The notes under the pieces were generated by a model. The model was not told the origin of the DNA and searched no databases. It was given only the letters and a program-made list of their open reading frames with translations. A DNA stretch of 59,778 bases, taken from Escherichia phage vB_EcoS_SA80RD. The stretch lies in sequence record OL960575.1. One strand, written 5' to 3'. The translations under genes were made by a program, and so were the position numbers. Of this stretch, positions 1-59,778 are shown one piece after another (positions within the stretch are counted from its first letter, which is position 1; every line of letters starts with the position of its first letter).

Positions 1-11
1 AGGGGGCTTCC

Positions 12-569
12 ATGAACGGGGCAAGTCAAGAGCAATATGATCGTGACTGGACGAATTACATCCAGTATGCAAATAGCTTGTCCGCTGAAGAGATGGCAAT
101 ACGTGACAAAGTTGTTGCTGAGTACATGTTCGACTACAATTGGACTAACGCTTGCATGAGATGCGGGTTCAATGCTATGTTTGCACAGGAGCTTGGCCAA
201 CGCTTTGCCACGGACTGTTATGTTCGATGGAAGCTCAAGGAGATTGAAAGATCCCGTGTTCAACGTACTTCTGAGCAAGCTAACATTGAAGCAGACCTTG
301 AGCGTCAGCATATCATTGAAGCATTAAAACGTGAAGCTCATTATACAGGACCGGGATCTTCTCAAGCTGCTAGAGTCGCCGCATTGGGCAAGCTTGCACA
401 AATTTATGATTTGGATGCTCCCAAGAAGGCTAAGATTGATGTTACTAACAGAGGTGGCGTAATGATAGTCCCTGCTGTAGCAAATATTGACGAATGGGAA
501 AAAACTGCATCCGAGTCTCAACAACGACTAGTTAAAGAGACTGAAGATGGAGCTAAACCGACAACCTGA
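12..569 (+). CDS. terminase small subunit (putative)
   Basis: 185-aa ORF directly upstream of and overlapping the large terminase; ATG at 12 preceded by GGGGG. Positional call only, no motif recognised. Confidence 0.45.
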   Translation: MNGASQEQYDRDWTNYIQYANSLSAEEMAIRDKVVAEYMFDYNWTNACMRCGFNAMFAQELGQRFATDCYVRWKLKEIERSRVQRTSEQANIEADLERQHIIEALKREAHYTGPGSSQAARVAALGKLAQIYDLDAPKKAKIDVTNRGGVMIVPAVANIDEWEKTASESQQRLVKETEDGAKPTT

Positions 570-2106
570 TAACATGCTGCGAGTCGTCTGGAAACCACAT
601 CCAGGTTCACAGACACTCGCTCTATCCTGCCCCGCTGATATTATCCTATACCACGGAACTCGCGGTCCTGGAAAAACGGACTGCCAGCTTATGCGTTTCC
701 GTAAGAATGTTGGTGTAGGGTACGGTAAATTTTGGAAGGGTATTATATTCGACCGTGAATATAAAAACCTTGATGACCTTGTAACTAAATCCCAGCGTTG
801 GTTTCCTGAATTTAAAGACGGGGCTAAATTCCTTAGCTCTAAGTCTGATTATAAATGGGTTTGGCCTACAGGTGAAGAGCTATTGTTCCGCGTTGCTTGT
901 AAAGAAAAGGATTACTGGTCTTATCACGGTCACGAATACCCATTTATCGGATGGAACGAATTGACAAAATATCCGGACGGGCGTTTGTTTGAAGCTATGA
1001 TGTCCTGTAACCGTTCATCTTTCCTACCAGAAGATAACCCAATTATCAATCCAGATGGTACGGTTACATATTTACCGGATATCCCTCTTGAAGTGTTTGC
1101 TACCAGTAACCCGTTCGGTGCGGGGCATAACTGGGTTAAGAAACGCTTCATTGACGCTGCACCGATGGGCAAAATACTCAGGAAAACTACGCGAGTGTTT
1201 AACCCGCGGACGCAGAAAGAGGAAGATGTGGTTACGACGCAATGCCATATCTTTGGTTCGTACCGTGAAAACAAAAACCTAAGCCCAAAATATATTGCAG
1301 AGCTTATGTCCATCACAGACCCGAACAAACGCGCTGCATGGTTGGGCGGTAGCTGGGATATCACATCCGGTGGCATGTTCGATGACCTGTGGCGTAGCAC
1401 TGTTCACAAAGTACGACCATTCCCAATTCCAGCAAGTTGGAAGATTACACGTTCTTTCGACTGGGGTTCTTCAAAACCTTTCTCCGTCGGTTGGTGGGCT
1501 ATTAGTGATGGTTCGGATGTTGTGCGTGAAGACGGCACTACATTCTCCACGGTCCGCGGTGACCTGTTTAGGATTAACGAATGGTATGGGACCAACGGTA
1601 AAACAAACGAAGGTCTACATTTGCTGGACTCAGAAATTGCAAGCGGTATACTGGAGCGGGAATTGGCCTGGGGTATACACGACCGTGTAGTTCCTGGACC
1701 TGCGGATAACTCTATTTGGGATCTGGAGAACAATAACTCTACCGCTGCAACAATGGCGAAGAAAATCCGTCTTAACGGCAAGCTGTATAACGGTATCCAT
1801 TGGAAGAGAAGTGATAAATCTGCTGGGTCGCGTAAACGCGGATGGCAGAAAATGCGTGAGTTTCTTAAAGCTGCATTGCGGGAAGATGCAAACGGTAAAC
1901 CTTTGTCGGGACCGCGTGAAAACCCAGCAATGTATGTTTTCGATAACTGTAATTATTTCTTTGAACTGGTTCCAAGTCTTCCGCGCGATGAAGTAGATCA
2001 GGACGACGTTGATACGGAATGTGAAGACCATATGGGTGATGAAGTTCGTTATATGGTTCTGGATCAAGCTGTTTATACAGGTGTTGGTAAAACTATCGGT
2101 ATTTAA
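547..2106 (+). CDS. terminase large subunit
   Basis: 519 aa; N-terminal Walker A-like GTRGPGKT; size and position before portal; ATG at 547 with upstream AAAGAGA. Confidence 0.85.
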   Translation: MELNRQPDNMLRVVWKPHPGSQTLALSCPADIILYHGTRGPGKTDCQLMRFRKNVGVGYGKFWKGIIFDREYKNLDDLVTKSQRWFPEFKDGAKFLSSKSDYKWVWPTGEELLFRVACKEKDYWSYHGHEYPFIGWNELTKYPDGRLFEAMMSCNRSSFLPEDNPIINPDGTVTYLPDIPLEVFATSNPFGAGHNWVKKRFIDAAPMGKILRKTTRVFNPRTQKEEDVVTTQCHIFGSYRENKNLSPKYIAELMSITDPNKRAAWLGGSWDITSGGMFDDLWRSTVHKVRPFPIPASWKITRSFDWGSSKPFSVGWWAISDGSDVVREDGTTFSTVRGDLFRINEWYGTNGKTNEGLHLLDSEIASGILERELAWGIHDRVVPGPADNSIWDLENNNSTAATMAKKIRLNGKLYNGIHWKRSDKSAGSRKRGWQKMREFLKAALREDANGKPLSGPRENPAMYVFDNCNYFFELVPSLPRDEVDQDDVDTECEDHMGDEVRYMVLDQAVYTGVGKTIGI

Positions 2107-2117
2107 CTGGAGGGTAT

Positions 2118-3614
2118 ATGGGTATTGATGCAACTCACCCGCTATATGACAAGTGGAAGGACGCATGGGTTAAGTGCAACGACTGCTATGAGGGTGAAGA
2201 TAAAATTAAGGAAGAAGGTGTTAAATATCTACCACCTTTAGCTTCCATGATTATTGATGGGATGAATAATCCTAATGATTTGGGCTTTCAACGTTGGCTT
2301 GCTTATCGTCTGCGTGCCAACTTCCCTGACGATTATTCAAGTGCGGTTACAAACAATTTAGGTCTGCTGCACCAGAAGCCTCCCACAATTCAGCTTCCCC
2401 CTGAAATGGAATACATGCGGGAGCTGTGTACTGCGGACGGGGAAGACATTATTGCTCTGCTACGTCGTATCAATGAAATGCAGTTAAAAAATGGACGTTT
2501 GGGTCTGCTGCTGGACTTGCCTAAAGGTGAGGATGTAAATAACAGACCTTATATTAGCGTTTATGATGCTTTATCCATTATTAACTGGGATGATGGTAAA
2601 GATGAATTGGGCAATATCAACTTGAACATGGTTGTTCTGGATGAAAGCGGTCCTGTACGTGTCAATCAGTTTGACTGGAAAGAAGAGAAGCGTTATCGCG
2701 TTCTACAATTAGGTCCAATGGACACAGATGAAGTTGCAGGTGGGGCGGTCTACTCCCAACATCTGTTTATTAACAATACCAATTATGATGAAGGGCAAAT
2801 GATTGCTCCTTATTATAAAGGTAATACGCTGGATGAAATACCTTTCCAGTTTGTCAATACAACAGATATTACCCCAGCACCGGAAGCGCCGCCATTGTTG
2901 GGTCTTGCTAACATTTGTCTAAGCATGTACCGAAGTGACGCGGATTACCGCCAAAGCTTGCATATGCAGGGTCAGGACACCTTAGTCGTTGTTGGTGGTA
3001 CTGGGGAGAATGGGGATAAAGCCCCTCAACGCATTGGCCCTGGCGCTGTCATTAACGTTGCTATTGGTGGTGACGCTAAATATGTAGGTGTTAGCGGTGA
3101 CGGTTTGTCCGAGCAACGTCTCGCACTAGCTGCGGATAAGCAAGAAGCCCAAATTAAAGCCGGGCAAATGGTAAACAACACCAAGAGCACGCAGGAATCA
3201 GGCAAAGCTATGAAAACGCGTATTGCTGCGCGTACAGCTAGCCTGATTCGAATTGCGTATACTGGTGCGGCAGGTTTGGAAAACTTGCTGAAGGTTTGCG
3301 CTAAGTGGATGGGCGCCGATCCCGAGAAAGTTGTGGTTAAGCCTAATCTTGAATTTACCAAGAGCATGTTTAACGGTCAGGACTTTGTTCAAATTATTAC
3401 TGCACGCAACCTTAAAGCTCCGATTAGCTTGCAGTCTATTCATGGCTGGCTTGTTGATCAGGGCTTAACCACACTAAGCTTTGAAGAAGAAATGGCAATT
3501 CTTGAGGAAGAGCTTAAGAAGTGGCCTCTGCCTGATGATGCTAAGGCTGATTTAAACGCAGAGCAGCAAGTAAACAAAGATCCTAAGGAAGACGACGCTT
3601 CCAATAAAGAATAG
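2118..3614 (+). CDS. portal protein
   Basis: 498 aa directly downstream of large terminase; RBS GGAGGG; acidic C-terminus typical of portals. Confidence 0.75.
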   Translation: MGIDATHPLYDKWKDAWVKCNDCYEGEDKIKEEGVKYLPPLASMIIDGMNNPNDLGFQRWLAYRLRANFPDDYSSAVTNNLGLLHQKPPTIQLPPEMEYMRELCTADGEDIIALLRRINEMQLKNGRLGLLLDLPKGEDVNNRPYISVYDALSIINWDDGKDELGNINLNMVVLDESGPVRVNQFDWKEEKRYRVLQLGPMDTDEVAGGAVYSQHLFINNTNYDEGQMIAPYYKGNTLDEIPFQFVNTTDITPAPEAPPLLGLANICLSMYRSDADYRQSLHMQGQDTLVVVGGTGENGDKAPQRIGPGAVINVAIGGDAKYVGVSGDGLSEQRLALAADKQEAQIKAGQMVNNTKSTQESGKAMKTRIAARTASLIRIAYTGAAGLENLLKVCAKWMGADPEKVVVKPNLEFTKSMFNGQDFVQIITARNLKAPISLQSIHGWLVDQGLTTLSFEEEMAILEEELKKWPLPDDAKADLNAEQQVNKDPKEDDASNKE

Positions 3615-3708
3615 TTGCAACTTCCAAATTGATTGGTTTATATTAACGAACACGGGCTGGGACGGCTCAGCCCCAAAAACGTCACACGGGTGACAACGGA
3701 GATAAGAA

Positions 3709-4581
3709 ATGCAAAAGAGTTCTGTAGCTATTAGTGTTGGTCTTGCTCTAATTAATCCACGCGCTCGCGGTGAAGGTGATGTGGAATTGCAATACGAGTA
3801 TGCATCTGCGGAAGAAATCCCGGCGGAATTTGCAACTCTTTACGCAGAGCAGGGCGGTAAATACGTTCTTGCAAAAGTCAAAGGTGTAGCACCTGCTGAT
3901 AGCGTTCGTCGTCTGGAAAGTGCGTTAGCAAAAGAGCGTAACGATCATCGTCAGGTGAAACAACAAATTAGCGCACTGGGGCGTCCAGTTGAAGAAGTCC
4001 TGGCGGATTTGGATCGTATCCCTGAGCTGGAAGCTGCTGCTAACGGTAAAGGCAATCCGGAAGACATTGAGAAGATGGTCAAAGCCCGTCTTGCTCCGCT
4101 TGAGCGCCAATTGCAAACTGTTATCACTGAGCGTGACACGGTTAAGCAGGAAATTGAAGGTTACCGCACTCGCGAAACTAAAGCGAAGATTAAAGATGCA
4201 GTTATTGCCGCTGCATCCGGTGCTAAGCTGCGTCCGTCTGCTATTGAAGATGCGGTGACTTATGCACAGTTGCAAATGACCGTCGACGAGAACGGCAATG
4301 TGGTTACGAAAGATGGGGCTGGTGTAACTCCTTACCTGACTCCGGCGGATTGGCTGAACGAAATCCTTCCGAAACGTCCGCACTGGGTTGAAGGTTCTGC
4401 TGGTGGCGGTGCATCTGGTCCTGGCGCTGGCGGTCATCACGGTGAAGACCCGTACAGTCACGACGGTTGGAACATCTCTAAGCAGATGAATCTCTGGAAA
4501 ACTAATCAATCTTTAGCTAAACGCTTAGCTGAAAAGAATGGCGTAGACCCGCTGAAGCCTGTACGTCCTGCTAAGAAATAA
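3709..4581 (+). CDS. capsid scaffolding protein (putative)
   Basis: 290 aa, charged and coiled-coil rich (E/K/R/A repeats), located between portal and major capsid; RBS GGAGA. Confidence 0.5.
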   Translation: MQKSSVAISVGLALINPRARGEGDVELQYEYASAEEIPAEFATLYAEQGGKYVLAKVKGVAPADSVRRLESALAKERNDHRQVKQQISALGRPVEEVLADLDRIPELEAAANGKGNPEDIEKMVKARLAPLERQLQTVITERDTVKQEIEGYRTRETKAKIKDAVIAAASGAKLRPSAIEDAVTYAQLQMTVDENGNVVTKDGAGVTPYLTPADWLNEILPKRPHWVEGSAGGGASGPGAGGHHGEDPYSHDGWNISKQMNLWKTNQSLAKRLAEKNGVDPLKPVRPAKK

Positions 4582-4595
4582 GTTGACATCCCGAC

Positions 4596-4628
4596 GTCCC
4601 TGATGTTAAGTTTCAACACATCAGGGAC
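4596..4628 (+). promoter_or_regulatory. stable stem-loop between scaffold and major capsid genes (perfect 11-bp inverted repeat GTCCCTGATGT / ACATCAGGGAC)
   Basis: Inverted repeat read directly; no U-tract follows, so more likely an RNA processing or stability element than a terminator. A weak TTGACA(4583)-17-TTAAGT promoter-like match overlaps it. Confidence 0.5.
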
Positions 4629-4703
4629 ACGGGTTCCTAAACAGCCTTCCACGGGGAAAGGCTACCAACAGTAAACAAATCAATCCTTTTCCTGGAGACA
4701 AGT

Positions 4704-5765
4704 ATGTCTAAATCTAAAATTATTCTACCATTTGGTCGTGGTGAAACTGACCTGACTCGTTTGAAGGATGTCATTGTCCCTGAGATCTTCACTGGTTATG
4801 TGCAGACGCAGACTGCTGAACTTTCTGCTCTGATTCAATCCGGTGCGGTTGTAATGGACGAGCGTTTATCTGCTAACCTTGCTGGTGCAGGTCTGACTTT
4901 TAACGAGCCGTTCTATAACGACCTGAAAGATGAAGACGAAGATATCGCGGTTGATAAAGGCAATCCGTCCAAACCGTCAAACATCACTACCGGATCTGAA
5001 GTTCAGGTTCGTATGAGCCGTTCGAAATCCTGGGGTTCTGCGGATCTGGTATCAGCTTTGATTGGTAACGACCCAATGACCGCTATCGGTAACCGCGTGT
5101 CTGCGTGGTGGGTTCGCCGTCTGCAAGCTGCATACATCGCAACCTGGAAAGGCGTATTTGCTAATGCGAAGAAATCCCATAACGATGATCTGACGTTCGA
5201 TATTTCCGGTTCTTCATTTGTAAACAACCAGACCAACTTTACCGCGTCTAACTTCATCAACGCAACTGCAACGATGGGTGATGCTGCTCGTGGTCTGACC
5301 ATGATTATGGTGCACTCTACCGTTCGTAACCGTATGCGTCAGCTGAACCTGATCGACTTCATTCCGGATGCTCGCGGTGAAACTCAGTTTGAGTATTATC
5401 AGGGCCTGCGTATTATCGAAGACGACTCCATGCCACACGATCCGTCTACTGGTGTGTTTGAAAGCTGGCTGTTCGGCCCGGGCGCAACTGCAATGGGTGC
5501 TGGATCACCGAAAGTTCCGACCGCTGTGGTGCGTGACGAAGCCGCTAACCAAGGCGCTGGTGAAGAAGTTCTTCACAACCGTGTTGAATGGATTCTGCAT
5601 CCGGTTGGCCATGCTTGGGCTGCTGCTCAAACTGCTAAAGGTGGTCCGTCTAACGCTGCTACCACTAACAACCTGGCCCATGAAGATTCCTGGCGTCGTG
5701 CGTTCCCTGAGCGCAAGCAGCTTAAAGTTGCACGCCTGATTACTCGTGAGTATCAGGGTTCCTAA
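4704..5765 (+). CDS. major capsid protein
   Basis: 353 aa downstream of scaffold, followed by a strong intrinsic terminator; RBS GGAGA. Confidence 0.75.
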   Translation: MSKSKIILPFGRGETDLTRLKDVIVPEIFTGYVQTQTAELSALIQSGAVVMDERLSANLAGAGLTFNEPFYNDLKDEDEDIAVDKGNPSKPSNITTGSEVQVRMSRSKSWGSADLVSALIGNDPMTAIGNRVSAWWVRRLQAAYIATWKGVFANAKKSHNDDLTFDISGSSFVNNQTNFTASNFINATATMGDAARGLTMIMVHSTVRNRMRQLNLIDFIPDARGETQFEYYQGLRIIEDDSMPHDPSTGVFESWLFGPGATAMGAGSPKVPTAVVRDEAANQGAGEEVLHNRVEWILHPVGHAWAAAQTAKGGPSNAATTNNLAHEDSWRRAFPERKQLKVARLITREYQGS

Positions 5766-5796
5766 GGCTTCACTCAACGCCGCGCTGTAGTATTTT

Positions 5797-5823
5797 GGGG
5801 ACATCTTATGTCCCCTCTTTTTT
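5797..5823 (+). terminator. rho-independent terminator after major capsid gene
   Basis: GGGGACAT-ctt-ATGTCCCC hairpin followed by TCTTTTTT. Confidence 0.75.
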
Positions 5824-5835
5824 AGGAGAACAACC

Positions 5836-6159
5836 ATGCGTTATCAACGTTATGAGCGACATGACTTGATGGAAAAATCGTTGCAGGTGGAGCCAATTTC
5901 GATTACTCTCGATCCTGCTACGATTGACACCACAACTTCAGAAGTAAAAACGGTTACTGTTAAAATAAACTTTGTCCCAGGCGGAACTACAAACAAAGCG
6001 TATAGCGCGTCAGTTGACGGTTCCTCTGCTACAATTAAAGACAACGGGGACGGTACAATTACTGTGACCACAACCGAAAGCAGTGGTACTTCAAACTTGA
6101 CAGTAACGTCCAAGGCAAAGGATAGTGTTACTGGTACATGTGTTATTAATGTGACCTAA
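5836..6159 (+). CDS. Ig-like (BIG2-type) domain protein, probable capsid decoration protein
   Basis: 107 aa, T/S/G-rich beta-strand pattern (TVTVKINF...TITVTTTESSGTSNLTVTS) typical of bacterial Ig-like domains; RBS AGGAGA. Confidence 0.5.
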   Translation: MRYQRYERHDLMEKSLQVEPISITLDPATIDTTTSEVKTVTVKINFVPGGTTNKAYSASVDGSSATIKDNGDGTITVTTTESSGTSNLTVTSKAKDSVTGTCVINVT

Positions 6160-6175
6160 AAATAAGGATTAAACA

Positions 6176-6829
6176 ATGAAGACATTAATTGAAGCATTGT
6201 TAGAACTTGATCCGGATAACCCGAATCATTGGACTAGCGACGGTCTACCTAAAGTTGACGCTCTGCGTTTCGCTACCGCTAACCCGTCTTTAACTCGCGA
6301 CGATATTACAACTGCTGCTCCGCTGTTTACCCGCGATAACCGCGTGCTGGAAGAGCCCGAGTCAGTGGAACCTGTTAAATCTGCTGACCCAGTTTTACAT
6401 GAAGCAGTTAAACAGGAGAAAGCTCATGAAGAACAAAAGAAAGTCGCGGTTGCAACGATGCAAATCGAAGTTAAGATTAGCGAAGCACTGCGTGCTCTTC
6501 TGGAGCCGGAAAAAATCGGTGACACTTCCAGCCTAAGCGATGAAGAGCTGAAAGCGAAGCGTGAAAAGCTTAGCAATGTGGTTAAAGAGATTGCCCACAC
6601 TAAGCACGCGCTGGAGCTTGCTATTGCCGACGTTCAAGCGGATCTGGATAAGATTATTATTGAGCAGGAAAGTCGTCGTCCTAAGTCCGGGCTTACTGCA
6701 ACTCAGATGTATCTTGAAGCGCAGAAAAAACGTAAACCTGAAGACATGCTTTCTGACCATCTCTTCCAGAACCCTATTGACGATCCGGTCGCCCGTATGG
6801 TTGCGCGTAATATGATGCGTCGAGGTTAA
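6176..6829 (+). CDS. hypothetical head-associated protein
   Basis: 217-aa ORF with RBS AAGGA in the head module; no motif recognised. Confidence 0.45.
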   Translation: MKTLIEALLELDPDNPNHWTSDGLPKVDALRFATANPSLTRDDITTAAPLFTRDNRVLEEPESVEPVKSADPVLHEAVKQEKAHEEQKKVAVATMQIEVKISEALRALLEPEKIGDTSSLSDEELKAKREKLSNVVKEIAHTKHALELAIADVQADLDKIIIEQESRRPKSGLTATQMYLEAQKKRKPEDMLSDHLFQNPIDDPVARMVARNMMRRG

Positions 6830-6967
6830 CCATGGAAATGAGCCATAGACAATATGTGTTGTGGCTCCTCCGACGTAATAGAAAACGGCGTCAAGAAGAC
6901 GCCGTTTCTGTTCCTGAAGAAGAGCTCCCGCCGCTTATCCCTACAACCATCGCAATGAGGAAGAAAG

Positions 6968-7474
6968 ATGGAGATTCCACTGATAGTTGAAGATGGTACT
7001 GGTGTACCGGACGCCAACAGTTATGTTACCATTGAACAAGTCCGCATGTATGCAGCAATGCGAGGTATTGTACTTCCAAGTGAAGACGAAGATCTAAAGA
7101 CAAAGATCTTTGACGCTATGGATTTTGTGGAAGGGTACAGCCAACGCTTTAAAGGTTATAAAATTAATCCACAGCAACCGCTAAATTGGCCACGCTACGG
7201 GGTGTTTGTGGACGGGTTCGAGCTACCCCAAAGCCCCTTACCAAAGGCGCTTATAAACGCTGTTTGCCAGCTTACAGCGGACTCAGCTACTGGCGGTCCT
7301 CTTAATGGGAAAACTACTGCATATGCAGTCAAAAGAACTAAAGTAGAAGGTCTTGAGATTGAATACGCAACTGGTAGCACAGCACAGTCAGGTCCAGCAA
7401 AAACATATGATAAAGCTATGACGTTTTTATCACCTTTGCTGGGTTATCAAATGGGTAATAGACTGATACGGTGA
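6968..7474 (+). CDS. head-tail adaptor / connector (putative)
   Basis: 168 aa; position after capsid genes; RBS GAGGAA. Positional call. Confidence 0.4.
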   Translation: MEIPLIVEDGTGVPDANSYVTIEQVRMYAAMRGIVLPSEDEDLKTKIFDAMDFVEGYSQRFKGYKINPQQPLNWPRYGVFVDGFELPQSPLPKALINAVCQLTADSATGGPLNGKTTAYAVKRTKVEGLEIEYATGSTAQSGPAKTYDKAMTFLSPLLGYQMGNRLIR

Positions 7475-7477
7475 TTT

Positions 7478-7858
7478 ATGAGCTTTCCTTACGAGCAGCT
7501 AGTTGAAGCCGCAAAGCAAATGATCAACGATGCAGGTGTTAACTGTACCCTTGTGGTTATGGAGCAAGGGGAAGGTCAAGATGAATGGGACGATCCAAGC
7601 GTTGAAAAACGATACCCATTCATCGGAGCTTTCCTTTCACCGAAGGAAAAGATGATTGGTGGCAGTCTTGTTTCTGCTGGTGAACTGAAAGTGTTGACTT
7701 ACCCAATGACACCTCCATTGACTCGCGATAAAGCAATGACTGCACGCATTGAGCGTATGTCACCGGATGGGGAACTGGAAGTGTGGACCATAAATGAGTT
7801 TGTTGATACACGACCAGCTAACGTTTCTGTTCTTTACACTTTTAAGCTGACGCGATAA
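7478..7858 (+). CDS. head-tail joining protein (putative)
   Basis: 126-aa ORF tightly packed in the head-tail joining block. Confidence 0.4.
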   Translation: MSFPYEQLVEAAKQMINDAGVNCTLVVMEQGEGQDEWDDPSVEKRYPFIGAFLSPKEKMIGGSLVSAGELKVLTYPMTPPLTRDKAMTARIERMSPDGELEVWTINEFVDTRPANVSVLYTFKLTR

Positions 7859-8265
7859 TGGGATTCGGGGCGGATATTCGACGTGCAAGTCAGAAGGTAC
7901 TTGTTCAGACAAGCGAGCAGGCCAAAAAAGTCGTTGTCAAGTTCACAGAGAACGTGATACAGGATACTCCTGTTAAGACCGGACGCACAAAAGGTGGTTG
8001 GCGGTCATCCATTGGTGCGCCGTATGCAACGGAAACTATCCGCCTCGATCCTACTGGAGAGATGGCTAAAGCTGAAGCCCGAGTTGTTGCACGCCAACTA
8101 CCTAATGATAAAGACTGGACTTTCTATTTTAGCAACCTGACACCATATGCTGGCGAACTGGAGTTCTTAGGTTGGTCACAGCAAGCCCCGAACGGTATGG
8201 TTCGTATTAACGTAGCGAAGCTTCCAATGTTGATACGTCAAGCTATAGCAGAAGGAAAACTATAA
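7858..8265 (+). CDS. neck / tail completion protein (putative)
   Basis: 135 aa; start overlaps previous stop (TAATG). Confidence 0.4.
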   Translation: MGFGADIRRASQKVLVQTSEQAKKVVVKFTENVIQDTPVKTGRTKGGWRSSIGAPYATETIRLDPTGEMAKAEARVVARQLPNDKDWTFYFSNLTPYAGELEFLGWSQQAPNGMVRINVAKLPMLIRQAIAEGKL

Positions 8266-8714
8266 TGCTTGGATACGATTTCATTAATGATGCATTTAAT
8301 AAGATGCTACGCGAAGCAGTTGGACCGGATATTGGTATAGCGTGGAAGAATAAGAAGTTTACACCTAAAGCCAACCAGATGTGGTTAAAGGCAATTAATG
8401 CTCCCGCTTCCACTTACGCTGCAACGCTAGGTGATAACGGTCTGAATGAAATTCCAGGCTTCTACCAAATTACAGTATATAGCCCTTTAAACACTGGAAC
8501 GTCTAAGCAGAATCAAATCTTGGATTCTATTCGGAAAAAGTTTAAACTGGGCTTGCGTATCCCGTGCCCGGATGACCACACGTTACGGATTGTCAGTTTA
8601 GACTTTTCGCAAGGTGGACAAACTTCGCTGAACGATTTTACCAAAGGCGGGGTTGAAGATAACTGGGACGTTAACTTTATCACAATCTATTGGTCGGCTC
8701 GTGAGCCGAGGTAA
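8265..8714 (+). CDS. tail terminator-like protein (putative)
   Basis: 149 aa; start overlaps previous stop; located just before the major tail protein. Confidence 0.4.
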   Translation: MLGYDFINDAFNKMLREAVGPDIGIAWKNKKFTPKANQMWLKAINAPASTYAATLGDNGLNEIPGFYQITVYSPLNTGTSKQNQILDSIRKKFKLGLRIPCPDDHTLRIVSLDFSQGGQTSLNDFTKGGVEDNWDVNFITIYWSAREPR

Positions 8715-8728
8715 GAGAGGATCTAAAT

Positions 8729-9652
8729 ATGGCTACAGGTTCACGTTATTCGTGTTACTACGTCAAAGAAGATGTAAGCAACACTACGCCAGCGAATGCG
8801 AAGTTTACTCCGTTCCGTGTGACCAGCTCCGGTCTGGACATTAATATTGCAACGTTGGAATCTGAAGAACTGCGCGATGACGCCGAAACTGCGGATTTCC
8901 GCCTCGGTGCTCGCAGTGTTGAAGGCACAGTAACGGGCGAAATGTCCTTCGGCACCTTCGATGATCTTATTGCTGCTGCACTTCGTGGGGAGTGGCAAGA
9001 AAACGTCCTTAAAGGCGGTATTGTCCGTCAGTCGTTTACTTTCGTAGACTATAACGCAGATCTGCCGTCAGGTAAATATACAATTTATCGCGGTTGCGAA
9101 GTTAATAGCATGACTTTCTCATTGTCTGCGGAAAACATGACCACAGTGGAATTCGGCATTGTTGGTCGCTCAATGGAAATTGCGGAATCGCTCCCATCCG
9201 GTGCAACTATCAAAGAGCGTACAACTACGTCACCGATGGATGGTTTCTCCGGTCGCTTGCTGGAAAACAACGAAGAAATCAGCGTTATTACGGAAATCGG
9301 TCTTACCGTTGAAAACGATATTGCGCCGCGCTTTGTTGTTGGTTCTAAGTTCTCCATTGAACCGTCCGCTGGTCGTCGTGCGGTAACTGGTACAGCTAAC
9401 GTGTACTTCCTGGATAACAAGCTGCGTATGAAGTATCTGGATGAAGTGGAAACTTCAATCAAGTTTGATCTGATTGACCCAAGCAATCCGGAACAAAAAT
9501 ACACTGTGGAAATCCCTCGCGTGAAATTCACTGAAGCTCCACGTCCTATTGACGGTGAAGGGGATATCATGCTTAATATGGGCTACCGCGGATTGCTGGA
9601 CCCAACAACCGCAAGTTCCATCAAAATTACCCGCGTTCTAGCGGCAGAATAA
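8729..9652 (+). CDS. major tail protein
   Basis: 307 aa; RBS AAGAGAGGA; position immediately upstream of chaperone and tape measure. Confidence 0.55.
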   Translation: MATGSRYSCYYVKEDVSNTTPANAKFTPFRVTSSGLDINIATLESEELRDDAETADFRLGARSVEGTVTGEMSFGTFDDLIAAALRGEWQENVLKGGIVRQSFTFVDYNADLPSGKYTIYRGCEVNSMTFSLSAENMTTVEFGIVGRSMEIAESLPSGATIKERTTTSPMDGFSGRLLENNEEISVITEIGLTVENDIAPRFVVGSKFSIEPSAGRRAVTGTANVYFLDNKLRMKYLDEVETSIKFDLIDPSNPEQKYTVEIPRVKFTEAPRPIDGEGDIMLNMGYRGLLDPTTASSIKITRVLAAE

Positions 9653-9661
9653 GGATAAGAG

Positions 9662-10069
9662 ATGACCGACACCAAAAAAGCCAAAGTTGCAGTAGCTAAA
9701 AGCTTCCGTGATTTTAAAACTGTGAGCCGGGCAAACGACCCAGCAAACACTAAGCCGATGAATGTGGTTATTCCTGGTGTAGGCGACACTGGCGAAAAAC
9801 TCTACATTCGTAGCCGCTACTGCACAGAGTACCGTGATGCTGAACTGAAAGCACAGCGTCAACTGTTGGCGCTTATGCAGGGTAAAGACGGTGAAGTAAC
9901 GGATGCTATGAAGGAAGATATCCTTACCCGTTCACTGTGTAACCTTGTAGCTGGTTGGACTTTTGACGAGCCACCGACTGTTGACAACGTGTTTGAGTTC
10001 TTAACGGAGAACCCAACTGTCCGAGAAGATCTTAACGTATTTGCCGCTAAAGATAGTAATTTTTTCTAA
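9662..10069 (+). CDS. tail assembly chaperone (G-like)
   Basis: 135 aa ending ...KDSNFF at a TTTTTTC slippery heptamer; between major tail protein and tape measure. Confidence 0.6.
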   Translation: MTDTKKAKVAVAKSFRDFKTVSRANDPANTKPMNVVIPGVGDTGEKLYIRSRYCTEYRDAELKAQRQLLALMQGKDGEVTDAMKEDILTRSLCNLVAGWTFDEPPTVDNVFEFLTENPTVREDLNVFAAKDSNFF

Positions 10070-10467
10070 AAGCGCGCAGACAGTTAATTGATAAGAAGAT
10101 CCTCCAATGGGAACTAAATAGCAAAGTCCCCGGCGGGGGATCTTCTTTATTATCGCAACTGCAAAAGGTTGAGGAACAGTCTGGTAAGACGCCGCCTAAG
10201 CTTAAAGAATATCGGGAAAAGGAAATACCGATTTGCTTTGAATACCTGTCTACTTTATTTGATGACATTTACACGGGAGGGGATTTTAGTTATACAGAAT
10301 TGCACAGCTATCAGGCAACAATGGGCTTACATCTTCAACCGTACGAATGCGAAATACTGCGGCAGCTATGGCTTGAAAAGCGCGTGTCTGAAGCTGAACA
10401 AAATGCTAAACTCATGGAAAGTCAAATGCAAAATCAAAATAAAGGTAGAAGAAAAAGGAGAAGATAA
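9662..10467 (+). CDS. tail assembly chaperone -1 frameshift fusion product (GT-like)
   Basis: Slippery heptamer T_TTT_TTC at 10060-10066; the -1 frame is open for 133 codons from 10066 to a TAA at 10465-10467 that overlaps the tape measure ATG. Frame checked codon by codon. Confidence 0.5.
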
Positions 10468-13400
10468 TGGCCGAAACCGCTTCGCTAGTAATCAGAGTTG
10501 ACGCGAGAGGGATTAGTACCGCGGACTCTATGTTGCGGAACTTAGCGCGTACAGGTGACACAGCGGAGCGGTCTGCTCAACGTGTTACCTCCAGCTATAA
10601 AACATTGTCTAACACATCTAACGAACTTGCAACTGTCACAAGTCGTTTGGATGCTGCAATTGTAGGAATGATTAGCGTTGACACTATTAGCCGTGTTATA
10701 TCGCTATCGGACTCCTGGACTATCCTCACCAACAAACTTGAACTGGCTCGTACGGGTAATGAAACTGTTGCGGATGCGCAGCAACGCGTGTTTGATATTG
10801 CCCAGCGGTCACGTACAAGCTTGGAAGCAACTGCAACTCTATATTCCCGTCTCCAGCGTGCAATGAAGAATACTGGTATGACTGGTATGGAGCTTGGACG
10901 TATCACTGAAACAATCAACAAAGCGATGATTGTTTCCGGTGCAACGTCACATGAAGCAAGCGCTGCCCTTATTCAGTTTTCGCAAGCAATGGCGTCCGGT
11001 GTTCTGCGTGGGGACGAATTCCGATCCGTTGCAGAACAAGCGCCCCGCTTAACTCAAATCATGTCCGATGCGTTAGGTGTTACCATTGGACAATTGCGTG
11101 AAATGGCTTACAGCGGCAAGTTAACCGCCGATGTGGTTATCAAATCGTTGTCCGGTGCTGCGGATACAATTGATAAAGAATTTAGCCGCACTATGCCAAC
11201 GTTCAACCAGCAATGGACGATTGCAACAAACAACCTGACTAAATTTATGGGTGAGTCCCAAAAGACTCAAGGTGCGGTTGCTGCATTGGGACAGACGTTT
11301 GTTGCATTATCCGAAAACTTAGGAACGGTTGTAACGGTTGGTTCAGCTTTAGCCACAGTGATTACTGCCCGTATCATTACGGCAATGCTTGCTAAGACTA
11401 AAGCGTCTATAGCTGCTGCAAAAGCATCACAGATGGAAGCTGCACAAACGGCGGCAACTACTGCGGTGATGCAAAGCTCTATTGGCGTTACCGCGCAGAA
11501 AGCGGCTGCGGATCGTGCTGCTTCGCTTGCAGCGTTACAGGTTGCTCGCGGGTCATTAGCGGTTGCTAAGGGTACGGCAGCGGAAGCAGGTGCACGTCTT
11601 GCGCTTATTAACGCTACCCGTGCGCATTCGGCAGCAATTATGGCGGACGTACAAGCGCGGCAAGCGCTCAATGCTGCGCTTAATGCAACTGTACCAGCCG
11701 CAAGCCGGGCAGCTACAGCAATGAGCGTGCTGCGCGGTGCTATGGGGTTAATTGGCGGTCCGGTTGGTGTAGCAATGCTGGCAGCGGGTGCAATTTACTC
11801 CTATAAAGCGTCATTGGAAGCTGGTCGTGCGGAAAACAATCAGTTTGCGGATAGTGTTGATACTGTACGCGATAAACTGATGCAGATGACAGAAGCTCAG
11901 TTGGCAGCTAACGCAGTTAAAGCTCGCGCAATTCTCCCCGAACTTGAAGAGCAAATGAAGCGGGAGCAAACTGCTCTTAAATCTGCAACGGAAACGCAGA
12001 AGTTCTATGAAGCACAATTAAAACGTCGTGCTGCGTCCGGTCGTGATACAGCCAGTGCTGAAAAGAATTTACAAATTGCAACGGATAACGTCAAGCTTGC
12101 TGCGGAGCGTGCTGAAGAAGCTCAACGCCGTTACAACAATGTCTTAGAAATGACAAGCCCTGCTATCGAGAAGATAATTCCGTTAGCTCGTCAGCTTGCT
12201 GCGGATATGAAAGCAGTGCTTAATATCAAATCCGGTCCGCTTATTGACGAGAAAGTGCTTGATCGTTTTAAAGGTCAGTTAGGTGACGTTAACCGCGAAA
12301 TTGATGTTAACACTGTTAAAGGTGCGGGTAATGCTCGCCAGGCCGCAATCCTTAGTGGGCTGTATCAAACTCTGGGCAAAGATGCAGACACCTACGGAAG
12401 TCTAATTCGCAAAGTAGCTATGGGGCAGGATGTTAGCTCTGAAGCAACAAGCGAGTCCGCAAAAGAACTTGTTAAATATGCTCAAGAGCTAGCGGAAGCT
12501 TACGGCAAGAATTATGATCTCGAGGAAGCGGAGCGGAACCGAACTAAAGCGACAAAAGACGGTATTAAAGCAGAACAACAGAACGCCAAAGTTATTGACG
12601 ATTTACGGAACAAGCTTAACGAAGTAACTACAGGAGTTAAAGAAAACGCTAAAGCTAAAGCGCAAGCTGTGGCGCTTAATAAGCTCAATGCGTCTGCAAC
12701 GGCTGCGGAAAAAGCGGAAGTTGTTAGTCTTGCTGCTGCAATCTACGATGCAGAAGAAGCTCAAAAGAAACTGGACGAGCGTAAGAAGAATCGTAAGTTT
12801 GCTCAGGGTCTGTTAGATGAAGGTATGACAGACTATGAAAAAATCGCGTACGAGCAAAATACTAAGATTGCTGAGCTTACTGCTAAACAACGAGCAGATG
12901 ACCTAGCTTACTATCAACTTTATGAGGATGCCAAAACTCAAGTCCTGAAGAAAGCAAGCATGGAAAGGGAAAATCTGGATAAAGTTCTTATGAACCGAAT
13001 GATATCCTTTTCTCAGGAATCCTTGGGTATTATACTGTCAGGGCTGGAAGAAGGTGTTAGTAAACAGAACTTTATTTATAAGGCAATGTTTGCTGCACAG
13101 AAAGCAATGCAAATCCCGTCAATCCTTGCCAACACGGAGACAGCGGCATCAGCGGCGCTTGCGTGGGGTACACAGCAAGGCGGTGCTACAATGGGCGCAG
13201 CTATGGCTGGTATAGTGAAAGCTATGGGTTATGCGTCTGCTGCTACTGTGGGTGGCTTAGCAATCGCTGGTATGGCGCATGACGGTATTGATAATGTTCC
13301 GCGCGAAGGTACATGGTTATTGGATAAAGGTGAACGTGTACTTAATGCCCCGTCTAATGACAAGTTAAACCGCTTCCTGGATAGCCAAGCTTCACAACAA

Positions 13401-13583
13401 GGTGGCGTGAATATGTCTGGTGGTGTTAACATTGTCCAGTATATCACGGTGCAAGGGAATGGCGATGCTGCACTCACGCAAGCCATGCAGCAAGCGGCTC
13501 GTGATGGTGCGGAGCAGGGATATAATAAAGTTCTTACAGACTTTGCATCCCGAGGAACAATTCGTAGAACTGCAATGGGGTAA
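10467..13583 (+). CDS. tail tape measure protein
   Basis: 1038 aa, Ala/Gln-rich coiled-coil character, classic position after the chaperone. Confidence 0.85.
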   Translation: MAETASLVIRVDARGISTADSMLRNLARTGDTAERSAQRVTSSYKTLSNTSNELATVTSRLDAAIVGMISVDTISRVISLSDSWTILTNKLELARTGNETVADAQQRVFDIAQRSRTSLEATATLYSRLQRAMKNTGMTGMELGRITETINKAMIVSGATSHEASAALIQFSQAMASGVLRGDEFRSVAEQAPRLTQIMSDALGVTIGQLREMAYSGKLTADVVIKSLSGAADTIDKEFSRTMPTFNQQWTIATNNLTKFMGESQKTQGAVAALGQTFVALSENLGTVVTVGSALATVITARIITAMLAKTKASIAAAKASQMEAAQTAATTAVMQSSIGVTAQKAAADRAASLAALQVARGSLAVAKGTAAEAGARLALINATRAHSAAIMADVQARQALNAALNATVPAASRAATAMSVLRGAMGLIGGPVGVAMLAAGAIYSYKASLEAGRAENNQFADSVDTVRDKLMQMTEAQLAANAVKARAILPELEEQMKREQTALKSATETQKFYEAQLKRRAASGRDTASAEKNLQIATDNVKLAAERAEEAQRRYNNVLEMTSPAIEKIIPLARQLAADMKAVLNIKSGPLIDEKVLDRFKGQLGDVNREIDVNTVKGAGNARQAAILSGLYQTLGKDADTYGSLIRKVAMGQDVSSEATSESAKELVKYAQELAEAYGKNYDLEEAERNRTKATKDGIKAEQQNAKVIDDLRNKLNEVTTGVKENAKAKAQAVALNKLNASATAAEKAEVVSLAAAIYDAEEAQKKLDERKKNRKFAQGLLDEGMTDYEKIAYEQNTKIAELTAKQRADDLAYYQLYEDAKTQVLKKASMERENLDKVLMNRMISFSQESLGIILSGLEEGVSKQNFIYKAMFAAQKAMQIPSILANTETAASAALAWGTQQGGATMGAAMAGIVKAMGYASAATVGGLAIAGMAHDGIDNVPREGTWLLDKGERVLNAPSNDKLNRFLDSQASQQGGVNMSGGVNIVQYITVQGNGDAALTQAMQQAARDGAEQGYNKVLTDFASRGTIRRTAMG

Positions 13584-13586
13584 TAT

Positions 13587-14171
13587 ATGCTCACTTGGCC
13601 TGAAGAGCTTAGACCATCGGAAATGGAATGGTATCTAGTTTCAAACGCTGTAGAATTTACAAGCCCCTTCAATGGGGCTTCCCAAACTGTGTCATATCCC
13701 GGATCTCGTTGGGAAGCGACACTGACATTTAGCAACTTAAATGACTGGCAATCCAGAAAGCTTGAATCGACGTTAGCTAAACTTGATGGCAAAGCTGGTC
13801 GCATTATGCTTCAGGATTTTGGTCGCTGGGGTAGGCCTCCAATGGGATCACCTGTGGTTAATGGCGCAAATAACACTGGGACAACTTTATCAACTAAGGG
13901 TTGGACTCCTGACCGTAAGGTATTATGGGAAGGGGACTATATCGCAGTAAACAATGAATTAAAATTGATAACAGAAGATGCTTGGAGTGATTCTTCTGGT
14001 AACGTGATTTTAAACATTGCCCCAATGTTAAGAAGCATCCCTCCAAACGGTGCGAAGATTGAAACTCAGAAACCCCAAGGATCTTTCCGTTTAGCCGAAA
14101 ACACAAATGGAGTTAAACGTCAACCTGCATTTAATAACTCCTTTACTTTAAAATTCTCGGAGGCATTCTAA
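13587..14171 (+). CDS. minor tail protein (lambda M-like / distal tail)
   Basis: 194 aa directly after the tape measure. Confidence 0.5.
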   Translation: MLTWPEELRPSEMEWYLVSNAVEFTSPFNGASQTVSYPGSRWEATLTFSNLNDWQSRKLESTLAKLDGKAGRIMLQDFGRWGRPPMGSPVVNGANNTGTTLSTKGWTPDRKVLWEGDYIAVNNELKLITEDAWSDSSGNVILNIAPMLRSIPPNGAKIETQKPQGSFRLAENTNGVKRQPAFNNSFTLKFSEAF

Positions 14172-14755
14172 TGTTATTCAGTCCGTTTAGCGATAGCCTT
14201 CTTAGCGCAATGGAGCAACCAAACGTTGCGCTAGTGTTGGCAGCGGAAATAGACTTCCCTTCCGGTATCACTCGCGTGCATACTGGAACAGGAACTGTTA
14301 TTATCAATGGTCAGACTTTTCTTGGTGTAGGTACTCTAGGGGATGTTGGATCGATTACAGAAGAAAACAGCACAAGCTCAAGCACTATGTCCATGGCACT
14401 TAGCGGTCTGGATATGAGTCTTGTAGGAGAGACGTTAAACGAAGAAGTTATTGGCCGCAATGTTATTTGCTATCTTGCGGTTATGAACGATCAAGGCGTT
14501 GTCACTGGTGCGAACGTATTATTTGAAGGGTTTATTACAGATACAGCTTTGCAAGCAGGACAACAAAATGCTTTGAGCTATGTTATTGCCAATGTCTTTG
14601 AGCGTTGGTCACAAGGTTTACCGGATCGCTATACGGATGAAAGTCAACAACGTTTACATCCAGGCGATCGGTTCTTTAGATATGTCGCACAAATGGCTGA
14701 ACGTTCGATCTTTTGGGGGAGTAAAAAAGATGCGCCAGGATTCACGTATGAGTAA
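14171..14755 (+). CDS. minor tail protein (lambda L-like)
   Basis: 194 aa; N-terminal ALVLAAEIDFPSG resembles lambda gpL as recalled. Confidence 0.5.
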   Translation: MLFSPFSDSLLSAMEQPNVALVLAAEIDFPSGITRVHTGTGTVIINGQTFLGVGTLGDVGSITEENSTSSSTMSMALSGLDMSLVGETLNEEVIGRNVICYLAVMNDQGVVTGANVLFEGFITDTALQAGQQNALSYVIANVFERWSQGLPDRYTDESQQRLHPGDRFFRYVAQMAERSIFWGSKKDAPGFTYE

Positions 14756-15164
14756 AATGCCAGGATGGCAGACACGTTTATTAACCACAGTAAAGGAGTT
14801 GGCATCTACTCCTTTTTCTTGGGGTGAAAACGATTGCTGTACGTTTGCCGCTAAATGTGTTGATGCACAATACAACACAAATATTTATAATGAGATAGCA
14901 GGTAAATATAGCACAGAGCTTGGAAGCAAGCGATTCTCAATTGAAAAAGTCGGAACCGCTTATCTTCCAACTTTGCTGGATGCTTACCTGAGTGAACGCG
15001 TGGATAAGAACTTTGCACAAAGAGGAGATGTGGTTACATTTGAGGGAGCATTGGGCTTAACTGCTGGCATATTATGGACGGGATATGTATGGGCTATGGG
15101 TCCGAACGGTGTGGAAACATTCCCGCTTAATAAGATCAAAATTACGGATATTTGGAGGGTCTAA
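14730..15164 (+). CDS. tail assembly protein (lambda K-like, NlpC/P60-type Cys motif)
   Basis: WGENDCCTFAAK cysteine motif; start uncertain (ATG 14730 with GGGGGAG upstream, or ATG 14748); overlaps end of previous gene. Confidence 0.45.
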   Translation: MRQDSRMSKMPGWQTRLLTTVKELASTPFSWGENDCCTFAAKCVDAQYNTNIYNEIAGKYSTELGSKRFSIEKVGTAYLPTLLDAYLSERVDKNFAQRGDVVTFEGALGLTAGILWTGYVWAMGPNGVETFPLNKIKITDIWRV

Positions 15165-17803
15165 TGCCACCAGCAATAATTGGAGCAGCAATAGCTTTAG
15201 GTGCTTCCGCTGCCGCTGCGGCGGGGTGGATTGCTACGGGCGTAGCTTTAGCTATTGGTATGGCTGCAACTGCGGCGGGTGCTCTTTTAACTAAGACACC
15301 TAATATGAACTTTAATGCTTATAAAGGTCAACAAGAGCGTAAACAGGTTTTACGAGCAGCCGCAGCGTCTCGAACAGTAGTGTATGGCACAACGGTCGCT
15401 TCCGGAGTTATGACGTTTGCCGAGGAGCAGCCTGGAGATCAGGACGAAGACGAACTCCTGCATATGGCTCTTGTTGTAGCTTCACATCCATTGGATGGAA
15501 TTGGTGATATTTGGCTTGGGGATGACCTTGTACAGACTTTCGAACAGTATGTCACTTGGGAATTCCATAACGACCGTCAGACTGTAGATCCATTCATGTT
15601 AAGCAATTGCCCTTCCTGGAAAGAGGATATGATCGGGAAAGGGATTGCATGGCTTCGTATTAGCTTTAAATTTAATGCGGAAAAATTCCCGTCTGGTTTG
15701 CCAAACATTAAGCTTCTTAAAAGAGGTCGCCGTGTATATGATCCTCGTTCTGGTTATACCATATTTAGCGATAATGCAGCGTTAGTAATACTTGATTACT
15801 TCCGCACGTATTTAAAGCGCAAAGATGAAGATATTAACTGGGACCAATTCAAAGAAGCGGCTAACATCTGTGATGAATACGTCAATAACGCTGATGGTTC
15901 TACAGAGCGCCGTTATAAAATCAACGGTGAATTTGAAGTAGATGAAGCCCCATCCAAAATTCTGGATGCTATGTTGCAAGCTTGTGGTGGCGAGCTAACG
16001 TATGTAGCTGGTAAACACGGTCTTCTGGTTGGCGCATATTACGGCCCGGCAACAATGACGTTGGACGAAAGTTGTATTGCTGGGGATATTAAAATTGTTC
16101 CAGAGACTTCTTATAAGGAGCGCACCAACACCATCACAGGGACATTTATTGATCCAAAGCAAAACTATGTTGAAGCGGACTTCCCCCCAGTTGTGGTTAA
16201 GGAATGGGTGGAAAAAGATGGCGGTGAAATAACTCAGGACATGGATTTTCGTTTTGTAACTAGTGAATATCAGGCACAACGTTTGTCTAATATTATTCTA
16301 CGTCGTAAACGTGTTGGACGCACAATTGAAATCCCTTGTAACATGAAGGGTTATAAATTCCGTCCAGGAATGTATGTAAAAGTTACCATCACGCAGATTG
16401 GCATGAAGAATGTTGAAATGCGCGTTACCAAATGGTCTTTTAACCCTAAAGGTGGTGTTAATCTTACCTTACGTCAAGATTTCCTGGAAATGTGGGACGA
16501 TGCAATTGGTAAACCTATGGACCGACCGGATCTTGTAGACTTGCCAAGTGGTGGTGTTGCTCAACCTCAAAATCTTCAATACCAGATATTGCAGATTAGT
16601 GATGTGGTACAGGGGGTATTATCCTGGACCAACATGGGGCAAGTTGCATATAACCGCGTAGCTGTGCGACAGGGAGGCGTTACTATTTGGACCGCACAAG
16701 TCCCTGGCCAAAGCGTTCGTGTCACTGGGTTGCTGCGTGGGGCGTATACTGCGCACGTTCAAGCTGTATCGCACAGTGGCGCAATATCACCGGAAGCTTA
16801 TTTGGAGTTTAATATTCAAGCTCCACCGCCACCTTCATCTGTTGAGATACAGAACGGTTATTTTTCTTTAACTCTTATACCAAAGATTGCAGAGCTCACT
16901 AGTGTTAGCACACAATTTGATTTCTGGACGTCTGGTGAAACAAAACTGCCGTCTACTAATACAGATGTTGTTGAGCGCGATGCGACCCGTGAAGGTATGG
17001 GAACTATATGGCAGAAAAATAACTTACTCAATGACCACACTTATTACTGGTATGTAAGAACTATCAATGCCTTTGGGTCGTCCGCGTTTGTGGAAGTTGA
17101 AGCTCGTGTATGGGCAGAAACTGCACAGATCATAGAAATTATGGATAAAGAGTTTCAAGAAACTGAAACTTTCAAAAACCTCATGGAGACTGTGCAAAAG
17201 GTTGAGGACGGTGTAACGGAATTGTCCAAAGTAGTTGAAGGACAAGCTACAAAAATTGAATCGGTTCAGAGTAGTGTGGGTGATGTTGTTGTTACCGTGC
17301 AAGAGCAATCACAAGCACTAGCAGATCTTAATGGCAAACTTTCCGCTCAATGGGGTCAAAAGGTTCAAATAGACAATAATGGCAACAAATACGTTGCAGG
17401 TATGCAGTTAGGTATTGAAGGTAGCGGAGGACAATTCCAGTCTTACTTTATGGTGAGCGCTGATAACTTTGCTATTTATAATCCTGTAGCGGGAGCAGCA
17501 CAGCTTGCTTTTGCTATTAAAAACGGTCAAAGTTTCTTACAAGAAGCTTTTATTGAAAACGGATCGATTACCAACGCTAAGATTGGTAATGTTATCCAGT
17601 CCAATAACTGGAATGGTAACGATCAAGGTTGGGCAATTACAAAAGACGGTTATTGCGTATTTAATAACGTAACCGTCAGAGGGACAGTTGTTGCTAACGC
17701 TGGTCAATTTGGTTTCAATGGAAATGGAGGTATTACAATTGATAGTAACGGTATTCGTGTTCCGCTATCAGGTGGCGGTGTTGTCATAGTGGGACGCTGG
17801 TAA
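15164..17803 (+). CDS. central tail fibre / host specificity protein (lambda J-like)
   Basis: About 880 aa; C-terminal region (KYVAGMQLGIEGSG...FMVSADNFAIYNP) resembles lambda gpJ as recalled; ATG 15164 after GGAGGG. The ORF-track start at 15152 is TTG. Confidence 0.8.
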   Translation: MPPAIIGAAIALGASAAAAAGWIATGVALAIGMAATAAGALLTKTPNMNFNAYKGQQERKQVLRAAAASRTVVYGTTVASGVMTFAEEQPGDQDEDELLHMALVVASHPLDGIGDIWLGDDLVQTFEQYVTWEFHNDRQTVDPFMLSNCPSWKEDMIGKGIAWLRISFKFNAEKFPSGLPNIKLLKRGRRVYDPRSGYTIFSDNAALVILDYFRTYLKRKDEDINWDQFKEAANICDEYVNNADGSTERRYKINGEFEVDEAPSKILDAMLQACGGELTYVAGKHGLLVGAYYGPATMTLDESCIAGDIKIVPETSYKERTNTITGTFIDPKQNYVEADFPPVVVKEWVEKDGGEITQDMDFRFVTSEYQAQRLSNIILRRKRVGRTIEIPCNMKGYKFRPGMYVKVTITQIGMKNVEMRVTKWSFNPKGGVNLTLRQDFLEMWDDAIGKPMDRPDLVDLPSGGVAQPQNLQYQILQISDVVQGVLSWTNMGQVAYNRVAVRQGGVTIWTAQVPGQSVRVTGLLRGAYTAHVQAVSHSGAISPEAYLEFNIQAPPPPSSVEIQNGYFSLTLIPKIAELTSVSTQFDFWTSGETKLPSTNTDVVERDATREGMGTIWQKNNLLNDHTYYWYVRTINAFGSSAFVEVEARVWAETAQIIEIMDKEFQETETFKNLMETVQKVEDGVTELSKVVEGQATKIESVQSSVGDVVVTVQEQSQALADLNGKLSAQWGQKVQIDNNGNKYVAGMQLGIEGSGGQFQSYFMVSADNFAIYNPVAGAAQLAFAIKNGQSFLQEAFIENGSITNAKIGNVIQSNNWNGNDQGWAITKDGYCVFNNVTVRGTVVANAGQFGFNGNGGITIDSNGIRVPLSGGGVVIVGRW

Positions 17804-17813
17804 TGAAATATTT

Positions 17814-17840
17814 AAACGGGGCTCATGCCCCGTTTATTAA
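17814..17840. terminator. bidirectional terminator between J-like gene and convergent minus-strand gene
   Basis: AAACGGGGC-tcat-GCCCCGTTT hairpin between convergent stop codons. Confidence 0.6.
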
Positions 17841-18802
17841 TACATATTCGGTATAGCTATGAGTGGTGTTGAAATCACCACGTTACGACCGGGCATTTGG
17901 AATTGTTGTCGCGAGTAGTTGCCTACCACGCGGTTTCTTGCAGCACCTACCACATTATCTGCCATGCGAATCCCGTTCATGCGAATATGATTATAACCTC
18001 CGTTGTTCTCAATAAGCGTGCCTGTGTATGCAAGCTGTATTAAGCTGTCTCCAATATTTTGCCAACCCGCGCTAAGATCTACTGTTCCGTTGAATACAAA
18101 TGGCTTCTTAACTGTGGAGAACGTAACCTGCCCCGCGCTGTTCGTCATGGTAATACCATCACCAGGCTGTGGAGGAGTGTTATTAAATATTACTAATTCC
18201 ATCCCAACAGAAGCTGATACGTCATCAATTCCACCATATGCTGCATTGCGAACAATAATATTCGAACCATCAAAACCTACTGACACGTTAGGGTCGTTCC
18301 AGCGAGCAAACGGAACACCACCGACAGGTAACGACATACTGCCGTTAACCCATACGTACTGGGAATACTGACAAGTCATGAGAAAGGCCGCGTTGGATAT
18401 TGCTGTAAAGTCCGTGGAGTTAGCAACAAATAGACCCTCGTTTCGCGTTCCTACAGGTAGCAGTTCCATAATCACCCCTGCCCATTGCGGCAGCCCACTA
18501 TAGGCACCCAGTCCGTCCGCACCTCGCAACGTAACTCCACCGTCCCCGTTTCGGGTTACGGACGTCACATACATTGGATCCGGAATAACTAGCGTCTGAT
18601 CAAATACTTCCAGTACTTCAACTGGGTTAGTCATAATAACGACATGCTGCGATCCTGGCGTCAGAGGTGTATTGATGGTTAGTGTTTTGTCAGATTGACA
18701 TCGCTGATTGAAGTTAGCGCAAAAAGACGGGGCTCTCAATCCTGCTGTTATTTGCATTGCAGGTCTACCGTCATTGTAGTTTATATAAATACCCTCTGGC
18801 AT
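17837..18802 (-). CDS. hypothetical beta-rich protein encoded opposite to the tail genes
   Basis: About 320 aa; ATG at 18802 with GGAG RBS (ORF-track start upstream is less supported); G/N/T/V-rich, no signal peptide. Confidence 0.45.
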   Translation of the reverse strand: MPEGIYINYNDGRPAMQITAGLRAPSFCANFNQRCQSDKTLTINTPLTPGSQHVVIMTNPVEVLEVFDQTLVIPDPMYVTSVTRNGDGGVTLRGADGLGAYSGLPQWAGVIMELLPVGTRNEGLFVANSTDFTAISNAAFLMTCQYSQYVWVNGSMSLPVGGVPFARWNDPNVSVGFDGSNIIVRNAAYGGIDDVSASVGMELVIFNNTPPQPGDGITMTNSAGQVTFSTVKKPFVFNGTVDLSAGWQNIGDSLIQLAYTGTLIENNGGYNHIRMNGIRMADNVVGAARNRVVGNYSRQQFQMPGRNVVISTPLIAIPNMY

Positions 18803-18926
18803 AATTACTCCAACAATGTGGTTAAAGATGATAGACAATATTGTTTTATATTCTAATTTAATTTACCATATTTATATGCCATAGTGCATCCATTATTTGA
18901 TCAACTCTACGAAACAAGAGGTAAAA

Positions 18927-28245: not shown

Positions 28246-29165
28246 CAGAACAACTCCATTACACGATCACGGAATGTGCCGTCATGGGTGGCGTTAATGT
28301 TTGCAGCAATTACACCATACGCCCATAAGTTGAAGGCAGCACGTGATTCATAGATTGTTGATAAACGTTCGTAAGTGAAACCGTTTTGCTCAAGGTATTT
28401 AAGGACAGCGTCTTGTTCGATTTCAGTTAATGTTGAAACATGCTTACCAAAATGATGGCGGTCCGGTGACTTATCTGATACGCGCATTGGTCCCCACGGA
28501 GGGGTAACCACACTTCCAAACGCTGCCGCTTGAATCCAGGAGGATGAGTCACAGCTATACCACGGGTAACGCTCCATAATGGTTGTGGACGTAATACCAA
28601 ACGCATGAAGTTTAATCTTAGCACGTCCGCTACCATCGCAAATATATTTGTCCCACATGCGGTCCAGCCAAGTTTTAAGCGTGTCCGTCGAACGCCCTAC
28701 CATGCCCCCAATGGTGATATACTCGTAGTTCTTCATGTAATATTCGAGATAGCGGAAGTCCTCCCCAAAGTGAAAGCAAGGTAACGGTTTAGCACCGCGT
28801 GCTTCCATTTCAAGCTGATTACGGTAGGTTTGTAACGGATCACCGATACCATCTAGTACCGATGCCATTACAGCACCATCTTCTACCCGCAGGATATCTT
28901 TATTGCGTTTGATGTACTCACAGTATTCAACAATATCAATGTGAGCGCCCAAAGAGTGCGCGGAGAATGCACCGGAATCGAGAAATACTTTAGCCCCGTC
29001 CGCACGCATCTGATCAACATACTTTTGACGTCCAACGTAGTGGTATGATTCCAAAATATGGGGCAGATTGCGCGTGATATTTTTCTCATGCTCTGACAGC
29101 TTTTCATAACGCTGCTGGCCGGGCATATAGCCGTTAGTATACACAGCCGCCATGAATACATTCAT
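28245..29165 (-). CDS. dpdA: DpdA-like 7-deazaguanine DNA transglycosylase (TGT superfamily)
   Basis: 306 aa with VFLDSGAFS active-site-like motif; embedded in the folE/queD/queE/queC cluster. Confidence 0.65.
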   Translation of the reverse strand: MNVFMAAVYTNGYMPGQQRYEKLSEHEKNITRNLPHILESYHYVGRQKYVDQMRADGAKVFLDSGAFSAHSLGAHIDIVEYCEYIKRNKDILRVEDGAVMASVLDGIGDPLQTYRNQLEMEARGAKPLPCFHFGEDFRYLEYYMKNYEYITIGGMVGRSTDTLKTWLDRMWDKYICDGSGRAKIKLHAFGITSTTIMERYPWYSCDSSSWIQAAAFGSVVTPPWGPMRVSDKSPDRHHFGKHVSTLTEIEQDAVLKYLEQNGFTYERLSTIYESRAAFNLWAYGVIAANINATHDGTFRDRVMELF

Positions 29166-29244
29166 ATCTTAAATAAACCTCCAATGACTAAAAAGCCCAT
29201 ACCAGTATTATGACCGATATGGGCTTGATCTGTAAAGCTATCTA

Positions 29245-29880
29245 TTATTTACAAGCTTCAAGGAACTCACGGCGCCAAATTTGTCCCATTTCGGTACATT
29301 GGTCAGTTTCACCGCGGAACGCTTTGGTAATAGTAGAACTGCCGCATACCTGCTTAACACCGCGCGACTCCATGCACATATGCTTGGCGTCAATATAAAC
29401 ACATACAGCTTTCGGGTTTAAATGCTCCTGAATAGCGTCTGCAATCTGGTTAGTAAGACGTTCCTGAACTTGCAGTCGACGACTAAAAGCATCCACAACG
29501 CGAGACAGCTTACTAAGCCCAACGATCTTCCCATTGGGAACATAACCCACAACAGCATGACCGATAATAGGAGCCATGTGATGCTCACAATGACTGTATA
29601 CAGGAATATCACGGACAATGACCATTTCATTGGTGTTTTCCGCCCCATCCTCAAACGTCTTAAACAGACCAGCAATATCTACATCATAACCGCTAAACCA
29701 TGTAGCATAAGCTTTAGCGACACGATCTGGAGTCTCTGCTAATCCTGGACGTAATTCAATGCAATCTTCAATCTGAGTTAGTAAAGTATGCACCGCGCGA
29801 GCAATACGGAATTGAGTACCTTCGTTATCAATAGTAAATTTTGGCATGGTTTGCAGTTTCCTTGTTGTTAATGTGGTCAT
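29245..29880 (-). CDS. folE: GTP cyclohydrolase I
   Basis: CEHHMAPIIG and GLSKLSRVVDAFSRRLQVQERLT motifs match FolE. Confidence 0.85.
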   Translation of the reverse strand: MTTLTTRKLQTMPKFTIDNEGTQFRIARAVHTLLTQIEDCIELRPGLAETPDRVAKAYATWFSGYDVDIAGLFKTFEDGAENTNEMVIVRDIPVYSHCEHHMAPIIGHAVVGYVPNGKIVGLSKLSRVVDAFSRRLQVQERLTNQIADAIQEHLNPKAVCVYIDAKHMCMESRGVKQVCGSSTITKAFRGETDQCTEMGQIWRREFLEACK

Positions 29881-29881
29881 A

Positions 29882-30418
29882 TTAAAGGCTGTAGTTAACG
29901 TGACATTTCGAAGTTTCTTCGATGGTGCATTCTACAAGTTGAACACCATGTTCGTCAAGCAGTTGCGGCCCAATTACGTTAACCATATATGCAGCTAAGT
30001 TTTCCGCAGTTGGGTTGAACGGTAAAGACACCAGCGCCTGGAAAAAGTGATCGCGGTCCTGCTCGCTCATAACTGGGTTAAAATCCCCGTCTTCGTCGCA
30101 GTAGACAAGATGTTTTAATGTGGAGATAAGTTTATCCTGTTCCCAGTGAAGGAACTTATGATCCCAGTTATCTTCCAGCCATTGACAGAGCGTAGTCTTA
30201 ACCACACTAAAGTCGATAACGCGCCCAACTTCGTCCAGTTTACCTTCAACGGAGAAACCTTTCGCGCCCGGGATGTAGTTTTCGCTTTCTACGCGCTTCG
30301 GTGCAACCTTAAAGTGAAACTTATAGTTGTGACCGTGGAGGTGGCGACATTTGCTTTCGTGACCTACAACACGATGTCCGGCGCAAATTTCATGGGAACG
30401 AATTACTGTATAGCTCAT
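29882..30418 (-). CDS. queD: 6-carboxy-5,6,7,8-tetrahydropterin synthase
   Basis: CxxxHGH zinc motif (CRHLHGHNYKF); AGAGGA RBS. Confidence 0.8.
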   Translation of the reverse strand: MSYTVIRSHEICAGHRVVGHESKCRHLHGHNYKFHFKVAPKRVESENYIPGAKGFSVEGKLDEVGRVIDFSVVKTTLCQWLEDNWDHKFLHWEQDKLISTLKHLVYCDEDGDFNPVMSEQDRDHFFQALVSLPFNPTAENLAAYMVNVIGPQLLDEHGVQLVECTIEETSKCHVNYSL

Positions 30419-30419
30419 T

Positions 30420-30689
30420 TTAATCCTCTTCTACTCTATTCATAAATTCCAAATGACGACGCATAGTTTCTTCTTTTGTGGAAGAATTAAAATGCGACCA
30501 ACCGTTATCTAAGAAGTATGCCCAGTAATATTCGCCATATTTCTTCCGCATAGCTGGGATGGGGCATTTCCTTCTTTCAAGCTTAGGATTCTGCGATTTT
30601 ATATAAGCTTGTTTTTCTTTAAGACTTAATGCTTCAAACCAATCAGCTAGCTCGTGAAACTTTAAATGACTTGGATGTACAGGAATCAT
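30420..30689 (-). CDS. hypothetical protein
   Basis: 89-aa ORF. Confidence 0.4.
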   Translation of the reverse strand: MIPVHPSHLKFHELADWFEALSLKEKQAYIKSQNPKLERRKCPIPAMRKKYGEYYWAYFLDNGWSHFNSSTKEETMRRHLEFMNRVEED

Positions 30690-31267
30690 TTTAATACCTC
30701 TTTAGACTTTTCAATTTCTAATGCACGCTGTGCTGACGCAATAATGTCTTTCAAATCTTCTACCAGATTCTTATGACCGCGTTCACCAGGCTGCAACGCC
30801 TTTTTAATCAAATGTTGTAAAGCTGGGTTAGTTGTCTTCCAAGCTTCCAAGACATCATACACGTCCACGATGCATTTTACAACATTCCCGTTTTGATCTT
30901 TACCATAAATAACTTTCTGATATTTATTCATGGGAATTTTAGACGGTTCGTACTTCGTATGAACTGCACCATTAAATGTATTACTTATGCTTATTCCAGA
31001 AGAAGGTTGATGGTACAATCCGGAGCGAGTGTTTTCGCTAGCTTGCTTGGCATAATCCTCCGCAACGATATATCGCCAAGATATAACTGAATCCCTTTCT
31101 AACGGTATTACGTTATCACAGGATTTTTTATACCAGTCCCATCCTTGCTTATGGTTTTTCTTAAGAGAACCGTCAGCTAATTGAACTTCAAACTGCTCGT
31201 TTTGAAGAAAAATGGGCATCCCTTTTCCATCATGTTTGTGCCAGATTTTATTAAGATTATCTTTCAT
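30686..31267 (-). CDS. hypothetical protein
   Basis: About 193 aa, start taken at ATG 31267. Confidence 0.4.
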   Translation of the reverse strand: MKDNLNKIWHKHDGKGMPIFLQNEQFEVQLADGSLKKNHKQGWDWYKKSCDNVIPLERDSVISWRYIVAEDYAKQASENTRSGLYHQPSSGISISNTFNGAVHTKYEPSKIPMNKYQKVIYGKDQNGNVVKCIVDVYDVLEAWKTTNPALQHLIKKALQPGERGHKNLVEDLKDIIASAQRALEIEKSKEVLK

Positions 31268-31269
31268 TT

Positions 31270-31749
31270 TTACGCTCTCGCTGTACGTGAATGAACTTCG
31301 TAAACAACCCAAAGGATGGCAGATGCTGTGAACTTGCTTAAGCTCATTGCTACCATTGATCCCGGATTAACAATACCTATAATACTTAAGAACACAATGG
31401 AGTCAATTGGTACAGCTACCAAAGAGCTGATAAATACTCGTTGATGGAAAGGCTTCTTGGTGACCGTGTATACTACATAATCCGCAAACTCACTAAGCGC
31501 AAAAGACGCAACGGATGCAACTACAACCGCAGGATCTCCGAACACCCAGCTAAGAATGCAACCAACAATCATTGCAGGGATGACGCCTTTGCCAGCGTTA
31601 CGCTGTGCGTAATCACGCAGAACAAAGATAATACCTACAAAGAAAGCCATCATTGGGACTACGCCAAGTGGCGTATTAAGCATCGGAAGGTAGGAAAAGC
31701 CCAGGTTTACGAATGTAATTGCAGCCAGATAAGCAACGATAAATTTCAT
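31270..31749 (-). CDS. YhhQ/VUT-family queuosine-precursor transporter-like membrane protein
   Basis: 159 aa with multiple TM helices; sequence pattern resembles E. coli YhhQ as recalled; GGAGAA RBS. Confidence 0.5.
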   Translation of the reverse strand: MKFIVAYLAAITFVNLGFSYLPMLNTPLGVVPMMAFFVGIIFVLRDYAQRNAGKGVIPAMIVGCILSWVFGDPAVVVASVASFALSEFADYVVYTVTKKPFHQRVFISSLVAVPIDSIVFLSIIGIVNPGSMVAMSLSKFTASAILWVVYEVHSRTARA

Positions 31750-31828
31750 ACTTTTGTTCTCCAGTTTTAACAGCGCTATTCGCTGGTTGTTGGGTTTAAA
31801 AGCTTTAGTAGTATAGTTGGGTTACCGC

Positions 31829-31862
31829 ACCCTAAACAATGCGCTAGCGGTGCGGTTTTCGC
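31829..31862 (-). promoter_or_regulatory. stem-loop between queC and transporter gene
   Basis: ACCGCACC ... GGTGCGGT 8-bp stem with about 17-nt loop in the leader of the transporter gene. Confidence 0.35.
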
Positions 31863-31869
31863 GGTAAGA

Positions 31870-32592
31870 TCAAATGTGTTTGCTGTAAGCCTTATCCATA
31901 AATTCGCTATAGCCTTTAGCGCGAAGTTTACACGCTGGACATTCCCCGCAACCGTATCCCCAGTCATGCAAAGTGCGACGGACGCCGTTATAGCAAGTAT
32001 GCGACTGCTCAATTACTGTGGTTAAGAAACCAACCTTATCCGCCAGCTCAAACGTTTCTGCTTTATTTAAACGCATAAGCGGAGTAACAAAATGGATATC
32101 TGTTTCATATCCAACGTTTAACGTAGCTTCAAGCAGATCTACAAACTGCTGGCGGCAATCCGGATAACCGCTATAGTCCGTTTCACAAACGCCTGTAACC
32201 ACATATCGAGCTCCAACCTTCTGCGCGTAGGCGTGCGCGGTAGTCAGGAAAAGAGCATTACGGTTTGGCACAAAGCTTGCCGGAAGGTTGTTGTGCTGTT
32301 CGTGATGTTCGTTAACATCACCTTCGTTCCCGATTAAAGCACTATTGCCAATCTGTTTCAATGCAGGTAATTCAAAGACAACAAACGGGACATTGTGCTC
32401 TTTACAAATTTGATTAGCACAAGCCAGCTCAATGTTATGACGTTGACCGTATGCAAAACCAATAGCGTAGACTTTATCGTAGTTATTCAGTGCAAGACCT
32501 AGACAAGTCACGCTGTCCTGGCCGCCAGACAGGACGACAACGGCGGAGTTATGATTTTTTACAGGGAATACCAGTTTATCTAATTTATTCAT
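31870..32592 (-). CDS. queC: 7-cyano-7-deazaguanine synthase
   Basis: VVLSGGQDS PP-loop motif and C-terminal Cys cluster (CYNG...CGECPAC); 240 aa with no fused amidotransferase domain. Confidence 0.85.
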   Translation of the reverse strand: MNKLDKLVFPVKNHNSAVVVLSGGQDSVTCLGLALNNYDKVYAIGFAYGQRHNIELACANQICKEHNVPFVVFELPALKQIGNSALIGNEGDVNEHHEQHNNLPASFVPNRNALFLTTAHAYAQKVGARYVVTGVCETDYSGYPDCRQQFVDLLEATLNVGYETDIHFVTPLMRLNKAETFELADKVGFLTTVIEQSHTCYNGVRRTLHDWGYGCGECPACKLRAKGYSEFMDKAYSKHI

Positions 32593-32593
32593 T

Positions 32594-32782
32594 TTAGAAA
32601 CCTTTAAGGCTAATATTAAGGTTAATGACTACTTGTTCAACTACAGCTTCAGAGGTTACCTGACGCTGGTGTATCTCAAGCTCCGAATGTATTTTCTTGG
32701 ATGCAGCACGACAAATAGCGTCATTCAACTCGTCTTGTAAACGTTGAATTTTCTGCATAAGGATTACAGTTTCTTCATTCAT
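32594..32782 (-). CDS. hypothetical protein
   Basis: 62-aa ORF. Confidence 0.35.
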   Translation of the reverse strand: MNEETVILMQKIQRLQDELNDAICRAASKKIHSELEIHQRQVTSEAVVEQVVINLNISLKGF

Positions 32783-32987
32783 TTACTTCACCTTTAATAT
32801 CACAAGGGTTAATTGTTACGTTAGACATCACAATTGGATGATTGCGCGCTCCAATTGTGCTAACGTAATTAATATCTAATTCTACATGCACGCCCTGCAT
32901 AGTAGCGTGAGCAATTGAAGAATTAAGTTTTTCTACCAGCTCAGTAATCATTTCCTGATGCTGTTTCGCTTCTTCCAAAGTGATCAT
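32775..32987 (-). CDS. hypothetical protein
   Basis: About 70 aa from ATG 32987 with GAGG RBS. Confidence 0.35.
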   Translation of the reverse strand: MITLEEAKQHQEMITELVEKLNSSIAHATMQGVHVELDINYVSTIGARNHPIVMSNVTINPCDIKGEVNE

Positions 32988-32995
32988 TTTAGACC

Positions 32996-33157
32996 TCACA
33001 GAGCTGTAATAATAGAATTCGGATGCTTGTTTCGAAAATCTTGCCATTCCGCAGAAAAGAAATAGTAAGCATCGCGCCGGATCTTTCTTTTATCCATATT
33101 CGGGTACAACTTAGTCATAACACGAATATGTGAACTAATGCGTTTTAGTTTTGTCAT
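32996..33157 (-). CDS. small basic hypothetical protein (53 aa)
   Basis: ATG overlaps the queE stop (TGATG) with GGGGTGGAG RBS; below the ORF-track size cutoff. Confidence 0.25.
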   Translation of the reverse strand: MTKLKRISSHIRVMTKLYPNMDKRKIRRDAYYFFSAEWQDFRNKHPNSIITAL

Positions 33158-33864
33158 CACTCCACCCCGATATATTTGTGAACCTGAAGCTGCAACGTGT
33201 AACCGTGTTTCATACAGCTTTGGACAACGGCTTGGATATTACTGTGGTTAAGGTCTTCATCCTGCTCGTCCATTGGCTGTAAATATATCTTACCCTTGAA
33301 ACCCTTCGGAGGTCTAGCGATAAATGGCGTAGCTTGATGATCTAATGCCTGAAGCGGCAAACCATCTTCCACGTTTACACAGCACGCTTTAAGTACATAT
33401 TTAAATGCATTAGCGCGGCGCAGCACAGAAGGATGAATCTTTGAGGTCTTGGGACTACATACAATTACAGGTAACTGGGAAAAGTTCTTAGGTAAAGGCA
33501 TAGACCCATTAGTTTCAATTTGCACCAAATACTCGCGCGATAACAGTTGTTCAATAAACGGGTTAATTTGCTGACGGAACGGTTCACCCCCAGTGATAAC
33601 CACAAGTGAGGTGCTATTGCCGGATTCCAGCTTACGGCTTTCAATTAAACGCATAATATCGACAATGTGATAAAGACTACGACCAACAGTATAATCTGTA
33701 TCGCAGCCAGGGCATTGCAGATTACACCCAGCAAGACGCACAAATACAGCAGGTTGGCCGCAGAATGGACCTTCACCCTGAATGGTAGAGAATACCGAAT
33801 GCACGTCTAAATACATATCGTTTTCTTTAGAACGGGACTCGGGAGCTTGTTGATTAATATTCAT
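33157..33864 (-). CDS. queE: 7-carboxy-7-deazaguanine synthase (radical SAM)
   Basis: IQGEGPFCGQPAVFVRLAGCNLQCPGCDT matches the QueE radical-SAM Cys motif; AGAGGA RBS. Confidence 0.85.
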   Translation of the reverse strand: MNINQQAPESRSKENDMYLDVHSVFSTIQGEGPFCGQPAVFVRLAGCNLQCPGCDTDYTVGRSLYHIVDIMRLIESRKLESGNSTSLVVITGGEPFRQQINPFIEQLLSREYLVQIETNGSMPLPKNFSQLPVIVCSPKTSKIHPSVLRRANAFKYVLKACCVNVEDGLPLQALDHQATPFIARPPKGFKGKIYLQPMDEQDEDLNHSNIQAVVQSCMKHGYTLQLQVHKYIGVE

Positions 33865-33879
33865 CTTAAATCCTCTAGT

Positions 33880-33908
33880 GAAAAAGAAAGCGCCTCATTG
33901 GGCGCTTT
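33880..33908 (-). terminator. rho-independent terminator (minus strand)
   Basis: AAAGCGCC-hairpin-GGCGCTTT followed on the minus strand by CTTTCTTTTTC. Confidence 0.6.
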
Positions 33909-33933
33909 CATTATAACGTGATATGTTTTGATA

Positions 33934-34737
33934 TTACAAGCCGTTCAGGGCTTCCGGTACTGGCATAGGCACACGGCCAGTTACACCATTAAACTTCTTC
34001 CAACGTGCATACTGAGTTTTAACGGTATCTTCGTTCAGACCGTGGCGACCAGCCAGATTCAGAACATAAGAGATCGGAGCAGGCTGACCCAGCGTAGCGC
34101 TAATCTGATCCATCAGAGCCCAGGCACGACCGCAGGAAGTTTCAGGTTGTGGGCGACGAACACCATTCTGTTCAGGCATACGGTTCGCTTCTTTCGCTTT
34201 TTCACGTTCAGCTTTTTCGCGGGCTTTTTCAGCAGCCTTTTCAGCCTGTTTAGCAGCGCGGATCTTGTCTTTGAAGCTTTTGATAGACGAATCCAGTTCG
34301 TCAACCATGCTCTGAGCAGCAGTTACTGCACCGGACAGATCTTCACCTTTGGATTTTTTAACAACTGCTTTCAGCTCTTTCAGAGCATTCTTTAAATGCT
34401 TCAGCTGTTCAGAACCCTTAGATTCTGCTTCCGTAATCTGTTCAACAGTGCTTTCATCGGTAATACCGGATAAAGCAAACTTCACGGTTTCAACTGCCTG
34501 GGAAAGAGCGGTAAATTTATTTTCCGCTTCAGTACGAATTTCAGCTTGTTTCTTTTCAGCGGCAGCTTTTTTCTCTGCTTCTTTTTTCTCTTTTGCTACG
34601 CGTGCAGCTTCAGCAGCAGCGGCTTTTTTAGCTTCTGCGTCGTTAGCAGTAGCTTCTTTCTTTGCAGGCTTAGCAGATTTTGCAGCGGCAGCAGCGGCTG
34701 CGGCAGCAGCGGCTTTCTTATCTTCAATATTACTCAT
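33934..34737 (-). CDS. Ala/Lys/Glu-rich low-complexity protein with structured C-terminal domain
   Basis: ATG at 34737 with GGAGTGA RBS; poly-Ala and KAxE repeats; C-terminus ...GRAWALMDQISATLGQPAPISYVLNLAGRHGLNEDTV. Confidence 0.5.
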   Translation of the reverse strand: MSNIEDKKAAAAAAAAAAAKSAKPAKKEATANDAEAKKAAAAEAARVAKEKKEAEKKAAAEKKQAEIRTEAENKFTALSQAVETVKFALSGITDESTVEQITEAESKGSEQLKHLKNALKELKAVVKKSKGEDLSGAVTAAQSMVDELDSSIKSFKDKIRAAKQAEKAAEKAREKAEREKAKEANRMPEQNGVRRPQPETSCGRAWALMDQISATLGQPAPISYVLNLAGRHGLNEDTVKTQYARWKKFNGVTGRVPMPVPEALNGL

Positions 34738-34864
34738 TTTCTTCACTCCGAATTATTATGGGTTCGTTTGTTACCAACGGGGTTAAATGTACCAAAGGAT
34801 TTTGTGACACGCAACCCCTTACATAAACATTTTTAAAAATATTTTTGATCAGGGTTAGAACTTA

Positions 34865-35359
34865 TTAGCTCTTCGCACCTCTGCCCGGTGTCCATGCTGC
34901 TTGCAATGCGGGTTGCTCACAAATGACCCTGGCACCGGAAATAATACCACCCTCCCGTTCAGCATCGTATTTGACACGGGTAGGTTTCCAAAGTCCTTCA
35001 TCCATTGACGGAACGTATTGCCCAATTTGAGGTGAGCAAAAGCCTTGGATATCGTATTCCACACAGAATTCGGCTTGTGCGCTAATTTGGGCGTGATCCA
35101 GGATTGTTTCTGGAAGTTGCGTAAAGTAATCAGACAAAATGCGCTCAACGATTTCCCGTTCATATGGTGCAGCTCCTAAGTTTTCTGTCAGGTTAATATA
35201 AAGCATTTGAAGATCAACATCTTCAAGATCTTTTAAATCGTTTACCGGTGTTACCAGTGTTGACTCTGGACAACAGATAATTCCAAGTTGGTGTAGTGTC
35301 AGCCAATTGGGATGCTTTGCCAAGAGCTCAAATTTATCTGTATCAATTAGGACGTACAT
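34865..35359 (-). CDS. hypothetical protein
   Basis: 164-aa ORF with AGGGGA RBS. Confidence 0.45.
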   Translation of the reverse strand: MYVLIDTDKFELLAKHPNWLTLHQLGIICCPESTLVTPVNDLKDLEDVDLQMLYINLTENLGAAPYEREIVERILSDYFTQLPETILDHAQISAQAEFCVEYDIQGFCSPQIGQYVPSMDEGLWKPTRVKYDAEREGGIISGARVICEQPALQAAWTPGRGAKS

Positions 35360-35418
35360 TGCAATCCCCTATAAATAAGTAATGCCCCAATAGTAGGGGC
35401 ATTAGATGTTGAAGTCAA

Positions 35419-37395
35419 TTAGAAAGGAACGTAATCCGGATCATCTACTTGCACAGGATTAACCACATTGTTCACTGTTATACCTTGCGTATTCTGCGAA
35501 ACAATATCGTCCCAGCTTACATCATCGTTATAGCTTGGACCTTCCGTTGTTCCATCCTGACCGTATACTTTAACCTGAATTGCTTCGTCGTCCTGTGGAG
35601 CTTCAAACTTACCGAAGCACGTACCATCATAATCATAGTTCAAAATCTCAGGCCATTTCTTATTGGTATGAACTTTGATGTATTTCGGCGTTTTGAGCAT
35701 TGCAGCAACATCAAGAGCTTCTTCAATAGTCTGTGGTAAAGGTAAATGTGTCCTTTTCTTCCACCATGCAACAGCTTTACGACCTGCCCAGTCCCCATGC
35801 AGCAAAGCTACCCATTCACTGAATATTTTACTACCGCAATAATAAGTCACCTTCATTGTTGGAGGTTTAGAGCTGTCATTGCGTTTAGTGTGCTTCGCAT
35901 AAGTAACATGCGTAACTTTGAAGTCTTCAACTACTGGAATATCCTGCTTGATCAGGGCTTCCGTACTTGCAGCTTTCTTGAGTTTGGTCTGGAACTTAAA
36001 CTCATGACCGCAAAAGCCTTCTTTAACGTAATCCGTCCCGCGTAGCCTAAATCCTTTCAGATATAATTGTTGAACTTGTTCCTGTGTGACGCTGTCCATT
36101 GGGATTGGTGCGAAGCCACCGCAATAGCGAGCAGATGCATGATTATACGACCCACATACATCGCATTCTTTAACCGGAGCAGTACCAGCACCTTTTTCGC
36201 CAGGTCGCTTGGGTTTAACAGGGTCGTTAATAGGGCCCAAACGGCGCGTATTACCGCTGAAATCCAGTACAAGGCAGTTCTGCTTGGGGCTTGCTGCAAT
36301 AGCTTGTAAGCGCCCCTCCTGCGTGGAAAGATCAAACCCCTCCGCGTACACCGGACGCGTACCGCGACCCAGCATCTGGACCCATAGCACCGCCGATGCA
36401 GTGGGGCGGAGCATGATAATTAAGTCCAGCATTGGATGATCAAAACCTGTGGTTAAGACGTTATTGTTAGTTAATGCTCGAAATTCACCGCGCTTAAACT
36501 TCTCAATAATCTCGTCACGTTCTTTTGCATCAAGCTTAGAGTGAATACATCCACAGCTAATACCCATATCGTTCAGCATATCACACGCGTCTTTAGCGTG
36601 TTCAATACCAGAACAAAATATAAGCCAGCTTTGACGGTCTTCACCACATTCAATCGCTTCCTCAAGTGCGCGGAGTGTTGCGTCATCGCGGTTTACCGCA
36701 CTTTGCAGCTCACTCTGGATAAACTCACCGCCGCGTTTACCTACCCCGTTGAGGTCCAGCTCCATCTTAGTACGCTTTGGCACAACTGGAAGAAGATAAC
36801 CTTGCTCCAGGAACCAGTTGAAGGCTTCCGGAGTAGTTGCATCAAACGTTACCTTATCAAATAACGCATCATCGTCTTCGTTTTCCTTAACAATTGAACC
36901 ATACCCCAGTCGATAAGGTGTAGCAGTAAGACCGATGATTTTTAAGTAAGGGTTAACTTCACGCAATGCTGCAAAGAACTTCTTATACATTGTTGCATCA
37001 CGCGGACTAATAAGATGCGCTTCGTCCACAAAAATAAGATCAACTTTGCCGAACTTTTTCGGATGCTTAGCAACGGACGCAATCCCTGCAAAGGTAATAA
37101 GATTGTAAACTTCTTTACGCTTCAAACCCGCGCTGTAAATACCTGCTGGCGCTTCGGGCCAGACTTTCATTAATTTATCATAGTTTTGTGCAATTAACTC
37201 TTTGACGTGAGTTAACATCATTACGCGCTGGTTTGGATACCATTTGTAAAGCAGATCGAGGAACCCCGCGATAACGAGCGATTTTCCTGTCCCTGTTGGT
37301 AACAGGATCAAAGGGTTCCCCGCGTTACCCTTTTCAGCATCAAAATAGCGGAATACGCTATAAACTGCTTCCTGTTGATAATCTCTTAATTTCAT
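35419..37395 (-). CDS. SF2 DNA helicase (DEAD/DEAH-box type)
   Basis: Walker A PTGTGKS, DEAH box (VDEAH), helicase C motifs, C-terminal Cys-containing region. Confidence 0.75.
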   Translation of the reverse strand: MKLRDYQQEAVYSVFRYFDAEKGNAGNPLILLPTGTGKSLVIAGFLDLLYKWYPNQRVMMLTHVKELIAQNYDKLMKVWPEAPAGIYSAGLKRKEVYNLITFAGIASVAKHPKKFGKVDLIFVDEAHLISPRDATMYKKFFAALREVNPYLKIIGLTATPYRLGYGSIVKENEDDDALFDKVTFDATTPEAFNWFLEQGYLLPVVPKRTKMELDLNGVGKRGGEFIQSELQSAVNRDDATLRALEEAIECGEDRQSWLIFCSGIEHAKDACDMLNDMGISCGCIHSKLDAKERDEIIEKFKRGEFRALTNNNVLTTGFDHPMLDLIIMLRPTASAVLWVQMLGRGTRPVYAEGFDLSTQEGRLQAIAASPKQNCLVLDFSGNTRRLGPINDPVKPKRPGEKGAGTAPVKECDVCGSYNHASARYCGGFAPIPMDSVTQEQVQQLYLKGFRLRGTDYVKEGFCGHEFKFQTKLKKAASTEALIKQDIPVVEDFKVTHVTYAKHTKRNDSSKPPTMKVTYYCGSKIFSEWVALLHGDWAGRKAVAWWKKRTHLPLPQTIEEALDVAAMLKTPKYIKVHTNKKWPEILNYDYDGTCFGKFEAPQDDEAIQVKVYGQDGTTEGPSYNDDVSWDDIVSQNTQGITVNNVVNPVQVDDPDYVPF

Positions 37396-37898
37396 AAAGG
37401 TCTCACTGTTCCATGATTCTTGTTAAACCCGTATGTAATTTCAGCCTCTTTTCTTGTCTTTATTGCGTCTTGTAGACTTTCAAAATAACCAAGATGCAGC
37501 CGAATACCGTATACATCAATTTGAGCTTTCCATTTCTTATTTACCTTAGCCCATGTCACTCCAGGACAACCGCTCTTATTATTCGATGGTAGTTTTCTAT
37601 TATGGTTGTTATGGTATTTATTACTTTTATTTAGATTAGTTTTCCAATTATGCGTACCGTCACCATCATCATGATCAATTTCTTCAGGTTCTTCATCATA
37701 GAGCATTTTCCAGATTATGCGATGTGCGTAATAATTAAGACCGTTCATAAAAACCATAATATAGGTTTTACCATGATTAAAAGTAACTTCACTCCCTGCA
37801 ATTTGACCGTTATGGTTCCAGAATAAGTTACCGCTATCTTCGCTATAGCTAAAAATCCTATTGAGTTCTTCTTGCGTCGGTAACGGCAACCTTTTCAT
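37392..37898 (-). CDS. HNH-AP2 homing endonuclease-like protein (HNH region degenerate)
   Basis: Shares the AP2-like C-terminus (...LGYFESLQDAIKTRKEAEITYGFNKNHG) with three paralogs, but EIDHDDGDGTHN replaces the canonical EIDHINH...NRxENL; ATG 37898. Confidence 0.55.
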   Translation of the reverse strand: MKRLPLPTQEELNRIFSYSEDSGNLFWNHNGQIAGSEVTFNHGKTYIMVFMNGLNYYAHRIIWKMLYDEEPEEIDHDDGDGTHNWKTNLNKSNKYHNNHNRKLPSNNKSGCPGVTWAKVNKKWKAQIDVYGIRLHLGYFESLQDAIKTRKEAEITYGFNKNHGTVRPL

Positions 37899-37900
37899 AA

Positions 37901-38809
37901 TCAATCTTTCCCGTAATAATTAGCTACTTGATAGTTTTGACAACCAACTTTCTGCCCTTGCGTATCCACTGCGGCGGAATGGAAATTGCAATACCATGTT
38001 CCATCTTCTTTTGGCTCAAGGAATTGACATGTGCGGCAGTTTACTTCCGGCATAGTTTTACGCCAGCATAGTGAGGAGTGATCGCACCATTTACATTCGA
38101 AGAAAGTGGAATCTTTAAATGCGCGGTCCGGAATATCTGTAGCAATAGCAATCTGCACACCACGATCAATATACATGTCCGCGGTAACAGGATCAAACGG
38201 AATAATTTCTGCGTAAACTTCATCGTCATTCTTGTTTACAGCAAGATATAACGCTGCGCCAAGACCTAGTTTTCGCATGTACACGTTCATCTGTACATAG
38301 TGCTCAGGTTTGGCTTCTTTAACACCTTTAGCTTTCAGCTTTTTAAAAGACTTATCGTTATGTGTCTTCATTTCGGTGAGCACAGGCATCCCAGGCTGCA
38401 CGTCCGGACAACCTATAACCACACCATCGCAGGAACCGCCAAAGTGTCCGCCAGCTTCGCTGATACGGAACTGGTGTCCATTTTCGTCCTGCTGGTAGAC
38501 CTGCATACCTGCCGCAAGCAGCATAGCAATGAAACGGGCTTCTTCCAGATGTCCGCGGTTAAACAGTCGAAGCTGGCGTCCGTCAAACTCTTTGCGTGTA
38601 GCCCAGCGATATCCATAGAAAAGCTTGCGTGCGCATTGCTGCCCAATAAGGGAAGCGCCTAAGTGACTGCGGTTACCGCTTTCAGGGCGATAAGCGTCTT
38701 CAATTGTGGGAATGACTACGCCAAGATACTTACGGTAAGTCCCGCCCTGATCTTTTTGCACACCGTCATTGATCGCTTGAAGTGTTTTTTCTGCAATATA
38801 AATAGCCAT
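37901..38809 (-). CDS. PD-(D/E)xK exonuclease (RecB/Cas4-like) with C-terminal Cys cluster
   Basis: D...LTEMK nuclease motif; several Cys near the C-terminus. Confidence 0.55.
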   Translation of the reverse strand: MAIYIAEKTLQAINDGVQKDQGGTYRKYLGVVIPTIEDAYRPESGNRSHLGASLIGQQCARKLFYGYRWATRKEFDGRQLRLFNRGHLEEARFIAMLLAAGMQVYQQDENGHQFRISEAGGHFGGSCDGVVIGCPDVQPGMPVLTEMKTHNDKSFKKLKAKGVKEAKPEHYVQMNVYMRKLGLGAALYLAVNKNDDEVYAEIIPFDPVTADMYIDRGVQIAIATDIPDRAFKDSTFFECKWCDHSSLCWRKTMPEVNCRTCQFLEPKEDGTWYCNFHSAAVDTQGQKVGCQNYQVANYYGKD

Positions 38810-38874
38810 TGGAATACCTTAGAAAAATAAGCCGTCTTTCGACGGCTTATGGACACTACAGAGGGAGGGTTATC

Positions 38875-39759
38875 TTACTGCTGCCATGGCGGGACTGCTG
38901 CTTGTGCTGGATGCGGTTCAGCTTGCTGCTGCGGCTGAGCTTGCTGCTGAGGCGCTGCTGCCTGACCCGGCTGTGCTACCTGTTGCGCCCACGGCTGCTG
39001 AGCTGCTTCCGGTGCTACTGGCTGTTGTACCGGAGCTTGCTGCACTGGCTGCTGTGGTGCTGCGTTTTGAGCAGGATTATCCCACGGCTGCGGTGCGGCA
39101 TTCTGCCACGGTTGTGCTGCTGCGCCCTGCTGTGGTGCTGGTTGCTGCACAGGCTGCTGAACTGGTTGCTGTTGCTGCACCGGAGCTTGCTGCTGTACAG
39201 GCGCTTGCTGTTGCTGTGCAAACGGGTTAGCTGCTGGTTGCTGAGGTGCTGCGCCCGGGAAAGCTGGCTGCTGTGCTGGCGCACCTGCACCGAACGGGTT
39301 AGCTACTGCCGCTTGAGCACCCATTGCTGGAGCACCTGCTTCTTTTTCTGCATACTTAACCGGATCGTTGATGTTAGCATAACCGTTAGGCTCGTTGCTG
39401 TCTTCATAACCTTCCTGAGAACGAACTTTCAGACGCAGGTTCAGCGGAATGTTATGCAGTTGAGCAGGAGTATCCCAGCGAATTACGCCAACCGCATGGG
39501 AAAGCGCGCCCAGTTGTTCGTATGCGATACGCACAGTATCTTCGTTGTCGTTGATAACGTTGTAACGAGCAAAGATTTTACGACCTTTAGCAAAACCATC
39601 AATGATGCTAAACGTTACCTGGATCGCCATACCGCCATTTTTGGTCGGTTTAAATTCAGATGCTTCAATTACTGCTTTATACCAACCTTTCGGCAATGCG
39701 CCGTAAGAAGGTGCTTGATAGCTGCTCGCGTCAAAGTGGAAATTAGTTGGCATAGTCAT
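38875..39759 (-). CDS. DUF669-like putative ssDNA-binding protein with Q/P/A-rich C-terminal tail
   Basis: N-terminal region resembles phage DUF669 proteins found beside Sak4; C-terminal half is PQQ/AQQ low complexity ending PPWQQ. Confidence 0.45.
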   Translation of the reverse strand: MTMPTNFHFDASSYQAPSYGALPKGWYKAVIEASEFKPTKNGGMAIQVTFSIIDGFAKGRKIFARYNVINDNEDTVRIAYEQLGALSHAVGVIRWDTPAQLHNIPLNLRLKVRSQEGYEDSNEPNGYANINDPVKYAEKEAGAPAMGAQAAVANPFGAGAPAQQPAFPGAAPQQPAANPFAQQQQAPVQQQAPVQQQQPVQQPVQQPAPQQGAAAQPWQNAAPQPWDNPAQNAAPQQPVQQAPVQQPVAPEAAQQPWAQQVAQPGQAAAPQQQAQPQQQAEPHPAQAAVPPWQQ

Positions 39760-40487
39760 TAGTTAATACCTTTCATTTTGTTGATAACAGAACCTAAGTG
39801 TGGGACTTCAACCGCATCTAAACGTCCTGAACGATCCTTAGCGATTGTATTAAAGTCCGGTTGAGTTTGCAAGTAACGATACGAGTTACCTTGCTGATCC
39901 TTATTTACATTCAGACGAAATACTTCGTCGAAGAAGTAAGGGAGCATTTGCCCCAATTTGGATCCAGGCATAGATGGAGCATACGCGGTAACACCGGAGA
40001 CTTCATCTTTGTCTTTGCCCATTTTAGCAGACATATAAACATGTTTGCCAGGAATATCACGAAACTTACGGATTAGATCTTGCATCTTTTCAAGCAAAGT
40101 ACCATAAGCTTGACGAGGATCTTTCGTTCCCTTTTTCGCGTTGTTTAAACATTGTTCAGCAATTTCGCTCAAGCTGTCAAGTGCAATAGAATCGAAATAC
40201 TGCTGGTTAGCTGGAGTTACACACCACTGATAAGCCGCTTCAACGTCTTCCAGACATTTCACTTCAATTACCGGAATATCGTAGACGATGGGCAAACCCA
40301 TGTTACCATAAACACGGTTAAGGTTTTCCGCTGCAATAGACAACAGACCGGATTCTGCGCTGATTAAAATTGGTTTAGGTAGTGTGGCTACAAGGCTGGT
40401 TTTACCCATACCTGCTTCACCGTAAACCAGAATTTTAACACCTGTGTCCTGCACAACTTGTGAAGACATTTTAATTTCAATGGCCAT
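39759..40487 (-). CDS. Sak4-like RecA-family ATPase
   Basis: Walker A GEAGMGKTS; about 240 aa; adjacent to DUF669 protein and nuclease. Confidence 0.55.
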   Translation of the reverse strand: MAIEIKMSSQVVQDTGVKILVYGEAGMGKTSLVATLPKPILISAESGLLSIAAENLNRVYGNMGLPIVYDIPVIEVKCLEDVEAAYQWCVTPANQQYFDSIALDSLSEIAEQCLNNAKKGTKDPRQAYGTLLEKMQDLIRKFRDIPGKHVYMSAKMGKDKDEVSGVTAYAPSMPGSKLGQMLPYFFDEVFRLNVNKDQQGNSYRYLQTQPDFNTIAKDRSGRLDAVEVPHLGSVINKMKGIN

Positions 40488-40552
40488 TTAACGCCTCTCT
40501 TTTAAGTTCGCGCTCATTGTAACGTAATATACTTTGAACCCTCAATTACTTT

Positions 40553-41479
40553 TTAATCTAAAGCCTGATCACTTTCATCGCGGAAATGCATAAAGTTTGC
40601 AAAACGCGGTTTATCTTTCACGCCATGAGGGAAGTGTTTATATGAAATAGTCCGACCTTTAATTTTGTCAGGGTTATTCCAATAATAAATCTTATCCTCT
40701 TGCGTTAGTTTACCAGGACTAACGTTGATTGTATTGCCCGTCTTAACGTCTTTACAAACCAACGTCCCGATCATACCGTTAGGAACTTTATTTTCCTGAT
40801 GCGAAGATCGTGTAGTCCGGCCCAGCTCGTTAACAGTAGCTTCATTAAGGTTAGTTTCGCCCTCAATAATATCAAGGACAATAGCGTCTTCCTGAATAAA
40901 GCGTTTAATACGAAGATATCCACCTTCACGAACTGTGCCGCGCCCATGTTTATAAGGCTTGTCAGGATCACGGATAATAATACCTTCATAACCCATATCA
41001 AGCCAGATATTTTCCCAGTAGAGCAGCTCTTGTAAAGACTTGACCACATACATTGGCACAACTTGCAGGTCGAGCAATTCACCTTTCGCGTGCTGTGTGG
41101 TTATAAAATCTTTCATCATGTTGTAGCGGGCTTCATAGCCCAGCTCTGCAACACTCTCAGCGCACAGATCAAAGATGTGCCATTTCAGGAACGGTTCACC
41201 TTCAATTGTGTTTACCGCGCTGGTTGTTTTACGACACAGGTCTGGATCTGTTTCCACCCCTGCCGCAAGCTCACCGTCATAGCCCATGTATTGAGAACCG
41301 CTGAAAATTGCGCTGGTATGGCGGTTTTTAAACAGCTTTAAGCTTCGCCCTACTATCTGCCCGTTCGGATTTAAACCGCGTACACCGTCGATTTTAGGCA
41401 GTATACAGCACGGAAACTTAATCTTTTCTTCAACCGCGTCAGTCGCTAAATGTGGTTTAAATGCCATTGTTAACCTCAT
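40553..41479 (-). CDS. ATP-dependent DNA ligase
   Basis: Adenylation motif KIDG (LPKIDGVRG); start may instead be ATG 41467, which has a GAGG RBS. Confidence 0.75.
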   Translation of the reverse strand: MRLTMAFKPHLATDAVEEKIKFPCCILPKIDGVRGLNPNGQIVGRSLKLFKNRHTSAIFSGSQYMGYDGELAAGVETDPDLCRKTTSAVNTIEGEPFLKWHIFDLCAESVAELGYEARYNMMKDFITTQHAKGELLDLQVVPMYVVKSLQELLYWENIWLDMGYEGIIIRDPDKPYKHGRGTVREGGYLRIKRFIQEDAIVLDIIEGETNLNEATVNELGRTTRSSHQENKVPNGMIGTLVCKDVKTGNTINVSPGKLTQEDKIYYWNNPDKIKGRTISYKHFPHGVKDKPRFANFMHFRDESDQALD

Positions 41480-42099
41480 TCATAATAATCATGTTGATGA
41501 GAACTGCCACGTATACCGCAACGTTCTAAAAGTATTGCAGCTTTTTGAGCTTTCTCTTTCATACGGGTATTACGGCGTAAATGTCCGCTACCCTTTTTAG
41601 GTCTATTTTCCTTTTTCTTTGCTTCGGAAATAAGCTCTTTGCATTCCTGCAAACGGATCTTGCTTCTTTCCAATCGCATAGCAGAACGCGCACGTTCATC
41701 GCAAAATCTTTGGGCTTTACTACGCTGGTCCTGATTAGCTGTATGACCTTTAACGTGGCGGAACTCAATAGTTAGATTATATTTACGCAATTGATCGTTC
41801 AACCATTTGAAAGCTACACCTTCCTGTTCACTTTTCCAGCTTGCTTCTTTATACACTTTAATAGCTGTTGAACAATCTGTTTGCACAATTAAATGATCGC
41901 CCGGATGGATTAATTTAGCCTTCATTCCCTCCCAAATAACATTACAGATTGCCATTGTTTCAGCTGCATTATTATCAGGAGCTCCGCGTAACGGTCCACC
42001 GTTAGCGTTATTTCCACGGTTGCACACTACCCAGCCACCGTATCCCGCGGCTTTTGTATTTGGACAAAAACTTGCATCGGATATAATTGTTACTCGCAT
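41476..42099 (-). CDS. ribonuclease H
   Basis: RNase H1-like DASF...AGYGGWVV...AETMA...QTDC...VKGHT motifs; ATG 42099 with AGGAG RBS (the longer ORF-track start is unsupported). Confidence 0.65.
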   Translation of the reverse strand: MRVTIISDASFCPNTKAAGYGGWVVCNRGNNANGGPLRGAPDNNAAETMAICNVIWEGMKAKLIHPGDHLIVQTDCSTAIKVYKEASWKSEQEGVAFKWLNDQLRKYNLTIEFRHVKGHTANQDQRSKAQRFCDERARSAMRLERSKIRLQECKELISEAKKKENRPKKGSGHLRRNTRMKEKAQKAAILLERCGIRGSSHQHDYYE

Positions 42100-42112
42100 A
42101 ATAACTCCTGTT

Positions 42113-42136
42113 AAAAAGGGGTCTGTTGACCCCTTT
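42113..42136 (-). terminator. rho-independent terminator (minus strand) just upstream of the RNase H gene
   Basis: GGGGTC-aaca-GACCCC followed by UUUUU on the minus strand. Confidence 0.55.
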
Positions 42137-42142
42137 AGTTTA

Positions 42143-42934
42143 TTACAGTTTGTCTTTGAACTCTTCGATATATTGCTCGATCGGATACTGCTTACGCTTG
42201 AAACGATCAAACAAGATTTTAGCTGCGGTTACGTCTTCTTTATTCTCCTTATTTGCGCCAGGAGCCATAAAATCACGCCACGTGAAACCGTTCAAAGTAT
42301 GCATGTTTGCAATGTGTTTATTGTAACGACTTTCCCAGTCCACACGCGGACCTTCCATCTTGCGTAAACCGCGCCCAAGCACCTGTACATACAGATCTTT
42401 TTGACGTTGTACATCTTCGCCATTATAAGGTCCGGTTTTAAACTCAACAACACTACCGTTAAGATCTGCACCATCTGCAAAATTTTGCAACAGAGTGTCA
42501 ATAACGTCATTGAACGTCGGGACCATCACTTTTCCCTGAGCAATACCTGCCAAATAACCGACGTTTTCTTCACCGTACAACTCGATCAGTTCTTTCTTGG
42601 TCGCTTCTGCTTCTTTGTTTGCGGACAAAGCCAACATCAGTTGTTCGAACATGTACTCCTGTTCCAGGAAGTGCATATATCGTTCTTCATCCACTTTGCA
42701 GACAATCCATTTGTATTCAACATCCTTACTGAAGTCCAGATACTGATCTACTTCTACTACTTCCGTAGTAAAGAACTTGCCGTTATATTGAATAACAACT
42801 GTATCGCCCGGCTGCAATTCGTCACTTTTCAGAGCACGGTAGGTATAAAGACGACCACCCGCTTCAAACTTAACTTTGACAGTTACAACGCCTTTTAACA
42901 GAGCATGATAAGCTTTCTGAAATTCTTTACGCAT
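42143..42934 (-). CDS. hypothetical protein
   Basis: 263-aa ORF with AGAGGAAA RBS. Confidence 0.5.
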   Translation of the reverse strand: MRKEFQKAYHALLKGVVTVKVKFEAGGRLYTYRALKSDELQPGDTVVIQYNGKFFTTEVVEVDQYLDFSKDVEYKWIVCKVDEERYMHFLEQEYMFEQLMLALSANKEAEATKKELIELYGEENVGYLAGIAQGKVMVPTFNDVIDTLLQNFADGADLNGSVVEFKTGPYNGEDVQRQKDLYVQVLGRGLRKMEGPRVDWESRYNKHIANMHTLNGFTWRDFMAPGANKENKEDVTAAKILFDRFKRKQYPIEQYIEEFKDKL

Positions 42935-42975
42935 TTTAGTTTCCTCTTGGGCGGATTGACCGCCCGTTAATGTGG

Positions 42976-43386
42976 TTAGGCTTTATTCGGCACAATTTCC
43001 AGAGACGCGGAACCAACTTTCGATTCAACGCACTGGTTAAAGACTGCGGCTTGCTCCGCTGTAAGTTTACGCCAAGCCGCAACTTTCAACACAGGTTTAT
43101 TTTCCACAAGCTGATCAACGTTAACACCAACTTTAATCAGATCGCCCAGGATTCCGTTAAGGCTTGGAAGATCAATCTTGCGATCAATCTTGTGTGTCAT
43201 TTTCATAACCCCGCCAGTAATTTCAACTTTATTAGTCCCTTCTGATGGAGCAGGGAAATAGGACTTAATAATCTTTTCGCGTAGTGCTCGCTCGCGAGCT
43301 TGAAGCTTTTGTAATTCTGCTTTGGTTTTATACCACTCAATGACATCTGCTTCGGTTGCTTGTACTGCTTTATCTGCGTCGAACAT
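42976..43386 (-). CDS. hypothetical protein
   Basis: About 136 aa from ATG 43386 with AGAGGA RBS. Confidence 0.45.
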   Translation of the reverse strand: MFDADKAVQATEADVIEWYKTKAELQKLQARERALREKIIKSYFPAPSEGTNKVEITGGVMKMTHKIDRKIDLPSLNGILGDLIKVGVNVDQLVENKPVLKVAAWRKLTAEQAAVFNQCVESKVGSASLEIVPNKA

Positions 43387-43627
43387 TTTTCTATCCTCTG
43401 TTGTGTTTCGATGTATGTATAATAGCACATCCATGTGACAGGGCAAGACTCAATCTGTATCAATTAATCTTTTTAAACGGATTAGTAATCTAGCAACCTT
43501 CCTCCATTCGGCATCCTCCATTAATGGTGAAGGCTTATACGCTTCAGGTATCGGACAAGGTATATAGGGTTCCATGTCAGATATTACTTGCTTTGATAAC
43601 TTTTTCTTCCGTTTACCCATAAATAGC

Positions 43628-44209
43628 CTATTTCAAATAGCGGGAAGTTATAATTGGATGCAAAGACACTTCTTCCTCAGATGTAACCACATTGGCAGAC
43701 GTACCAGTGGACCCGAAGCCGTTAGCACCGCGCTCAGTGGTTTTAAGCTCGTCTACTTCTACCAGTTGCACGCTGGGCAGCTTAATAAGCATAGCTTGCG
43801 CAATGCGGTCACCATGATTAACTGTAAAACAACCATCGTGATCAATAGTAAGCTTAACTTTAACTTCGCCAGTGTAATCGCTATCAATAACACCCACGCA
43901 GTTTGCTAGACGCACGTCGTTTTTGAATCCGTGTCCGCTACGGGAATAGACCATAAGCGCGTAACCTTCAGGAATATCAAACGCCAATCCTGTGCGGAAT
44001 ATGTGCTCGTAAGAGAAAATAATTTGTTCACATCCATCTTCACTCTTAAGGTCCGCGTGCAGGTCAAAGCAAGCAGCCCCAGCACTAGCAAACACTGGTA
44101 AAATAGCGGTGTCCGTTAAGCGTTTTACCCCAATTAACTTAGCCGGTCTGAGAGAAAGGATCTTATTCTGTAAGTTTATATTTCGTACCTCATTAATAAT
44201 ATCAGTCAT
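43628..44209 (-). CDS. dut: dUTP diphosphatase
   Basis: dUTPase motifs AGAACFDL, RSG, GVIDSDYTGE, GDRIAQ, RGANGFGSTG. Confidence 0.8.
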   Translation of the reverse strand: MTDIINEVRNINLQNKILSLRPAKLIGVKRLTDTAILPVFASAGAACFDLHADLKSEDGCEQIIFSYEHIFRTGLAFDIPEGYALMVYSRSGHGFKNDVRLANCVGVIDSDYTGEVKVKLTIDHDGCFTVNHGDRIAQAMLIKLPSVQLVEVDELKTTERGANGFGSTGTSANVVTSEEEVSLHPIITSRYLK

Positions 44210-44221
44210 AATTTCACCTTA

Positions 44222-44686
44222 TTAAGAATATGTACCTGTTTGGACAATGTGGTTAATAGCATGTGCTCTGAAGATTTCTCTAAAATCTTCAAGCTCTATT
44301 GTAGCGCGAATCGGTTCCTTCTTGATATAATAATTGAACTCATTAATATCAAAGACGGAAGGATTCATACATATAACAACTTTCCAACCAGCTCTAGGAA
44401 TCTTATACATTAAGACCGGAATTTTATTACATTCACGTGCAGACTTAACAGTTTGCTTCCACCATGTATTAACAGCAAGAGTTGCATGGTTTTTAATCTC
44501 TACACAATATTGACAAGTGTTATCAATGTCCGCACCACCTACAGCCGATTGATTCTGTCGTCTTTGTGCGATAGGTTTAGGTGGTAAAGGTCTACCGATA
44601 AGCTCATGTACTTCAGCATAAATATCGTTGAAAAAATCACAAGCTTCCCTTTCAGCTCTAGCCCCTTTGCTACGAATATTAACCAT
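44222..44686 (-). CDS. PD-(D/E)xK nuclease, Holliday-junction resolvase-like (putative)
   Basis: KGARAERE N-terminus and D...VEIK motif; GGAGAA RBS. Confidence 0.45.
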   Translation of the reverse strand: MVNIRSKGARAEREACDFFNDIYAEVHELIGRPLPPKPIAQRRQNQSAVGGADIDNTCQYCVEIKNHATLAVNTWWKQTVKSARECNKIPVLMYKIPRAGWKVVICMNPSVFDINEFNYYIKKEPIRATIELEDFREIFRAHAINHIVQTGTYS

Positions 44687-44697
44687 TTAATTCTCCA

Positions 44698-45180
44698 TCA
44701 CAATCCGTGGTTACTATGAAAACCAAATTTAGTTTCAGCTTCTTTACGAGCACTAACCGCTTCTTCAAACGTATCGAAATAGCCAAGAAAGCGATATTTT
44801 AATTTTGAACGTATCTGCGCCCTCCATTTGCCTACTTTTTGTTCATAACTCACGCCAGTAACACCGGAAGTATTATTTTTCATCATACTTAAATTATGGC
44901 AGTTAATAGACCGATTAGCAAGACGCAGATTCTCTATCCTGTTATCAATCCTGTCATGATTTATATGGTCGATCTCATAACCTTCCGGTATAGGACCGTA
45001 GTGCATCTCATAAATTATACGATGTTCGAGATATTTCTTTCCTTTGTATTTAATTTTCCAATAACCAGAAGTTGAACATATACTGCCAGCCACCTTACCT
45101 GGTCTAGCTCTAGTACCGGATGAAATCTTCCATAATAATCTACCATCATAATATTCAAAGACATCAACCCAATTGATCAT
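44698..45180 (-). CDS. HNH-AP2 homing endonuclease
   Basis: EIDHINHDRIDNRIENLRL HNH motif and AP2-like C-terminus; ATG 45180 with AAGGAGG RBS. Confidence 0.7.
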   Translation of the reverse strand: MINWVDVFEYYDGRLLWKISSGTRARPGKVAGSICSTSGYWKIKYKGKKYLEHRIIYEMHYGPIPEGYEIDHINHDRIDNRIENLRLANRSINCHNLSMMKNNTSGVTGVSYEQKVGKWRAQIRSKLKYRFLGYFDTFEEAVSARKEAETKFGFHSNHGL

Positions 45181-45227
45181 ATTTACCTCCTTTATATGTA
45201 TTTTAATATGAAGTAAAATCAATCTCA

Positions 45228-45260
45228 ATAAAAAAAGCGCAACGTTTTCACGCTGCGCTT
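45228..45260 (-). terminator. rho-independent terminator (minus strand)
   Basis: AGCGCAGCG-loop-CGTTGCGCT (one G-U pair) followed by U7 on the minus strand. Confidence 0.6.
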
Positions 45261-45361
45261 AGTTTAGATAAGGTACTTGACTATTCAGCTTCCCCTATCA
45301 CCGGTAAATTATACAGCCTCGCCAAAGGCTGGTGACGGTTTGGTACATCTGGCGCCGTCGC

Positions 45362-45501
45362 GTTAAACATCGTTCACATCGTTCAGTAAGTTGCGGGTTT
45401 ACCCTGTCCGCTCCAGGAAGCCCAGCGAAAGTAGTTGCTGTAAGGAGGTACAGCTACCGCTTTCAAGGGCTTGAGTTAAGCATCGTTCACTAAGTTAATG
45501 T
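45362..45501. repeat. non-coding region with repeated GTTAARCATCGTTCA motif
   Basis: CATCGTTCA at 45368, 45378 and 45481; no ORF across about 300 bp; internal palindromes. Confidence 0.4.
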
Positions 45502-45565
45502 TGTTAAATTGTTAAACCTCGTTAACTGTGGTTATCTTAAAGGATGCAGTCTTGAATGGCAAGCT

Positions 45566-45880
45566 TCAATTTTGCGCGGTTCCCTTTGCCGCTTTTGGTG
45601 CTAAAGTACCATCATTTAACATCAACTCAAAACCTGTTACTTGATCGGTTGGAACAATAGGGTAATTCATGATAGCCATGTGGATACGACACCCTCCATC
45701 ACATTCATCGATGTATTCATTACCCCAATAGTATAAATGCCCATCTCTTCGAATATCCATTGCTGTCGGGAAGTCTACAAGAATTCTTTTGATTTCTTTT
45801 CGTCCTTCTTTATGCAGATTAGTTTCAATACGGATAAGCTCCGCATAAATTGCTTCACAGATAGTATTTACAATTCCCAT
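45566..45880 (-). CDS. hypothetical protein
   Basis: About 104 aa from ATG 45880 with AAAAGGCGGA RBS. Confidence 0.4.
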   Translation of the reverse strand: MGIVNTICEAIYAELIRIETNLHKEGRKEIKRILVDFPTAMDIRRDGHLYYWGNEYIDECDGGCRIHMAIMNYPIVPTDQVTGFELMLNDGTLAPKAAKGTAQN

Positions 45881-46206
45881 GACCAGTCCGCCTTTTCTGT
45901 TTCGTTGATACATTGTACAAGTTGATCAATACTTACATCAACGTATATTTTGCTATCTTTAAGCTCTTCTACGAATTGTTCCTCGCAACGAATTGGATTA
46001 TGTAAACTTCCAATCTCATATACTTGAACATGAGGGATAAGCGGCAAAAGATAAGTCCTTACCAGTTTAATTAAAACGTCATGTTCATCTCGTTCTTGTA
46101 AATCAATATCATTGTCTTCACAAAAATATTCGAGAATATCACCATCACCGAAGCCAAATTTACTTGCTAAACCATAAGCAAATAATCTTAGAACGTTATC
46201 TTTCAT
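45868..46206 (-). CDS. acidic hypothetical protein
   Basis: 112 aa with AAGGAG RBS. Confidence 0.45.
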   Translation of the reverse strand: MKDNVLRLFAYGLASKFGFGDGDILEYFCEDNDIDLQERDEHDVLIKLVRTYLLPLIPHVQVYEIGSLHNPIRCEEQFVEELKDSKIYVDVSIDQLVQCINETEKADWSWEL

Positions 46207-46403
46207 TAGTTACTCCTTAAGTTTTGAATCATTCTGTCGCAGGCAGCTTTTACAGAAGAGTTTTGCCAGTCTTCCTCGATTTGTAAAGGTTCTTCAGGTG
46301 AATAAGCAGCACTAATTAAGCACTGATTATAACCTTCAATATAAGCCTGCTTTGCGGTATCTATTATTGCTTGTAAAGCAATATTGAATAATTGTTGAGA
46401 CAT
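46206..46403 (-). CDS. hypothetical protein
   Basis: About 65 aa from ATG 46403 with GTGAGGTG RBS. Confidence 0.35.
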   Translation of the reverse strand: MSQQLFNIALQAIIDTAKQAYIEGYNQCLISAAYSPEEPLQIEEDWQNSSVKAACDRMIQNLRSN

Positions 46404-46411
46404 CTTACACC

Positions 46412-46486
46412 TCACAAAATATATGTAAACCAGAAATAACCAGCTACGAAAATAGCACCCGCAAATAATTTTAAAAGCTCGAACAT
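46412..46486 (-). CDS. candidate 24-aa hydrophobic micro-protein
   Basis: ATG preceded by CGGAGGGGAC; encodes MFELLKLFAGAIFVAGYFWFTYIL; below the ORF-track cutoff. Confidence 0.25.
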   Translation of the reverse strand: MFELLKLFAGAIFVAGYFWFTYIL

Positions 46487-46644
46487 TGTCCCCTCCGTTA
46501 ACTTTATGCTGTAAGTATAGCAGGACTTGTAATGTATGCAACAACTTTAGACTTGAAATACATCTATGAAATAGCACGATTTGCCTTTACCTCTGATCCG
46601 TCTAGCTGTACTATTAACCCATAAACAGAGCGGAGGATTACAAA

Positions 46645-46869
46645 ATGGTCATGCTGAATAAAGTATATAGCACAATGGGCGCGGATTATAAAGTTGTACG
46701 TCACCCGCGTACTGGTAAATTTGAAGCATACATCCGTCCAATGGGTGAAGGTTGGATGTATTACGGTACTTATGATGATGCTGAGCAAGCTTATAAAGAA
46801 GCGGAAAGTGCGGCGGAAGCATCCGAAATCATGGCAAGGTACGACGTCGATGATTACTATTTCAACTAA
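46645..46869 (+). CDS. hypothetical protein encoded opposite to the surrounding minus-strand genes
   Basis: 74 aa with GGAGGA RBS; ends at a bidirectional terminator. Confidence 0.45.
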   Translation: MVMLNKVYSTMGADYKVVRHPRTGKFEAYIRPMGEGWMYYGTYDDAEQAYKEAESAAEASEIMARYDVDDYYFN

Positions 46870-46873
46870 CAAT

Positions 46874-46900
46874 AAAGGGCCGAAAGGCCCTTTATTTATT
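46874..46900. terminator. bidirectional terminator
   Basis: AAAGGGCC-gaaa-GGCCCTTT followed by TATTTATTTG. Confidence 0.6.
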
Positions 46901-49232
46901 TGCTTAAGTCCTTGAAAACACTCTCAATTGACTCGTCTATATACCAACCCAATCCCCTGAAATTACGCTTCAACGCATCTTCACGCGTGACTGGAACGAG
47001 CGCACCCATGTCTACAAGTTGCTTGATGGTAAGGTCTGTTGCAGTACCTGCTCCCATCCTGTGATTCTTGAATGCTGCTAGACCGTAGGTTCTGCGTGTG
47101 ATAGTTGCCTTTGGAATAATACCGTCAACGCGCAGCTCCTTACGATCACATGCAATCTTACCGCCAAGATAGTCTTTGCAGACCTGACAGATAGCCTTCA
47201 CACGTGTTTCGTCATCACCGCCAATAGTACCTTTTTCCCATGCGTTGATCATGATGTCCTGTCCGTGCGTAACAAAATCTACCGCCCATTGCATGTCATT
47301 AGGTTGCACCACAGGATTGATCCAGTTTTCCCCCACCGCTAACAGTGACGCAAGACGTAGAGCTTTAAGGTGTGCACGGTTCCAAGGCTGACGGATTGCT
47401 TCGTCTTTGGTTGCGTTAATGTGTTCGTCACATAACAGGTTAAACTCCCGTTCAATCCTTTCAGCTTCAGGACTTAACTGGACTGTGACAGTTTGAAACT
47501 TCGCCATTGTTACTAAGGTGTGGTTAACAAGATGGCACACCATGTCCTTTAACTGCTGGGGCATTATAATCTCAGGGTTTTCGTTTGCAGGAACTCGATC
47601 TCCTTCATATTGCACAATGTGGAAACGGGACAAGAAACCGTCTTCCATCATTTCACGGGTTAATGCTTCAAAGAACGTGTCCGGCGTTGTTTCTCCCAGC
47701 ACGCTGAACGCCACCCCTTCCATCGTTTTGGTATTATTAGCCTTATCAGAATATCCGATACCGCCAACAACATCCATCGCACCAGATTTTTGATACACAT
47801 CTGTGATAGTTTGCTTCAGGGTATAGTTTGCAGTGCCAGGTTGAGCCGTTGCCATACCTTTAATGGTTTTGCCAAACTCGCCGTTAATATTCACAAACGA
47901 ACTATGATCCGCAAAACTTTTACGCAACGCAGGACCAGACGCATAGTTAGTCATGTCTACAAATTCATGAACTTGCGGTAATTGCTCCCCTACTTGTTTA
48001 CAAATATAGCTGGGCCCGGCGTGAAGCATCTCTTTACCCACACCAGATCGAGCAATAAGCACAAAATAACCGTTCAATCCTGTGTTGGTGATAGTATTCC
48101 ATACCTTACCGCACACACCAGACAGAAATGCTAACGATGCGGTGATTGCAATTTCTTTAACCGGACGCTGCGATGCTTTGTAGATATACTTTGCAAGCTC
48201 ACCAGCAAGCCCCGGCGGCCACTCAATAGCGGTTGCATCAATGGACGTACTTTCTGCAACTACTATTTCACCGGACGGGCTGACTGTGGTTACAGGCATT
48301 TCCGTTACTTGCTGCATTGTGCTGTGTGCGGCTTGCATACGGGCAGCGTAATCCCGCGCCAGCGCTGCTACGTTTTCCTGAGCAATACGCTCACGCTCCA
48401 TGCGACCGCGACACATACGCAAGCAACGGTCAATATGAACATTGTTCTTATTAGCCTTCTCACGTTTGCCCAGTGCACTATAACGGAACAGACGACGACA
48501 TTGCTCATTACTTTCCGTGTAGAATGCATACATAGAAATAAGGGCAAGGTCTGCTTCAGACTGGGAAGGGAATCCCATTTCAACCCATTCACCGTTAAAT
48601 AACCGTGCATACTTATCGCCGTTATCTGCTTCAAGCGCACGCTGATGAATAGTTGCATCATCTTCTACCGGATCTTTTTCTACCAGTTCAATTTCATATG
48701 TCTTGCGCTGAAGATCAATTTCATTCACAAGCATAGTAAGGTAATGATCACGTTCTGCAACTGGTTTGTTGTACACAGGATTACCAGTGCAGATAATAAA
48801 ACGCTCCTGACTATAAACCTCGACACCATCACGTCGACGGCCTTTACCGATGTTACCTCTTAACCACAGGTGAACACCCAAGCCTGAGCGACTCACTTCG
48901 GTGTAAGTATCGAACGCAGTCATGATCTGTTCGAAGCGGCGCAACTGCTCCGGCGTCGTGTGCTTCTTGGGGTCCGGTTCATTGGTTGCATTCTTCACAT
49001 CCAGATCAATGCAGGTGAACGGGTCTTGTGCAGTAAGCACGAAGCCAATATAAGGTTTATTGAAATGAGCGGCGCAACCTTTGGCAGCTTCAAACGTCAT
49101 AAGCATATCCGGATCGGTAACGTCCGCCGCCATCAAACGTCCGATATCGTTATCCCATATTAATGGGCGTTTATCTTCACCAGCAATAGCCCACTGATTG
49201 TATTGTTTGATTTCATCAGGAAATAATTTCAT
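46896..49232 (-). CDS. primase-polymerase / helicase (AEP-type primase with SF3-like ATPase)
   Basis: N-terminal GVHLWLRG prim-pol-like motif; central ARSGVGKE Walker A; ATG 49232 (track start 49241 is GTG). Confidence 0.65.
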   Translation of the reverse strand: MKLFPDEIKQYNQWAIAGEDKRPLIWDNDIGRLMAADVTDPDMLMTFEAAKGCAAHFNKPYIGFVLTAQDPFTCIDLDVKNATNEPDPKKHTTPEQLRRFEQIMTAFDTYTEVSRSGLGVHLWLRGNIGKGRRRDGVEVYSQERFIICTGNPVYNKPVAERDHYLTMLVNEIDLQRKTYEIELVEKDPVEDDATIHQRALEADNGDKYARLFNGEWVEMGFPSQSEADLALISMYAFYTESNEQCRRLFRYSALGKREKANKNNVHIDRCLRMCRGRMERERIAQENVAALARDYAARMQAAHSTMQQVTEMPVTTVSPSGEIVVAESTSIDATAIEWPPGLAGELAKYIYKASQRPVKEIAITASLAFLSGVCGKVWNTITNTGLNGYFVLIARSGVGKEMLHAGPSYICKQVGEQLPQVHEFVDMTNYASGPALRKSFADHSSFVNINGEFGKTIKGMATAQPGTANYTLKQTITDVYQKSGAMDVVGGIGYSDKANNTKTMEGVAFSVLGETTPDTFFEALTREMMEDGFLSRFHIVQYEGDRVPANENPEIIMPQQLKDMVCHLVNHTLVTMAKFQTVTVQLSPEAERIEREFNLLCDEHINATKDEAIRQPWNRAHLKALRLASLLAVGENWINPVVQPNDMQWAVDFVTHGQDIMINAWEKGTIGGDDETRVKAICQVCKDYLGGKIACDRKELRVDGIIPKATITRRTYGLAAFKNHRMGAGTATDLTIKQLVDMGALVPVTREDALKRNFRGLGWYIDESIESVFKDLSK

Positions 49233-49233
49233 C

Positions 49234-49758
49234 TTATACACCCAATTTGTTACAACCGTGGTTCTTGTGAAAATTGTGATCAGTTAATGCTTTACTTACA
49301 GCCATCTGTGCATCTTCAAAAGTATCATATACTCCAAGATATTTTGAAGTCCCGTCCACGCCTATACGAGCTTGCCATTTATTAGTACCTTTGTGAAATG
49401 TAACTCCATTTACTCCAGAGGTATTATTGCGTTTCTTACTTTGATTTCGACCATTTTCTTTGTGAGTAACTAAACGCAAGTTTTCAATGCGGTCGTCGTA
49501 ACGAACGTGATTAATATGATCAATTTCCATCCCTTCCGGTATAGGACCGTTGAACATTTCCCATACTATTCGTGAACGACGATATAGTTTACCATTAAGG
49601 GTAATACGAACATATCCTTTATCCGTAAGCGTACCTGCAACGCATCCTTCTTTTGCTCTTGCACCCATATCTTTCTTCCAATACAACACTCCTTCATTAT
49701 ATTGGAATACTACCGCCCATTGTGGGAAAGCTTTAATTTCAGCGGGAAACAGTTCCAT
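49234..49758 (-). CDS. HNH-AP2 homing endonuclease
   Basis: EIDHINHVRYDDRIENLRL plus AP2-like C-terminus ending ...HKNHG. Confidence 0.7.
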   Translation of the reverse strand: MELFPAEIKAFPQWAVVFQYNEGVLYWKKDMGARAKEGCVAGTLTDKGYVRITLNGKLYRRSRIVWEMFNGPIPEGMEIDHINHVRYDDRIENLRLVTHKENGRNQSKKRNNTSGVNGVTFHKGTNKWQARIGVDGTSKYLGVYDTFEDAQMAVSKALTDHNFHKNHGCNKLGV

Positions 49759-49764
49759 ATTTAA

Positions 49765-49968
49765 TTAAGACCTCCGACGCTTATCGCCTTGCATCTTTTC
49801 CAGGACGGGTTCTGCTAATGAACGTTTATAGATGTACACGCTACCGATTTTAATAGCGCCGGGAATGCATTCGCGCATTCTGGAGAGCTTAAATTTTGAA
49901 ATACCGAACTGGTTTTCAATTTCGGTAGTTGTTATATAGTTGTCATTAAATTCTTCGACGTGGGTCAT
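49765..49968 (-). CDS. small helix-turn-helix DNA-binding protein (putative transcriptional regulator)
   Basis: 67 aa; ITTTEIENQFGISKFKLSRM resembles an HTH; strong AAGGAGGAG RBS. Confidence 0.45.
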   Translation of the reverse strand: MTHVEEFNDNYITTTEIENQFGISKFKLSRMRECIPGAIKIGSVYIYKRSLAEPVLEKMQGDKRRRS

Positions 49969-50029
49969 AGCTCCTCCTTTGTCCGCACACTATACACAGA
50001 TAAGAGGAGCCATTGCAATGCGTTTTGCG

Positions 50030-50776
50030 TTACAGGATATGGGGGCAATAATATTTATCCATAACAAACTGAAAAACTTCTTCAGGTGTGCGGTCATTAC
50101 GAAGTTCAATCATATGATTGTCCAGCCATGCTAAACTCTCCTCAGCCTTATCTCTATTATTAAAGTGCAATAGCTTTGAAGGTGTATCGCCAGGAAGGGT
50201 AACTTCAATACAAAATGAACCTGTTTCTAAATGCGTTATGTCGCAAGTCGGCCAAACGCCGCGGTTTTCCCATATAGAAGGCGCATCCTCAAATCTGCAT
50301 GAGCTATACCATTTATTGCGAAGAGATGTGATCTCCTTACTTGTTAACGGGGCGCCCTTAACTCTTTCATGTTCCTCCAGCCAAGCTTTAAATTTTGGGT
50401 TAGGTTTGCGCCCCGGCTTCCCACCTTTCGCCTTTGCGCTTTCTTTAAACGCTTGCTCGTATGGGTCTGATCCTTTGCCCATGTGGTAATTGAATTTGCC
50501 CGTATAGCTGCGAAGCTCTTTGGCGTCCAGTTCATGTCCCAGCTTATCGCTCACCCATGCAAGGAAAGCTTCCCGCTCTGCATCCAGCTTTCCCGCTTTC
50601 GGTCTTACAGATTTTTTAACTGGCTGCTCCACATCCTCGTTGAAGTAATCTTCCACCATAGCAAGCGCCTGTGATTTGGTTGGTGCACCACGCAACCGTG
50701 AGCACGCTTGCACAACCCAAGCCGCGAAGCACATATCCTTAACCACAGTCTTTGAGGTAATAATTTCTTCACTCAT
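50030..50776 (-). CDS. hypothetical protein (first gene downstream of the iteron region)
   Basis: About 249 aa from ATG 50776 with GGTGG RBS. Confidence 0.45.
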   Translation of the reverse strand: MSEEIITSKTVVKDMCFAAWVVQACSRLRGAPTKSQALAMVEDYFNEDVEQPVKKSVRPKAGKLDAEREAFLAWVSDKLGHELDAKELRSYTGKFNYHMGKGSDPYEQAFKESAKAKGGKPGRKPNPKFKAWLEEHERVKGAPLTSKEITSLRNKWYSSCRFEDAPSIWENRGVWPTCDITHLETGSFCIEVTLPGDTPSKLLHFNNRDKAEESLAWLDNHMIELRNDRTPEEVFQFVMDKYYCPHIL

Positions 50777-50863
50777 AATCCACCTATACGCGTAGAAAGA
50801 AAGGTAATCATATAACAAAGTTTTTGTAATCGCAAAACCTTCGCAAAACTTTGTCTTTCCTGC

Positions 50864-50892
50864 ATTATATTAAACCATAGTGCTAGTGGCCA
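50864..50892 (-). promoter_or_regulatory. candidate sigma70-type promoter (minus strand), TGGCCA-17-TATAAT
   Basis: On the minus strand: -35 TGGCCA (50887-50892), 17-bp spacer, -10 TATAAT (50864-50869); spacer overlaps an ATAGTG iteron. Confidence 0.35.
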
Positions 50893-51105
50893 GCATAGTG
50901 GCATCACCGCTTATAGTGCGCCGTTACTGGCTTCGCTATAGTGTGCCACTATACGTGCACTATACACTAATAGCTAATTTTATTTTTGTTAGCGGTAATA
51001 AAGTTTTGGGTTTTTGGGGGGACCCCCTAATATACCCCGGAAAAAACAAAGAAATAGTAGTAGTAGTGAAAACATAGTGAAATGCCACTATCTCACTATC
51101 ACTAC
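50877..51105. repeat. iteron cluster: ATAGTG / GCCACTAT hexamer-octamer repeats in both orientations
   Basis: ATAGTG at 50877, 50895, 50913, 50938, 51074; CACTAT at 50947, 50958, 51086, 51094; lies in a 660-bp ORF-free region with an AT-rich stretch (51180-51270) and a G6-A-C5 tract (51015-51027). Confidence 0.6.
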
Positions 51106-51372
51106 TAATTTAATGTAATTTATGGGGGTGTCTATGTACCAAAAACCTAAAACTTTCAGTCAACAGACTAAAAACGGATAGAAACTAAAAGTTAATAAGT
51201 AATACCATAAATATATATAAAATAAGGATTTATTAATAATGTATATAGTACCTATTGGTATTATTTGAATGTTTTTGGGTCTGCAACAAAAAGTCGCAAA
51301 ACTCACAAAACCTGAACGGATGCAGATCAAAAACGAGAAGTCAAGTGCTTTTGAGGGAAATTTATTGAACTA

Positions 51373-51402
51373 TTGTGATCGGAAGGTATATCAAGCTATA
51401 AT
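51373..51402 (+). promoter_or_regulatory. candidate sigma70-type promoter (plus strand), TTGTGA-18-TATAAT
   Basis: -35 TTGTGA 51373-51378, -10 TATAAT 51397-51402; would read antisense to the minus-strand early genes. Confidence 0.3.
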
Positions 51403-51486
51403 GCGCTTAATCGCGGGATATTGGAGGAGGACTTTATTGCGCGGTTAACCGGACCAGTAGGAGGGCTGGCCCGGAGTAGTTAGAAT

Positions 51487-51663
51487 TTATTTGCGGACGA
51501 ATACAGATCCGACAAATAATGTTGATTGGGTAGCAGCTTGCTCGATTAATTCGCCAACAAGCTGTGATTGAGTAAGAGGTCGTAAACCTTCTTTGGCGCG
51601 TGCTTCATTTACACGACGTTGAAGGTCTTTTAAGTATTGAGTTGCGAAACTATCTAATTGCAT
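51487..51663 (-). CDS. small hypothetical protein (58 aa)
   Basis: ATG with AAGGATAAGAA upstream; translates to MQLDSFATQYLKDLQRRVNEARAKEGLRPL...; below the ORF-track cutoff. Confidence 0.3.
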   Translation of the reverse strand: MQLDSFATQYLKDLQRRVNEARAKEGLRPLTQSQLVGELIEQAATQSTLFVGSVFVRK

Positions 51664-51835
51664 TTCTTATCCTTAGGGCTCCCGCAGAAGCCCGTCAGTG
51701 AACAGTGTGGTTATAGATTATGCCAGTGAGTACCTTGCTTTTAATTTTTGGTTTGCTGCGATAATTTTACATACAGGTATAACAACCAGAAGATCATTAT
51801 ACTCCAGCCAGAATTGAATGAGCGCCTGCATTTAA

Positions 51836-52450
51836 TTAACCCTCCAAGCCGTTATATTTGCGCCAGGCGTAGAACTGAATGGCTACCGTCGTCCCGTTGT
51901 AAGAAGGCATTGCAGCTTTCATTTCTTTCAGCTCCGGCGTGCGGCCCAGTTCCTTCAGAAGCTTGTCGCCCATTGCCCACACTTCGGCAGTTTTTCCTTT
52001 CAGGGGCTTGCGAGCGCCATTTTTGAAATCACAGCGAGCAGCTTTTGCATCCTGTTTTGGCGCGGCAGCTTTTGGCTCTTCAATTTTGATTTCAGAAACC
52101 TGCGTGGCAGCTTTTGCGTGTTTCATATCTTTCTCTTCCTCCTGCTCCAGAGCTTCGAGGCAGCTTTTGACGATTTCCGGATTTACCATCGGGCGCAGTA
52201 CCGAGACGCTGGCAGCTGGCGCGGCGGTCGGTGCTGGGACTTTTTGCTCCGGCTGTTGCGCTTTTTTATGGTCGTGCAGTACCTGAAGCACTTCCTTCTC
52301 GACGATGTAAAAACCGATCTCGTCCTGATGGATTAGCTGTTCGTGCGCATCGCGTGCAACCTGGCCCCAGCGGGTCTTAAGAGCGCGGCGTGCATTCGTT
52401 TTCATGGTGTAGCGCATTTTATCCTGTTCGCGGTGAGTTACTTTAGACAT
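51836..52450 (-). CDS. hypothetical early protein
   Basis: 204 aa with GAGGAA RBS. Confidence 0.45.
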   Translation of the reverse strand: MSKVTHREQDKMRYTMKTNARRALKTRWGQVARDAHEQLIHQDEIGFYIVEKEVLQVLHDHKKAQQPEQKVPAPTAAPAASVSVLRPMVNPEIVKSCLEALEQEEEKDMKHAKAATQVSEIKIEEPKAAAPKQDAKAARCDFKNGARKPLKGKTAEVWAMGDKLLKELGRTPELKEMKAAMPSYNGTTVAIQFYAWRKYNGLEG

Positions 52451-52534
52451 GGTATATTCCTCTGTTAGATTGTTTAGTTGTCTTGCTAAGTTGACTTATT
52501 ATTGCCCAGTCAGATTAACTAGGCAAGATATAAA

Positions 52535-52687
52535 TCACTTAATTTGTACTAAATCGTATTCCTTGTAGATGTCGCTAATGTACATGTCGAACTGTCCCAT
52601 TAAGAAGATTTCAGCCTCCTCCCAGCTTGGAGCAGATACATAACCAGCTATTTTACCGGACGCGAGTTCCACTAATTTGAATTCCAT
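52535..52687 (-). CDS. small hypothetical early protein
   Basis: 50 aa from ATG 52687 with AAGGG RBS. Confidence 0.3.
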   Translation of the reverse strand: MEFKLVELASGKIAGYVSAPSWEEAEIFLMGQFDMYISDIYKEYDLVQIK

Positions 52688-52774
52688 GATGCAACCCTTA
52701 ATGTGGTTAAGCAGTATTGCTTTGTTGAAGTAATAATAGCCTTGCATCGTGATATTGAATAGGCCAAAAGTGCT

Positions 52775-52802
52775 ATTTTAGAATAGTTTTGCATCTAGTG
52801 AA
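52775..52802 (-). promoter_or_regulatory. candidate early promoter (minus strand), TTCACT-16-TAAAAT
   Basis: Read on the minus strand in the divergent intergenic region 52688-53222. Confidence 0.3.
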
Positions 52803-53222
52803 AATTATGTTTGCCCTGCATGTTTAGCACAAATGGCCTAACTAACATCACATCATCTGGAGTATTCGCACGGGCGCACACATACATATAAAGCTGCCAA
52901 AATATTTTTATAAAAAGATGCAAAAGGTGTAGACACATGATCGATCTAGCGCTACTATATATTCAAAGGAAAGGGAAGCAGAAGTGCAAAGTACCAATCC
53001 TGAGTAGTAAGGTTAGGGAAAGCTGAATAGCTAAAGTACTTAACAGCTAATCGGAAGGTGAATCGTCCGGATGAAAAAGGCCGGCAAGTGTTGAGAAAGG
53101 GCACGTTGAGTAAGTCTCGAAAAGAGGCGCTCCAAGACACCTTCTCCGACTTTACGAAGATCGGGACCTTCCGGGATTAGCGTGTAATAACATATAATTG
53201 GTCAACTTAAGAGACAAATACT

Positions 53223-53366
53223 ATGGCACGCAAATACACACTTACACGCGCACAGCACGCTAAATTAGCTGAAGCAATGAAGATTCAATATAAAGCTTAC
53301 GGTTGGCGCTCTGCAATGGACTTCGGTCGTGCAATGTATCAAGCAATGGTTGGAGGTGCAAAATGA
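53223..53366 (+). CDS. small hypothetical protein (47 aa)
   Basis: First plus-strand ORF after the divergent region; stop overlaps next start (ATGA). Confidence 0.25.
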   Translation: MARKYTLTRAQHAKLAEAMKIQYKAYGWRSAMDFGRAMYQAMVGGAK

Positions 53367-53692
53367 AACGTCTATTGATTGCTACTTTGTTTGCTGGTGT
53401 ATTCGCAGTCAATAGTTGTGAAGCTGCGGATGCTGTGGTAGATGCGTATAGCTGTAAAGCCTTAGTGGCGGAGCTTATTAAACAAGATAACTATAAGAAT
53501 AAAACCACGCTTGATAATGAGGTTGCTTATTGTCAGACTGTAAAAAGATTATTTTTAAACGGTCAATATCGAAATGTTGAACAAGTTAATAATATTCTTC
53601 GTGACCGTTTTGGAGCGGACTATGAGGCTCGCAAGCATTATCTGGCGTTAGCCACTGCGGCAATGCTTGCAGCTCACATTAATAAAGAGTGA
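53363..53692 (+). CDS. secreted hypothetical protein
   Basis: ATG 53363 with GGAGG RBS; signal-peptide-like MKRLLIATLFAGVFAVNSCEA; the ORF-track start upstream is unsupported. Confidence 0.45.
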   Translation: MKRLLIATLFAGVFAVNSCEAADAVVDAYSCKALVAELIKQDNYKNKTTLDNEVAYCQTVKRLFLNGQYRNVEQVNNILRDRFGADYEARKHYLALATAAMLAAHINKE

Positions 53693-53723
53693 TAACAATT
53701 TAATATTAAACTGTGAGGTCACT

Positions 53724-53813
53724 ATGAATCACTGGAAGATAATATTATCACTGATATTGTATAGTGTGTTACTATGTGCTATCCATTATGCAATAATTAA
53801 CCACATTGAATAA
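53724..53813 (+). CDS. candidate 29-aa hydrophobic micro-protein
   Basis: ATG with GTGAGGT RBS; MNHWKIILSLILYSVLLCAIHYAIINHIE. Confidence 0.25.
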   Translation: MNHWKIILSLILYSVLLCAIHYAIINHIE

Positions 53814-53883
53814 CGCACACAGCGCCACGCTAGTGAGCTAATGTACATAGGTAATGGTAATGCATTAGCTCGGGCGAAACAGG

Positions 53884-53930
53884 CGCACAGCGTCGCGCAC
53901 AGCTCGCACAGCGCACACAGACCCACGCAG
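53884..53930. repeat. GC-rich imperfect tandem repeat (CGCACAG)n
   Basis: CGCACAG at 53884, 53896, 53905, 53912 in an otherwise AT-rich intergenic region; the overlapping track ORFs on both strands look spurious. Confidence 0.5.
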
Positions 53931-54138
53931 GCCCAGCCGCGCAACCCGACCCCACCTTTTCCGAGTACTTGGATCGGTAGGGCGTGCCCTGTCTATCCTG
54001 ATAGTAACACACGCTTGAAATTCTAACCATCACATACCCCACCTACCATAAAAAGTGACCCTTAGGAGTTTCACGCTTTCTATATACTGGGTTTAGTGCT
54101 AAAATATAGGTGATGTAAACTTGATCAGAGGCATTGAA

Positions 54139-54621
54139 ATGAACTGGAATGAAATATTTGAATACAAAGACGGTGTTTTGTATTGGAAACATAACAGACG
54201 GGGTGGTAGAGGTATAAAGATAGGCGACAGTGCAGGTAGTAGACTTCAAACCGGATACACGCAGATTGTATTTGAAGGCGAACACTACTTGCGGCACCAC
54301 ATAGTGTGGTTAATGCACGGTAGATGTATACCAAAAGGTATGGAAATAGATCATATTGACCATGACCGTCAAAATGACCGAATTGAAAATTTAAGATTGG
54401 TAACAGCATCTGAAAATAGTAGAAATAAAAGTAAGCCTATGACAAATAAATCTGGTGTTGTTGGTATAACTTGGCATAAACGCGATCTTAGATGGCAAGC
54501 GCATATTAAAATTGATGGCAAGAAACTATATCTAGGATATTTTGATAACTTTAATGATGCAGTTAAAGCACGAAAGGAAGCGGAATTGCTGTATAATTTC
54601 CACGAAAACCACGGTAAATGA
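54139..54621 (+). CDS. HNH-AP2 homing endonuclease
   Basis: EIDHIDHDRQNDRIENLRL plus AP2-like C-terminus ...FHENHG; ATG 54139 with AGAGG RBS (track start is TTG). Confidence 0.7.
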   Translation: MNWNEIFEYKDGVLYWKHNRRGGRGIKIGDSAGSRLQTGYTQIVFEGEHYLRHHIVWLMHGRCIPKGMEIDHIDHDRQNDRIENLRLVTASENSRNKSKPMTNKSGVVGITWHKRDLRWQAHIKIDGKKLYLGYFDNFNDAVKARKEAELLYNFHENHGK

Positions 54622-54640
54622 TGGTTAAGCGGAGGAAATT

Positions 54641-54826
54641 GTGAGACTTGGACCTTATCTTGGTTTCTATGGACGTGCTTTTTGGAATGATGAAACAAAT
54701 AGGTTTGAAGGTTGGCTAATCACACCTGATCGTTTTACATTTCACTCCGTAAAAGAGAAAAATATCGTTCTTAATTTTCAAAAATGTGTCACTAAATATG
54801 TAGAGGAGCAAGAAGAATGCGTTTAA
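54641..54826 (+). CDS. hypothetical protein (GTG start)
   Basis: 61 aa; GTG start 4 nt after GGAGGA. Confidence 0.3.
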   Translation: MRLGPYLGFYGRAFWNDETNRFEGWLITPDRFTFHSVKEKNIVLNFQKCVTKYVEEQEECV

Positions 54827-55056
54827 AGCATAAGCAAAAGTTTGTAGAATACTTCGGGATGCAAATTGTTGTTCCGGAATGGGTTAAATGGCTTGCTGTT
54901 GATGGCGATGGGGAACTGTACGGTTATGAATGCGAGCCTGACATTTTAGTTGATGAACCGTGGGACGAATGGTACACCGAAGAAGGTAAATCCCGATGGA
55001 TTGCAGACGTTATCCTTGAAGAACATTGGTCACAAACCTTAGTGGAGCTTTTTTAA
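54817..55056 (+). CDS. small acidic Trp-rich protein (paralog A)
   Basis: 79 aa; shares W..AVDGDGELYGYECEPD pattern with the 55154 gene. Confidence 0.4.
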   Translation: MRLKHKQKFVEYFGMQIVVPEWVKWLAVDGDGELYGYECEPDILVDEPWDEWYTEEGKSRWIADVILEEHWSQTLVELF

Positions 55057-55074
55057 AATTCATATGGCACATTA

Positions 55075-55103
55075 TTGACTCAATTTCCTGGAAGAAGTAT
55101 AAT
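55075..55103 (+). promoter_or_regulatory. candidate sigma70 promoter TTGACT-17-TATAAT
   Basis: -35 TTGACT 55075-55080, -10 TATAAT 55098-55103, followed by a short hairpin and the GGAGG RBS of the next gene. Confidence 0.45.
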
Positions 55104-55153
55104 TATCAATCTATAATGGGCTCTACGGAGCCCTTAATTATCTGGAGGTTGTT

Positions 55154-55450
55154 ATGCTGTATTTAGGAATGGACGAAACTGGACACGCAATTCCTTCTGT
55201 TAACAAGGAGACGCAAGTATTTACTAACTATTACGGGTCTGCTGTCCCTGTTGAGCCGTGGGCTAACTTTATCGCTGTAGACGCAGACGGTAAAGTTCAT
55301 TGTTATGACGCCAAACCTTCTTGCTATGAATCTGGTAAGCAATGGATGCTTGGAGTATACGGTTTGCATGTTCGCTACTGCGGTGAAGTTGATCTTGAAG
55401 GTGTGGACTGGCGCGATACGTTGAAGGAGATTAAAGATGTCCGCGGCTGA
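55154..55450 (+). CDS. small protein (paralog B of 54817 gene)
   Basis: 98 aa; WANFIAVDADGKVHCYDAKP. Confidence 0.45.
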   Translation: MLYLGMDETGHAIPSVNKETQVFTNYYGSAVPVEPWANFIAVDADGKVHCYDAKPSCYESGKQWMLGVYGLHVRYCGEVDLEGVDWRDTLKEIKDVRG

Positions 55451-55523
55451 AGTTACGACATTTATAATAGCTTTTGCTGTTGCTTTATTCTTTATAGCTA
55501 AGTTAGATTTATTTATTGGGTGA
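55437..55523 (+). CDS. candidate 28-aa hydrophobic micro-protein
   Basis: ATG with AAGGAGA RBS, overlapping the end of the previous gene in another frame; MSAAEVTTFIIAFAVALFFIAKLDLFIG. Confidence 0.3.
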   Translation: MSAAEVTTFIIAFAVALFFIAKLDLFIG

Positions 55524-55526
55524 CTT

Positions 55527-59778: not shown

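What the first reader, a model, noticed from the sequence alone, without database searches (positions are those of the whole stretch)
45265..45565. 300-bp ORF-free region with repeated CATCGTTCA motifs and internal palindromes, a candidate small RNA or cis element
Downstream of a strong minus-strand terminator (45228-45260) and upstream of the 44698 HNH gene there is no ORF on either strand. The segment contains GTTAAACATCGTTCACATCGTTCAGTAAGTT at 45362-45392 and a related GTTAAGCATCGTTCACTAAGTT at 45476-45497, plus short palindromes (GGGTTTACCC; GTAGTTGCTG...CAGCTAC). Conserved repeats in a protected non-coding island could be a structured RNA, a secondary origin or a homing-endonuclease-associated site.
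Basis: seen in the sequence. Interest (0 to 1): 0.45.

Follow-up and report, generated by a model that had tools for sequence, protein, structure and literature searches.

The report
Conserved structured phage RNA gene
The "empty" 300 bases between two genes of this E. coli phage (genus Seuratvirus) hold an unannotated gene for a folded non-coding RNA about 300 nt long, whose one long hairpin always displays the ribosome's own CCUCC anti-Shine-Dalgarno sequence; no such RNA is described in Rfam or in the papers I could search.

Summary
The repeats and palindromes are at the stated places (one start is off by 1 nt). The 9-mer TGAACGATG occurs nowhere else in the 59.8-kb window.

On the minus strand the segment reads as one unit:
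- a sigma-70 promoter (45562-45534);
- about 300 nt without a conserved ORF;
- an intrinsic terminator (45260-45228).

About 25 relatives carry it: Seuratvirus phages and metagenome or read-assembly contigs. Six diverged lineages keep the promoter hexamers, a terminator and the same fold.
- In a hand-registered tally, 31 of 50 base pairs show compensatory double changes.
- The 21-bp hairpin P1 has replaced almost all its stem sequence, yet keeps CCUCC in its apical loop.
- G-U pairs fit only the minus strand.
- Both mechanical ORFs are frame-shifted across conserved bases.

There is no Rfam match, no E. coli homologue and no paper.

Best reading: a stand-alone structured phage RNA (about 0.9). 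It probably acts by pairing its anti-SD loop with Shine-Dalgarno sequences, as CyaR and RNAIII do (about 0.35-0.4). The periodic UKAAC/AACGAUG arrays may be a protein-binding platform.

An origin, a DNA operator array or a protein decoy are not excluded. The HNH cassette junction (45308/45309) lies inside the RNA gene.

The parts
45534..45562 (-). Sigma-70-type promoter: -35 TTGCCA (45562-45557), 17-nt spacer, -10 TAAGAT (45539-45534). It begins 4 nt after the TGA stop codon (45568-45566) of the upstream 115-aa gene.
   Evidence: Consensus scan; coordinates verified. The hexamers and the 17-nt spacing are kept while the spacer sequence changes. STP-SP5, L059 and L061 have TTGACA-17-TAATAT, and ECP2304 has TTGACG.
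45228..45527 (-). Predicted primary transcript of about 300 nt (start inferred at 45527 +/- 3, end in the U-tract). It contains no conserved ORF.
   Evidence: Promoter and terminator. MFE -89.5 kcal/mol, z = -2.8. Homologues were found in 34 phage records, several IMG/VR, metagenome and Logan contigs. ORFs are not conserved. Transcription itself was not observed.
45475..45525 (-). 5' A/U-rich segment: six UKAAC pentamers at 10, 8, 9, 9 and 10 nt spacing. It includes copy a (GUUAACGAGGUUUAAC) and copy b (GUGAACGAUGCUUAAC) of the 16-nt unit. As DNA each unit is a near-palindrome, GTKAA-N6-TTAAC.
   Evidence: The array and its period are kept in STP-SP5, L059, L060 and L061. STP-SP5 differs by an 8-nt deletion of one unit.
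45418..45472 (-). Hairpin P1: 21 bp in four segments (6+6+3+6), with the apical loop CCUCCU at 45448-45443. ACCUCCUUAC matches the last 9 nt of E. coli 16S rRNA plus the next base.
   Evidence: RNAalifold. 15 of 21 pairs show double changes over 7 sequences, 95% of cells are paired, 0 of 500 shuffles reach this, and slid controls give 1-4. A covariance model built from 5 sequences finds two lineages it was not trained on: L059 at E = 3e-11 and L061 at E = 1.4e-4. The loop core CCUCC is invariant. Identity to the rrsH 3' end was verified.
45393..45417 (-). CCUGGAGCGGACAGGGUAAACCCGC: two interleaved 4-bp stems, CCUG/CAGG and GCGG/CCGC.
   Evidence: GCGG/CCGC becomes GUGG/CCAC in STP-SP5. A paralogous copy inside the insertion of L044 has CCAG/CUGG and CUGU/ACAG, with the loop GGAUAAAC kept. 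The L060 paralog keeps CCAG/CUGG, but its second stem CUGA/ACAG has one mismatched pair (A-A). The pseudoknot itself is inferred, because the two stems could instead be alternatives.
45362..45392 (-). Middle repeat segment AACUUAC-UGAACGAUG-UGAACGAUG-UUUAAC: tandem 9-nt units and copy c of the 16-nt unit. This is the most variable part of the RNA.
   Evidence: Dru_SM1 has three tandem units. L008, L037 and L042 have UUAACGAUG as the first unit. L044 and L060 carry an insertion of about 95 nt here. L061 has UUAACGAUGC-UUAACGAUG-UGAAC. The core AACGAUG is kept.
45334..45359 (-). Hairpin P3: GACGG [CGCCAGAUGUACCAAA] CCGUC, a 5-bp stem with a 16-nt loop that is almost invariant.
   Evidence: Invariant in 18 versions. 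In L061 the pair A-U becomes G-C, and the loop has a single U-to-A change.
45314..45331 (-). Hairpin P4: CAGCCUU [UGGC] GAGGCUG.
   Evidence: G-C becomes G-U in STP-SP5 and A-U in L061. The G-U variant pairs only on the minus strand.
45266..45300 (-). 3'-domain hairpin P5, in the diverged allele that travels with the HNH cassette. The allele boundary is at 45308/45309.
   Evidence: Identity to HNH-less phages starts at 45309. The two alleles keep the hairpin through compensatory changes: 3 of 6 outer pairs and 2 of 3 inner pairs.
45228..45260 (-). Intrinsic terminator AAGCGCAGCG-UGAAAA-CGUUGCGCUU followed by U7.
   Evidence: 11 pairs, 6 of them G-C. HNH-less relatives have a different terminator, GAGCCCAGG...CCUGGGCUUUUUU, at the same place.
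45200..45228 (-). Separate promoter-like site (TTGAGA-17-TAAAAT) for the downstream HNH-PDDEXK nuclease genes. It is not part of the RNA but defines its 3' boundary.
   Evidence: Best-scoring promoter-like site in the scan, 10 of 12. HNH-less phages have TTGCGA/TTGAGA-17-TATAAA at the equivalent place.

Best explanation
The segment is a stand-alone gene for a structured non-coding RNA of about 300 nt, read from the minus strand. This is the same sense as the neighbouring replication and recombination genes.

Proposed sequence of events:
1. Host RNA polymerase starts at a sigma-70 promoter directly after the upstream gene.
2. It stops at an intrinsic terminator just before the next promoter.
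3. The RNA folds into an A/U-rich 5' segment, a 21-bp four-segment hairpin (P1), a small two-stem element that may be a pseudoknot, a repeat-bearing linker, three further hairpins (P3, P4, P5) and the terminator hairpin.

The proposed mode of action is inferred, not shown. The apical CCUCC(U) loop of P1 has the same sequence as the anti-Shine-Dalgarno end of 16S rRNA. It would pair with GGAGG Shine-Dalgarno sequences of mRNAs, compete with 30S subunits, and so repress translation of strong-SD messages from host or phage. The periodic UKAAC / AACGAUG arrays and the U-tail would serve as a landing platform for a chaperone or another RNA-binding protein.

Likelihoods: that this is a functional structured RNA gene, about 0.9. 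That it works mainly through anti-SD pairing, about 0.35-0.4. The confidence given below is for the whole statement.
For: Shown by tools:

1. Transcription unit. A promoter-like site and a terminator bracket the segment on the minus strand. In six diverged lineages the -35 and -10 hexamers and the 17-nt spacing persist while the spacer changes. A terminator is always present, even though two unrelated terminator sequences are used.

2. Fold. RNAalifold gives a consensus with 12 covarying pairs among 18 near relatives. A curated 50-pair structure is 99.7% paired, no shuffle of 500 reaches it, and slid controls give 1-2 covarying pairs. After adding three more diverged lineages, 31 of 50 pairs show double changes and 233 of 241 cells are canonical (arms registered by hand). 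For P1 alone, 15 of 21 pairs covary.

3. Strand. The same pairs are canonical in 896 of 899 cells on the minus strand against 831 of 899 on the plus strand. The P1 model scores 90 bits on the minus strand and 15 on the plus strand.

4. Business end. P1 stems have turned over almost completely, but the loop keeps CCUCC in every lineage: CCUCCU, ACCUCCU, CCCUCCUU and CCUCCA. ACCUCCUUAC is identical to the 3' end of rrsH.

5. Not coding. The 29-aa minus-strand ORF and the 53-aa plus-strand ORF are frame-shifted in STP-SP5 across bases that are 100% conserved.

6. Selection. The element is 97-99% identical in contigs whose adjacent 115-aa protein is only 54-64% identical.

7. Precedent from papers. 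[quoted passage not shown] RNAIII uses C-rich hairpin loops to mask ribosome-binding sites (PMC2837412; PMC11795201).
Against: - No transcript data exist for any Seuratvirus, so expression, ends and processing are all inferred.
- A 5-6 nt CCUCC loop would pair with nearly any strong SD. No specific target with extended complementarity was found in the phage, and the host could not be scanned.
- The exposed loop is short. Invariance of a loop fits protein recognition or a tertiary contact equally well.
- Other unpaired parts are as conserved as the CCUCC loop, and the anti-SD model does not explain them. These are the P3 loop CGCCAGAWGUACCAAA, the pseudoknot region and the AACGAUG units.
- The repeats are near-palindromes on DNA and start at about +2 of the promoter, so part of the conservation could be at the DNA level.
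- Most covariation rests on few independent lineages (six). Two of the alignments were fitted to the structure (A9) or registered by hand.
Confidence: 0.4

Rival explanations
1. A protein-sequestering or decoy RNA. The folded RNA acts by binding a host or phage protein rather than mRNAs. In one version, the six-plus-three UKAAC/AACGAUG units at 8-10 nt spacing titrate a multimeric single-strand RNA-binding protein. In another, the P1 loop mimics the 16S rRNA 3' end, or the whole RNA is a decoy for a ribosome- or RNA-targeting defence nuclease.
For: - The periodic array is unique in the genome and kept in all lineages, with whole-unit gains and losses.
- The middle repeat segment varies fastest. 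It shows unit gain in Dru_SM1 and a 95-nt structured insertion with a duplicated module in L044 and L060. This would fit an arms race.
- Several invariant loops have no obvious pairing partner in the phage.
- The loop and one further base are identical to the rrsH 3' end.
Against: - No candidate protein partner was identified.
- The always-adjacent 115-aa protein has no Pfam family and no fold match.
- The units resemble no known protein-binding RNA repeat that I could test. ToxI-type repeats are about 36 nt.
- Nothing links the RNA to a particular defence system.
Confidence: 0.25
2. A replication origin or primer-RNA locus. The direct repeats are iterons for the phage primase-helicase (NrS-1-like prim-pol plus DUF3987, 1.3 kb away). 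Transcription from the promoter through the A/T-rich repeat block opens the DNA or supplies a folded pre-primer, as in T4/T7 promoter-dependent origins or ColE1 RNA II.
For: - There are clusters of 9-10-bp direct repeats, 6 + 3, about 100 bp apart, next to replication genes.
- The promoter is immediately followed by a block of about 50 bp that I counted as roughly 68% A+T.
- The repeat core CGTTCAC resembles the P4 type I iteron TGTTCACC. This comparison is from memory and was not tested.
- The phage family encodes RNase H and ligase in the same operon.
Against: - Cumulative GC skew turns at about 23.5 kb and 51 kb, with no inflection at 45.4 kb.
- A strong terminator closes the unit in every lineage, and five hairpins with invariant loops covary. 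Iterons do not need either feature.
- The element stays about 99% identical in phages whose primase is only 76% identical.
- The middle repeat cluster tolerates replacement and a 95-nt insertion.
Confidence: 0.12
3. A cis-acting control region. One version is a DNA operator array: the near-palindromes GTKAA-N6-TTAAC at +2..+17, +38..+53 and +151..+166 are bound by a phage repressor. The other version is a leader, attenuator or processive-antitermination site that governs read-through into the downstream nuclease and dUTPase genes.
For: - Three near-palindromic 16-mers occur here against 0.37 expected matches. The first keeps both half-sites in STP-SP5 while its spacer changes.
- The layout promoter - leader - terminator - genes is that of an attenuator.
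- A 12-nt identity to the rrnH boxA region (UUUAACAAUUUA) was verified, with p about 0.03.
Against: - The palindromic half-sites of copies b and c decay in STP-SP5, and only AACGAUG is kept.
- The motif occurs at no other promoter of the phage.
- The downstream genes have their own promoter.
- The complementarity between hairpin P1 and the terminator seen in two alleles is lost in STP-SP5, so there is no conserved antiterminator (read).
- The boxA-like 12-mer lacks the GCUCU half and is not kept in L059 or L060.
- DNA sites do not explain strand-specific covariation of five hairpins.
Confidence: 0.1
4. It encodes a small protein: either the 53-aa plus-strand ORF annotated in VogelGryff or the 29-aa minus-strand ORF annotated in Dru_SM1.
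For: Both ORFs exist mechanically and were annotated by depositors.
Against: - Both are frame-shifted or truncated in STP-SP5, CAjan and L044 across nucleotides that are fully conserved.
- Neither has a Shine-Dalgarno sequence. The only SD-like string on the plus strand has no start codon within about 25 nt.
- The substitutions are compensatory in stems, not synonymous.
Confidence: 0.02

Closest known systems
CyaR (RyeE), an Hfq-dependent enterobacterial sRNA
   Same: It has its own sigma-70 promoter, an intrinsic terminator with a U-tail, and a hairpin loop carrying a conserved anti-Shine-Dalgarno sequence that pairs with the SD of target mRNAs and blocks ribosome binding (PMC2837412; PMC11795201).
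   Different: CyaR is about 87 nt (my recollection) with one functional hairpin. This RNA is about 300 nt with five or six structured elements, periodic UKAAC arrays and several other invariant loops. There is no sequence similarity, no Rfam hit and no match in E. coli genomes. It is phage-encoded. Hfq dependence is unknown.
Staphylococcus aureus RNAIII
   Same: It is a long multi-hairpin regulatory RNA whose conserved C-rich apical loops dock on G-rich ribosome-binding sites of several mRNAs. Long duplex stems are available to RNase III (PMC2837412).
   Different: RNAIII has three C-rich loops (H7, H13, H14), also encodes delta-haemolysin, and is chromosomal in a Gram-positive host. This RNA has a single CCUCC loop and no coding part.
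Phage immunity and regulatory antisense RNAs (P1/P7 c4, P4 CI, P22 sar, lambda OOP)
   Same: They are small phage-encoded RNAs with their own promoters. c4 and CI act through short repeated complementary elements, and c4 masks a ribosome-binding site. This comparison rests on my own knowledge and was not tested here.
   Different: Those RNAs act on specific complementary sites in the same phage. No extended complementary site exists elsewhere in this genome, and this phage is virulent.
Iteron-type origins of primase-helicase replicons (P4 ori/crr; lambda ori) and transcript-primed origins (T7, T4 oriF/G, ColE1 RNA II)
   Same: These have clusters of short direct repeats near the initiator gene and a promoter reading into an A/T-rich block. 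ColE1 RNA II is a folded pre-primer. This comparison rests on my own knowledge.
   Different: Here the unit is closed by a terminator, there is no skew inflection, the repeats tolerate insertion and replacement, and most of the conservation is explained by RNA pairing.
rrn boxA / lambda nut antitermination sites
   Same: The site is promoter-proximal, and UUUAACAAUUUA is identical to the 3' half of rrnH boxA and its flank.
   Different: The GCUCU half of boxA is absent, and the 12-mer is not conserved among lineages. This is probably a coincidence.

Membership tests
Any described RNA family (Rfam 15, 4227 models) | Score at or above the family's gathering threshold | tested here: not met
   No hit at gathering thresholds in the whole window. 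At E <= 10 over 45100-45700 there were only terminator-like chance hits far below threshold. Nothing was found in the element of the diverged homologues L061 and L059. ARAGORN found no tRNA or tmRNA.
Trans-acting base-pairing sRNA of the CyaR / RNAIII type | Independent transcription unit: own promoter and intrinsic terminator with a U-tract | tested here: met
   Both signals are conserved in six lineages although their sequences differ. The evidence is consensus-level only, and no transcript data exist.
Trans-acting base-pairing sRNA of the CyaR / RNAIII type | Conserved, structurally exposed seed (here an anti-SD, C-rich apical loop) | tested here: met
   CCUCC is invariant in the apical loop of P1 while 15 of 21 stem pairs covary. 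The loop is unpaired in the MFE, centroid and consensus folds.
Trans-acting base-pairing sRNA of the CyaR / RNAIII type | Demonstrated pairing with, and regulation of, target mRNAs; chaperone (Hfq/ProQ) binding | not testable with these tools
   Only a phage-internal complementarity scan was possible. It found nothing beyond chance 12-13-mers. The exact complement TAAGGAGGT precedes two plus-strand ORFs, at 23241 and 55700.
Iteron-type replication origin | Array of direct repeats (initiator sites) next to an A/T-rich unwinding block | tested here: inconclusive
   Repeats are present and lie in a block of about 50 bp that I counted as roughly 68% A+T. The same repeats lie inside a transcribed, terminator-closed unit, and one cluster is dispensable or variable.
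Iteron-type replication origin | Strand-composition (GC skew) switch at the origin | tested here: not met
   Cumulative skew has extremes at about 23.5 kb and 51 kb and decreases monotonically through 45.4 kb. In phages skew mostly follows transcription, so this is weak evidence.
Iteron-type replication origin | Binding by the initiator / initiation mapped there | not testable with these tools
   Needs EMSA or marker-frequency analysis.
boxA/nut processive antitermination site | boxA consensus GCUCUUUAACAA near the 5' end of the transcript | tested here: not met
   Only the 3' part matches (GAGGUUUAACAAUUUA against GCUCUUUAACAAUUUA). The match is not kept in L059 or L060. Chance p is about 0.03.
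Riboswitch / attenuator leader | Conserved alternative (antiterminator) pairing with the 5' arm of the terminator; terminator directly controls the downstream gene | tested here: not met
   Complementarity of CGCUGGGCUU (the 3' arm of P1) to both terminator alleles is lost in STP-SP5, which keeps the CAjan-type terminator (sequences). A separate promoter follows the terminator.
RNA anti-CRISPR / solitary CRISPR repeat unit | Clear similarity to a host CRISPR repeat (E. coli type I-E) | tested here: not met
   The repeat was taken from MG1655. The best local alignment is AGCGG---GGATAAACC. Between 46 and 309 of 1000 dinucleotide shuffles score as high. There is no Rfam CRISPR-DR hit.
Small protein gene | ORF conserved in frame among relatives | tested here: not met
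Type III antitoxin-like repeat RNA (ToxI type) | Tandem repeats of about 34-45 nt, each a toxin-binding unit, next to or mimicking a toxin locus | tested here: not met
   The units here are 9-10 nt, with 2-3 tandem copies. There is no toxin gene nearby. The unit length of the ToxI family is from my own knowledge.

The most novel reading that the evidence does not exclude
A virulent phage makes a folded RNA that displays a copy of the 16S rRNA anti-Shine-Dalgarno end on a rigid 21-bp stalk, next to a periodic single-strand array. It uses this RNA to reprogram translation globally. It would soak up strong-SD (mostly host) messages or an SD/anti-SD-directed host factor, while phage messages with weaker SDs keep being translated. 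That would be an RNA-based host shut-off or anti-defence device of a kind not described for phages.
Probability: 0.15. Interest if true: 0.8.

Novelty: new variant of a known kind. Interest (0 to 1): 0.6.

Why it matters
Few non-coding RNAs of virulent phages are known, and annotation pipelines either leave this locus blank or fill it with spurious small ORFs.

This one is a well-delimited, covariation-supported RNA of about 300 nt. It is present in every Seuratvirus examined, including members of the BASEL collection that grow on E. coli K-12. Loop and repeat mutants, Northern blots, RIL-seq and pull-downs are therefore directly feasible.

If the invariant CCUCC loop works as an anti-SD decoy, this would be a phage RNA acting on translation initiation in general. 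If the repeats prove to be initiator sites, it would locate the unknown origin of this phage group.

The locus also shows a homing-endonuclease cassette whose junction lies inside an RNA gene. This explains the two alleles of the 3' domain.

Tried and rejected
1. Rfam at gathering and permissive thresholds on the window and on diverged homologues gave nothing. ARAGORN gave nothing.

2. Host origin or mimicry by overall similarity. blastn against 5,426 E. coli genomes found no match.

3. CRISPR type I-E repeat mimic. I noticed GGAUAAACC after a stem, and CGGCGCCAG...AAACCG 39 nt later. Against the real MG1655 repeat the similarity is not significant.

4. rrn boxA. The 12-nt identity is real, but it is marginal (p about 0.03) and not conserved.

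5. Antiterminator pairing between the 3' arm of P1 and the terminator. It is present in two alleles and lost in STP-SP5.

6. Coding ORFs on either strand. They are frame-shifted.

7. Homology with the syntenic non-coding gaps of Nonagvirus (JenK1, Ec1-ASingh), PSTCR4 and Vid5. UUGGUAG...ACCCCUUUU looked similar by eye, but the P1 covariance model finds nothing there (best E = 2.2), and TKAAC arrays are absent.

8. Neighbouring 115-aa protein as an RNA partner. It has no Pfam family and falls in a PHROG of unknown function. The AF2 model is fair (pLDDT 82) but has no fold match in PDB or BFVD other than one unnamed BFVD entry of similar length at 53% identity, probably a homologue.

9. Specific phage mRNA targets. 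Only chance-level 12-13-mers were found.

10. GC-skew evidence for an origin. There is none at this site.

11. Literature. Six full-text searches found nothing on a Seuratvirus/Queuovirinae RNA, origin or this intergenic region. The CSP1/CSP1C point mutations lie elsewhere.

12. Collection scans for more distant relatives. IMG/VR (4 scans) and the metagenome collection gave only near-identical copies. The genome-collection scan gave only chance hits to a 18-mer. The useful diverged copies came from looking up homologues of the neighbouring protein.
Full report
**1. What the window is**

The segment and its flanks are 96-99% identical to Escherichia phages of the genus Seuratvirus (Queuovirinae), among them SA126VB, VogelGryff, OddieOddie, Dru_SM1, CAjan and Seurat.

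Genes around the finding run on the minus strand:
- a primase-helicase (46896-49241; NrS-1-like helix-bundle domain plus DUF3987);
- four small genes of unknown function, the last at 45566-45913 (115 aa; PHROG 25787, no Pfam family);
- the finding itself;
- an HNH endonuclease (44698-45180);
- a PDDEXK/'RusA-like' nuclease (44222-44686);
- a dUTPase.

**2. The observation**

One start is off by a base.

The repeats are far beyond chance:
- TGAACGATG occurs three times here and nowhere else in 59.8 kb.
- The 16-nt unit GTKAA-N6-TTAAC has 5 matches against 0.37 expected. Four fall here, representing three distinct sites, because the palindromic site is counted on both strands.
- Nine TKAAC pentamers fall in 303 nt against 0.97 expected. 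Six stand in a row at 10, 8, 9, 9 and 10 nt, and this is the only such array in the window.

On the minus strand the order is stop codon of the 115-aa gene (45568-45566), promoter (45562-45534), the ORF-free segment, terminator (45260-45228), next promoter (45228-45200), then the HNH gene.

**3. A transcription unit conserved as such**

The scan gives TTGCCA-17-TAAGAT and an 11-bp terminator with a U7 tract, both on the minus strand.

I collected relatives from several sources:
- the phage collection (34 records);
- IMG/VR;
- JGI/ENA metagenomes;
- contigs that encode homologues of the neighbouring 115-aa protein.

Six diverged lineages emerged:
- the window's own HNH-linked type;
- the CAjan/Seurat type;
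- Salmonella phage STP-SP5;
- L060 (Logan);
- L061/L062 (ENA);
- L059 (Logan, partial).

All keep the two promoter hexamers 17 nt apart while the spacer sequence changes. In three lineages the hexamers move closer to consensus (TTGACA...TAATAT). All complete copies end in an intrinsic terminator, although two unrelated terminator sequences are in use.

This is evidence for selection on starting and stopping transcription exactly here. No transcript data exist, so expression remains inferred.

**4. A conserved fold on the minus strand**

The minus strand folds more stably than its shuffles (-89.5 kcal/mol, z = -2.8).

RNAalifold on 18 distinct near relatives predicts hairpins P1, P3, P4 and P5 and a small stem in between, with 12 covarying pairs.

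A curated structure of 50 pairs in 7 helices gives these figures:
- 99.7% of cells paired;
- 12 pairs with changes on both sides;
- no shuffle of 500 reaches this;
- with the 3' partners slid by 1-3 columns, only 1-2 such pairs remain.

With the three more distant lineages added, helix by helix, 31 of 50 pairs show compensatory double changes and 233 of 241 cells are standard pairs. I registered the arms by hand for that tally.

For P1 I built a covariance model from five sequences. It recovers two lineages it was not trained on: L059 at E = 3e-11 and L061 at E = 1.4e-4. On the resulting alignment 15 of 21 pairs covary, 95% of cells pair, no shuffle of 500 reaches this, and slid controls give 1-4. 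That alignment is fitted to the model, which inflates the percentage paired. It does not explain the double changes.

Two results settle the strand. The same pairs are standard in 896 of 899 cells on the minus strand but only 831 of 899 on the plus strand, because many are G-U. The P1 model scores 90 bits on the minus strand against 15 on the plus strand.

**5. Anatomy (RNA sense, window coordinates; verified)**

- 5' A/U-rich segment with six UKAAC units (45525-45475).
- P1 (45472-45418), 6+6+3+6 bp, with apical loop CCUCCU.
- CCUGGAGCGGACAGGGUAAACCCGC (45417-45393), with two interleaved 4-bp stems.
- Linker AACUUAC-UGAACGAUG-UGAACGAUG-UUUAAC (45392-45362).
- P3 (45359-45334), whose 16-nt loop CGCCAGAUGUACCAAA is almost invariant.
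- P4 (45331-45314).
- P5 (45300-45266).
- Terminator (45260-45228).

The two interleaved stems could form an H-type pseudoknot, and two observations bear on this. GCGG/CCGC becomes GUGG/CCAC in STP-SP5. Two contigs (L044, L060) carry an insertion of about 95 nt that holds a second copy of the element. In that copy CCUG/CAGG has become CCAG/CUGG in both contigs. GCGG/CCGC has become CUGU/ACAG in L044 and CUGA/ACAG, with one A-A mismatch, in L060. The loop GGAUAAAC is unchanged. The two stems could also be alternatives, so I mark the pseudoknot as inferred.

It is broken in most relatives.

**6. What is invariant**

The stems of P1 have turned over almost entirely between lineages. The apical loop nevertheless always contains CCUCC: CCUCCU, ACCUCCU, CCCUCCUU and CCUCCA.

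In the window ACCUCCUUAC equals the last nine bases of E. coli 16S rRNA plus the next base, checked against rrsH.

Also kept in all lineages are the UKAAC array with its 8-10 nt period, the core AACGAUG of the tandem units, the two-stem element, and the loops of P3 and P4.

The middle repeat segment is the most plastic part. It shows a third tandem unit in Dru_SM1, altered first units in several contigs, and the structured insertion in L044 and L060.

**7. Not coding**

The plus-strand 53-aa ORF (annotated in VogelGryff) and the minus-strand 29-aa ORF (annotated in Dru_SM1) change frame in STP-SP5 through 2-nt and 1-nt indels. These indels flank stretches of fully conserved bases. Both ORFs are truncated in other relatives.

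**8. Conservation relative to neighbours**

Within the E. coli phages the element is 97-99% identical, even in contigs whose adjacent 115-aa protein is only 54-64% identical. The same holds in phages whose primase is 76% identical.

Against STP-SP5 it is about 76-77% identical. That is similar to the better conserved coding stretches nearby (70-78%), while the adjacent 115-aa protein is 42% identical. So it is as constrained as the core genes, not more.

**9. How it most likely works**

Shown: a promoter-to-terminator unit (at consensus level), a strand-specific conserved fold, an invariant anti-SD loop, and no conserved ORF.

Inferred: the RNA is made by host polymerase and acts in trans. Its CCUCC loop, held on a stalk of about two helical turns, pairs with GGAGG Shine-Dalgarno sequences and competes with 30S subunits.

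This is the mechanism established for the anti-SD hairpin loop of CyaR and for the C-rich loops of RNAIII (PMC2837412; PMC11795201). Few genes in this phage have a full AGGAGG. The exact complement TAAGGAGGT precedes only two small plus-strand ORFs. A bias against host strong-SD messages is therefore conceivable, but I could not scan the host.

I put the structured RNA gene at about 0.9 and the anti-SD mechanism at 0.35-0.4.

Several features are unexplained by this model: the periodic arrays, the P3 loop and the two-stem element. These are the main reason to keep a protein-binding or decoy RNA as the first rival (0.25).

**10. DNA-level rivals**

On DNA the 16-nt units are near-palindromes. 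The first sits at about +2..+17 of the promoter and keeps its half-sites in STP-SP5 while its spacer changes. That is what an operator would look like.

However, the half-sites of the other two copies decay there, and the motif is found at no other promoter.

Direct repeats near a primase-helicase gene also suggest iterons, but several points count against this:
- cumulative GC skew shows no inflection here;
- the unit is closed by a terminator;
- one repeat cluster tolerates replacement and insertion;
- most of the conservation is explained by RNA pairing.

These readings are not mutually exclusive with an RNA gene. I give them 0.12 (origin or primer) and 0.10 (operator or leader).

**11. Leads that failed**

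The following led nowhere:
- Rfam and ARAGORN;
- similarity to E. coli DNA;
- a resemblance to the type I-E CRISPR repeat, which was not significant;
- the boxA-like 12-mer, which is real but marginal and not conserved;
- an antiterminator pairing, lost in STP-SP5;
- homology with the syntenic non-coding gaps of other Queuovirinae-like genera;
- a fold match for the neighbouring protein;
- extended complementarity to phage mRNAs;
- the literature.

**12. The HNH connection**

Only four phage records and one metagenome contig carry an HNH gene at this site. In them, everything from about 44131 to 45308 is a diverged allele. That stretch covers most of the nuclease gene (62% amino-acid identity to Seurat's), the HNH gene, the terminator and the 3' domain of the RNA. 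The junction lies just after P4. The diverged 3' domain keeps hairpin P5 through compensatory changes.

This looks like a free-standing homing-endonuclease cassette that arrived with flanking DNA from another lineage. Whether the endonuclease cuts within the conserved RNA gene of HNH-less phages is an open and testable idea.

**13. Verdict**

The finding is real and larger than described: a previously undescribed structured phage RNA gene that is confined, as far as I could see, to Seuratvirus. It belongs to a known kind (phage- or host-encoded regulatory RNAs with an anti-SD loop) but to no known family, and its size and periodic arrays are unusual. Interest 0.6.

Noticed in passing
window 44131-45308 (junction at 45308/45309): A diverged cassette carries the HNH gene, a different allele of the PDDEXK/'RusA-like' nuclease (62% aa identity to Seurat's), its own terminator and the 3' domain of the RNA. 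The window's HNH gene body (about 44660-45171) does not align at the DNA level even with SA126VB's HNH at the same slot, so at least two different HNH genes occupy this site.
   Followed up: partly
L044 1140-1235 and L060 about 3510-3610: Two contigs carry an insertion of about 95 nt in the middle repeat segment. It folds into a G+C-rich hairpin and brings a second copy of the two-stem GGAUAAAC element plus a repeat unit. This is modular growth of the RNA or a small inserted element.
   Followed up: partly
L010 3308-3495 (JenK1), L011 about 3380-3500, L012 2854-3495 (PSTCR4), L013 3194-3281 (Vid5): Other Queuovirinae-like genera also have a non-coding gap ending in a terminator just upstream of the same nuclease gene. 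The gap is about 190 nt in Nonagvirus (95-100% conserved in 18 records) and 640 nt in PSTCR4, and Vid5 has a tRNA-Ser there. This slot seems to collect small RNA genes. No detectable homology to the Seuratvirus RNA was found.
   Followed up: partly
window 46645-46869 (+) and 46871-46896: A lone plus-strand 74-aa gene (PHROG 22269, with a weak AP2-domain match below threshold) sits among minus-strand genes. It is followed by a perfect bidirectional terminator and is conserved in Seuratvirus, Nonagvirus, Vid5 and PSTCR4. It could be a DNA-binding regulator.
   Followed up: no
window 45505-45516 (minus strand; RNA positions 18-29): UUUAACAAUUUA is identical to the 3' half of boxA and its flank in the E. 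coli rrnH leader (p about 0.03). Together with the 16S 3'-end match, it occurs in the same order as in an rrn operon. It is not conserved in L059 or L060, so it is probably a coincidence.
   Followed up: yes
MZ501110.1 bas25_0058 (L003 2652-2813) and PP596835.1 NGRRMQZB_64 (L028 1599-1688): Two deposited annotations place 'hypothetical protein' CDSs inside the RNA gene, one on each strand. Both are almost certainly spurious.
   Followed up: yes
window about 23.5 kb and about 51 kb: Cumulative GC skew has its maximum and minimum here, at the switches of gene orientation. If the phage has a skew-marked origin or terminus, these are the candidates.
   Followed up: no
window 45569-45600: The last 30 nt or so of the 115-aa gene form a stem (GCGG...CCGC) that is kept at the nucleotide level in all lineages, although the protein is only 42-64% identical overall. 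The C-terminal peptide (A.K.TAQ) is also conserved, so this may be protein constraint. It may instead be an upstream element of the RNA promoter, and on the plus strand it looks like a terminator.
   Followed up: no

Follow-up and report, generated by a model that had tools for sequence, protein, structure and literature searches.

Escherichia phage vB_EcoS_SA80RD, a Seuratvirus, contains seven small open reading frames (ORFs A to G) that an earlier note had picked out from the sequence. Re-reading of the window, that is, the whole stretch of 59,778 nt that was analysed (OL960575.1), placed each of the seven ORFs, together with its Shine-Dalgarno (SD) sequence, where the note had it (Table 1). 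ORFs A, B, C and G lie outside the lysis module, in the two divergent blocks of small accessory genes on either side of the primase region. The claim that these ORFs fall below standard cut-offs stands for A, B, C and G, the exact peptides of which have no match in a collection of 15 billion proteins that does include the annotated proteins of SA80RD, but not for D, E and F, which are already annotated. ORF D, located in a variable slot that separates queE from the gene after it, has four homologs of 53-54 aa with 74-100% identity.

Table 1. Coordinates and properties of the small ORFs and neighbouring features in the window
Feature	Position	Strand	SD sequence	Product and remarks
65-aa gene downstream of A	46206..46403	-	TGAGGTG, overlapping the stop codon of A	PHROG 36709
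ORF A	46412..46486	-	GGAGGGG, 46490-46496; 3 nt from the ATG (5 nt counted from the GGAGG core)	24 aa, ATG start, MFELLKLFAGAIFVAGYFWFTYIL; predicted single membrane helix LFAGAIFVAGYFWFTYIL; A is the first cistron in a leftward operon
A leader and promoter-like sequence	46487..46545	-		extended -10 TGcTATACT at 46514-46522; weak -35 TTGCAT at 46536-46541; direct sequence reading
ORF D	32996..33157	-		53 aa, basic; annotated SA80RD_46
ORF E	51487..51663	-		58 aa; ordinary annotated gene SA80RD_72, CPT_Seurat64
ORF F	53223..53366	+		47 aa; ordinary annotated gene SA80RD_76; PHROG 37795, E=3.9e-15
109-aa gene upstream of B	53363..53692	+		N-terminal signal-peptide-like segment MKRLLIATLFAGVFAVNSCEA
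ORF B	53724..53813	+	GTGAGGT, 53713-53719	29 aa, MNHWKIILSLILYSVLLCAIHYAIINHIE; predicted single membrane helix IILSLILYSVLLCAIHYAI
ORF C	55437..55523	+	AAGGAG, 55424-55429	28 aa, MSAAEVTTFIIAFAVALFFIAKLDLFIG; predicted single membrane helix VTTFIIAFAVALFFIAKL
ORF G	55714..55785	+	AAGGAGG, 55701-55707	23 aa, GTG start; charged, amphipathic; not a membrane peptide
SLOG (YAcAr, PF10686) gene	55785..56177	+		130 aa, directly after G
Holin	58808-59152			PHROG 785, PF16083

The note was also right that C overlaps, in a different frame, the end of the preceding gene (the final 14 nt of a 98-aa gene at 55154-55450) and that A, B and C have a membrane-helix-like composition: on the Hessa scale of insertion free energy, summed over the best 18-19-residue window, each comes to about zero or below (+0.1 kcal/mol for A, -0.87 for B and -0.61 for C). 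On the Kyte-Doolittle scale, the high Gly, Tyr and Trp content of A makes it marginal; its value of about 1.7 over 15 residues (hand-computed) missed the cut-off of 2.0 set for a hydrophobic window in the ORF scan. ORF G, listed in the note as a further small ORF with a ribosome-binding site, is conserved (see below) but not hydrophobic (GRAVY -0.74).

By composition alone, the excess of such ORFs is mild: the window has four ORFs that are 20-40 aa long, have an SD core of 5 nt or more and include a hydrophobic stretch of 15 residues, compared to 0.9 +/- 0.9 (maximum 4) in 40 dinucleotide shuffles. The decisive evidence for small genes is comparative.

Conservation and selection in the small reading frames

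A comparison of about 30 related loci revealed frame-specific purifying selection; we used pairwise omega (Nei-Gojobori dN/dS) and a site test that counts synonymous and non-synonymous substitutions in the ORF's own frame and in the shifted frames. The relatives are mostly 90-97% identical and so provide few independent substitutions, and the samples are small for B (5 sequences) and C (6 haplotypes).

ORF A is found intact, with identical length, ATG and SD, in each of the 26 related loci that cover the region, as well as in 36 GenBank records; it is present in every Seuratvirus examined and is a core gene of the genus. The site test yielded 19 synonymous and 13 non-synonymous substitutions (P=3e-5 in frame; 0.99 and 0.95 in the shifted frames). 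Salmonella phage STP-SP5 encodes, in synteny, a diverged A ortholog of equal length (24 aa, MFEFVKIFASVIFIALYFWLMYWV; 64% nucleotide identity), and the omega against this sequence is 0.145, with 0.92 and 1.88 in the shifted frames. The ortholog in Cronobacter/Escherichia phage CSP1 (CSP1_063, UniRef100_A0AB33CJ70) consists of 24 aa, is 87.5% identical and has an equal position. At a greater distance, gp59 of Pantoea phage vB_PagS_Vid5 is a probable homolog: like A, it follows a small gene beside the primase and is the first on the diverging strand, and its last 24 codons, which begin at an internal ATG, align with A in synteny and without gaps. The register-specific BLOSUM62 score is 40.5 vs -1.7 +/- 10.6 in shuffles (P=3e-4), with just 6-8 of the 24 residues identical to the A variants; unlike A, gp59 is annotated as a 44-aa protein that starts from an upstream TTG. 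Both CSP1_063 and Vid5_gp59 were deposited as 'hypothetical proteins' without an assigned function. Nonagvirus JenP2 and Pseudomonas phage PaMx25 lack A, which is therefore not essential to the wider subfamily.

ORF C is present in 11 of the 21 Seuratvirus loci, intact in all 11 and cleanly absent from the rest, as a presence/absence cassette of about 77 nt between two conserved genes, the edges of which match the ORF and its SD. The omega is 0.14 (3.1 and 2.0 in the shifted frames), and the site test gives 11 synonymous and 9 non-synonymous substitutions (P=0.008; 0.94 and 0.97 shifted). The orthologs CPT_Seurat76 (YP_009152020.1) and CSP1_042, both of 28 aa, 82-89% identical and flanked by the same genes, are hypothetical proteins without a function, and the ORF is unannotated in most other Seuratvirus records that carry it, e.g. 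WildeMaa and Skure. Orthologs of A and C are already in the databases as 'hypothetical protein'; B is nowhere annotated.

The five copies of ORF B (from the window, SLUR76/SLUR26 and three metagenome contigs, L035-L037) are all intact, with 29 aa and the same SD, which in L036 is retained next to an altered upstream spacer. The omega ranges from 0.13 to 0.35, and the site test shows 15 synonymous and 22 non-synonymous substitutions (P=0.028; 0.56 and 0.89 shifted); RNA folding gave no structure signal at B (z=-0.06). In all copies, B is preceded by the 109-aa gene, its invariable partner, for which we detected no Pfam or PHROG match and the AlphaFold2 model is all-helical, of low confidence (pLDDT 51.6). 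B and the gene for this secreted-looking protein form a two-gene cassette, of which B is the second half.

The stop codon of ORF G shares nucleotides with the start codon of the SLOG/YAcAr gene (TAATG), and in most relatives G has an ATG one codon further upstream, which overlaps the stop codon of the gene before it (ATGGTGA). All 21 Seuratvirus loci have an intact G, as do 33 GenBank records, and diverged versions are found in Skure and in STP-SP5, where a 31-aa CDS is annotated. The site test gives 8 synonymous and 8 non-synonymous substitutions (P=0.018; 0.58 and 0.55 shifted), and the pairwise omega of 0.35 is weakly frame-specific, with one shifted frame at 0.43. Most likely, G too is a genuine small gene, the fourth, and its product a soluble, charged peptide.

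The leader of A and the status of the small genes

The extended -10 upstream of A is conserved in all relatives, in STP-SP5 as TGcTATAAT. The consensus promoter scan did not list this site, the -35 of which matches at just 3 of 6 positions; from its sequence, we infer that it functions as a promoter. The slot after A holds at least seven unrelated genes across different phages, in every case with A ahead of them as the first cistron, while the promoter-A-SD unit is constant. A 280-nt piece with A, its promoter-like sequence and the opening codons of the gene that follows has also been copied into two unrelated Felixounavirus phages of Salmonella, with 95% identity to that of SPJ41.

We estimate a probability of about 0.72 that A, B and C are genuine genes that are translated, each into a peptide that is little more than one membrane-spanning helix; the comparative evidence shows the gene status, and composition suggests the membrane location. 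In the relatives, where the note had proposed to check the frames and ribosome-binding sites, the frames of A, B, C and G are open, with start, stop, length and SD preserved, and the synonymous excess is confined to their own frame. A search of Rfam produced no hits and thus no competing RNA explanation. Chance frames within conserved regulatory or recently shared DNA, with no functional translated product, are very unlikely to account for these ORFs, even though descent alone can keep frames open among such close relatives, 4-26% of random substitution sets simulated for single pairs retain start, stop and openness, and composition yields just the four ORFs where 0.9 are expected. A control ORF of 30 aa (46532-46624) from the same intergenic region as A is likewise 'intact' in 24 loci yet bears no coding signature (4 synonymous and 19 non-synonymous substitutions), whereas all four small ORFs have a frame-specific synonymous excess that is seen neither in this control nor in the shifted frames. 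Moreover, diverged orthologs share the same boundaries at 64-78% nucleotide identity (A in STP-SP5, B in L036), and C is a discrete cassette. It is also unlikely that A and G act in cis as leader or bridging ORFs, whose translation would matter, through coupling to the next gene or an open mRNA, but whose peptide would not. Such a role would fit the junctions: the stop codon of A falls within the SD of the gene that follows (TTG TGA GGTG ... ATG, 8-9 nt spacing), an arrangement kept before most of the downstream genes (the exceptions are an HNH-endonuclease variant with a TAG stop and CSP1), A and its promoter always travel as one unit, and G spans the gap from the previous stop to the next start. 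However, the amino acid sequence of A is itself under purifying selection, as judged from the omega and the site test, its length and hydrophobic character persist in STP-SP5 and Vid5, where nucleotide identity is at most 64%, and the downstream genes carry strong SDs of their own that are not sequestered by RNA structure (z=+1.09 at A, no structure signal, with an unstructured leader). A nascent chain of 24 codons stays inside the ribosome tunnel, which makes sensing of membrane insertion by an arrest peptide, as in SecM and MifM, implausible for A.

Small phage genes that have been overlooked are an ordinary, well-known kind of finding, and A, B and C resemble such genes in being conserved, shorter than 50 codons and located in gaps left by gene callers. 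Fremin, Bhatt and Kyrpides (Cell Reports, 2022) reportedly used comparative genomics to identify unannotated phage small genes, many with predicted transmembrane helices. This study is cited in PMC11364881, and an enterobacterial survey of intergenic smORFs describes conserved ORFs of fewer than 50 codons in gene-caller gaps (PMC11188072).

Possible functions of the membrane peptides

As products of genuine genes, the A, B and C peptides would be made early by the host RNA polymerase and ribosomes, a timing suggested by the promoter-like sequence and the gene neighbourhood. Because they are too short for co-translational targeting, the peptides would insert into the inner membrane once the ribosome has released them and might act there on membrane-bound components of the host or the phage, with possible roles in host take-over, exclusion of superinfecting phages or countering membrane-associated defence effectors.

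In E. coli, AcrZ, KdpF, MgtS, MgrB and CydX are single-pass inner-membrane proteins that modulate larger complexes. A, B and C share with them a length below 50 aa, one hydrophobic helix, a strong SD and a tendency to be missed in annotation, but have no sequence similarity to these proteins and, at 24-29 aa, are shorter than most of them. A phage example is T4 ac, which according to PMC13250531 acts on the AcrAB-TolC efflux pump. Modulation of a host transporter is a possible, candidate role for A, B and C.

TisB, Ibs, Hok and Zor are toxins that depolarise or permeabilise the inner membrane, and A, B and C, each with one hydrophobic helix and short polar ends, are similar in length and composition to the type I toxins TisB, IbsC, ShoB, ZorO and DinQ. 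Nevertheless, we consider it improbable that they are toxins of this type involved in host shut-off or superinfection exclusion. In Rfam, no antisense RNA and no known toxin/antitoxin RNA family was found, opposite-strand promoter-like sites occur at chance level, and A, unlike the translationally locked toxin mRNAs, has a constitutive-looking promoter and an open leader with its strong SD exposed; moreover, if the proton motive force collapsed early, the lytic phage's own replication would presumably suffer. The antiholin-like role raised in the note found no support, and a function of A, B and C as holin-, antiholin- or pinholin-like regulators that time or modulate host lysis is extremely unlikely. 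A single hydrophobic helix is indeed found in some antiholins, and lysis suppression in Seuratvirus CSP1 depends on the holin and involves a membrane protein with a single pass (PMC13577005). However, the lysis cassette of the window, which comprises the holin, an endolysin-like ORF and ORFs resembling i- and o-spanins, is located at 58.3-59.8 kb, so that the small ORFs are 3-12 kb off: the holin is 3.3 kb away from C, 5 kb from B and 12 kb from A, which is encoded on the opposite strand and preceded by a sigma-70-like promoter. Furthermore, the antiholin activity of CSP1 was mapped to other genes, the minimal lysis-suppression set being CSP1_020-022, next to the tail fibre, and the orthologs of A and C go unmentioned in that paper (PMC13577005).

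The early accessory regions that harbour the small genes are those to which the anti-defence genes of the sister phage DruSM1 were mapped (bioRxiv 10.1101/2024.04.14.589459). These small ORFs are unannotated in DruSM1 and for this reason were not part of its knockout library. DruSM1 ORF65 is on the opposite side of the divergent promoter region from A, and ORF83, a DprA/Smf-like predicted protein, is reported to counter AVAST type III (bioRxiv 10.1101/2024.04.14.589459). Going by the description of ORF83 as a 'Smf/DprA Rossmann fold' in the text of that paper, not by a table, the SLOG gene that directly follows G would be its ortholog.

Coding signal among the small reading frames

Megablast of positions 45500-56500 matched 44 phage records, almost all of them Seuratvirus (Queuovirinae) coliphages that share 88-96% identity with the window over mosaic pieces. 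The window is the complete genome of SA80RD, a phage from cattle faeces in South Africa (PMC6956337), and runs from the terminase and structural genes through a leftward replication/7-deazaguanine block and a rightward accessory block to a terminal lysis cassette. The comparison set consisted of 16 GenBank Seuratvirus loci, 4 loci from IMG/VR and 5 metagenome loci (all close relatives, recovered in one metagenome scan with a primase profile), to which we added targeted loci from STP-SP5, SPJ41, SLUR76 and Vid5 as well as three contigs that carry ORF B.

The ORFs, starts, peptides and Shine-Dalgarno (SD) sequences quoted in an earlier note on this DNA were all found where it placed them. Its description of these ORFs as falling below standard cutoffs holds for A, B, C and G, which are unannotated in SA80RD and whose exact peptides are absent from the protein collection holding the annotated proteins of this phage, and fails for D, E and F, which are annotated as SA80RD_46, SA80RD_72 and SA80RD_76, respectively (exact-sequence match for E and F). 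CPT_Seurat64 is the counterpart of E, and F is a member of PHROG 37795 (E=3.9e-15). D, a basic 53-aa protein in SA80RD, lies between queE and the gene after it, in a slot of variable content where relatives have either no gene or a different one (the slot is empty in KurtStettler and holds a 255-nt gene in Seurat; loci L033 and L034 compared); the homologs of D are 53-54 aa long, with 74-100% identity.

Composition alone makes a weak case for small genes: four ORFs of 20-40 aa combine an SD core of 5 nt or more with a hydrophobic 15-residue window, compared with 0.9 +/- 0.9 (maximum 4) in 40 dinucleotide shuffles. A pass over 45.2-56.3 kb yielded 12 small SD-bearing ORFs outside genes, with a coding signature in A, C and G only; the signature of B comes from a tblastn-derived set outside this pass. 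Conservation of the reading frames in relatives, on which the earlier note had proposed to judge these ORFs, was found for A, B, C and G, all of which are kept open, with frame-specific site tests (synonymous vs non-synonymous changes) at P<=0.028. These four are real genes and belong to a familiar class, the small phage ORFs overlooked by gene callers; GenBank already lists hypothetical proteins that are orthologous to A, C and G. The 37-aa ORF on the minus strand, intact in Seurat, phiG7 (phiG7_75) and one IMG/VR contig, shows 4 synonymous and 3 non-synonymous changes, numbers too small for a verdict, and its membrane helix is unconvincing.

Small ORFs and neighbouring features (window positions unless another locus is named)
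Feature	Position	Strand	Description
ORF A	46412-46486	-	24 aa, candidate membrane-helix peptide
ORF B	53724-53813	+	29 aa, candidate membrane-helix peptide
ORF C	55437-55523	+	28 aa, candidate membrane-helix peptide
ORF D	32996-33157	-	
ORF E	51487-51663	-	
ORF F	53223-53366	+	
ORF G	55714-55785	+	23 aa, GTG start
Gene downstream of A	46206-46403	-	65 aa
280-nt A piece	46401-46584; L021 (Salmonella phage vB_SalM_SPJ41) 2402-2681		
123-aa GTG ORF	46206-46577	-	Equivalent is a 372-nt CDS in KS_A8, KS_W4, SeppeHuegi and KurtStettler; crosses A off-frame
30-aa control ORF	46532-46624	+	Annotated in WildeMaa (bas23_0067), Dru_SM1 (PH_ORF69) and KS_A3
37-aa ORF	51718-51831	-	SD GGAGGG; fourth hydrophobic small ORF, not listed in the earlier note
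HNH-AP2-type homing endonuclease ORFs	44698-45228, 49234-49758, 54121-54621		
Inverted-repeat element	53040-53200		
Partner of B	53363-53692	+	109 aa
Gene overlapped by C	55154-55450		
Gene after C	55527-55721		64 aa
Small membrane protein (predicted)	57341-57526	+	61 aa, two hydrophobic segments, PHROG 22841
Lysis cassette, endolysin-like ORF	ending 58771		Right end of genome
Lysis cassette, holin	58808-59152		PHROG 785 (E=8e-25), PF16083
Lysis cassette, spanin-like ORFs	59133-59769		Overlapping

ORF A and its apparent transfer between phages

A is intact, with its 24 codons, ATG and SD (GGAGGG) retained, in all 26 loci that cover the region and in 36 GenBank records. Among 18 haplotypes, the site test counts 19 synonymous and 13 non-synonymous changes (P=3e-5, against an expected 25% synonymous under a transition bias of 3), compared with 4/26 and 5/26 in the shifted frames. 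Salmonella phage STP-SP5 encodes a syntenic 24-codon ortholog, MFEFVKIFASVIFIALYFWLMYWV, which is 64% identical at the nucleotide level and yields a pairwise dN/dS (omega) of 0.145, vs 0.92 and 1.88 in the shifted frames. The residues M1, F2, E3, K6, F8, A9, I12, F13, A15, Y17, F18, W19 and Y22 are invariant, and the family is marked by the length of 24 codons, the motif MFE-x-[LV]-K...YFW...Y and the position as first cistron at the primase-adjacent divergent promoter.

The reach of A probably extends to the Pantoea phage Vid5, judging by position and sequence similarity: the Vid5 primase is 53% identical to that of the window, gp59 occupies the position of A, and the last 24 codons of gp59, read from an internal ATG behind GGGGGG (MGYILSLISSGLFAFAYFYIVWWL), score 40.5 against the A variants in ungapped BLOSUM62 comparison (shuffles -1.7 +/- 10.6, P=3e-4). 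In Nonagvirus JenP2 and Nipunavirus PaMx25, the region next to the primase lacks A; an IMG/VR scan returned only Seuratvirus contigs already in the comparison set, and no relative of A was found among 185,579 bacterial and archaeal species genomes.

Upstream of A, a conserved promoter-like sequence with an extended -10, TTGCAT-16 nt-TGcTATACT (TGcTATAAT in STP-SP5), was read from the sequence; a simple promoter scan missed it. The TGA of A falls within the SD of the next gene (TGAGGTG), 8-9 nt before its ATG, at which inter-phage homology ends, and at least seven unrelated genes occupy the slot that follows. Where A directly precedes an HNH-AP2-type homing endonuclease gene (SA126VB, STP-SP5 and locus L030), it ends in ...YWL or ...YWV followed by TAG, and otherwise in ...YIL followed by TGA; in the window, three ORFs for HNH-AP2-type homing endonucleases lie within 10 kb.

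A 280-nt piece that runs from the promoter-like sequence through A and the following SD to codon 33 of a downstream gene (MKIELEVIEGQ...) is 95% identical between the Seuratvirus phiG7 and the Felixounavirus SPJ41, and is also carried by SWJM-02. In Felixounavirus (two Salmonella myophages), the piece sits between an HNH endonuclease and a DNA ligase, and its distribution looks like the result of recent horizontal transfer between unrelated phage families. What goes beyond the ordinary for an overlooked small gene is that A is genus-wide and a fixed first cistron before interchangeable genes, is probably present in Vid5, and appears to have moved together with its promoter-like sequence into Felixounavirus.

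CSP1 is the only one of the 36 records carrying A in which it is annotated (CSP1_063), so that this core gene is missing from the annotation of 35, and in four it is overwritten by a longer frame. The corresponding 123-aa ORF of the window was rejected as a true gene: it passes through the promoter-like sequence, and its frame shows an omega of ~1.9, with 5 synonymous and 26 non-synonymous changes. The 372-nt CDS most likely lengthens the 65-aa gene by a false N-terminal extension, the frame presumably staying open only because the second-position T of hydrophobic codons excludes stops in the +2 frame. These results correct gene annotation throughout a genus of coliphages used in therapy and as models, Seuratvirus phages of the BASEL collection among them.

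ORFs C, G and B in the accessory block

C overlaps the final 14 nt of the preceding gene, and its stop lies 3 nt before the next ATG. Tracked across relatives by DNA alignment, it is intact in 11 of the 21 Seuratvirus loci; the loci without C lack a clean block of ~77 nt, such that the upstream gene continues into the start of the next one. The omega of C is 0.14, compared with 3.1 and 2.0 in the shifted frames, and the site test counts 11 synonymous and 9 non-synonymous changes (P=0.008). Orthologs are annotated as CPT_Seurat76 and CSP1_042, and an IMG/VR scan for C found only contigs already in the comparison set. The gene that follows the position of C encodes a hydrophobic N-terminal helix (MRLLMVLGVILAAFVVFAIV...) in most relatives (Seurat77-like; 10429-10653 in locus L002) and is replaced in the window and in CSP1 by an unrelated gene for a soluble protein.

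G is intact in 21/21 loci and in 33 records. Most relatives start it with an ATG one codon upstream, which overlaps the stop of the preceding gene (ATGGTGA). The window has TTG at this codon, with the GTG start 6 nt behind AAGGAGG. Diverged copies are found in Skure (VIEQHMQHWKDFIEEMLKPLEKK) and STP-SP5 (MVIDKEISYWSYFITEMLK..., annotated as 31 aa). The site test gives P=0.018, with a pairwise omega of 0.35 that is barely frame-specific, and nucleotide conservation is 96.6%, vs 96.5% for the next gene, the start of which is joined to the end of G (TAATG). The peptide is charged and non-hydrophobic, its best window on the Hessa scale being +17.9 kcal/mol.

For B, no DNA homolog was detected among the 19 first loci, and tblastn located it in SLUR76 and SLUR26. 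Its 109-aa partner has four homologs (70-93% identity), and behind each of them stands a B of 29 codons, preceded at a distance of 4 nt by GTGAGGT; this SD is still kept in locus L036, where the spacer has diverged. B shows an omega of 0.13-0.35 and a site test of P=0.028 in frame, vs 0.56 and 0.89 in the shifted frames. An IMG/VR scan gave no match to B. It is unannotated in every record examined and appears new to annotation. The N-terminus of the partner, MKRLLIATLFAGVFAVNSCEA, is signal-peptide-like; the protein has no Pfam or PHROG match, and its AlphaFold2 model is all-helical, with a pLDDT of 51.6, too poor for a fold search.

Behind B lies a non-coding stretch of ~300 nt (53808-53928, reaching to about 54120), placed just before an HNH-AP2 homing endonuclease gene; it contains a 9-nt inverted repeat, GAGCTAATG/CATTAGCTC, and GCGCACAGC-type repeats in four copies. 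Its initial 34 nt show 94-97% conservation in 14 matching related loci and 82% in the fifteenth, KS_A3, though the upstream genes differ. On the other side of the partner gene lies an element of ~135 nt whose ends form a 15-nt imperfect inverted repeat (GCTAATCGGAAGGTG ... ACCTTCCGGGATTAGC); its RNA folding z-score is about -1.9 on both strands, and unannotated DNA of two unrelated phages, Rtp and vB_EcoM-LTH01, matches 53056-53148 at 86-94% identity.

Possible roles of the peptides

The single membrane-helix composition that the earlier note ascribed to A, B and C is compatible with their best 18-19-residue windows, which sum to +0.1, -0.87 and -0.61 kcal/mol, respectively, on the Hessa scale. 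B combines a basic N-terminus (MNHWK) with an acidic or neutral C-terminus, a charge pattern that suggests an N-in, C-out topology; in A and C, a charge bias between the ends is not clear. A chain of 24-29 residues is still inside the ribosome when it is released, so membrane insertion of these peptides must be post-translational. In PHROGs v4, A, C and G have no family and B has only a match at E=0.056 (phrog_11878), and no Rfam family reached the gathering score anywhere in the window.

Of the explanations weighed, the one with the best support takes A, B and C to be accessory membrane microproteins expressed early. A cis-acting ORF, translated only for the sake of coupling, would fit the overlap or abutment of the stops of A, G and C with the following start or SD, an arrangement that B does not share; the peptide of such a coupling leader would be expected to vary freely, and the omega values of A (0.145) and C (0.14), together with the frame-specific synonymous excess, run against this. 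The same frame-specific tests argue against chance ORFs. A type-I-like toxin agrees with the size and hydrophobicity of A, B and C (hydrophobic peptides below ~60 aa; 24-29 aa here, with GRAVY of 1.16-1.82). As to an antisense RNA antitoxin, opposite-strand promoter-like sites inside B are no commoner than in shuffles (34, vs 26.6 +/- 5.1), and the Rfam search showed no known family; a novel sRNA may still exist. The folded, SD-occluding mRNA typical of such toxins was not seen: compared with shuffles, the leader plus ORF of A has no extra structure (z=+1.09), and the same applies to the B region (z=-0.06).

A role as lysis regulators, raised in the earlier note as antiholin-like activity, is compatible with at least one predicted transmembrane segment in each of A, B and C, as in holins and antiholins. 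It is disfavoured because none of the small ORFs adjoins the lysis cassette, from which A, B and C are 3.3-12 kb away, and because the lysis suppression/antiholin activity of CSP1 was mapped to CSP1_020-022 near the tail fibre, which are not orthologs of A or C (PMC13577005). Since the GenBank locus tags of CSP1 and the numbering in the CSP1 paper do not match for the holin and endolysin, the lysis genes were located directly in the window. That paper and one on daunorubicin mention Seuratvirus and bear on the small ORFs only through the assignment of the antiholin elsewhere. The 61-aa ORF with two hydrophobic segments, ~1.3 kb upstream of the holin, lies closer to the lysis genes than any of A, B and C.

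Beyond early-expressed accessory microproteins in general, a more specific and tentative possibility, to which we would give roughly one chance in five, is that A is the effector of a portable cassette of promoter, microprotein and RBS, and that B and its secreted-looking 109-aa partner form a two-component envelope module. Such a cassette would head the early accessory operon in all Seuratvirus and probably in Vidquintavirus, and would already have jumped to unrelated Felixounavirus phages; the A peptide would have an early function of its own, for example, neutralizing a membrane-anchored defence effector or blocking the entry of competitor DNA. Conserved, unannotated small membrane peptides are common and known in phage genomes, and no new mechanism is indicated here.

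A knockout library of the sister phage DruSM1 maps anti-defence activities to this neighbourhood: deletion of ORF65 reduces plating on hhe and Druantia hosts, the DprA/Smf-like ORF83 is anti-AVAST III, and ORF84 and ORF85 are implicated as well (bioRxiv 10.1101/2024.04.14.589459). ORF65 (74 aa) faces A across the divergent promoter region, and ORF83, by its description as DprA/Smf-like, matches the SLOG/YAcAr gene into which G runs. The peptides sit in the same accessory regions in which the screen found several anti-defence genes; A, C and G are unannotated in DruSM1 and were therefore outside its screen, and the four short, easily synthesized candidates would be cheap additions to anti-defence screens. 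The 30-aa control ORF, which spans the divergent promoter region, is intact in 24 loci yet shows 4 synonymous and 19 non-synonymous changes and is probably not a gene; its overlap with the promoter could explain why the 'PHORF69' deletion in DruSM1 mimics deletion of the anti-hhe neighbour ORF65.

What the first reader, a model, noticed from the sequence alone, without database searches (positions are those of the whole stretch)
50820..51480. 660-bp ORF-free hub with ATAGTG/GCCACTAT iterons, an AT-rich stretch and overlapping promoter-like sequences
Between the minus-strand genes ending at 50776 and 51487 there is no convincing ORF. The region contains at least five direct ATAGTG hexamers and four inverted CACTAT copies (often as the octamer GCCACTAT), a G6-A-C5 tract at 51015-51027, and a strongly AT-rich segment at 51180-51270. 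A candidate minus-strand promoter (TGGCCA-17-TATAAT, 50864-50892) overlaps one iteron, and a plus-strand TTGTGA-18-TATAAT match sits at 51373-51402. Iterons beside an AT-rich unwinding element are the classic arrangement of a replication origin, but the same repeats could be operators for the adjacent HTH protein (49765-49968).
Basis: seen in the sequence. Interest (0 to 1): 0.55.

Follow-up and report, generated by a model that had tools for sequence, protein, structure and literature searches.

The report
Likely replication origin of a Seuratvirus
The gene-free 700 bases at the head of this E. coli phage's replication genes are most likely its replication origin plus control region, holding two separate sets of short repeats that each change in step with a different phage protein across related phages.

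Summary
Nine exact ATAGTG/CACTAT hexamers lie in 223 bp (0.12 expected). The genome's most AT-rich, least stable 100 bp is here, no ORF is conserved, and both promoter-like sites are present.

The window is a Seuratvirus (Queuovirinae), about 97% identical to phage Greed. Comparison with 31 GenBank relatives and about 12 metagenome contigs splits the region into two systems.

1. A near-invariant AT-rich core (51160-51272) is flanked by inconspicuous A-run repeats, CAAAAC/GTTTTG in this window. These become ATAAAC or ATAAAAT exactly where the C-terminal ~140 residues of the primase-helicase change allele (three alleles; 21 genomes read directly, none discordant). That C-terminus is predicted to be a winged helix. 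This is the layout known from SaPI Rep and P4 alpha origins.

2. The ATAGTG arrays do not follow the primase. Their variants (ATAGGG, or absent) follow the adjacent orphan 248-aa protein. One contig argues against the HTH protein as their binder.

A rightward promoter conserved in all relatives drives a short structured RNA.

Best reading: an origin served by a self-loading primase-helicase, plus a p248-bound control array over the replication-operon promoter. The evidence is comparative only; no binding or replication was tested. It is a new member of a known kind.

The parts
51160..51272 (.). AT-rich core, the candidate DNA unwinding element. It is near-invariant across relatives (blocks ATAAATATATATAAAATAAGG at 51207-51227 and CTATTGGTATTA at 51252-51263).
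   Evidence: It is the least stable and most AT-rich 100 bp of the genome. Its columns are invariant in the 12-genome alignment A1. The cumulative GC-skew minimum lies nearby at 50967.
51139..51164 (+). Left core-flank repeats of primase type I: CAAAAAC (51140-51146) and TAAAAC (51148-51153). They are followed by the invariant CTTTCAGTCAAC (51153-51164).
   Evidence: The sequence reads TATAAACTTATAAAC in every type II primase phage and has TAAAA-type repeats in type III.
51271..51311 (.). Right core-flank repeats of primase type I: GTTTTTG (51271-51277, inverted), CAAAAAG (51287-51293), GCAAAAC (51296-51302) and ACAAAAC (51305-51311).
   Evidence: All copies change together with the allele of the primase C-terminal domain. 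There are three alleles among 21 genomes read directly. The pattern is enriched in the gap (13 against 3.1 expected, P = 2e-5), and the gap holds the genome maximum per 500 bp.
51000..51017 (-). Inverted copy of the left flank repeats (AAAGTTTTGGGTTTTTGG). It forms an 18-nt inverted repeat, 94% complementary, with 51139-51156. The two arms bracket ATAGTG array 2.
   Evidence: Inverted repeat I5. Type II phages carry AAAGTTTATAAGTTTA at the same place.
51016..51027 (.). G6-A-C5 palindrome. Relatives have only a loosely similar G/C-rich patch here, and no function can be assigned.
50877..50970 (.). ATAGTG array 1. Direct copies lie at 50877, 50883 (degenerate), 50895, 50913 and 50938. Inverted copies lie at 50947, 50958 and 50965 (degenerate). 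The array overlaps the -35 and spacer of the leftward promoter.
   Evidence: The array reads ATAGGG/CCCTAT at the same positions in the Seurat, CAjan, slur01 and SLUR76 class, and is absent from phages that lack p248.
51054..51105 (.). ATAGTG array 2. It has ATAGTAGTAGTAGTG (51054-51068) and ATAGTG (51074), then inverted CACTAT (51086, 51094) and CACTAC (51100). Like array 1, it is a set of convergent copies.
   Evidence: inverted repeat I1. Its class changes together with array 1.
50864..50892 (-). Candidate leftward sigma-70 promoter (TGGCCA-17-TATAAT) for the operon of p248, HTH, HNH and primase.
   Evidence: It is annotated as a promoter (TTGCCA-17-TATAAT) in SA126VB. Class B phages have TTGCAC-16-TACAAT at the equivalent place, read from the sequence.
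50815..50854 (.). 5' leader of the p248 gene. It holds a perfect 10-nt inverted repeat (ACAAAGTTTT...AAAACTTTGT) and three more type I repeats: GTTTTTG at 50820, and GCAAAAC at 50832 and 50843.
   Evidence: (I14, D1, D3).
51373..51402 (+). Rightward sigma-70 promoter (TTGTGA-18-TATAAT), conserved in all relatives. In five relatives it drives an inserted HNH gene.
   Evidence: The -10 is invariant and the -35 is kept in 10 of 12 aligned genomes, with one substitution each in Skure and VogelGryff. It is kept in yong3 and, with one substitution in each hexamer, in the more distant L047 and L048. Homology ends exactly after the -10 where an HNH gene is inserted.
51403..51480 (+). Structured leader or short RNA with a 5' hairpin and a second hairpin (CCGGACCAG-N8-CTGGCCCGG, 51449-51474). 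The loop of the second hairpin carries GGAGG. The same hairpin lies just downstream of the convergent 58-aa gene and is annotated elsewhere as its terminator.
   Evidence: The fold has z = -2.8. Six of the 7 pairs of the second hairpin show two-sided changes in relatives. SA126VB annotates it as a terminator. No U-tract follows on either strand.
50030..50776 (-). p248, an orphan protein (phrog_27223). It is the candidate binder of the ATAGTG arrays.
   Evidence: Its presence and subtype follow the array class. Only 11 clusters were found among 5.8 billion proteins. It has no Pfam, PDB or fold match.
49765..49968 (-). 67-aa HTH protein of the excisionase/MerR-like HTH_17 type. Its gene sits immediately upstream of the primase gene, or of an HNH insert before it, in all relatives examined, including other genera.
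   Evidence: Synteny was seen in yong3, Vid5, JG054 and PSTCR4.
46896..49241 (-). Primase-helicase. It has an NrS-1-like prim-pol and helix-bundle domain, then a DUF3987 helicase, then a C-terminal winged helix (residues about 700-781). It is the candidate initiator that reads the core-flank repeats.

Best explanation
The gap is the phage's origin of replication fused to the control region of its replication operon.

**Origin proper (about 51139-51311).** This is the genome's easiest-to-melt AT-rich block. It is bordered on both sides, in both orientations, by 6-7 bp A-run repeats (CAAAAC/GTTTTG). I infer the following steps:
1. Hexamers of the 781-aa primase-helicase recognise these repeats through their C-terminal winged helix.
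2. They open the AT-rich core and load themselves. No DnaA or IHF sites are present.
3. They prime synthesis with their own prim-pol domain.

The near-invariance of the core parallels the near-invariance of the prim-pol and helix-bundle domains. This suggests the core also carries the priming site.

**ATAGTG arrays.** The two convergent arrays (50877-50970 and 51054-51105) are binding sites of a second, swappable specificity module, most likely the adjacent orphan protein p248. Array 1 lies over the -35 and spacer of the leftward promoter that expresses p248, the HTH protein and the primase. p248 would therefore set expression of the replication genes. It may also act as an accessory factor at the origin.

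**Rightward promoter.** The conserved promoter (51373-51402) fires away from the core and makes a short structured RNA that is antisense to the end of the early operon. Its role is open. It could activate the origin through transcription or act as an antisense regulator.

**Shown here:** the repeats, their clustering, the stability minimum, the predicted winged-helix fold, and the allele-by-allele covariation.
**Inferred:** all binding, melting, loading and regulation.
For: 1. **AT-rich core.** It is the least stable and AT-richest 100 bp in 59.8 kb and is near-invariant in 12 aligned genomes.
2. **Core-flank repeats.** They are enriched (13 against 3.1 expected, P = 2e-5) and occur in both orientations on both sides.
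3. **Three-allele covariation.** The primase C-terminal domain comes in type I, II and III, with 43-51% identity between types over the last 140 aa. Each type pairs with its own repeat: CAAAAC, ATAAAC or TAAAA(T/C). This holds in 21 genomes read directly. All 31 GenBank records agree when judged by identity band. Flanks are 85% identical within a type and 61% between types.
4. **Mapping to the C-terminus.** Type III is 80-89% identical to type I in residues 280-640 but only 43% in the last 140 aa. Its repeats still differ from type I.
5. **Independent assortment.** The DNA between primase and origin (HTH, p248 and the ATAGTG arrays) assorts freely: (I,A), (I,C), (II,A), (II,B), (III,A), (III,B-like) and (III,C) all exist. 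Outside the primase gene, 51100-51300 is the only segment closer to the window in type I than in type II genomes.
7. **Known parallel.** SaPI Rep/PriRep5 proteins use a C-terminal winged helix to read penta- or hexanucleotide iterons placed on both sides of an AT-rich region, and they self-load (PMC9371898). PriRep5 (7OLA) is the best solved-structure match to the primase N-terminus (E = 1e-10).
8. **Position.** The gap heads the leftward replication and recombination module: primase, ligase, Sak4, SSB and exonuclease. The cumulative GC-skew minimum is at 50967.
9. **ATAGTG arrays.** There are 9 copies in 223 bp (P about 2e-14). Every copy switches to ATAGGG in another class. The arrays occur only where p248 is encoded, and the p248 mid-region follows A against B, including in L047 and L048.
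Against: - No experiment exists. Everything rests on covariation in recombining, closely related genomes. Only three primase alleles exist, so there are few independent events, and shared ancestry of two backbone segments could mimic co-evolution.
- The three repeat types differ by only one or two bases in A-rich words. They could partly reflect phased A-tract bending rather than base-specific reading.
- The winged-helix call rests on a predicted structure. Foldseek E-values were not significant, and neither the SaPI Rep nor the P4 alpha C-terminal domain came out as a specific match.
- The GC-skew curve is nearly flat from 51 to 53 kb, so its minimum is weak evidence.
- More distant relatives (Vid5, PSTCR4, L051) have no comparable gap next to the HTH-primase pair. 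The arrangement is not general to the primase family.
- For p248, linkage is maximal because its gene abuts the arrays. Its fold is unknown. yong3 has a few ATAGGGG copies without any p248 gene.
Confidence: 0.6

Rival explanations
1. The gap is only a transcriptional control hub. The ATAGTG arrays are operators for p248 and/or the HTH protein at the replication-operon promoter. The A-run repeats and the AT-rich block are UP-element-like or bent DNA and a terminator region between the early and middle operons. Replication starts elsewhere, or by recombination.
For: Array 1 overlaps the -35 and spacer of a good leftward promoter. The gap lies between an early operon that ends in a hairpin and the replication operon. 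A strongly conserved rightward promoter is present. The phage encodes Sak4, SSB and an exonuclease, so recombination-dependent replication is possible. Small DNA-binding genes in front of replication genes are often repressors, for example orf56/orf904 of pRN1 (PMC4234260 abstract).
Against: It does not explain why the A-run repeats on both sides of the AT-rich core switch with the primase-helicase C-terminal winged helix, and with nothing else. It does not explain why the core is the genome's stability minimum and near-invariant. A regulatory role for the ATAGTG arrays is already part of the best explanation, so this rival differs only by denying origin function.
Confidence: 0.22
2. The ATAGTG hexamers are themselves the origin iterons, bound by an initiator (p248 acting like lambda O or a plasmid Rep) that recruits the primase-helicase. 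The CAAAAC repeats are incidental.
For: The ATAGTG arrays are by far the strongest repeat signal. All copies change specificity together between phage classes. They lie within 60-300 bp of the AT-rich core. Their convergent arrangement recalls iteron sets pointing in opposite directions (PMC9371898).
Against: The arrays and p248 are missing entirely from class C phages (Skure, VogelGryff, STP-SP5, L022, L046), which keep the same core, the same flank repeats and the same primase. They therefore cannot be essential to a shared origin mechanism. p248 has no similarity to any initiator family. The repeats are 6-8 bp at irregular spacing, unlike 17-22 bp phased iterons. This rival also leaves the primase-linked covariation unexplained.
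Confidence: 0.1
3. The region is a non-coding RNA locus, a packaging or partition site, or a homing and recombination hotspot, and the repeats serve that function.
For: A structured short transcript is likely at 51403-51480, with compensatory changes in its second hairpin. HNH homing endonuclease genes insert at both edges of the module. Tubulin-type partition proteins (TubR) are among the fold matches of the primase C-terminal domain.
Against: No Rfam family or tRNA is present. The repeats lie upstream of the conserved rightward promoter, not in its transcript. The terminase small-subunit gene, where pac or cos sites normally sit, starts at window position 12, about 8.3 kb from the gap if window position 1 follows 59778 on the packaged DNA. 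The phages are virulent siphoviruses with no partition genes seen. The HNH insertions are sporadic, whereas the repeats are universal.
Confidence: 0.05

Closest known systems
SaPI replication origins with Rep / PriRep5 self-loading initiator-helicases (Staphylococcus aureus pathogenicity islands)
   Same: Both have short penta- to heptanucleotide iterons on both sides of a central AT-rich region, with copies in opposite orientation. Both initiators are helicases, fused to a primase in PriRep5, whose C-terminal winged helix gives origin specificity. Neither uses a host initiator site. Specificity differs between alleles. (PMC9371898; here.) The N-terminal primase region matches 7OLA at E = 1e-10.
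   Different: The SaPI ori lies immediately downstream of rep. Here it lies about 1.9 kb upstream of the primase gene, with two or three genes between. This element is a virulent coliphage, not a satellite. The helicase core is DUF3987 and the C-terminal domain shows no specific match to the SaPI domain. A second repeat system (ATAGTG with p248) and a conserved outward promoter are interleaved with the origin. Nothing has been shown biochemically.
Satellite phage P4 ori/crr and the alpha primase-helicase (from my own knowledge: Ziegelin et al. 1993; Yeo et al. 2002)
   Same: A single polypeptide of about 780 aa carries a primase, an SF3-type helicase and a C-terminal winged-helix origin-binding domain. 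The octamer iterons occur in both orientations. A small regulator gene (cnr) lies just upstream of alpha, as the HTH gene lies upstream of the primase here.
   Different: P4 alpha has a different primase type. P4 needs a second distant cis site (crr). No second cluster of the repeats was found in this genome. The HTH here is HTH_17-like and is not shown to interact with the primase.
Archaeal plasmid pRN1 replication operon orf56/orf904
   Same: A small DNA-binding protein gene lies directly upstream of a replication protein built from prim-pol, helix-bundle and SF3-helicase parts. The promoter region upstream of the operon is essential in cis (PMC4234260 abstract).
   Different: The pRN1 origin lies downstream of orf904 and has a different structure. 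The domain of life and the sequences differ.
Papillomavirus E1/E2 and lambda O-type origins (analogy only)
   Same: An initiator-helicase binding site next to an AT-rich element is combined with arrays for a second sequence-specific protein that also regulates the adjacent promoter.
   Different: There is no homology. p248 matches no known fold. The accessory role is inferred only.

Membership tests
Iteron-flanked AT-rich origin served by a self-loading initiator-helicase with a C-terminal winged helix (SaPI Rep / P4 alpha kind) | Short repeats on both sides of a central AT-rich region, with copies in opposite orientations | tested here: met
   On the left are CAAAAAC and TAAAAC (51140-51153, + strand). 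On the right are GTTTTTG (51271, inverted), then CAAAAAG, GCAAAAC and ACAAAAC (51287-51311). A further inverted set lies at 51000-51017.
Iteron-flanked AT-rich origin served by a self-loading initiator-helicase with a C-terminal winged helix (SaPI Rep / P4 alpha kind) | An easily melted AT-rich element at the centre | tested here: met
   51177-51276 is the least stable 100 bp of the genome, about 4 sd above the mean.
Iteron-flanked AT-rich origin served by a self-loading initiator-helicase with a C-terminal winged helix (SaPI Rep / P4 alpha kind) | The initiator is a helicase (with or without a primase) carrying a C-terminal winged-helix domain | tested here: met
Iteron-flanked AT-rich origin served by a self-loading initiator-helicase with a C-terminal winged helix (SaPI Rep / P4 alpha kind) | Winged-helix allele and iteron sequence are cognate (specificity pairs) | tested here: met
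   Three C-terminal domain alleles pair with three repeat types in 21 genomes, with none discordant. The genes in between assort independently. This is a correlation only.
Iteron-flanked AT-rich origin served by a self-loading initiator-helicase with a C-terminal winged helix (SaPI Rep / P4 alpha kind) | The origin lies immediately downstream of the initiator gene (SaPI arrangement) | tested here: not met
   The origin candidate lies about 1.9 kb upstream of the primase start, beyond the HNH, HTH and p248 genes.
Iteron-flanked AT-rich origin served by a self-loading initiator-helicase with a C-terminal winged helix (SaPI Rep / P4 alpha kind) | The protein binds and melts the origin, and the origin supports replication with the protein supplied in trans | not testable with these tools
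   This needs EMSA or footprinting, KMnO4 probing and plasmid replication assays.
Iteron-flanked AT-rich origin served by a self-loading initiator-helicase with a C-terminal winged helix (SaPI Rep / P4 alpha kind) | Sequence or structural homology of the initiator to SaPI Rep or P4 alpha | tested here: inconclusive
   The N-terminal primase region matches PriRep5 (7OLA) at E = 1e-10. The C-terminal domain matches generic winged helices only.
Classical iteron origin with a dedicated initiator (plasmid Rep / lambda O kind), applied to the ATAGTG arrays | Iterons of 17-22 bp in phased direct repeats, an initiator of a known Rep or O family, and often DnaA boxes | tested here: not met
   The core repeat is 6-8 bp at spacings of 6-25 bp and in mixed orientation. 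p248 has no Pfam, PDB or fold match. No DnaA box or IHF site is present. The arrays and p248 are absent from class C relatives that keep the core.
Autoregulated operator array of a small HTH repressor (hth67 as binder of ATAGTG) | Operator sequence and the regulator's recognition helix change together | tested here: not met
   L047 has a class-A type helix (SKFKMSRLRD) with ATAGGG arrays. L046 and Skure share GGAATAAT arrays but have different helices.
Operator or binding array of the adjacent protein p248 | The sites overlap the promoter of the binder's own gene and change with the binder | tested here: met
   Array 1 covers the -35 and spacer of the 50892..50864 promoter. Arrays are present only where p248 is encoded, and the p248 mid-region follows ATAGTG against ATAGGG. 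Gene and sites are adjacent, so linkage confounds this.
Described RNA families (Rfam 15) and tRNA | A match to a covariance model | tested here: not met
   No match up to E = 1 in 49500-52500. No tRNA or tmRNA in the window.
Packaging site (pac/cos) | Location in or next to the small-terminase gene, or at the genome ends | tested here: not met
   terS is at 12-569 and terL at 547-2106. The gap is about 8.3 kb from terS if window position 1 follows 59778 on the packaged DNA.

The most novel reading that the evidence does not exclude
The origin may need two independent, separately swappable specificity keys. The first is the winged helix of the primase-helicase reading the A-run repeats at the AT-rich core. 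The second is an orphan, genus-restricted protein (p248) reading convergent ATAGTG arrays, which both gates the replication-operon promoter and licenses or enhances origin firing. That would resemble the papillomavirus E1/E2 pair. Class C phages would use a still unidentified reader of GGAATAAT arrays in its place. This would make the locus a natural modular incompatibility system between co-infecting Seuratviruses.
Probability: 0.2. Interest if true: 0.65.

Novelty: new member of a known kind. Interest (0 to 1): 0.5.

Why it matters
No origin of replication has been described for Seuratvirus or the Queuovirinae in the searched literature. These phages are widely used in the BASEL collection, in defence-system screens and in work on 7-deazaguanine DNA.

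The comparative data give base-level predictions of which protein domain reads which repeat, and nature has already made the swaps (three primase alleles, three or more array classes). Binding and origin-swap experiments can therefore be designed directly.

If confirmed, this extends the SaPI/P4 style of self-loading primase-helicase origin to virulent coliphages. It also assigns a first function to an orphan protein family, and it provides orthogonal origin and initiator pairs for phage engineering.

Tried and rejected
- **RNA genes.** An Rfam scan at E up to 1 and a tRNA scan found nothing.
- **Primase as reader of ATAGTG.** Rejected. phiG7 (ATAGTG) and slur01 (ATAGGG) have 99% identical primases.
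- **HTH as reader of ATAGTG.** I favoured this after because its recognition helix differs by class. I dropped it after L047 and L046.
- **The ATAGTG at 49988 as a tenth iteron.** Rejected. It is a promoter -10 that is conserved in ATAGGG phages.
- **Homology search with the primase C-terminal 202 aa alone.** It returned nothing. The full-length query worked.
- **Foldseek of the primase C-terminal domain against PDB.** It returned the same winged-helix families, but with non-significant E-values.
- **Host-factor sites.** No DnaA box or IHF consensus lies in the gap.
- **IMG/VR scan with the primase.** It gave only four loci, two of them known phages.
- **Metagenome pattern scan.** About half of the 20 hits were chance AT-rich matches. 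L044 is an inverted assembly chimera and was set aside.
- **More distant relatives.** Vid5, PSTCR4 and L051 have no comparable gap beside the HTH-primase pair. JG054 has a different, short AT-rich patch. They could not extend the test.
- **Coding potential of the gap.** Rejected, because the ORFs are not conserved.
Full report
**What the window is.** The 710 bases between the genes ending at 50776 and 51487 are 97% identical to Escherichia phage Greed. They match 33 phage records, all Seuratvirus (Queuovirinae). The small-terminase gene starts at position 12, so the window is a whole genome written from the packaging genes. The gap heads a leftward block of replication and recombination genes:
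- an orphan 248-aa protein (p248, 50030-50776)
- a 67-aa HTH protein (49765-49968)
- an inserted HNH/AP2 homing endonuclease
- a 781-aa primase-helicase (46896-49241), made of an NrS-1-like prim-pol and helix-bundle domain plus DUF3987
- further on, ligase, a Sak4-like annealing protein, SSB and an exonuclease

**Checking the observation.** All stated features are present.
- Five ATAGTG and four CACTAT copies lie between 50877 and 51099. That is 9 of the genome's 33 copies in 223 bp, against 0.12 expected (P about 2e-14).
- Degenerate copies extend them into two arrays, 50877-50970 and 51054-51105. Each has direct copies followed by inverted copies.
- The G6AC5 tract is at 51016-51027.
- The AT-rich stretch is the most AT-rich and least stable 100 bp of the whole genome.
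- Both promoter-like sites score 10 of 12.
- ORFs in the gap are short and not conserved. Every relative keeps a gap of 600-830 bp with no conserved ORF, and up to 1.3 kb without a called gene in L046.
- Rfam and tRNA scans are empty.

**The key comparative result.** Aligning relatives shows that the gap is a mosaic of invariant and class-specific pieces.

*Invariant pieces:*
- the AT-rich core (for example ATAAATATATATAAAATAAGG and CTATTGGTATTA)
- the block CTTTCAGTCAAC
- the rightward promoter TTGTGA-18-TATAAT
- the leader that follows the promoter, which is near-identical in 9 of the 12 aligned genomes (single base changes in Greed and SeppeHuegi)

*Class-specific pieces.* There are two repeat systems, and they vary independently of each other.

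**System 1: repeats beside the core.** Directly left of the core (51140-51153) and right of it (51271-51311), the window has CAAAAAC, TAAAAC, GTTTTTG, CAAAAAG, GCAAAAC and ACAAAAC. Further copies lie at 51000-51017 (inverted) and 50820-50849. The pattern is enriched (13 against 3.1 expected, P = 2e-5), and the gap holds the genome-wide maximum.

In half of the relatives, every one of these copies reads (T)ATAAAC/GTTTAT instead. The split coincides exactly with two alleles of the primase-helicase. The alleles are 96-100% identical over residues 1-270, 65% beyond that, and about 45-50% over the last 140-160 residues.
- Twelve GenBank genomes were read directly, with none discordant.
- All 31 distinct GenBank records agree when judged by identity bands.
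- Seven metagenome contigs also agree.

A third allele turned up among database homologues. L046, L047 and L048 share a C-terminal 140 aa that is 94-100% identical among them and 43-51% identical to types I and II. Their helicase region stays 80-89% identical to type I. All three carry a third repeat, TAAAA(T/C), at the same places. L050 (type II) again has ATAAAC.

The genes between primase and origin assort freely with these alleles. Combinations (I,A), (I,C), (II,A), (II,B), (III,A), (III,B-like) and (III,C) are all seen. In a 100-bp association profile, 51100-51300 is the only segment outside the primase gene where type I genomes are closer to the window than type II genomes. Flank identity is 85% within a type and 61% between types.

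The best solved-structure match of the N-terminal region is PriRep5 of SaPI5 (7OLA, E = 1e-10). The paper on that protein describes the same logic I infer here. SaPI Rep proteins recognise penta- or hexanucleotide iterons through a C-terminal winged helix. The iterons lie on both sides of a central AT-rich region, with copies pointing in opposite directions, and the helicases load themselves without a host initiator (PMC9371898). Phage P4 alpha is a second known example (my own knowledge). The gap has no DnaA box or IHF consensus. The cumulative GC-skew minimum falls at 50967, but the curve is flat up to 53 kb, so this is weak support.

**System 2: the ATAGTG arrays.** These arrays read ATAGGG/CCCTAT at the same positions in Seurat, CAjan, slur01 and SLUR76 (class B). 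In Skure, VogelGryff and STP-SP5 (class C) they are replaced by unrelated GGAATAAT/ATTATTCC repeats.

*HTH protein.* Its recognition helix at first appeared to follow the classes. Contig L047 then combined a class-A type HTH (70-73% identity to class A, helix SKFKMSRLRD) with nine ATAGGG copies. L046 and Skure share GGAATAAT arrays but have different helices.

*p248.* It does follow the arrays.
- It is encoded in every phage that has ATAG(T/G)G arrays, and in none of the class C phages.
- Its middle region (about residues 65-105) has class-specific signatures that hold in L047, L048 and L050.
- Its C-terminal domain does not follow the classes.

p248 is an orphan. Only 11 clusters were found among 5.8 billion proteins, all of those traced lying in Seuratvirus-like contigs. 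It has no Pfam, PDB or fold match. Because its gene abuts the arrays, linkage is a serious caveat.

Array 1 covers the -35 and spacer of the leftward promoter TGGCCA-17-TATAAT (50892..50864). SA126VB annotates the same site as TTGCCA-17-TATAAT. ATAGTG clusters nowhere else in the genome.

**The HTH protein.** Homologues sit immediately upstream of the primase gene, or of an HNH insert before it, even in other genera: yong3, Vid5, JG054 and PSTCR4. Some of them hit HTH_17 just below threshold (best E = 3.5e-5). The gene has its own promoter-like site (TTGCAA-18-TATAGT, 50018..49989), which is conserved across classes. Its role is open. The pairing recalls orf56/orf904 of pRN1 and cnr/alpha of P4 (my own knowledge).

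**The rightward promoter and RNA.** The -10 of TTGTGA-18-TATAAT is invariant in the 12 aligned genomes and the -35 is kept in 10 of them (Skure TTGTGG, VogelGryff TTGTAA). The promoter is also kept in yong3 and, with one substitution in each hexamer, in L047 and L048. In Dru_SM1, SLUR76, STP-SP5, L030 and L050, homology stops exactly after the -10. A different leader plus an HNH endonuclease gene on the + strand follows. This argues that the promoter is active.

In the window the transcript would begin near 51409. It folds into two hairpins (z = -2.8). The second hairpin (51449-51474) keeps pairing through two-sided changes in 6 of 7 pairs among relatives, and its loop carries GGAGG. It lies just past the stop codon of the convergent 58-aa gene. 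SA126VB annotates it as that operon's terminator, although no U-tract follows on either strand. Whether this RNA activates the origin by transcription, acts as an antisense regulator, or is only a terminator read from both sides cannot be decided here.

**Conclusion.** The best reading (confidence about 0.6) has two parts:
1. 51139-51311 is the origin proper: a near-invariant unwinding element bordered by primase-specific repeats that the winged helix of a self-loading primase-helicase reads.
2. The ATAGTG arrays are a second, swappable module read most likely by p248. It controls the replication-operon promoter and possibly assists the origin.

The main rival (about 0.2) keeps the regulatory part and denies origin function. 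It cannot explain the primase-linked covariation or the position and invariance of the stability minimum.

All mechanistic steps (binding, melting, loading, regulation) are inferred. The independent evolutionary events are few: three primase alleles and three to four array classes. The searched literature holds no description of a Queuovirinae origin. I class the finding as a new member of a known kind of origin.

Noticed in passing
window 49234-49758 (-): An HNH_3 + AP2 homing endonuclease gene is inserted between the HTH gene and the primase gene. It is present in the window and Dru_SM1 and absent from Greed, Seurat, CAjan and SA126VB. yong3 and L050 have HNH genes at the same junction.
   Followed up: partly
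L010:5386-5715, L009:5440-5769, L011:5373-5849, L030, L050 (equivalent to window 51403 onward): In five relatives an HNH endonuclease gene on the + strand, with its own leader, replaces the sequence immediately after the -10 of the conserved rightward promoter. The two leader types both begin with a small hairpin whose stem differs on both sides (GCG..CGC, CTGC..GCAG, GTGC..GCAC).
   Followed up: partly
window 49969-50029 (-): Between p248 and the HTH gene lies a TTGCAA-18-TATAGT promoter-like site. There is also an inverted repeat (GGCTCCTC...GAGGAGC[T]) that would pair the HTH Shine-Dalgarno sequence with upstream RNA, but only in read-through transcripts from the upstream promoter. The segment is identical in class A1 and class B phages although their HTH proteins are only 57% identical.
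   Followed up: no
L005/L013 (Skure), L011 (STP-SP5), L017, L022, L046; right-hand copy also in L009 (Dru_SM1): Class C phages replace the ATAGTG arrays with GGAATAAT/ATTATTCC arrays on both sides of the core, and they have many more AAGTTTTG copies. No reader protein could be identified: p248 is absent and the HTH helix is not conserved. Skure and STP-SP5 also carry a lac-operator-like TGTGAGCGGATTGTTAAC. Dru_SM1 is a mosaic with class A arrays on the left and the class C array on the right.
   Followed up: partly
window 46896-48250 versus 50777-51486: This is local mosaicism. The gap is closest to Greed (97%). The 3' two-thirds of the window's primase gene is closer to ECP2304, Skure and Dru_SM1 (96-97%) than to Greed (91.7%). 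Recombination inside the module is therefore frequent, yet the allele of the primase C-terminal domain and the flank repeats stay matched.
   Followed up: partly
window 50877-51105 and 51139-51311: In CAjan, dPreQ0 replaces G in GA and GGC contexts (PMC7544227). The preferred octamer ATAGTGGC contains GGC. The primase-linked A-run repeats contain almost no modifiable G. Whether the modification affects protein binding at the origin is unknown.
   Followed up: no
L044 (MAVE01000110.1): In this metagenome contig the right half of the gap (hairpin, promoter and GGAATAAT array) is joined in inverted orientation to the left core flank. It looks like an assembly chimera at a contig end and was excluded.
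   Followed up: no
window 51480-51530 versus L003:2340-2666: The window, SA126VB, phiG7 and VogelGryff lack the 108-aa gene (Seurat gp63) that follows the hairpin in Seurat, CAjan, Skure and SeppeHuegi. Sequence diverges 5-8 bases after the hairpin, which marks another recombination junction at the edge of the gap.
   Followed up: no
L018:8852-9900 (Hafnia phage yong3): This more distant relative has a fourth allele of the primase C-terminal domain (42-50% identity to the others), no p248 gene and a different AT-rich core. Its core is flanked by GTTTATAG/CTATAAAC repeats. An extra 74-aa + strand ORF lies upstream of the conserved promoter. Its HTH is annotated 'regulatory protein cox'.
   Followed up: partly
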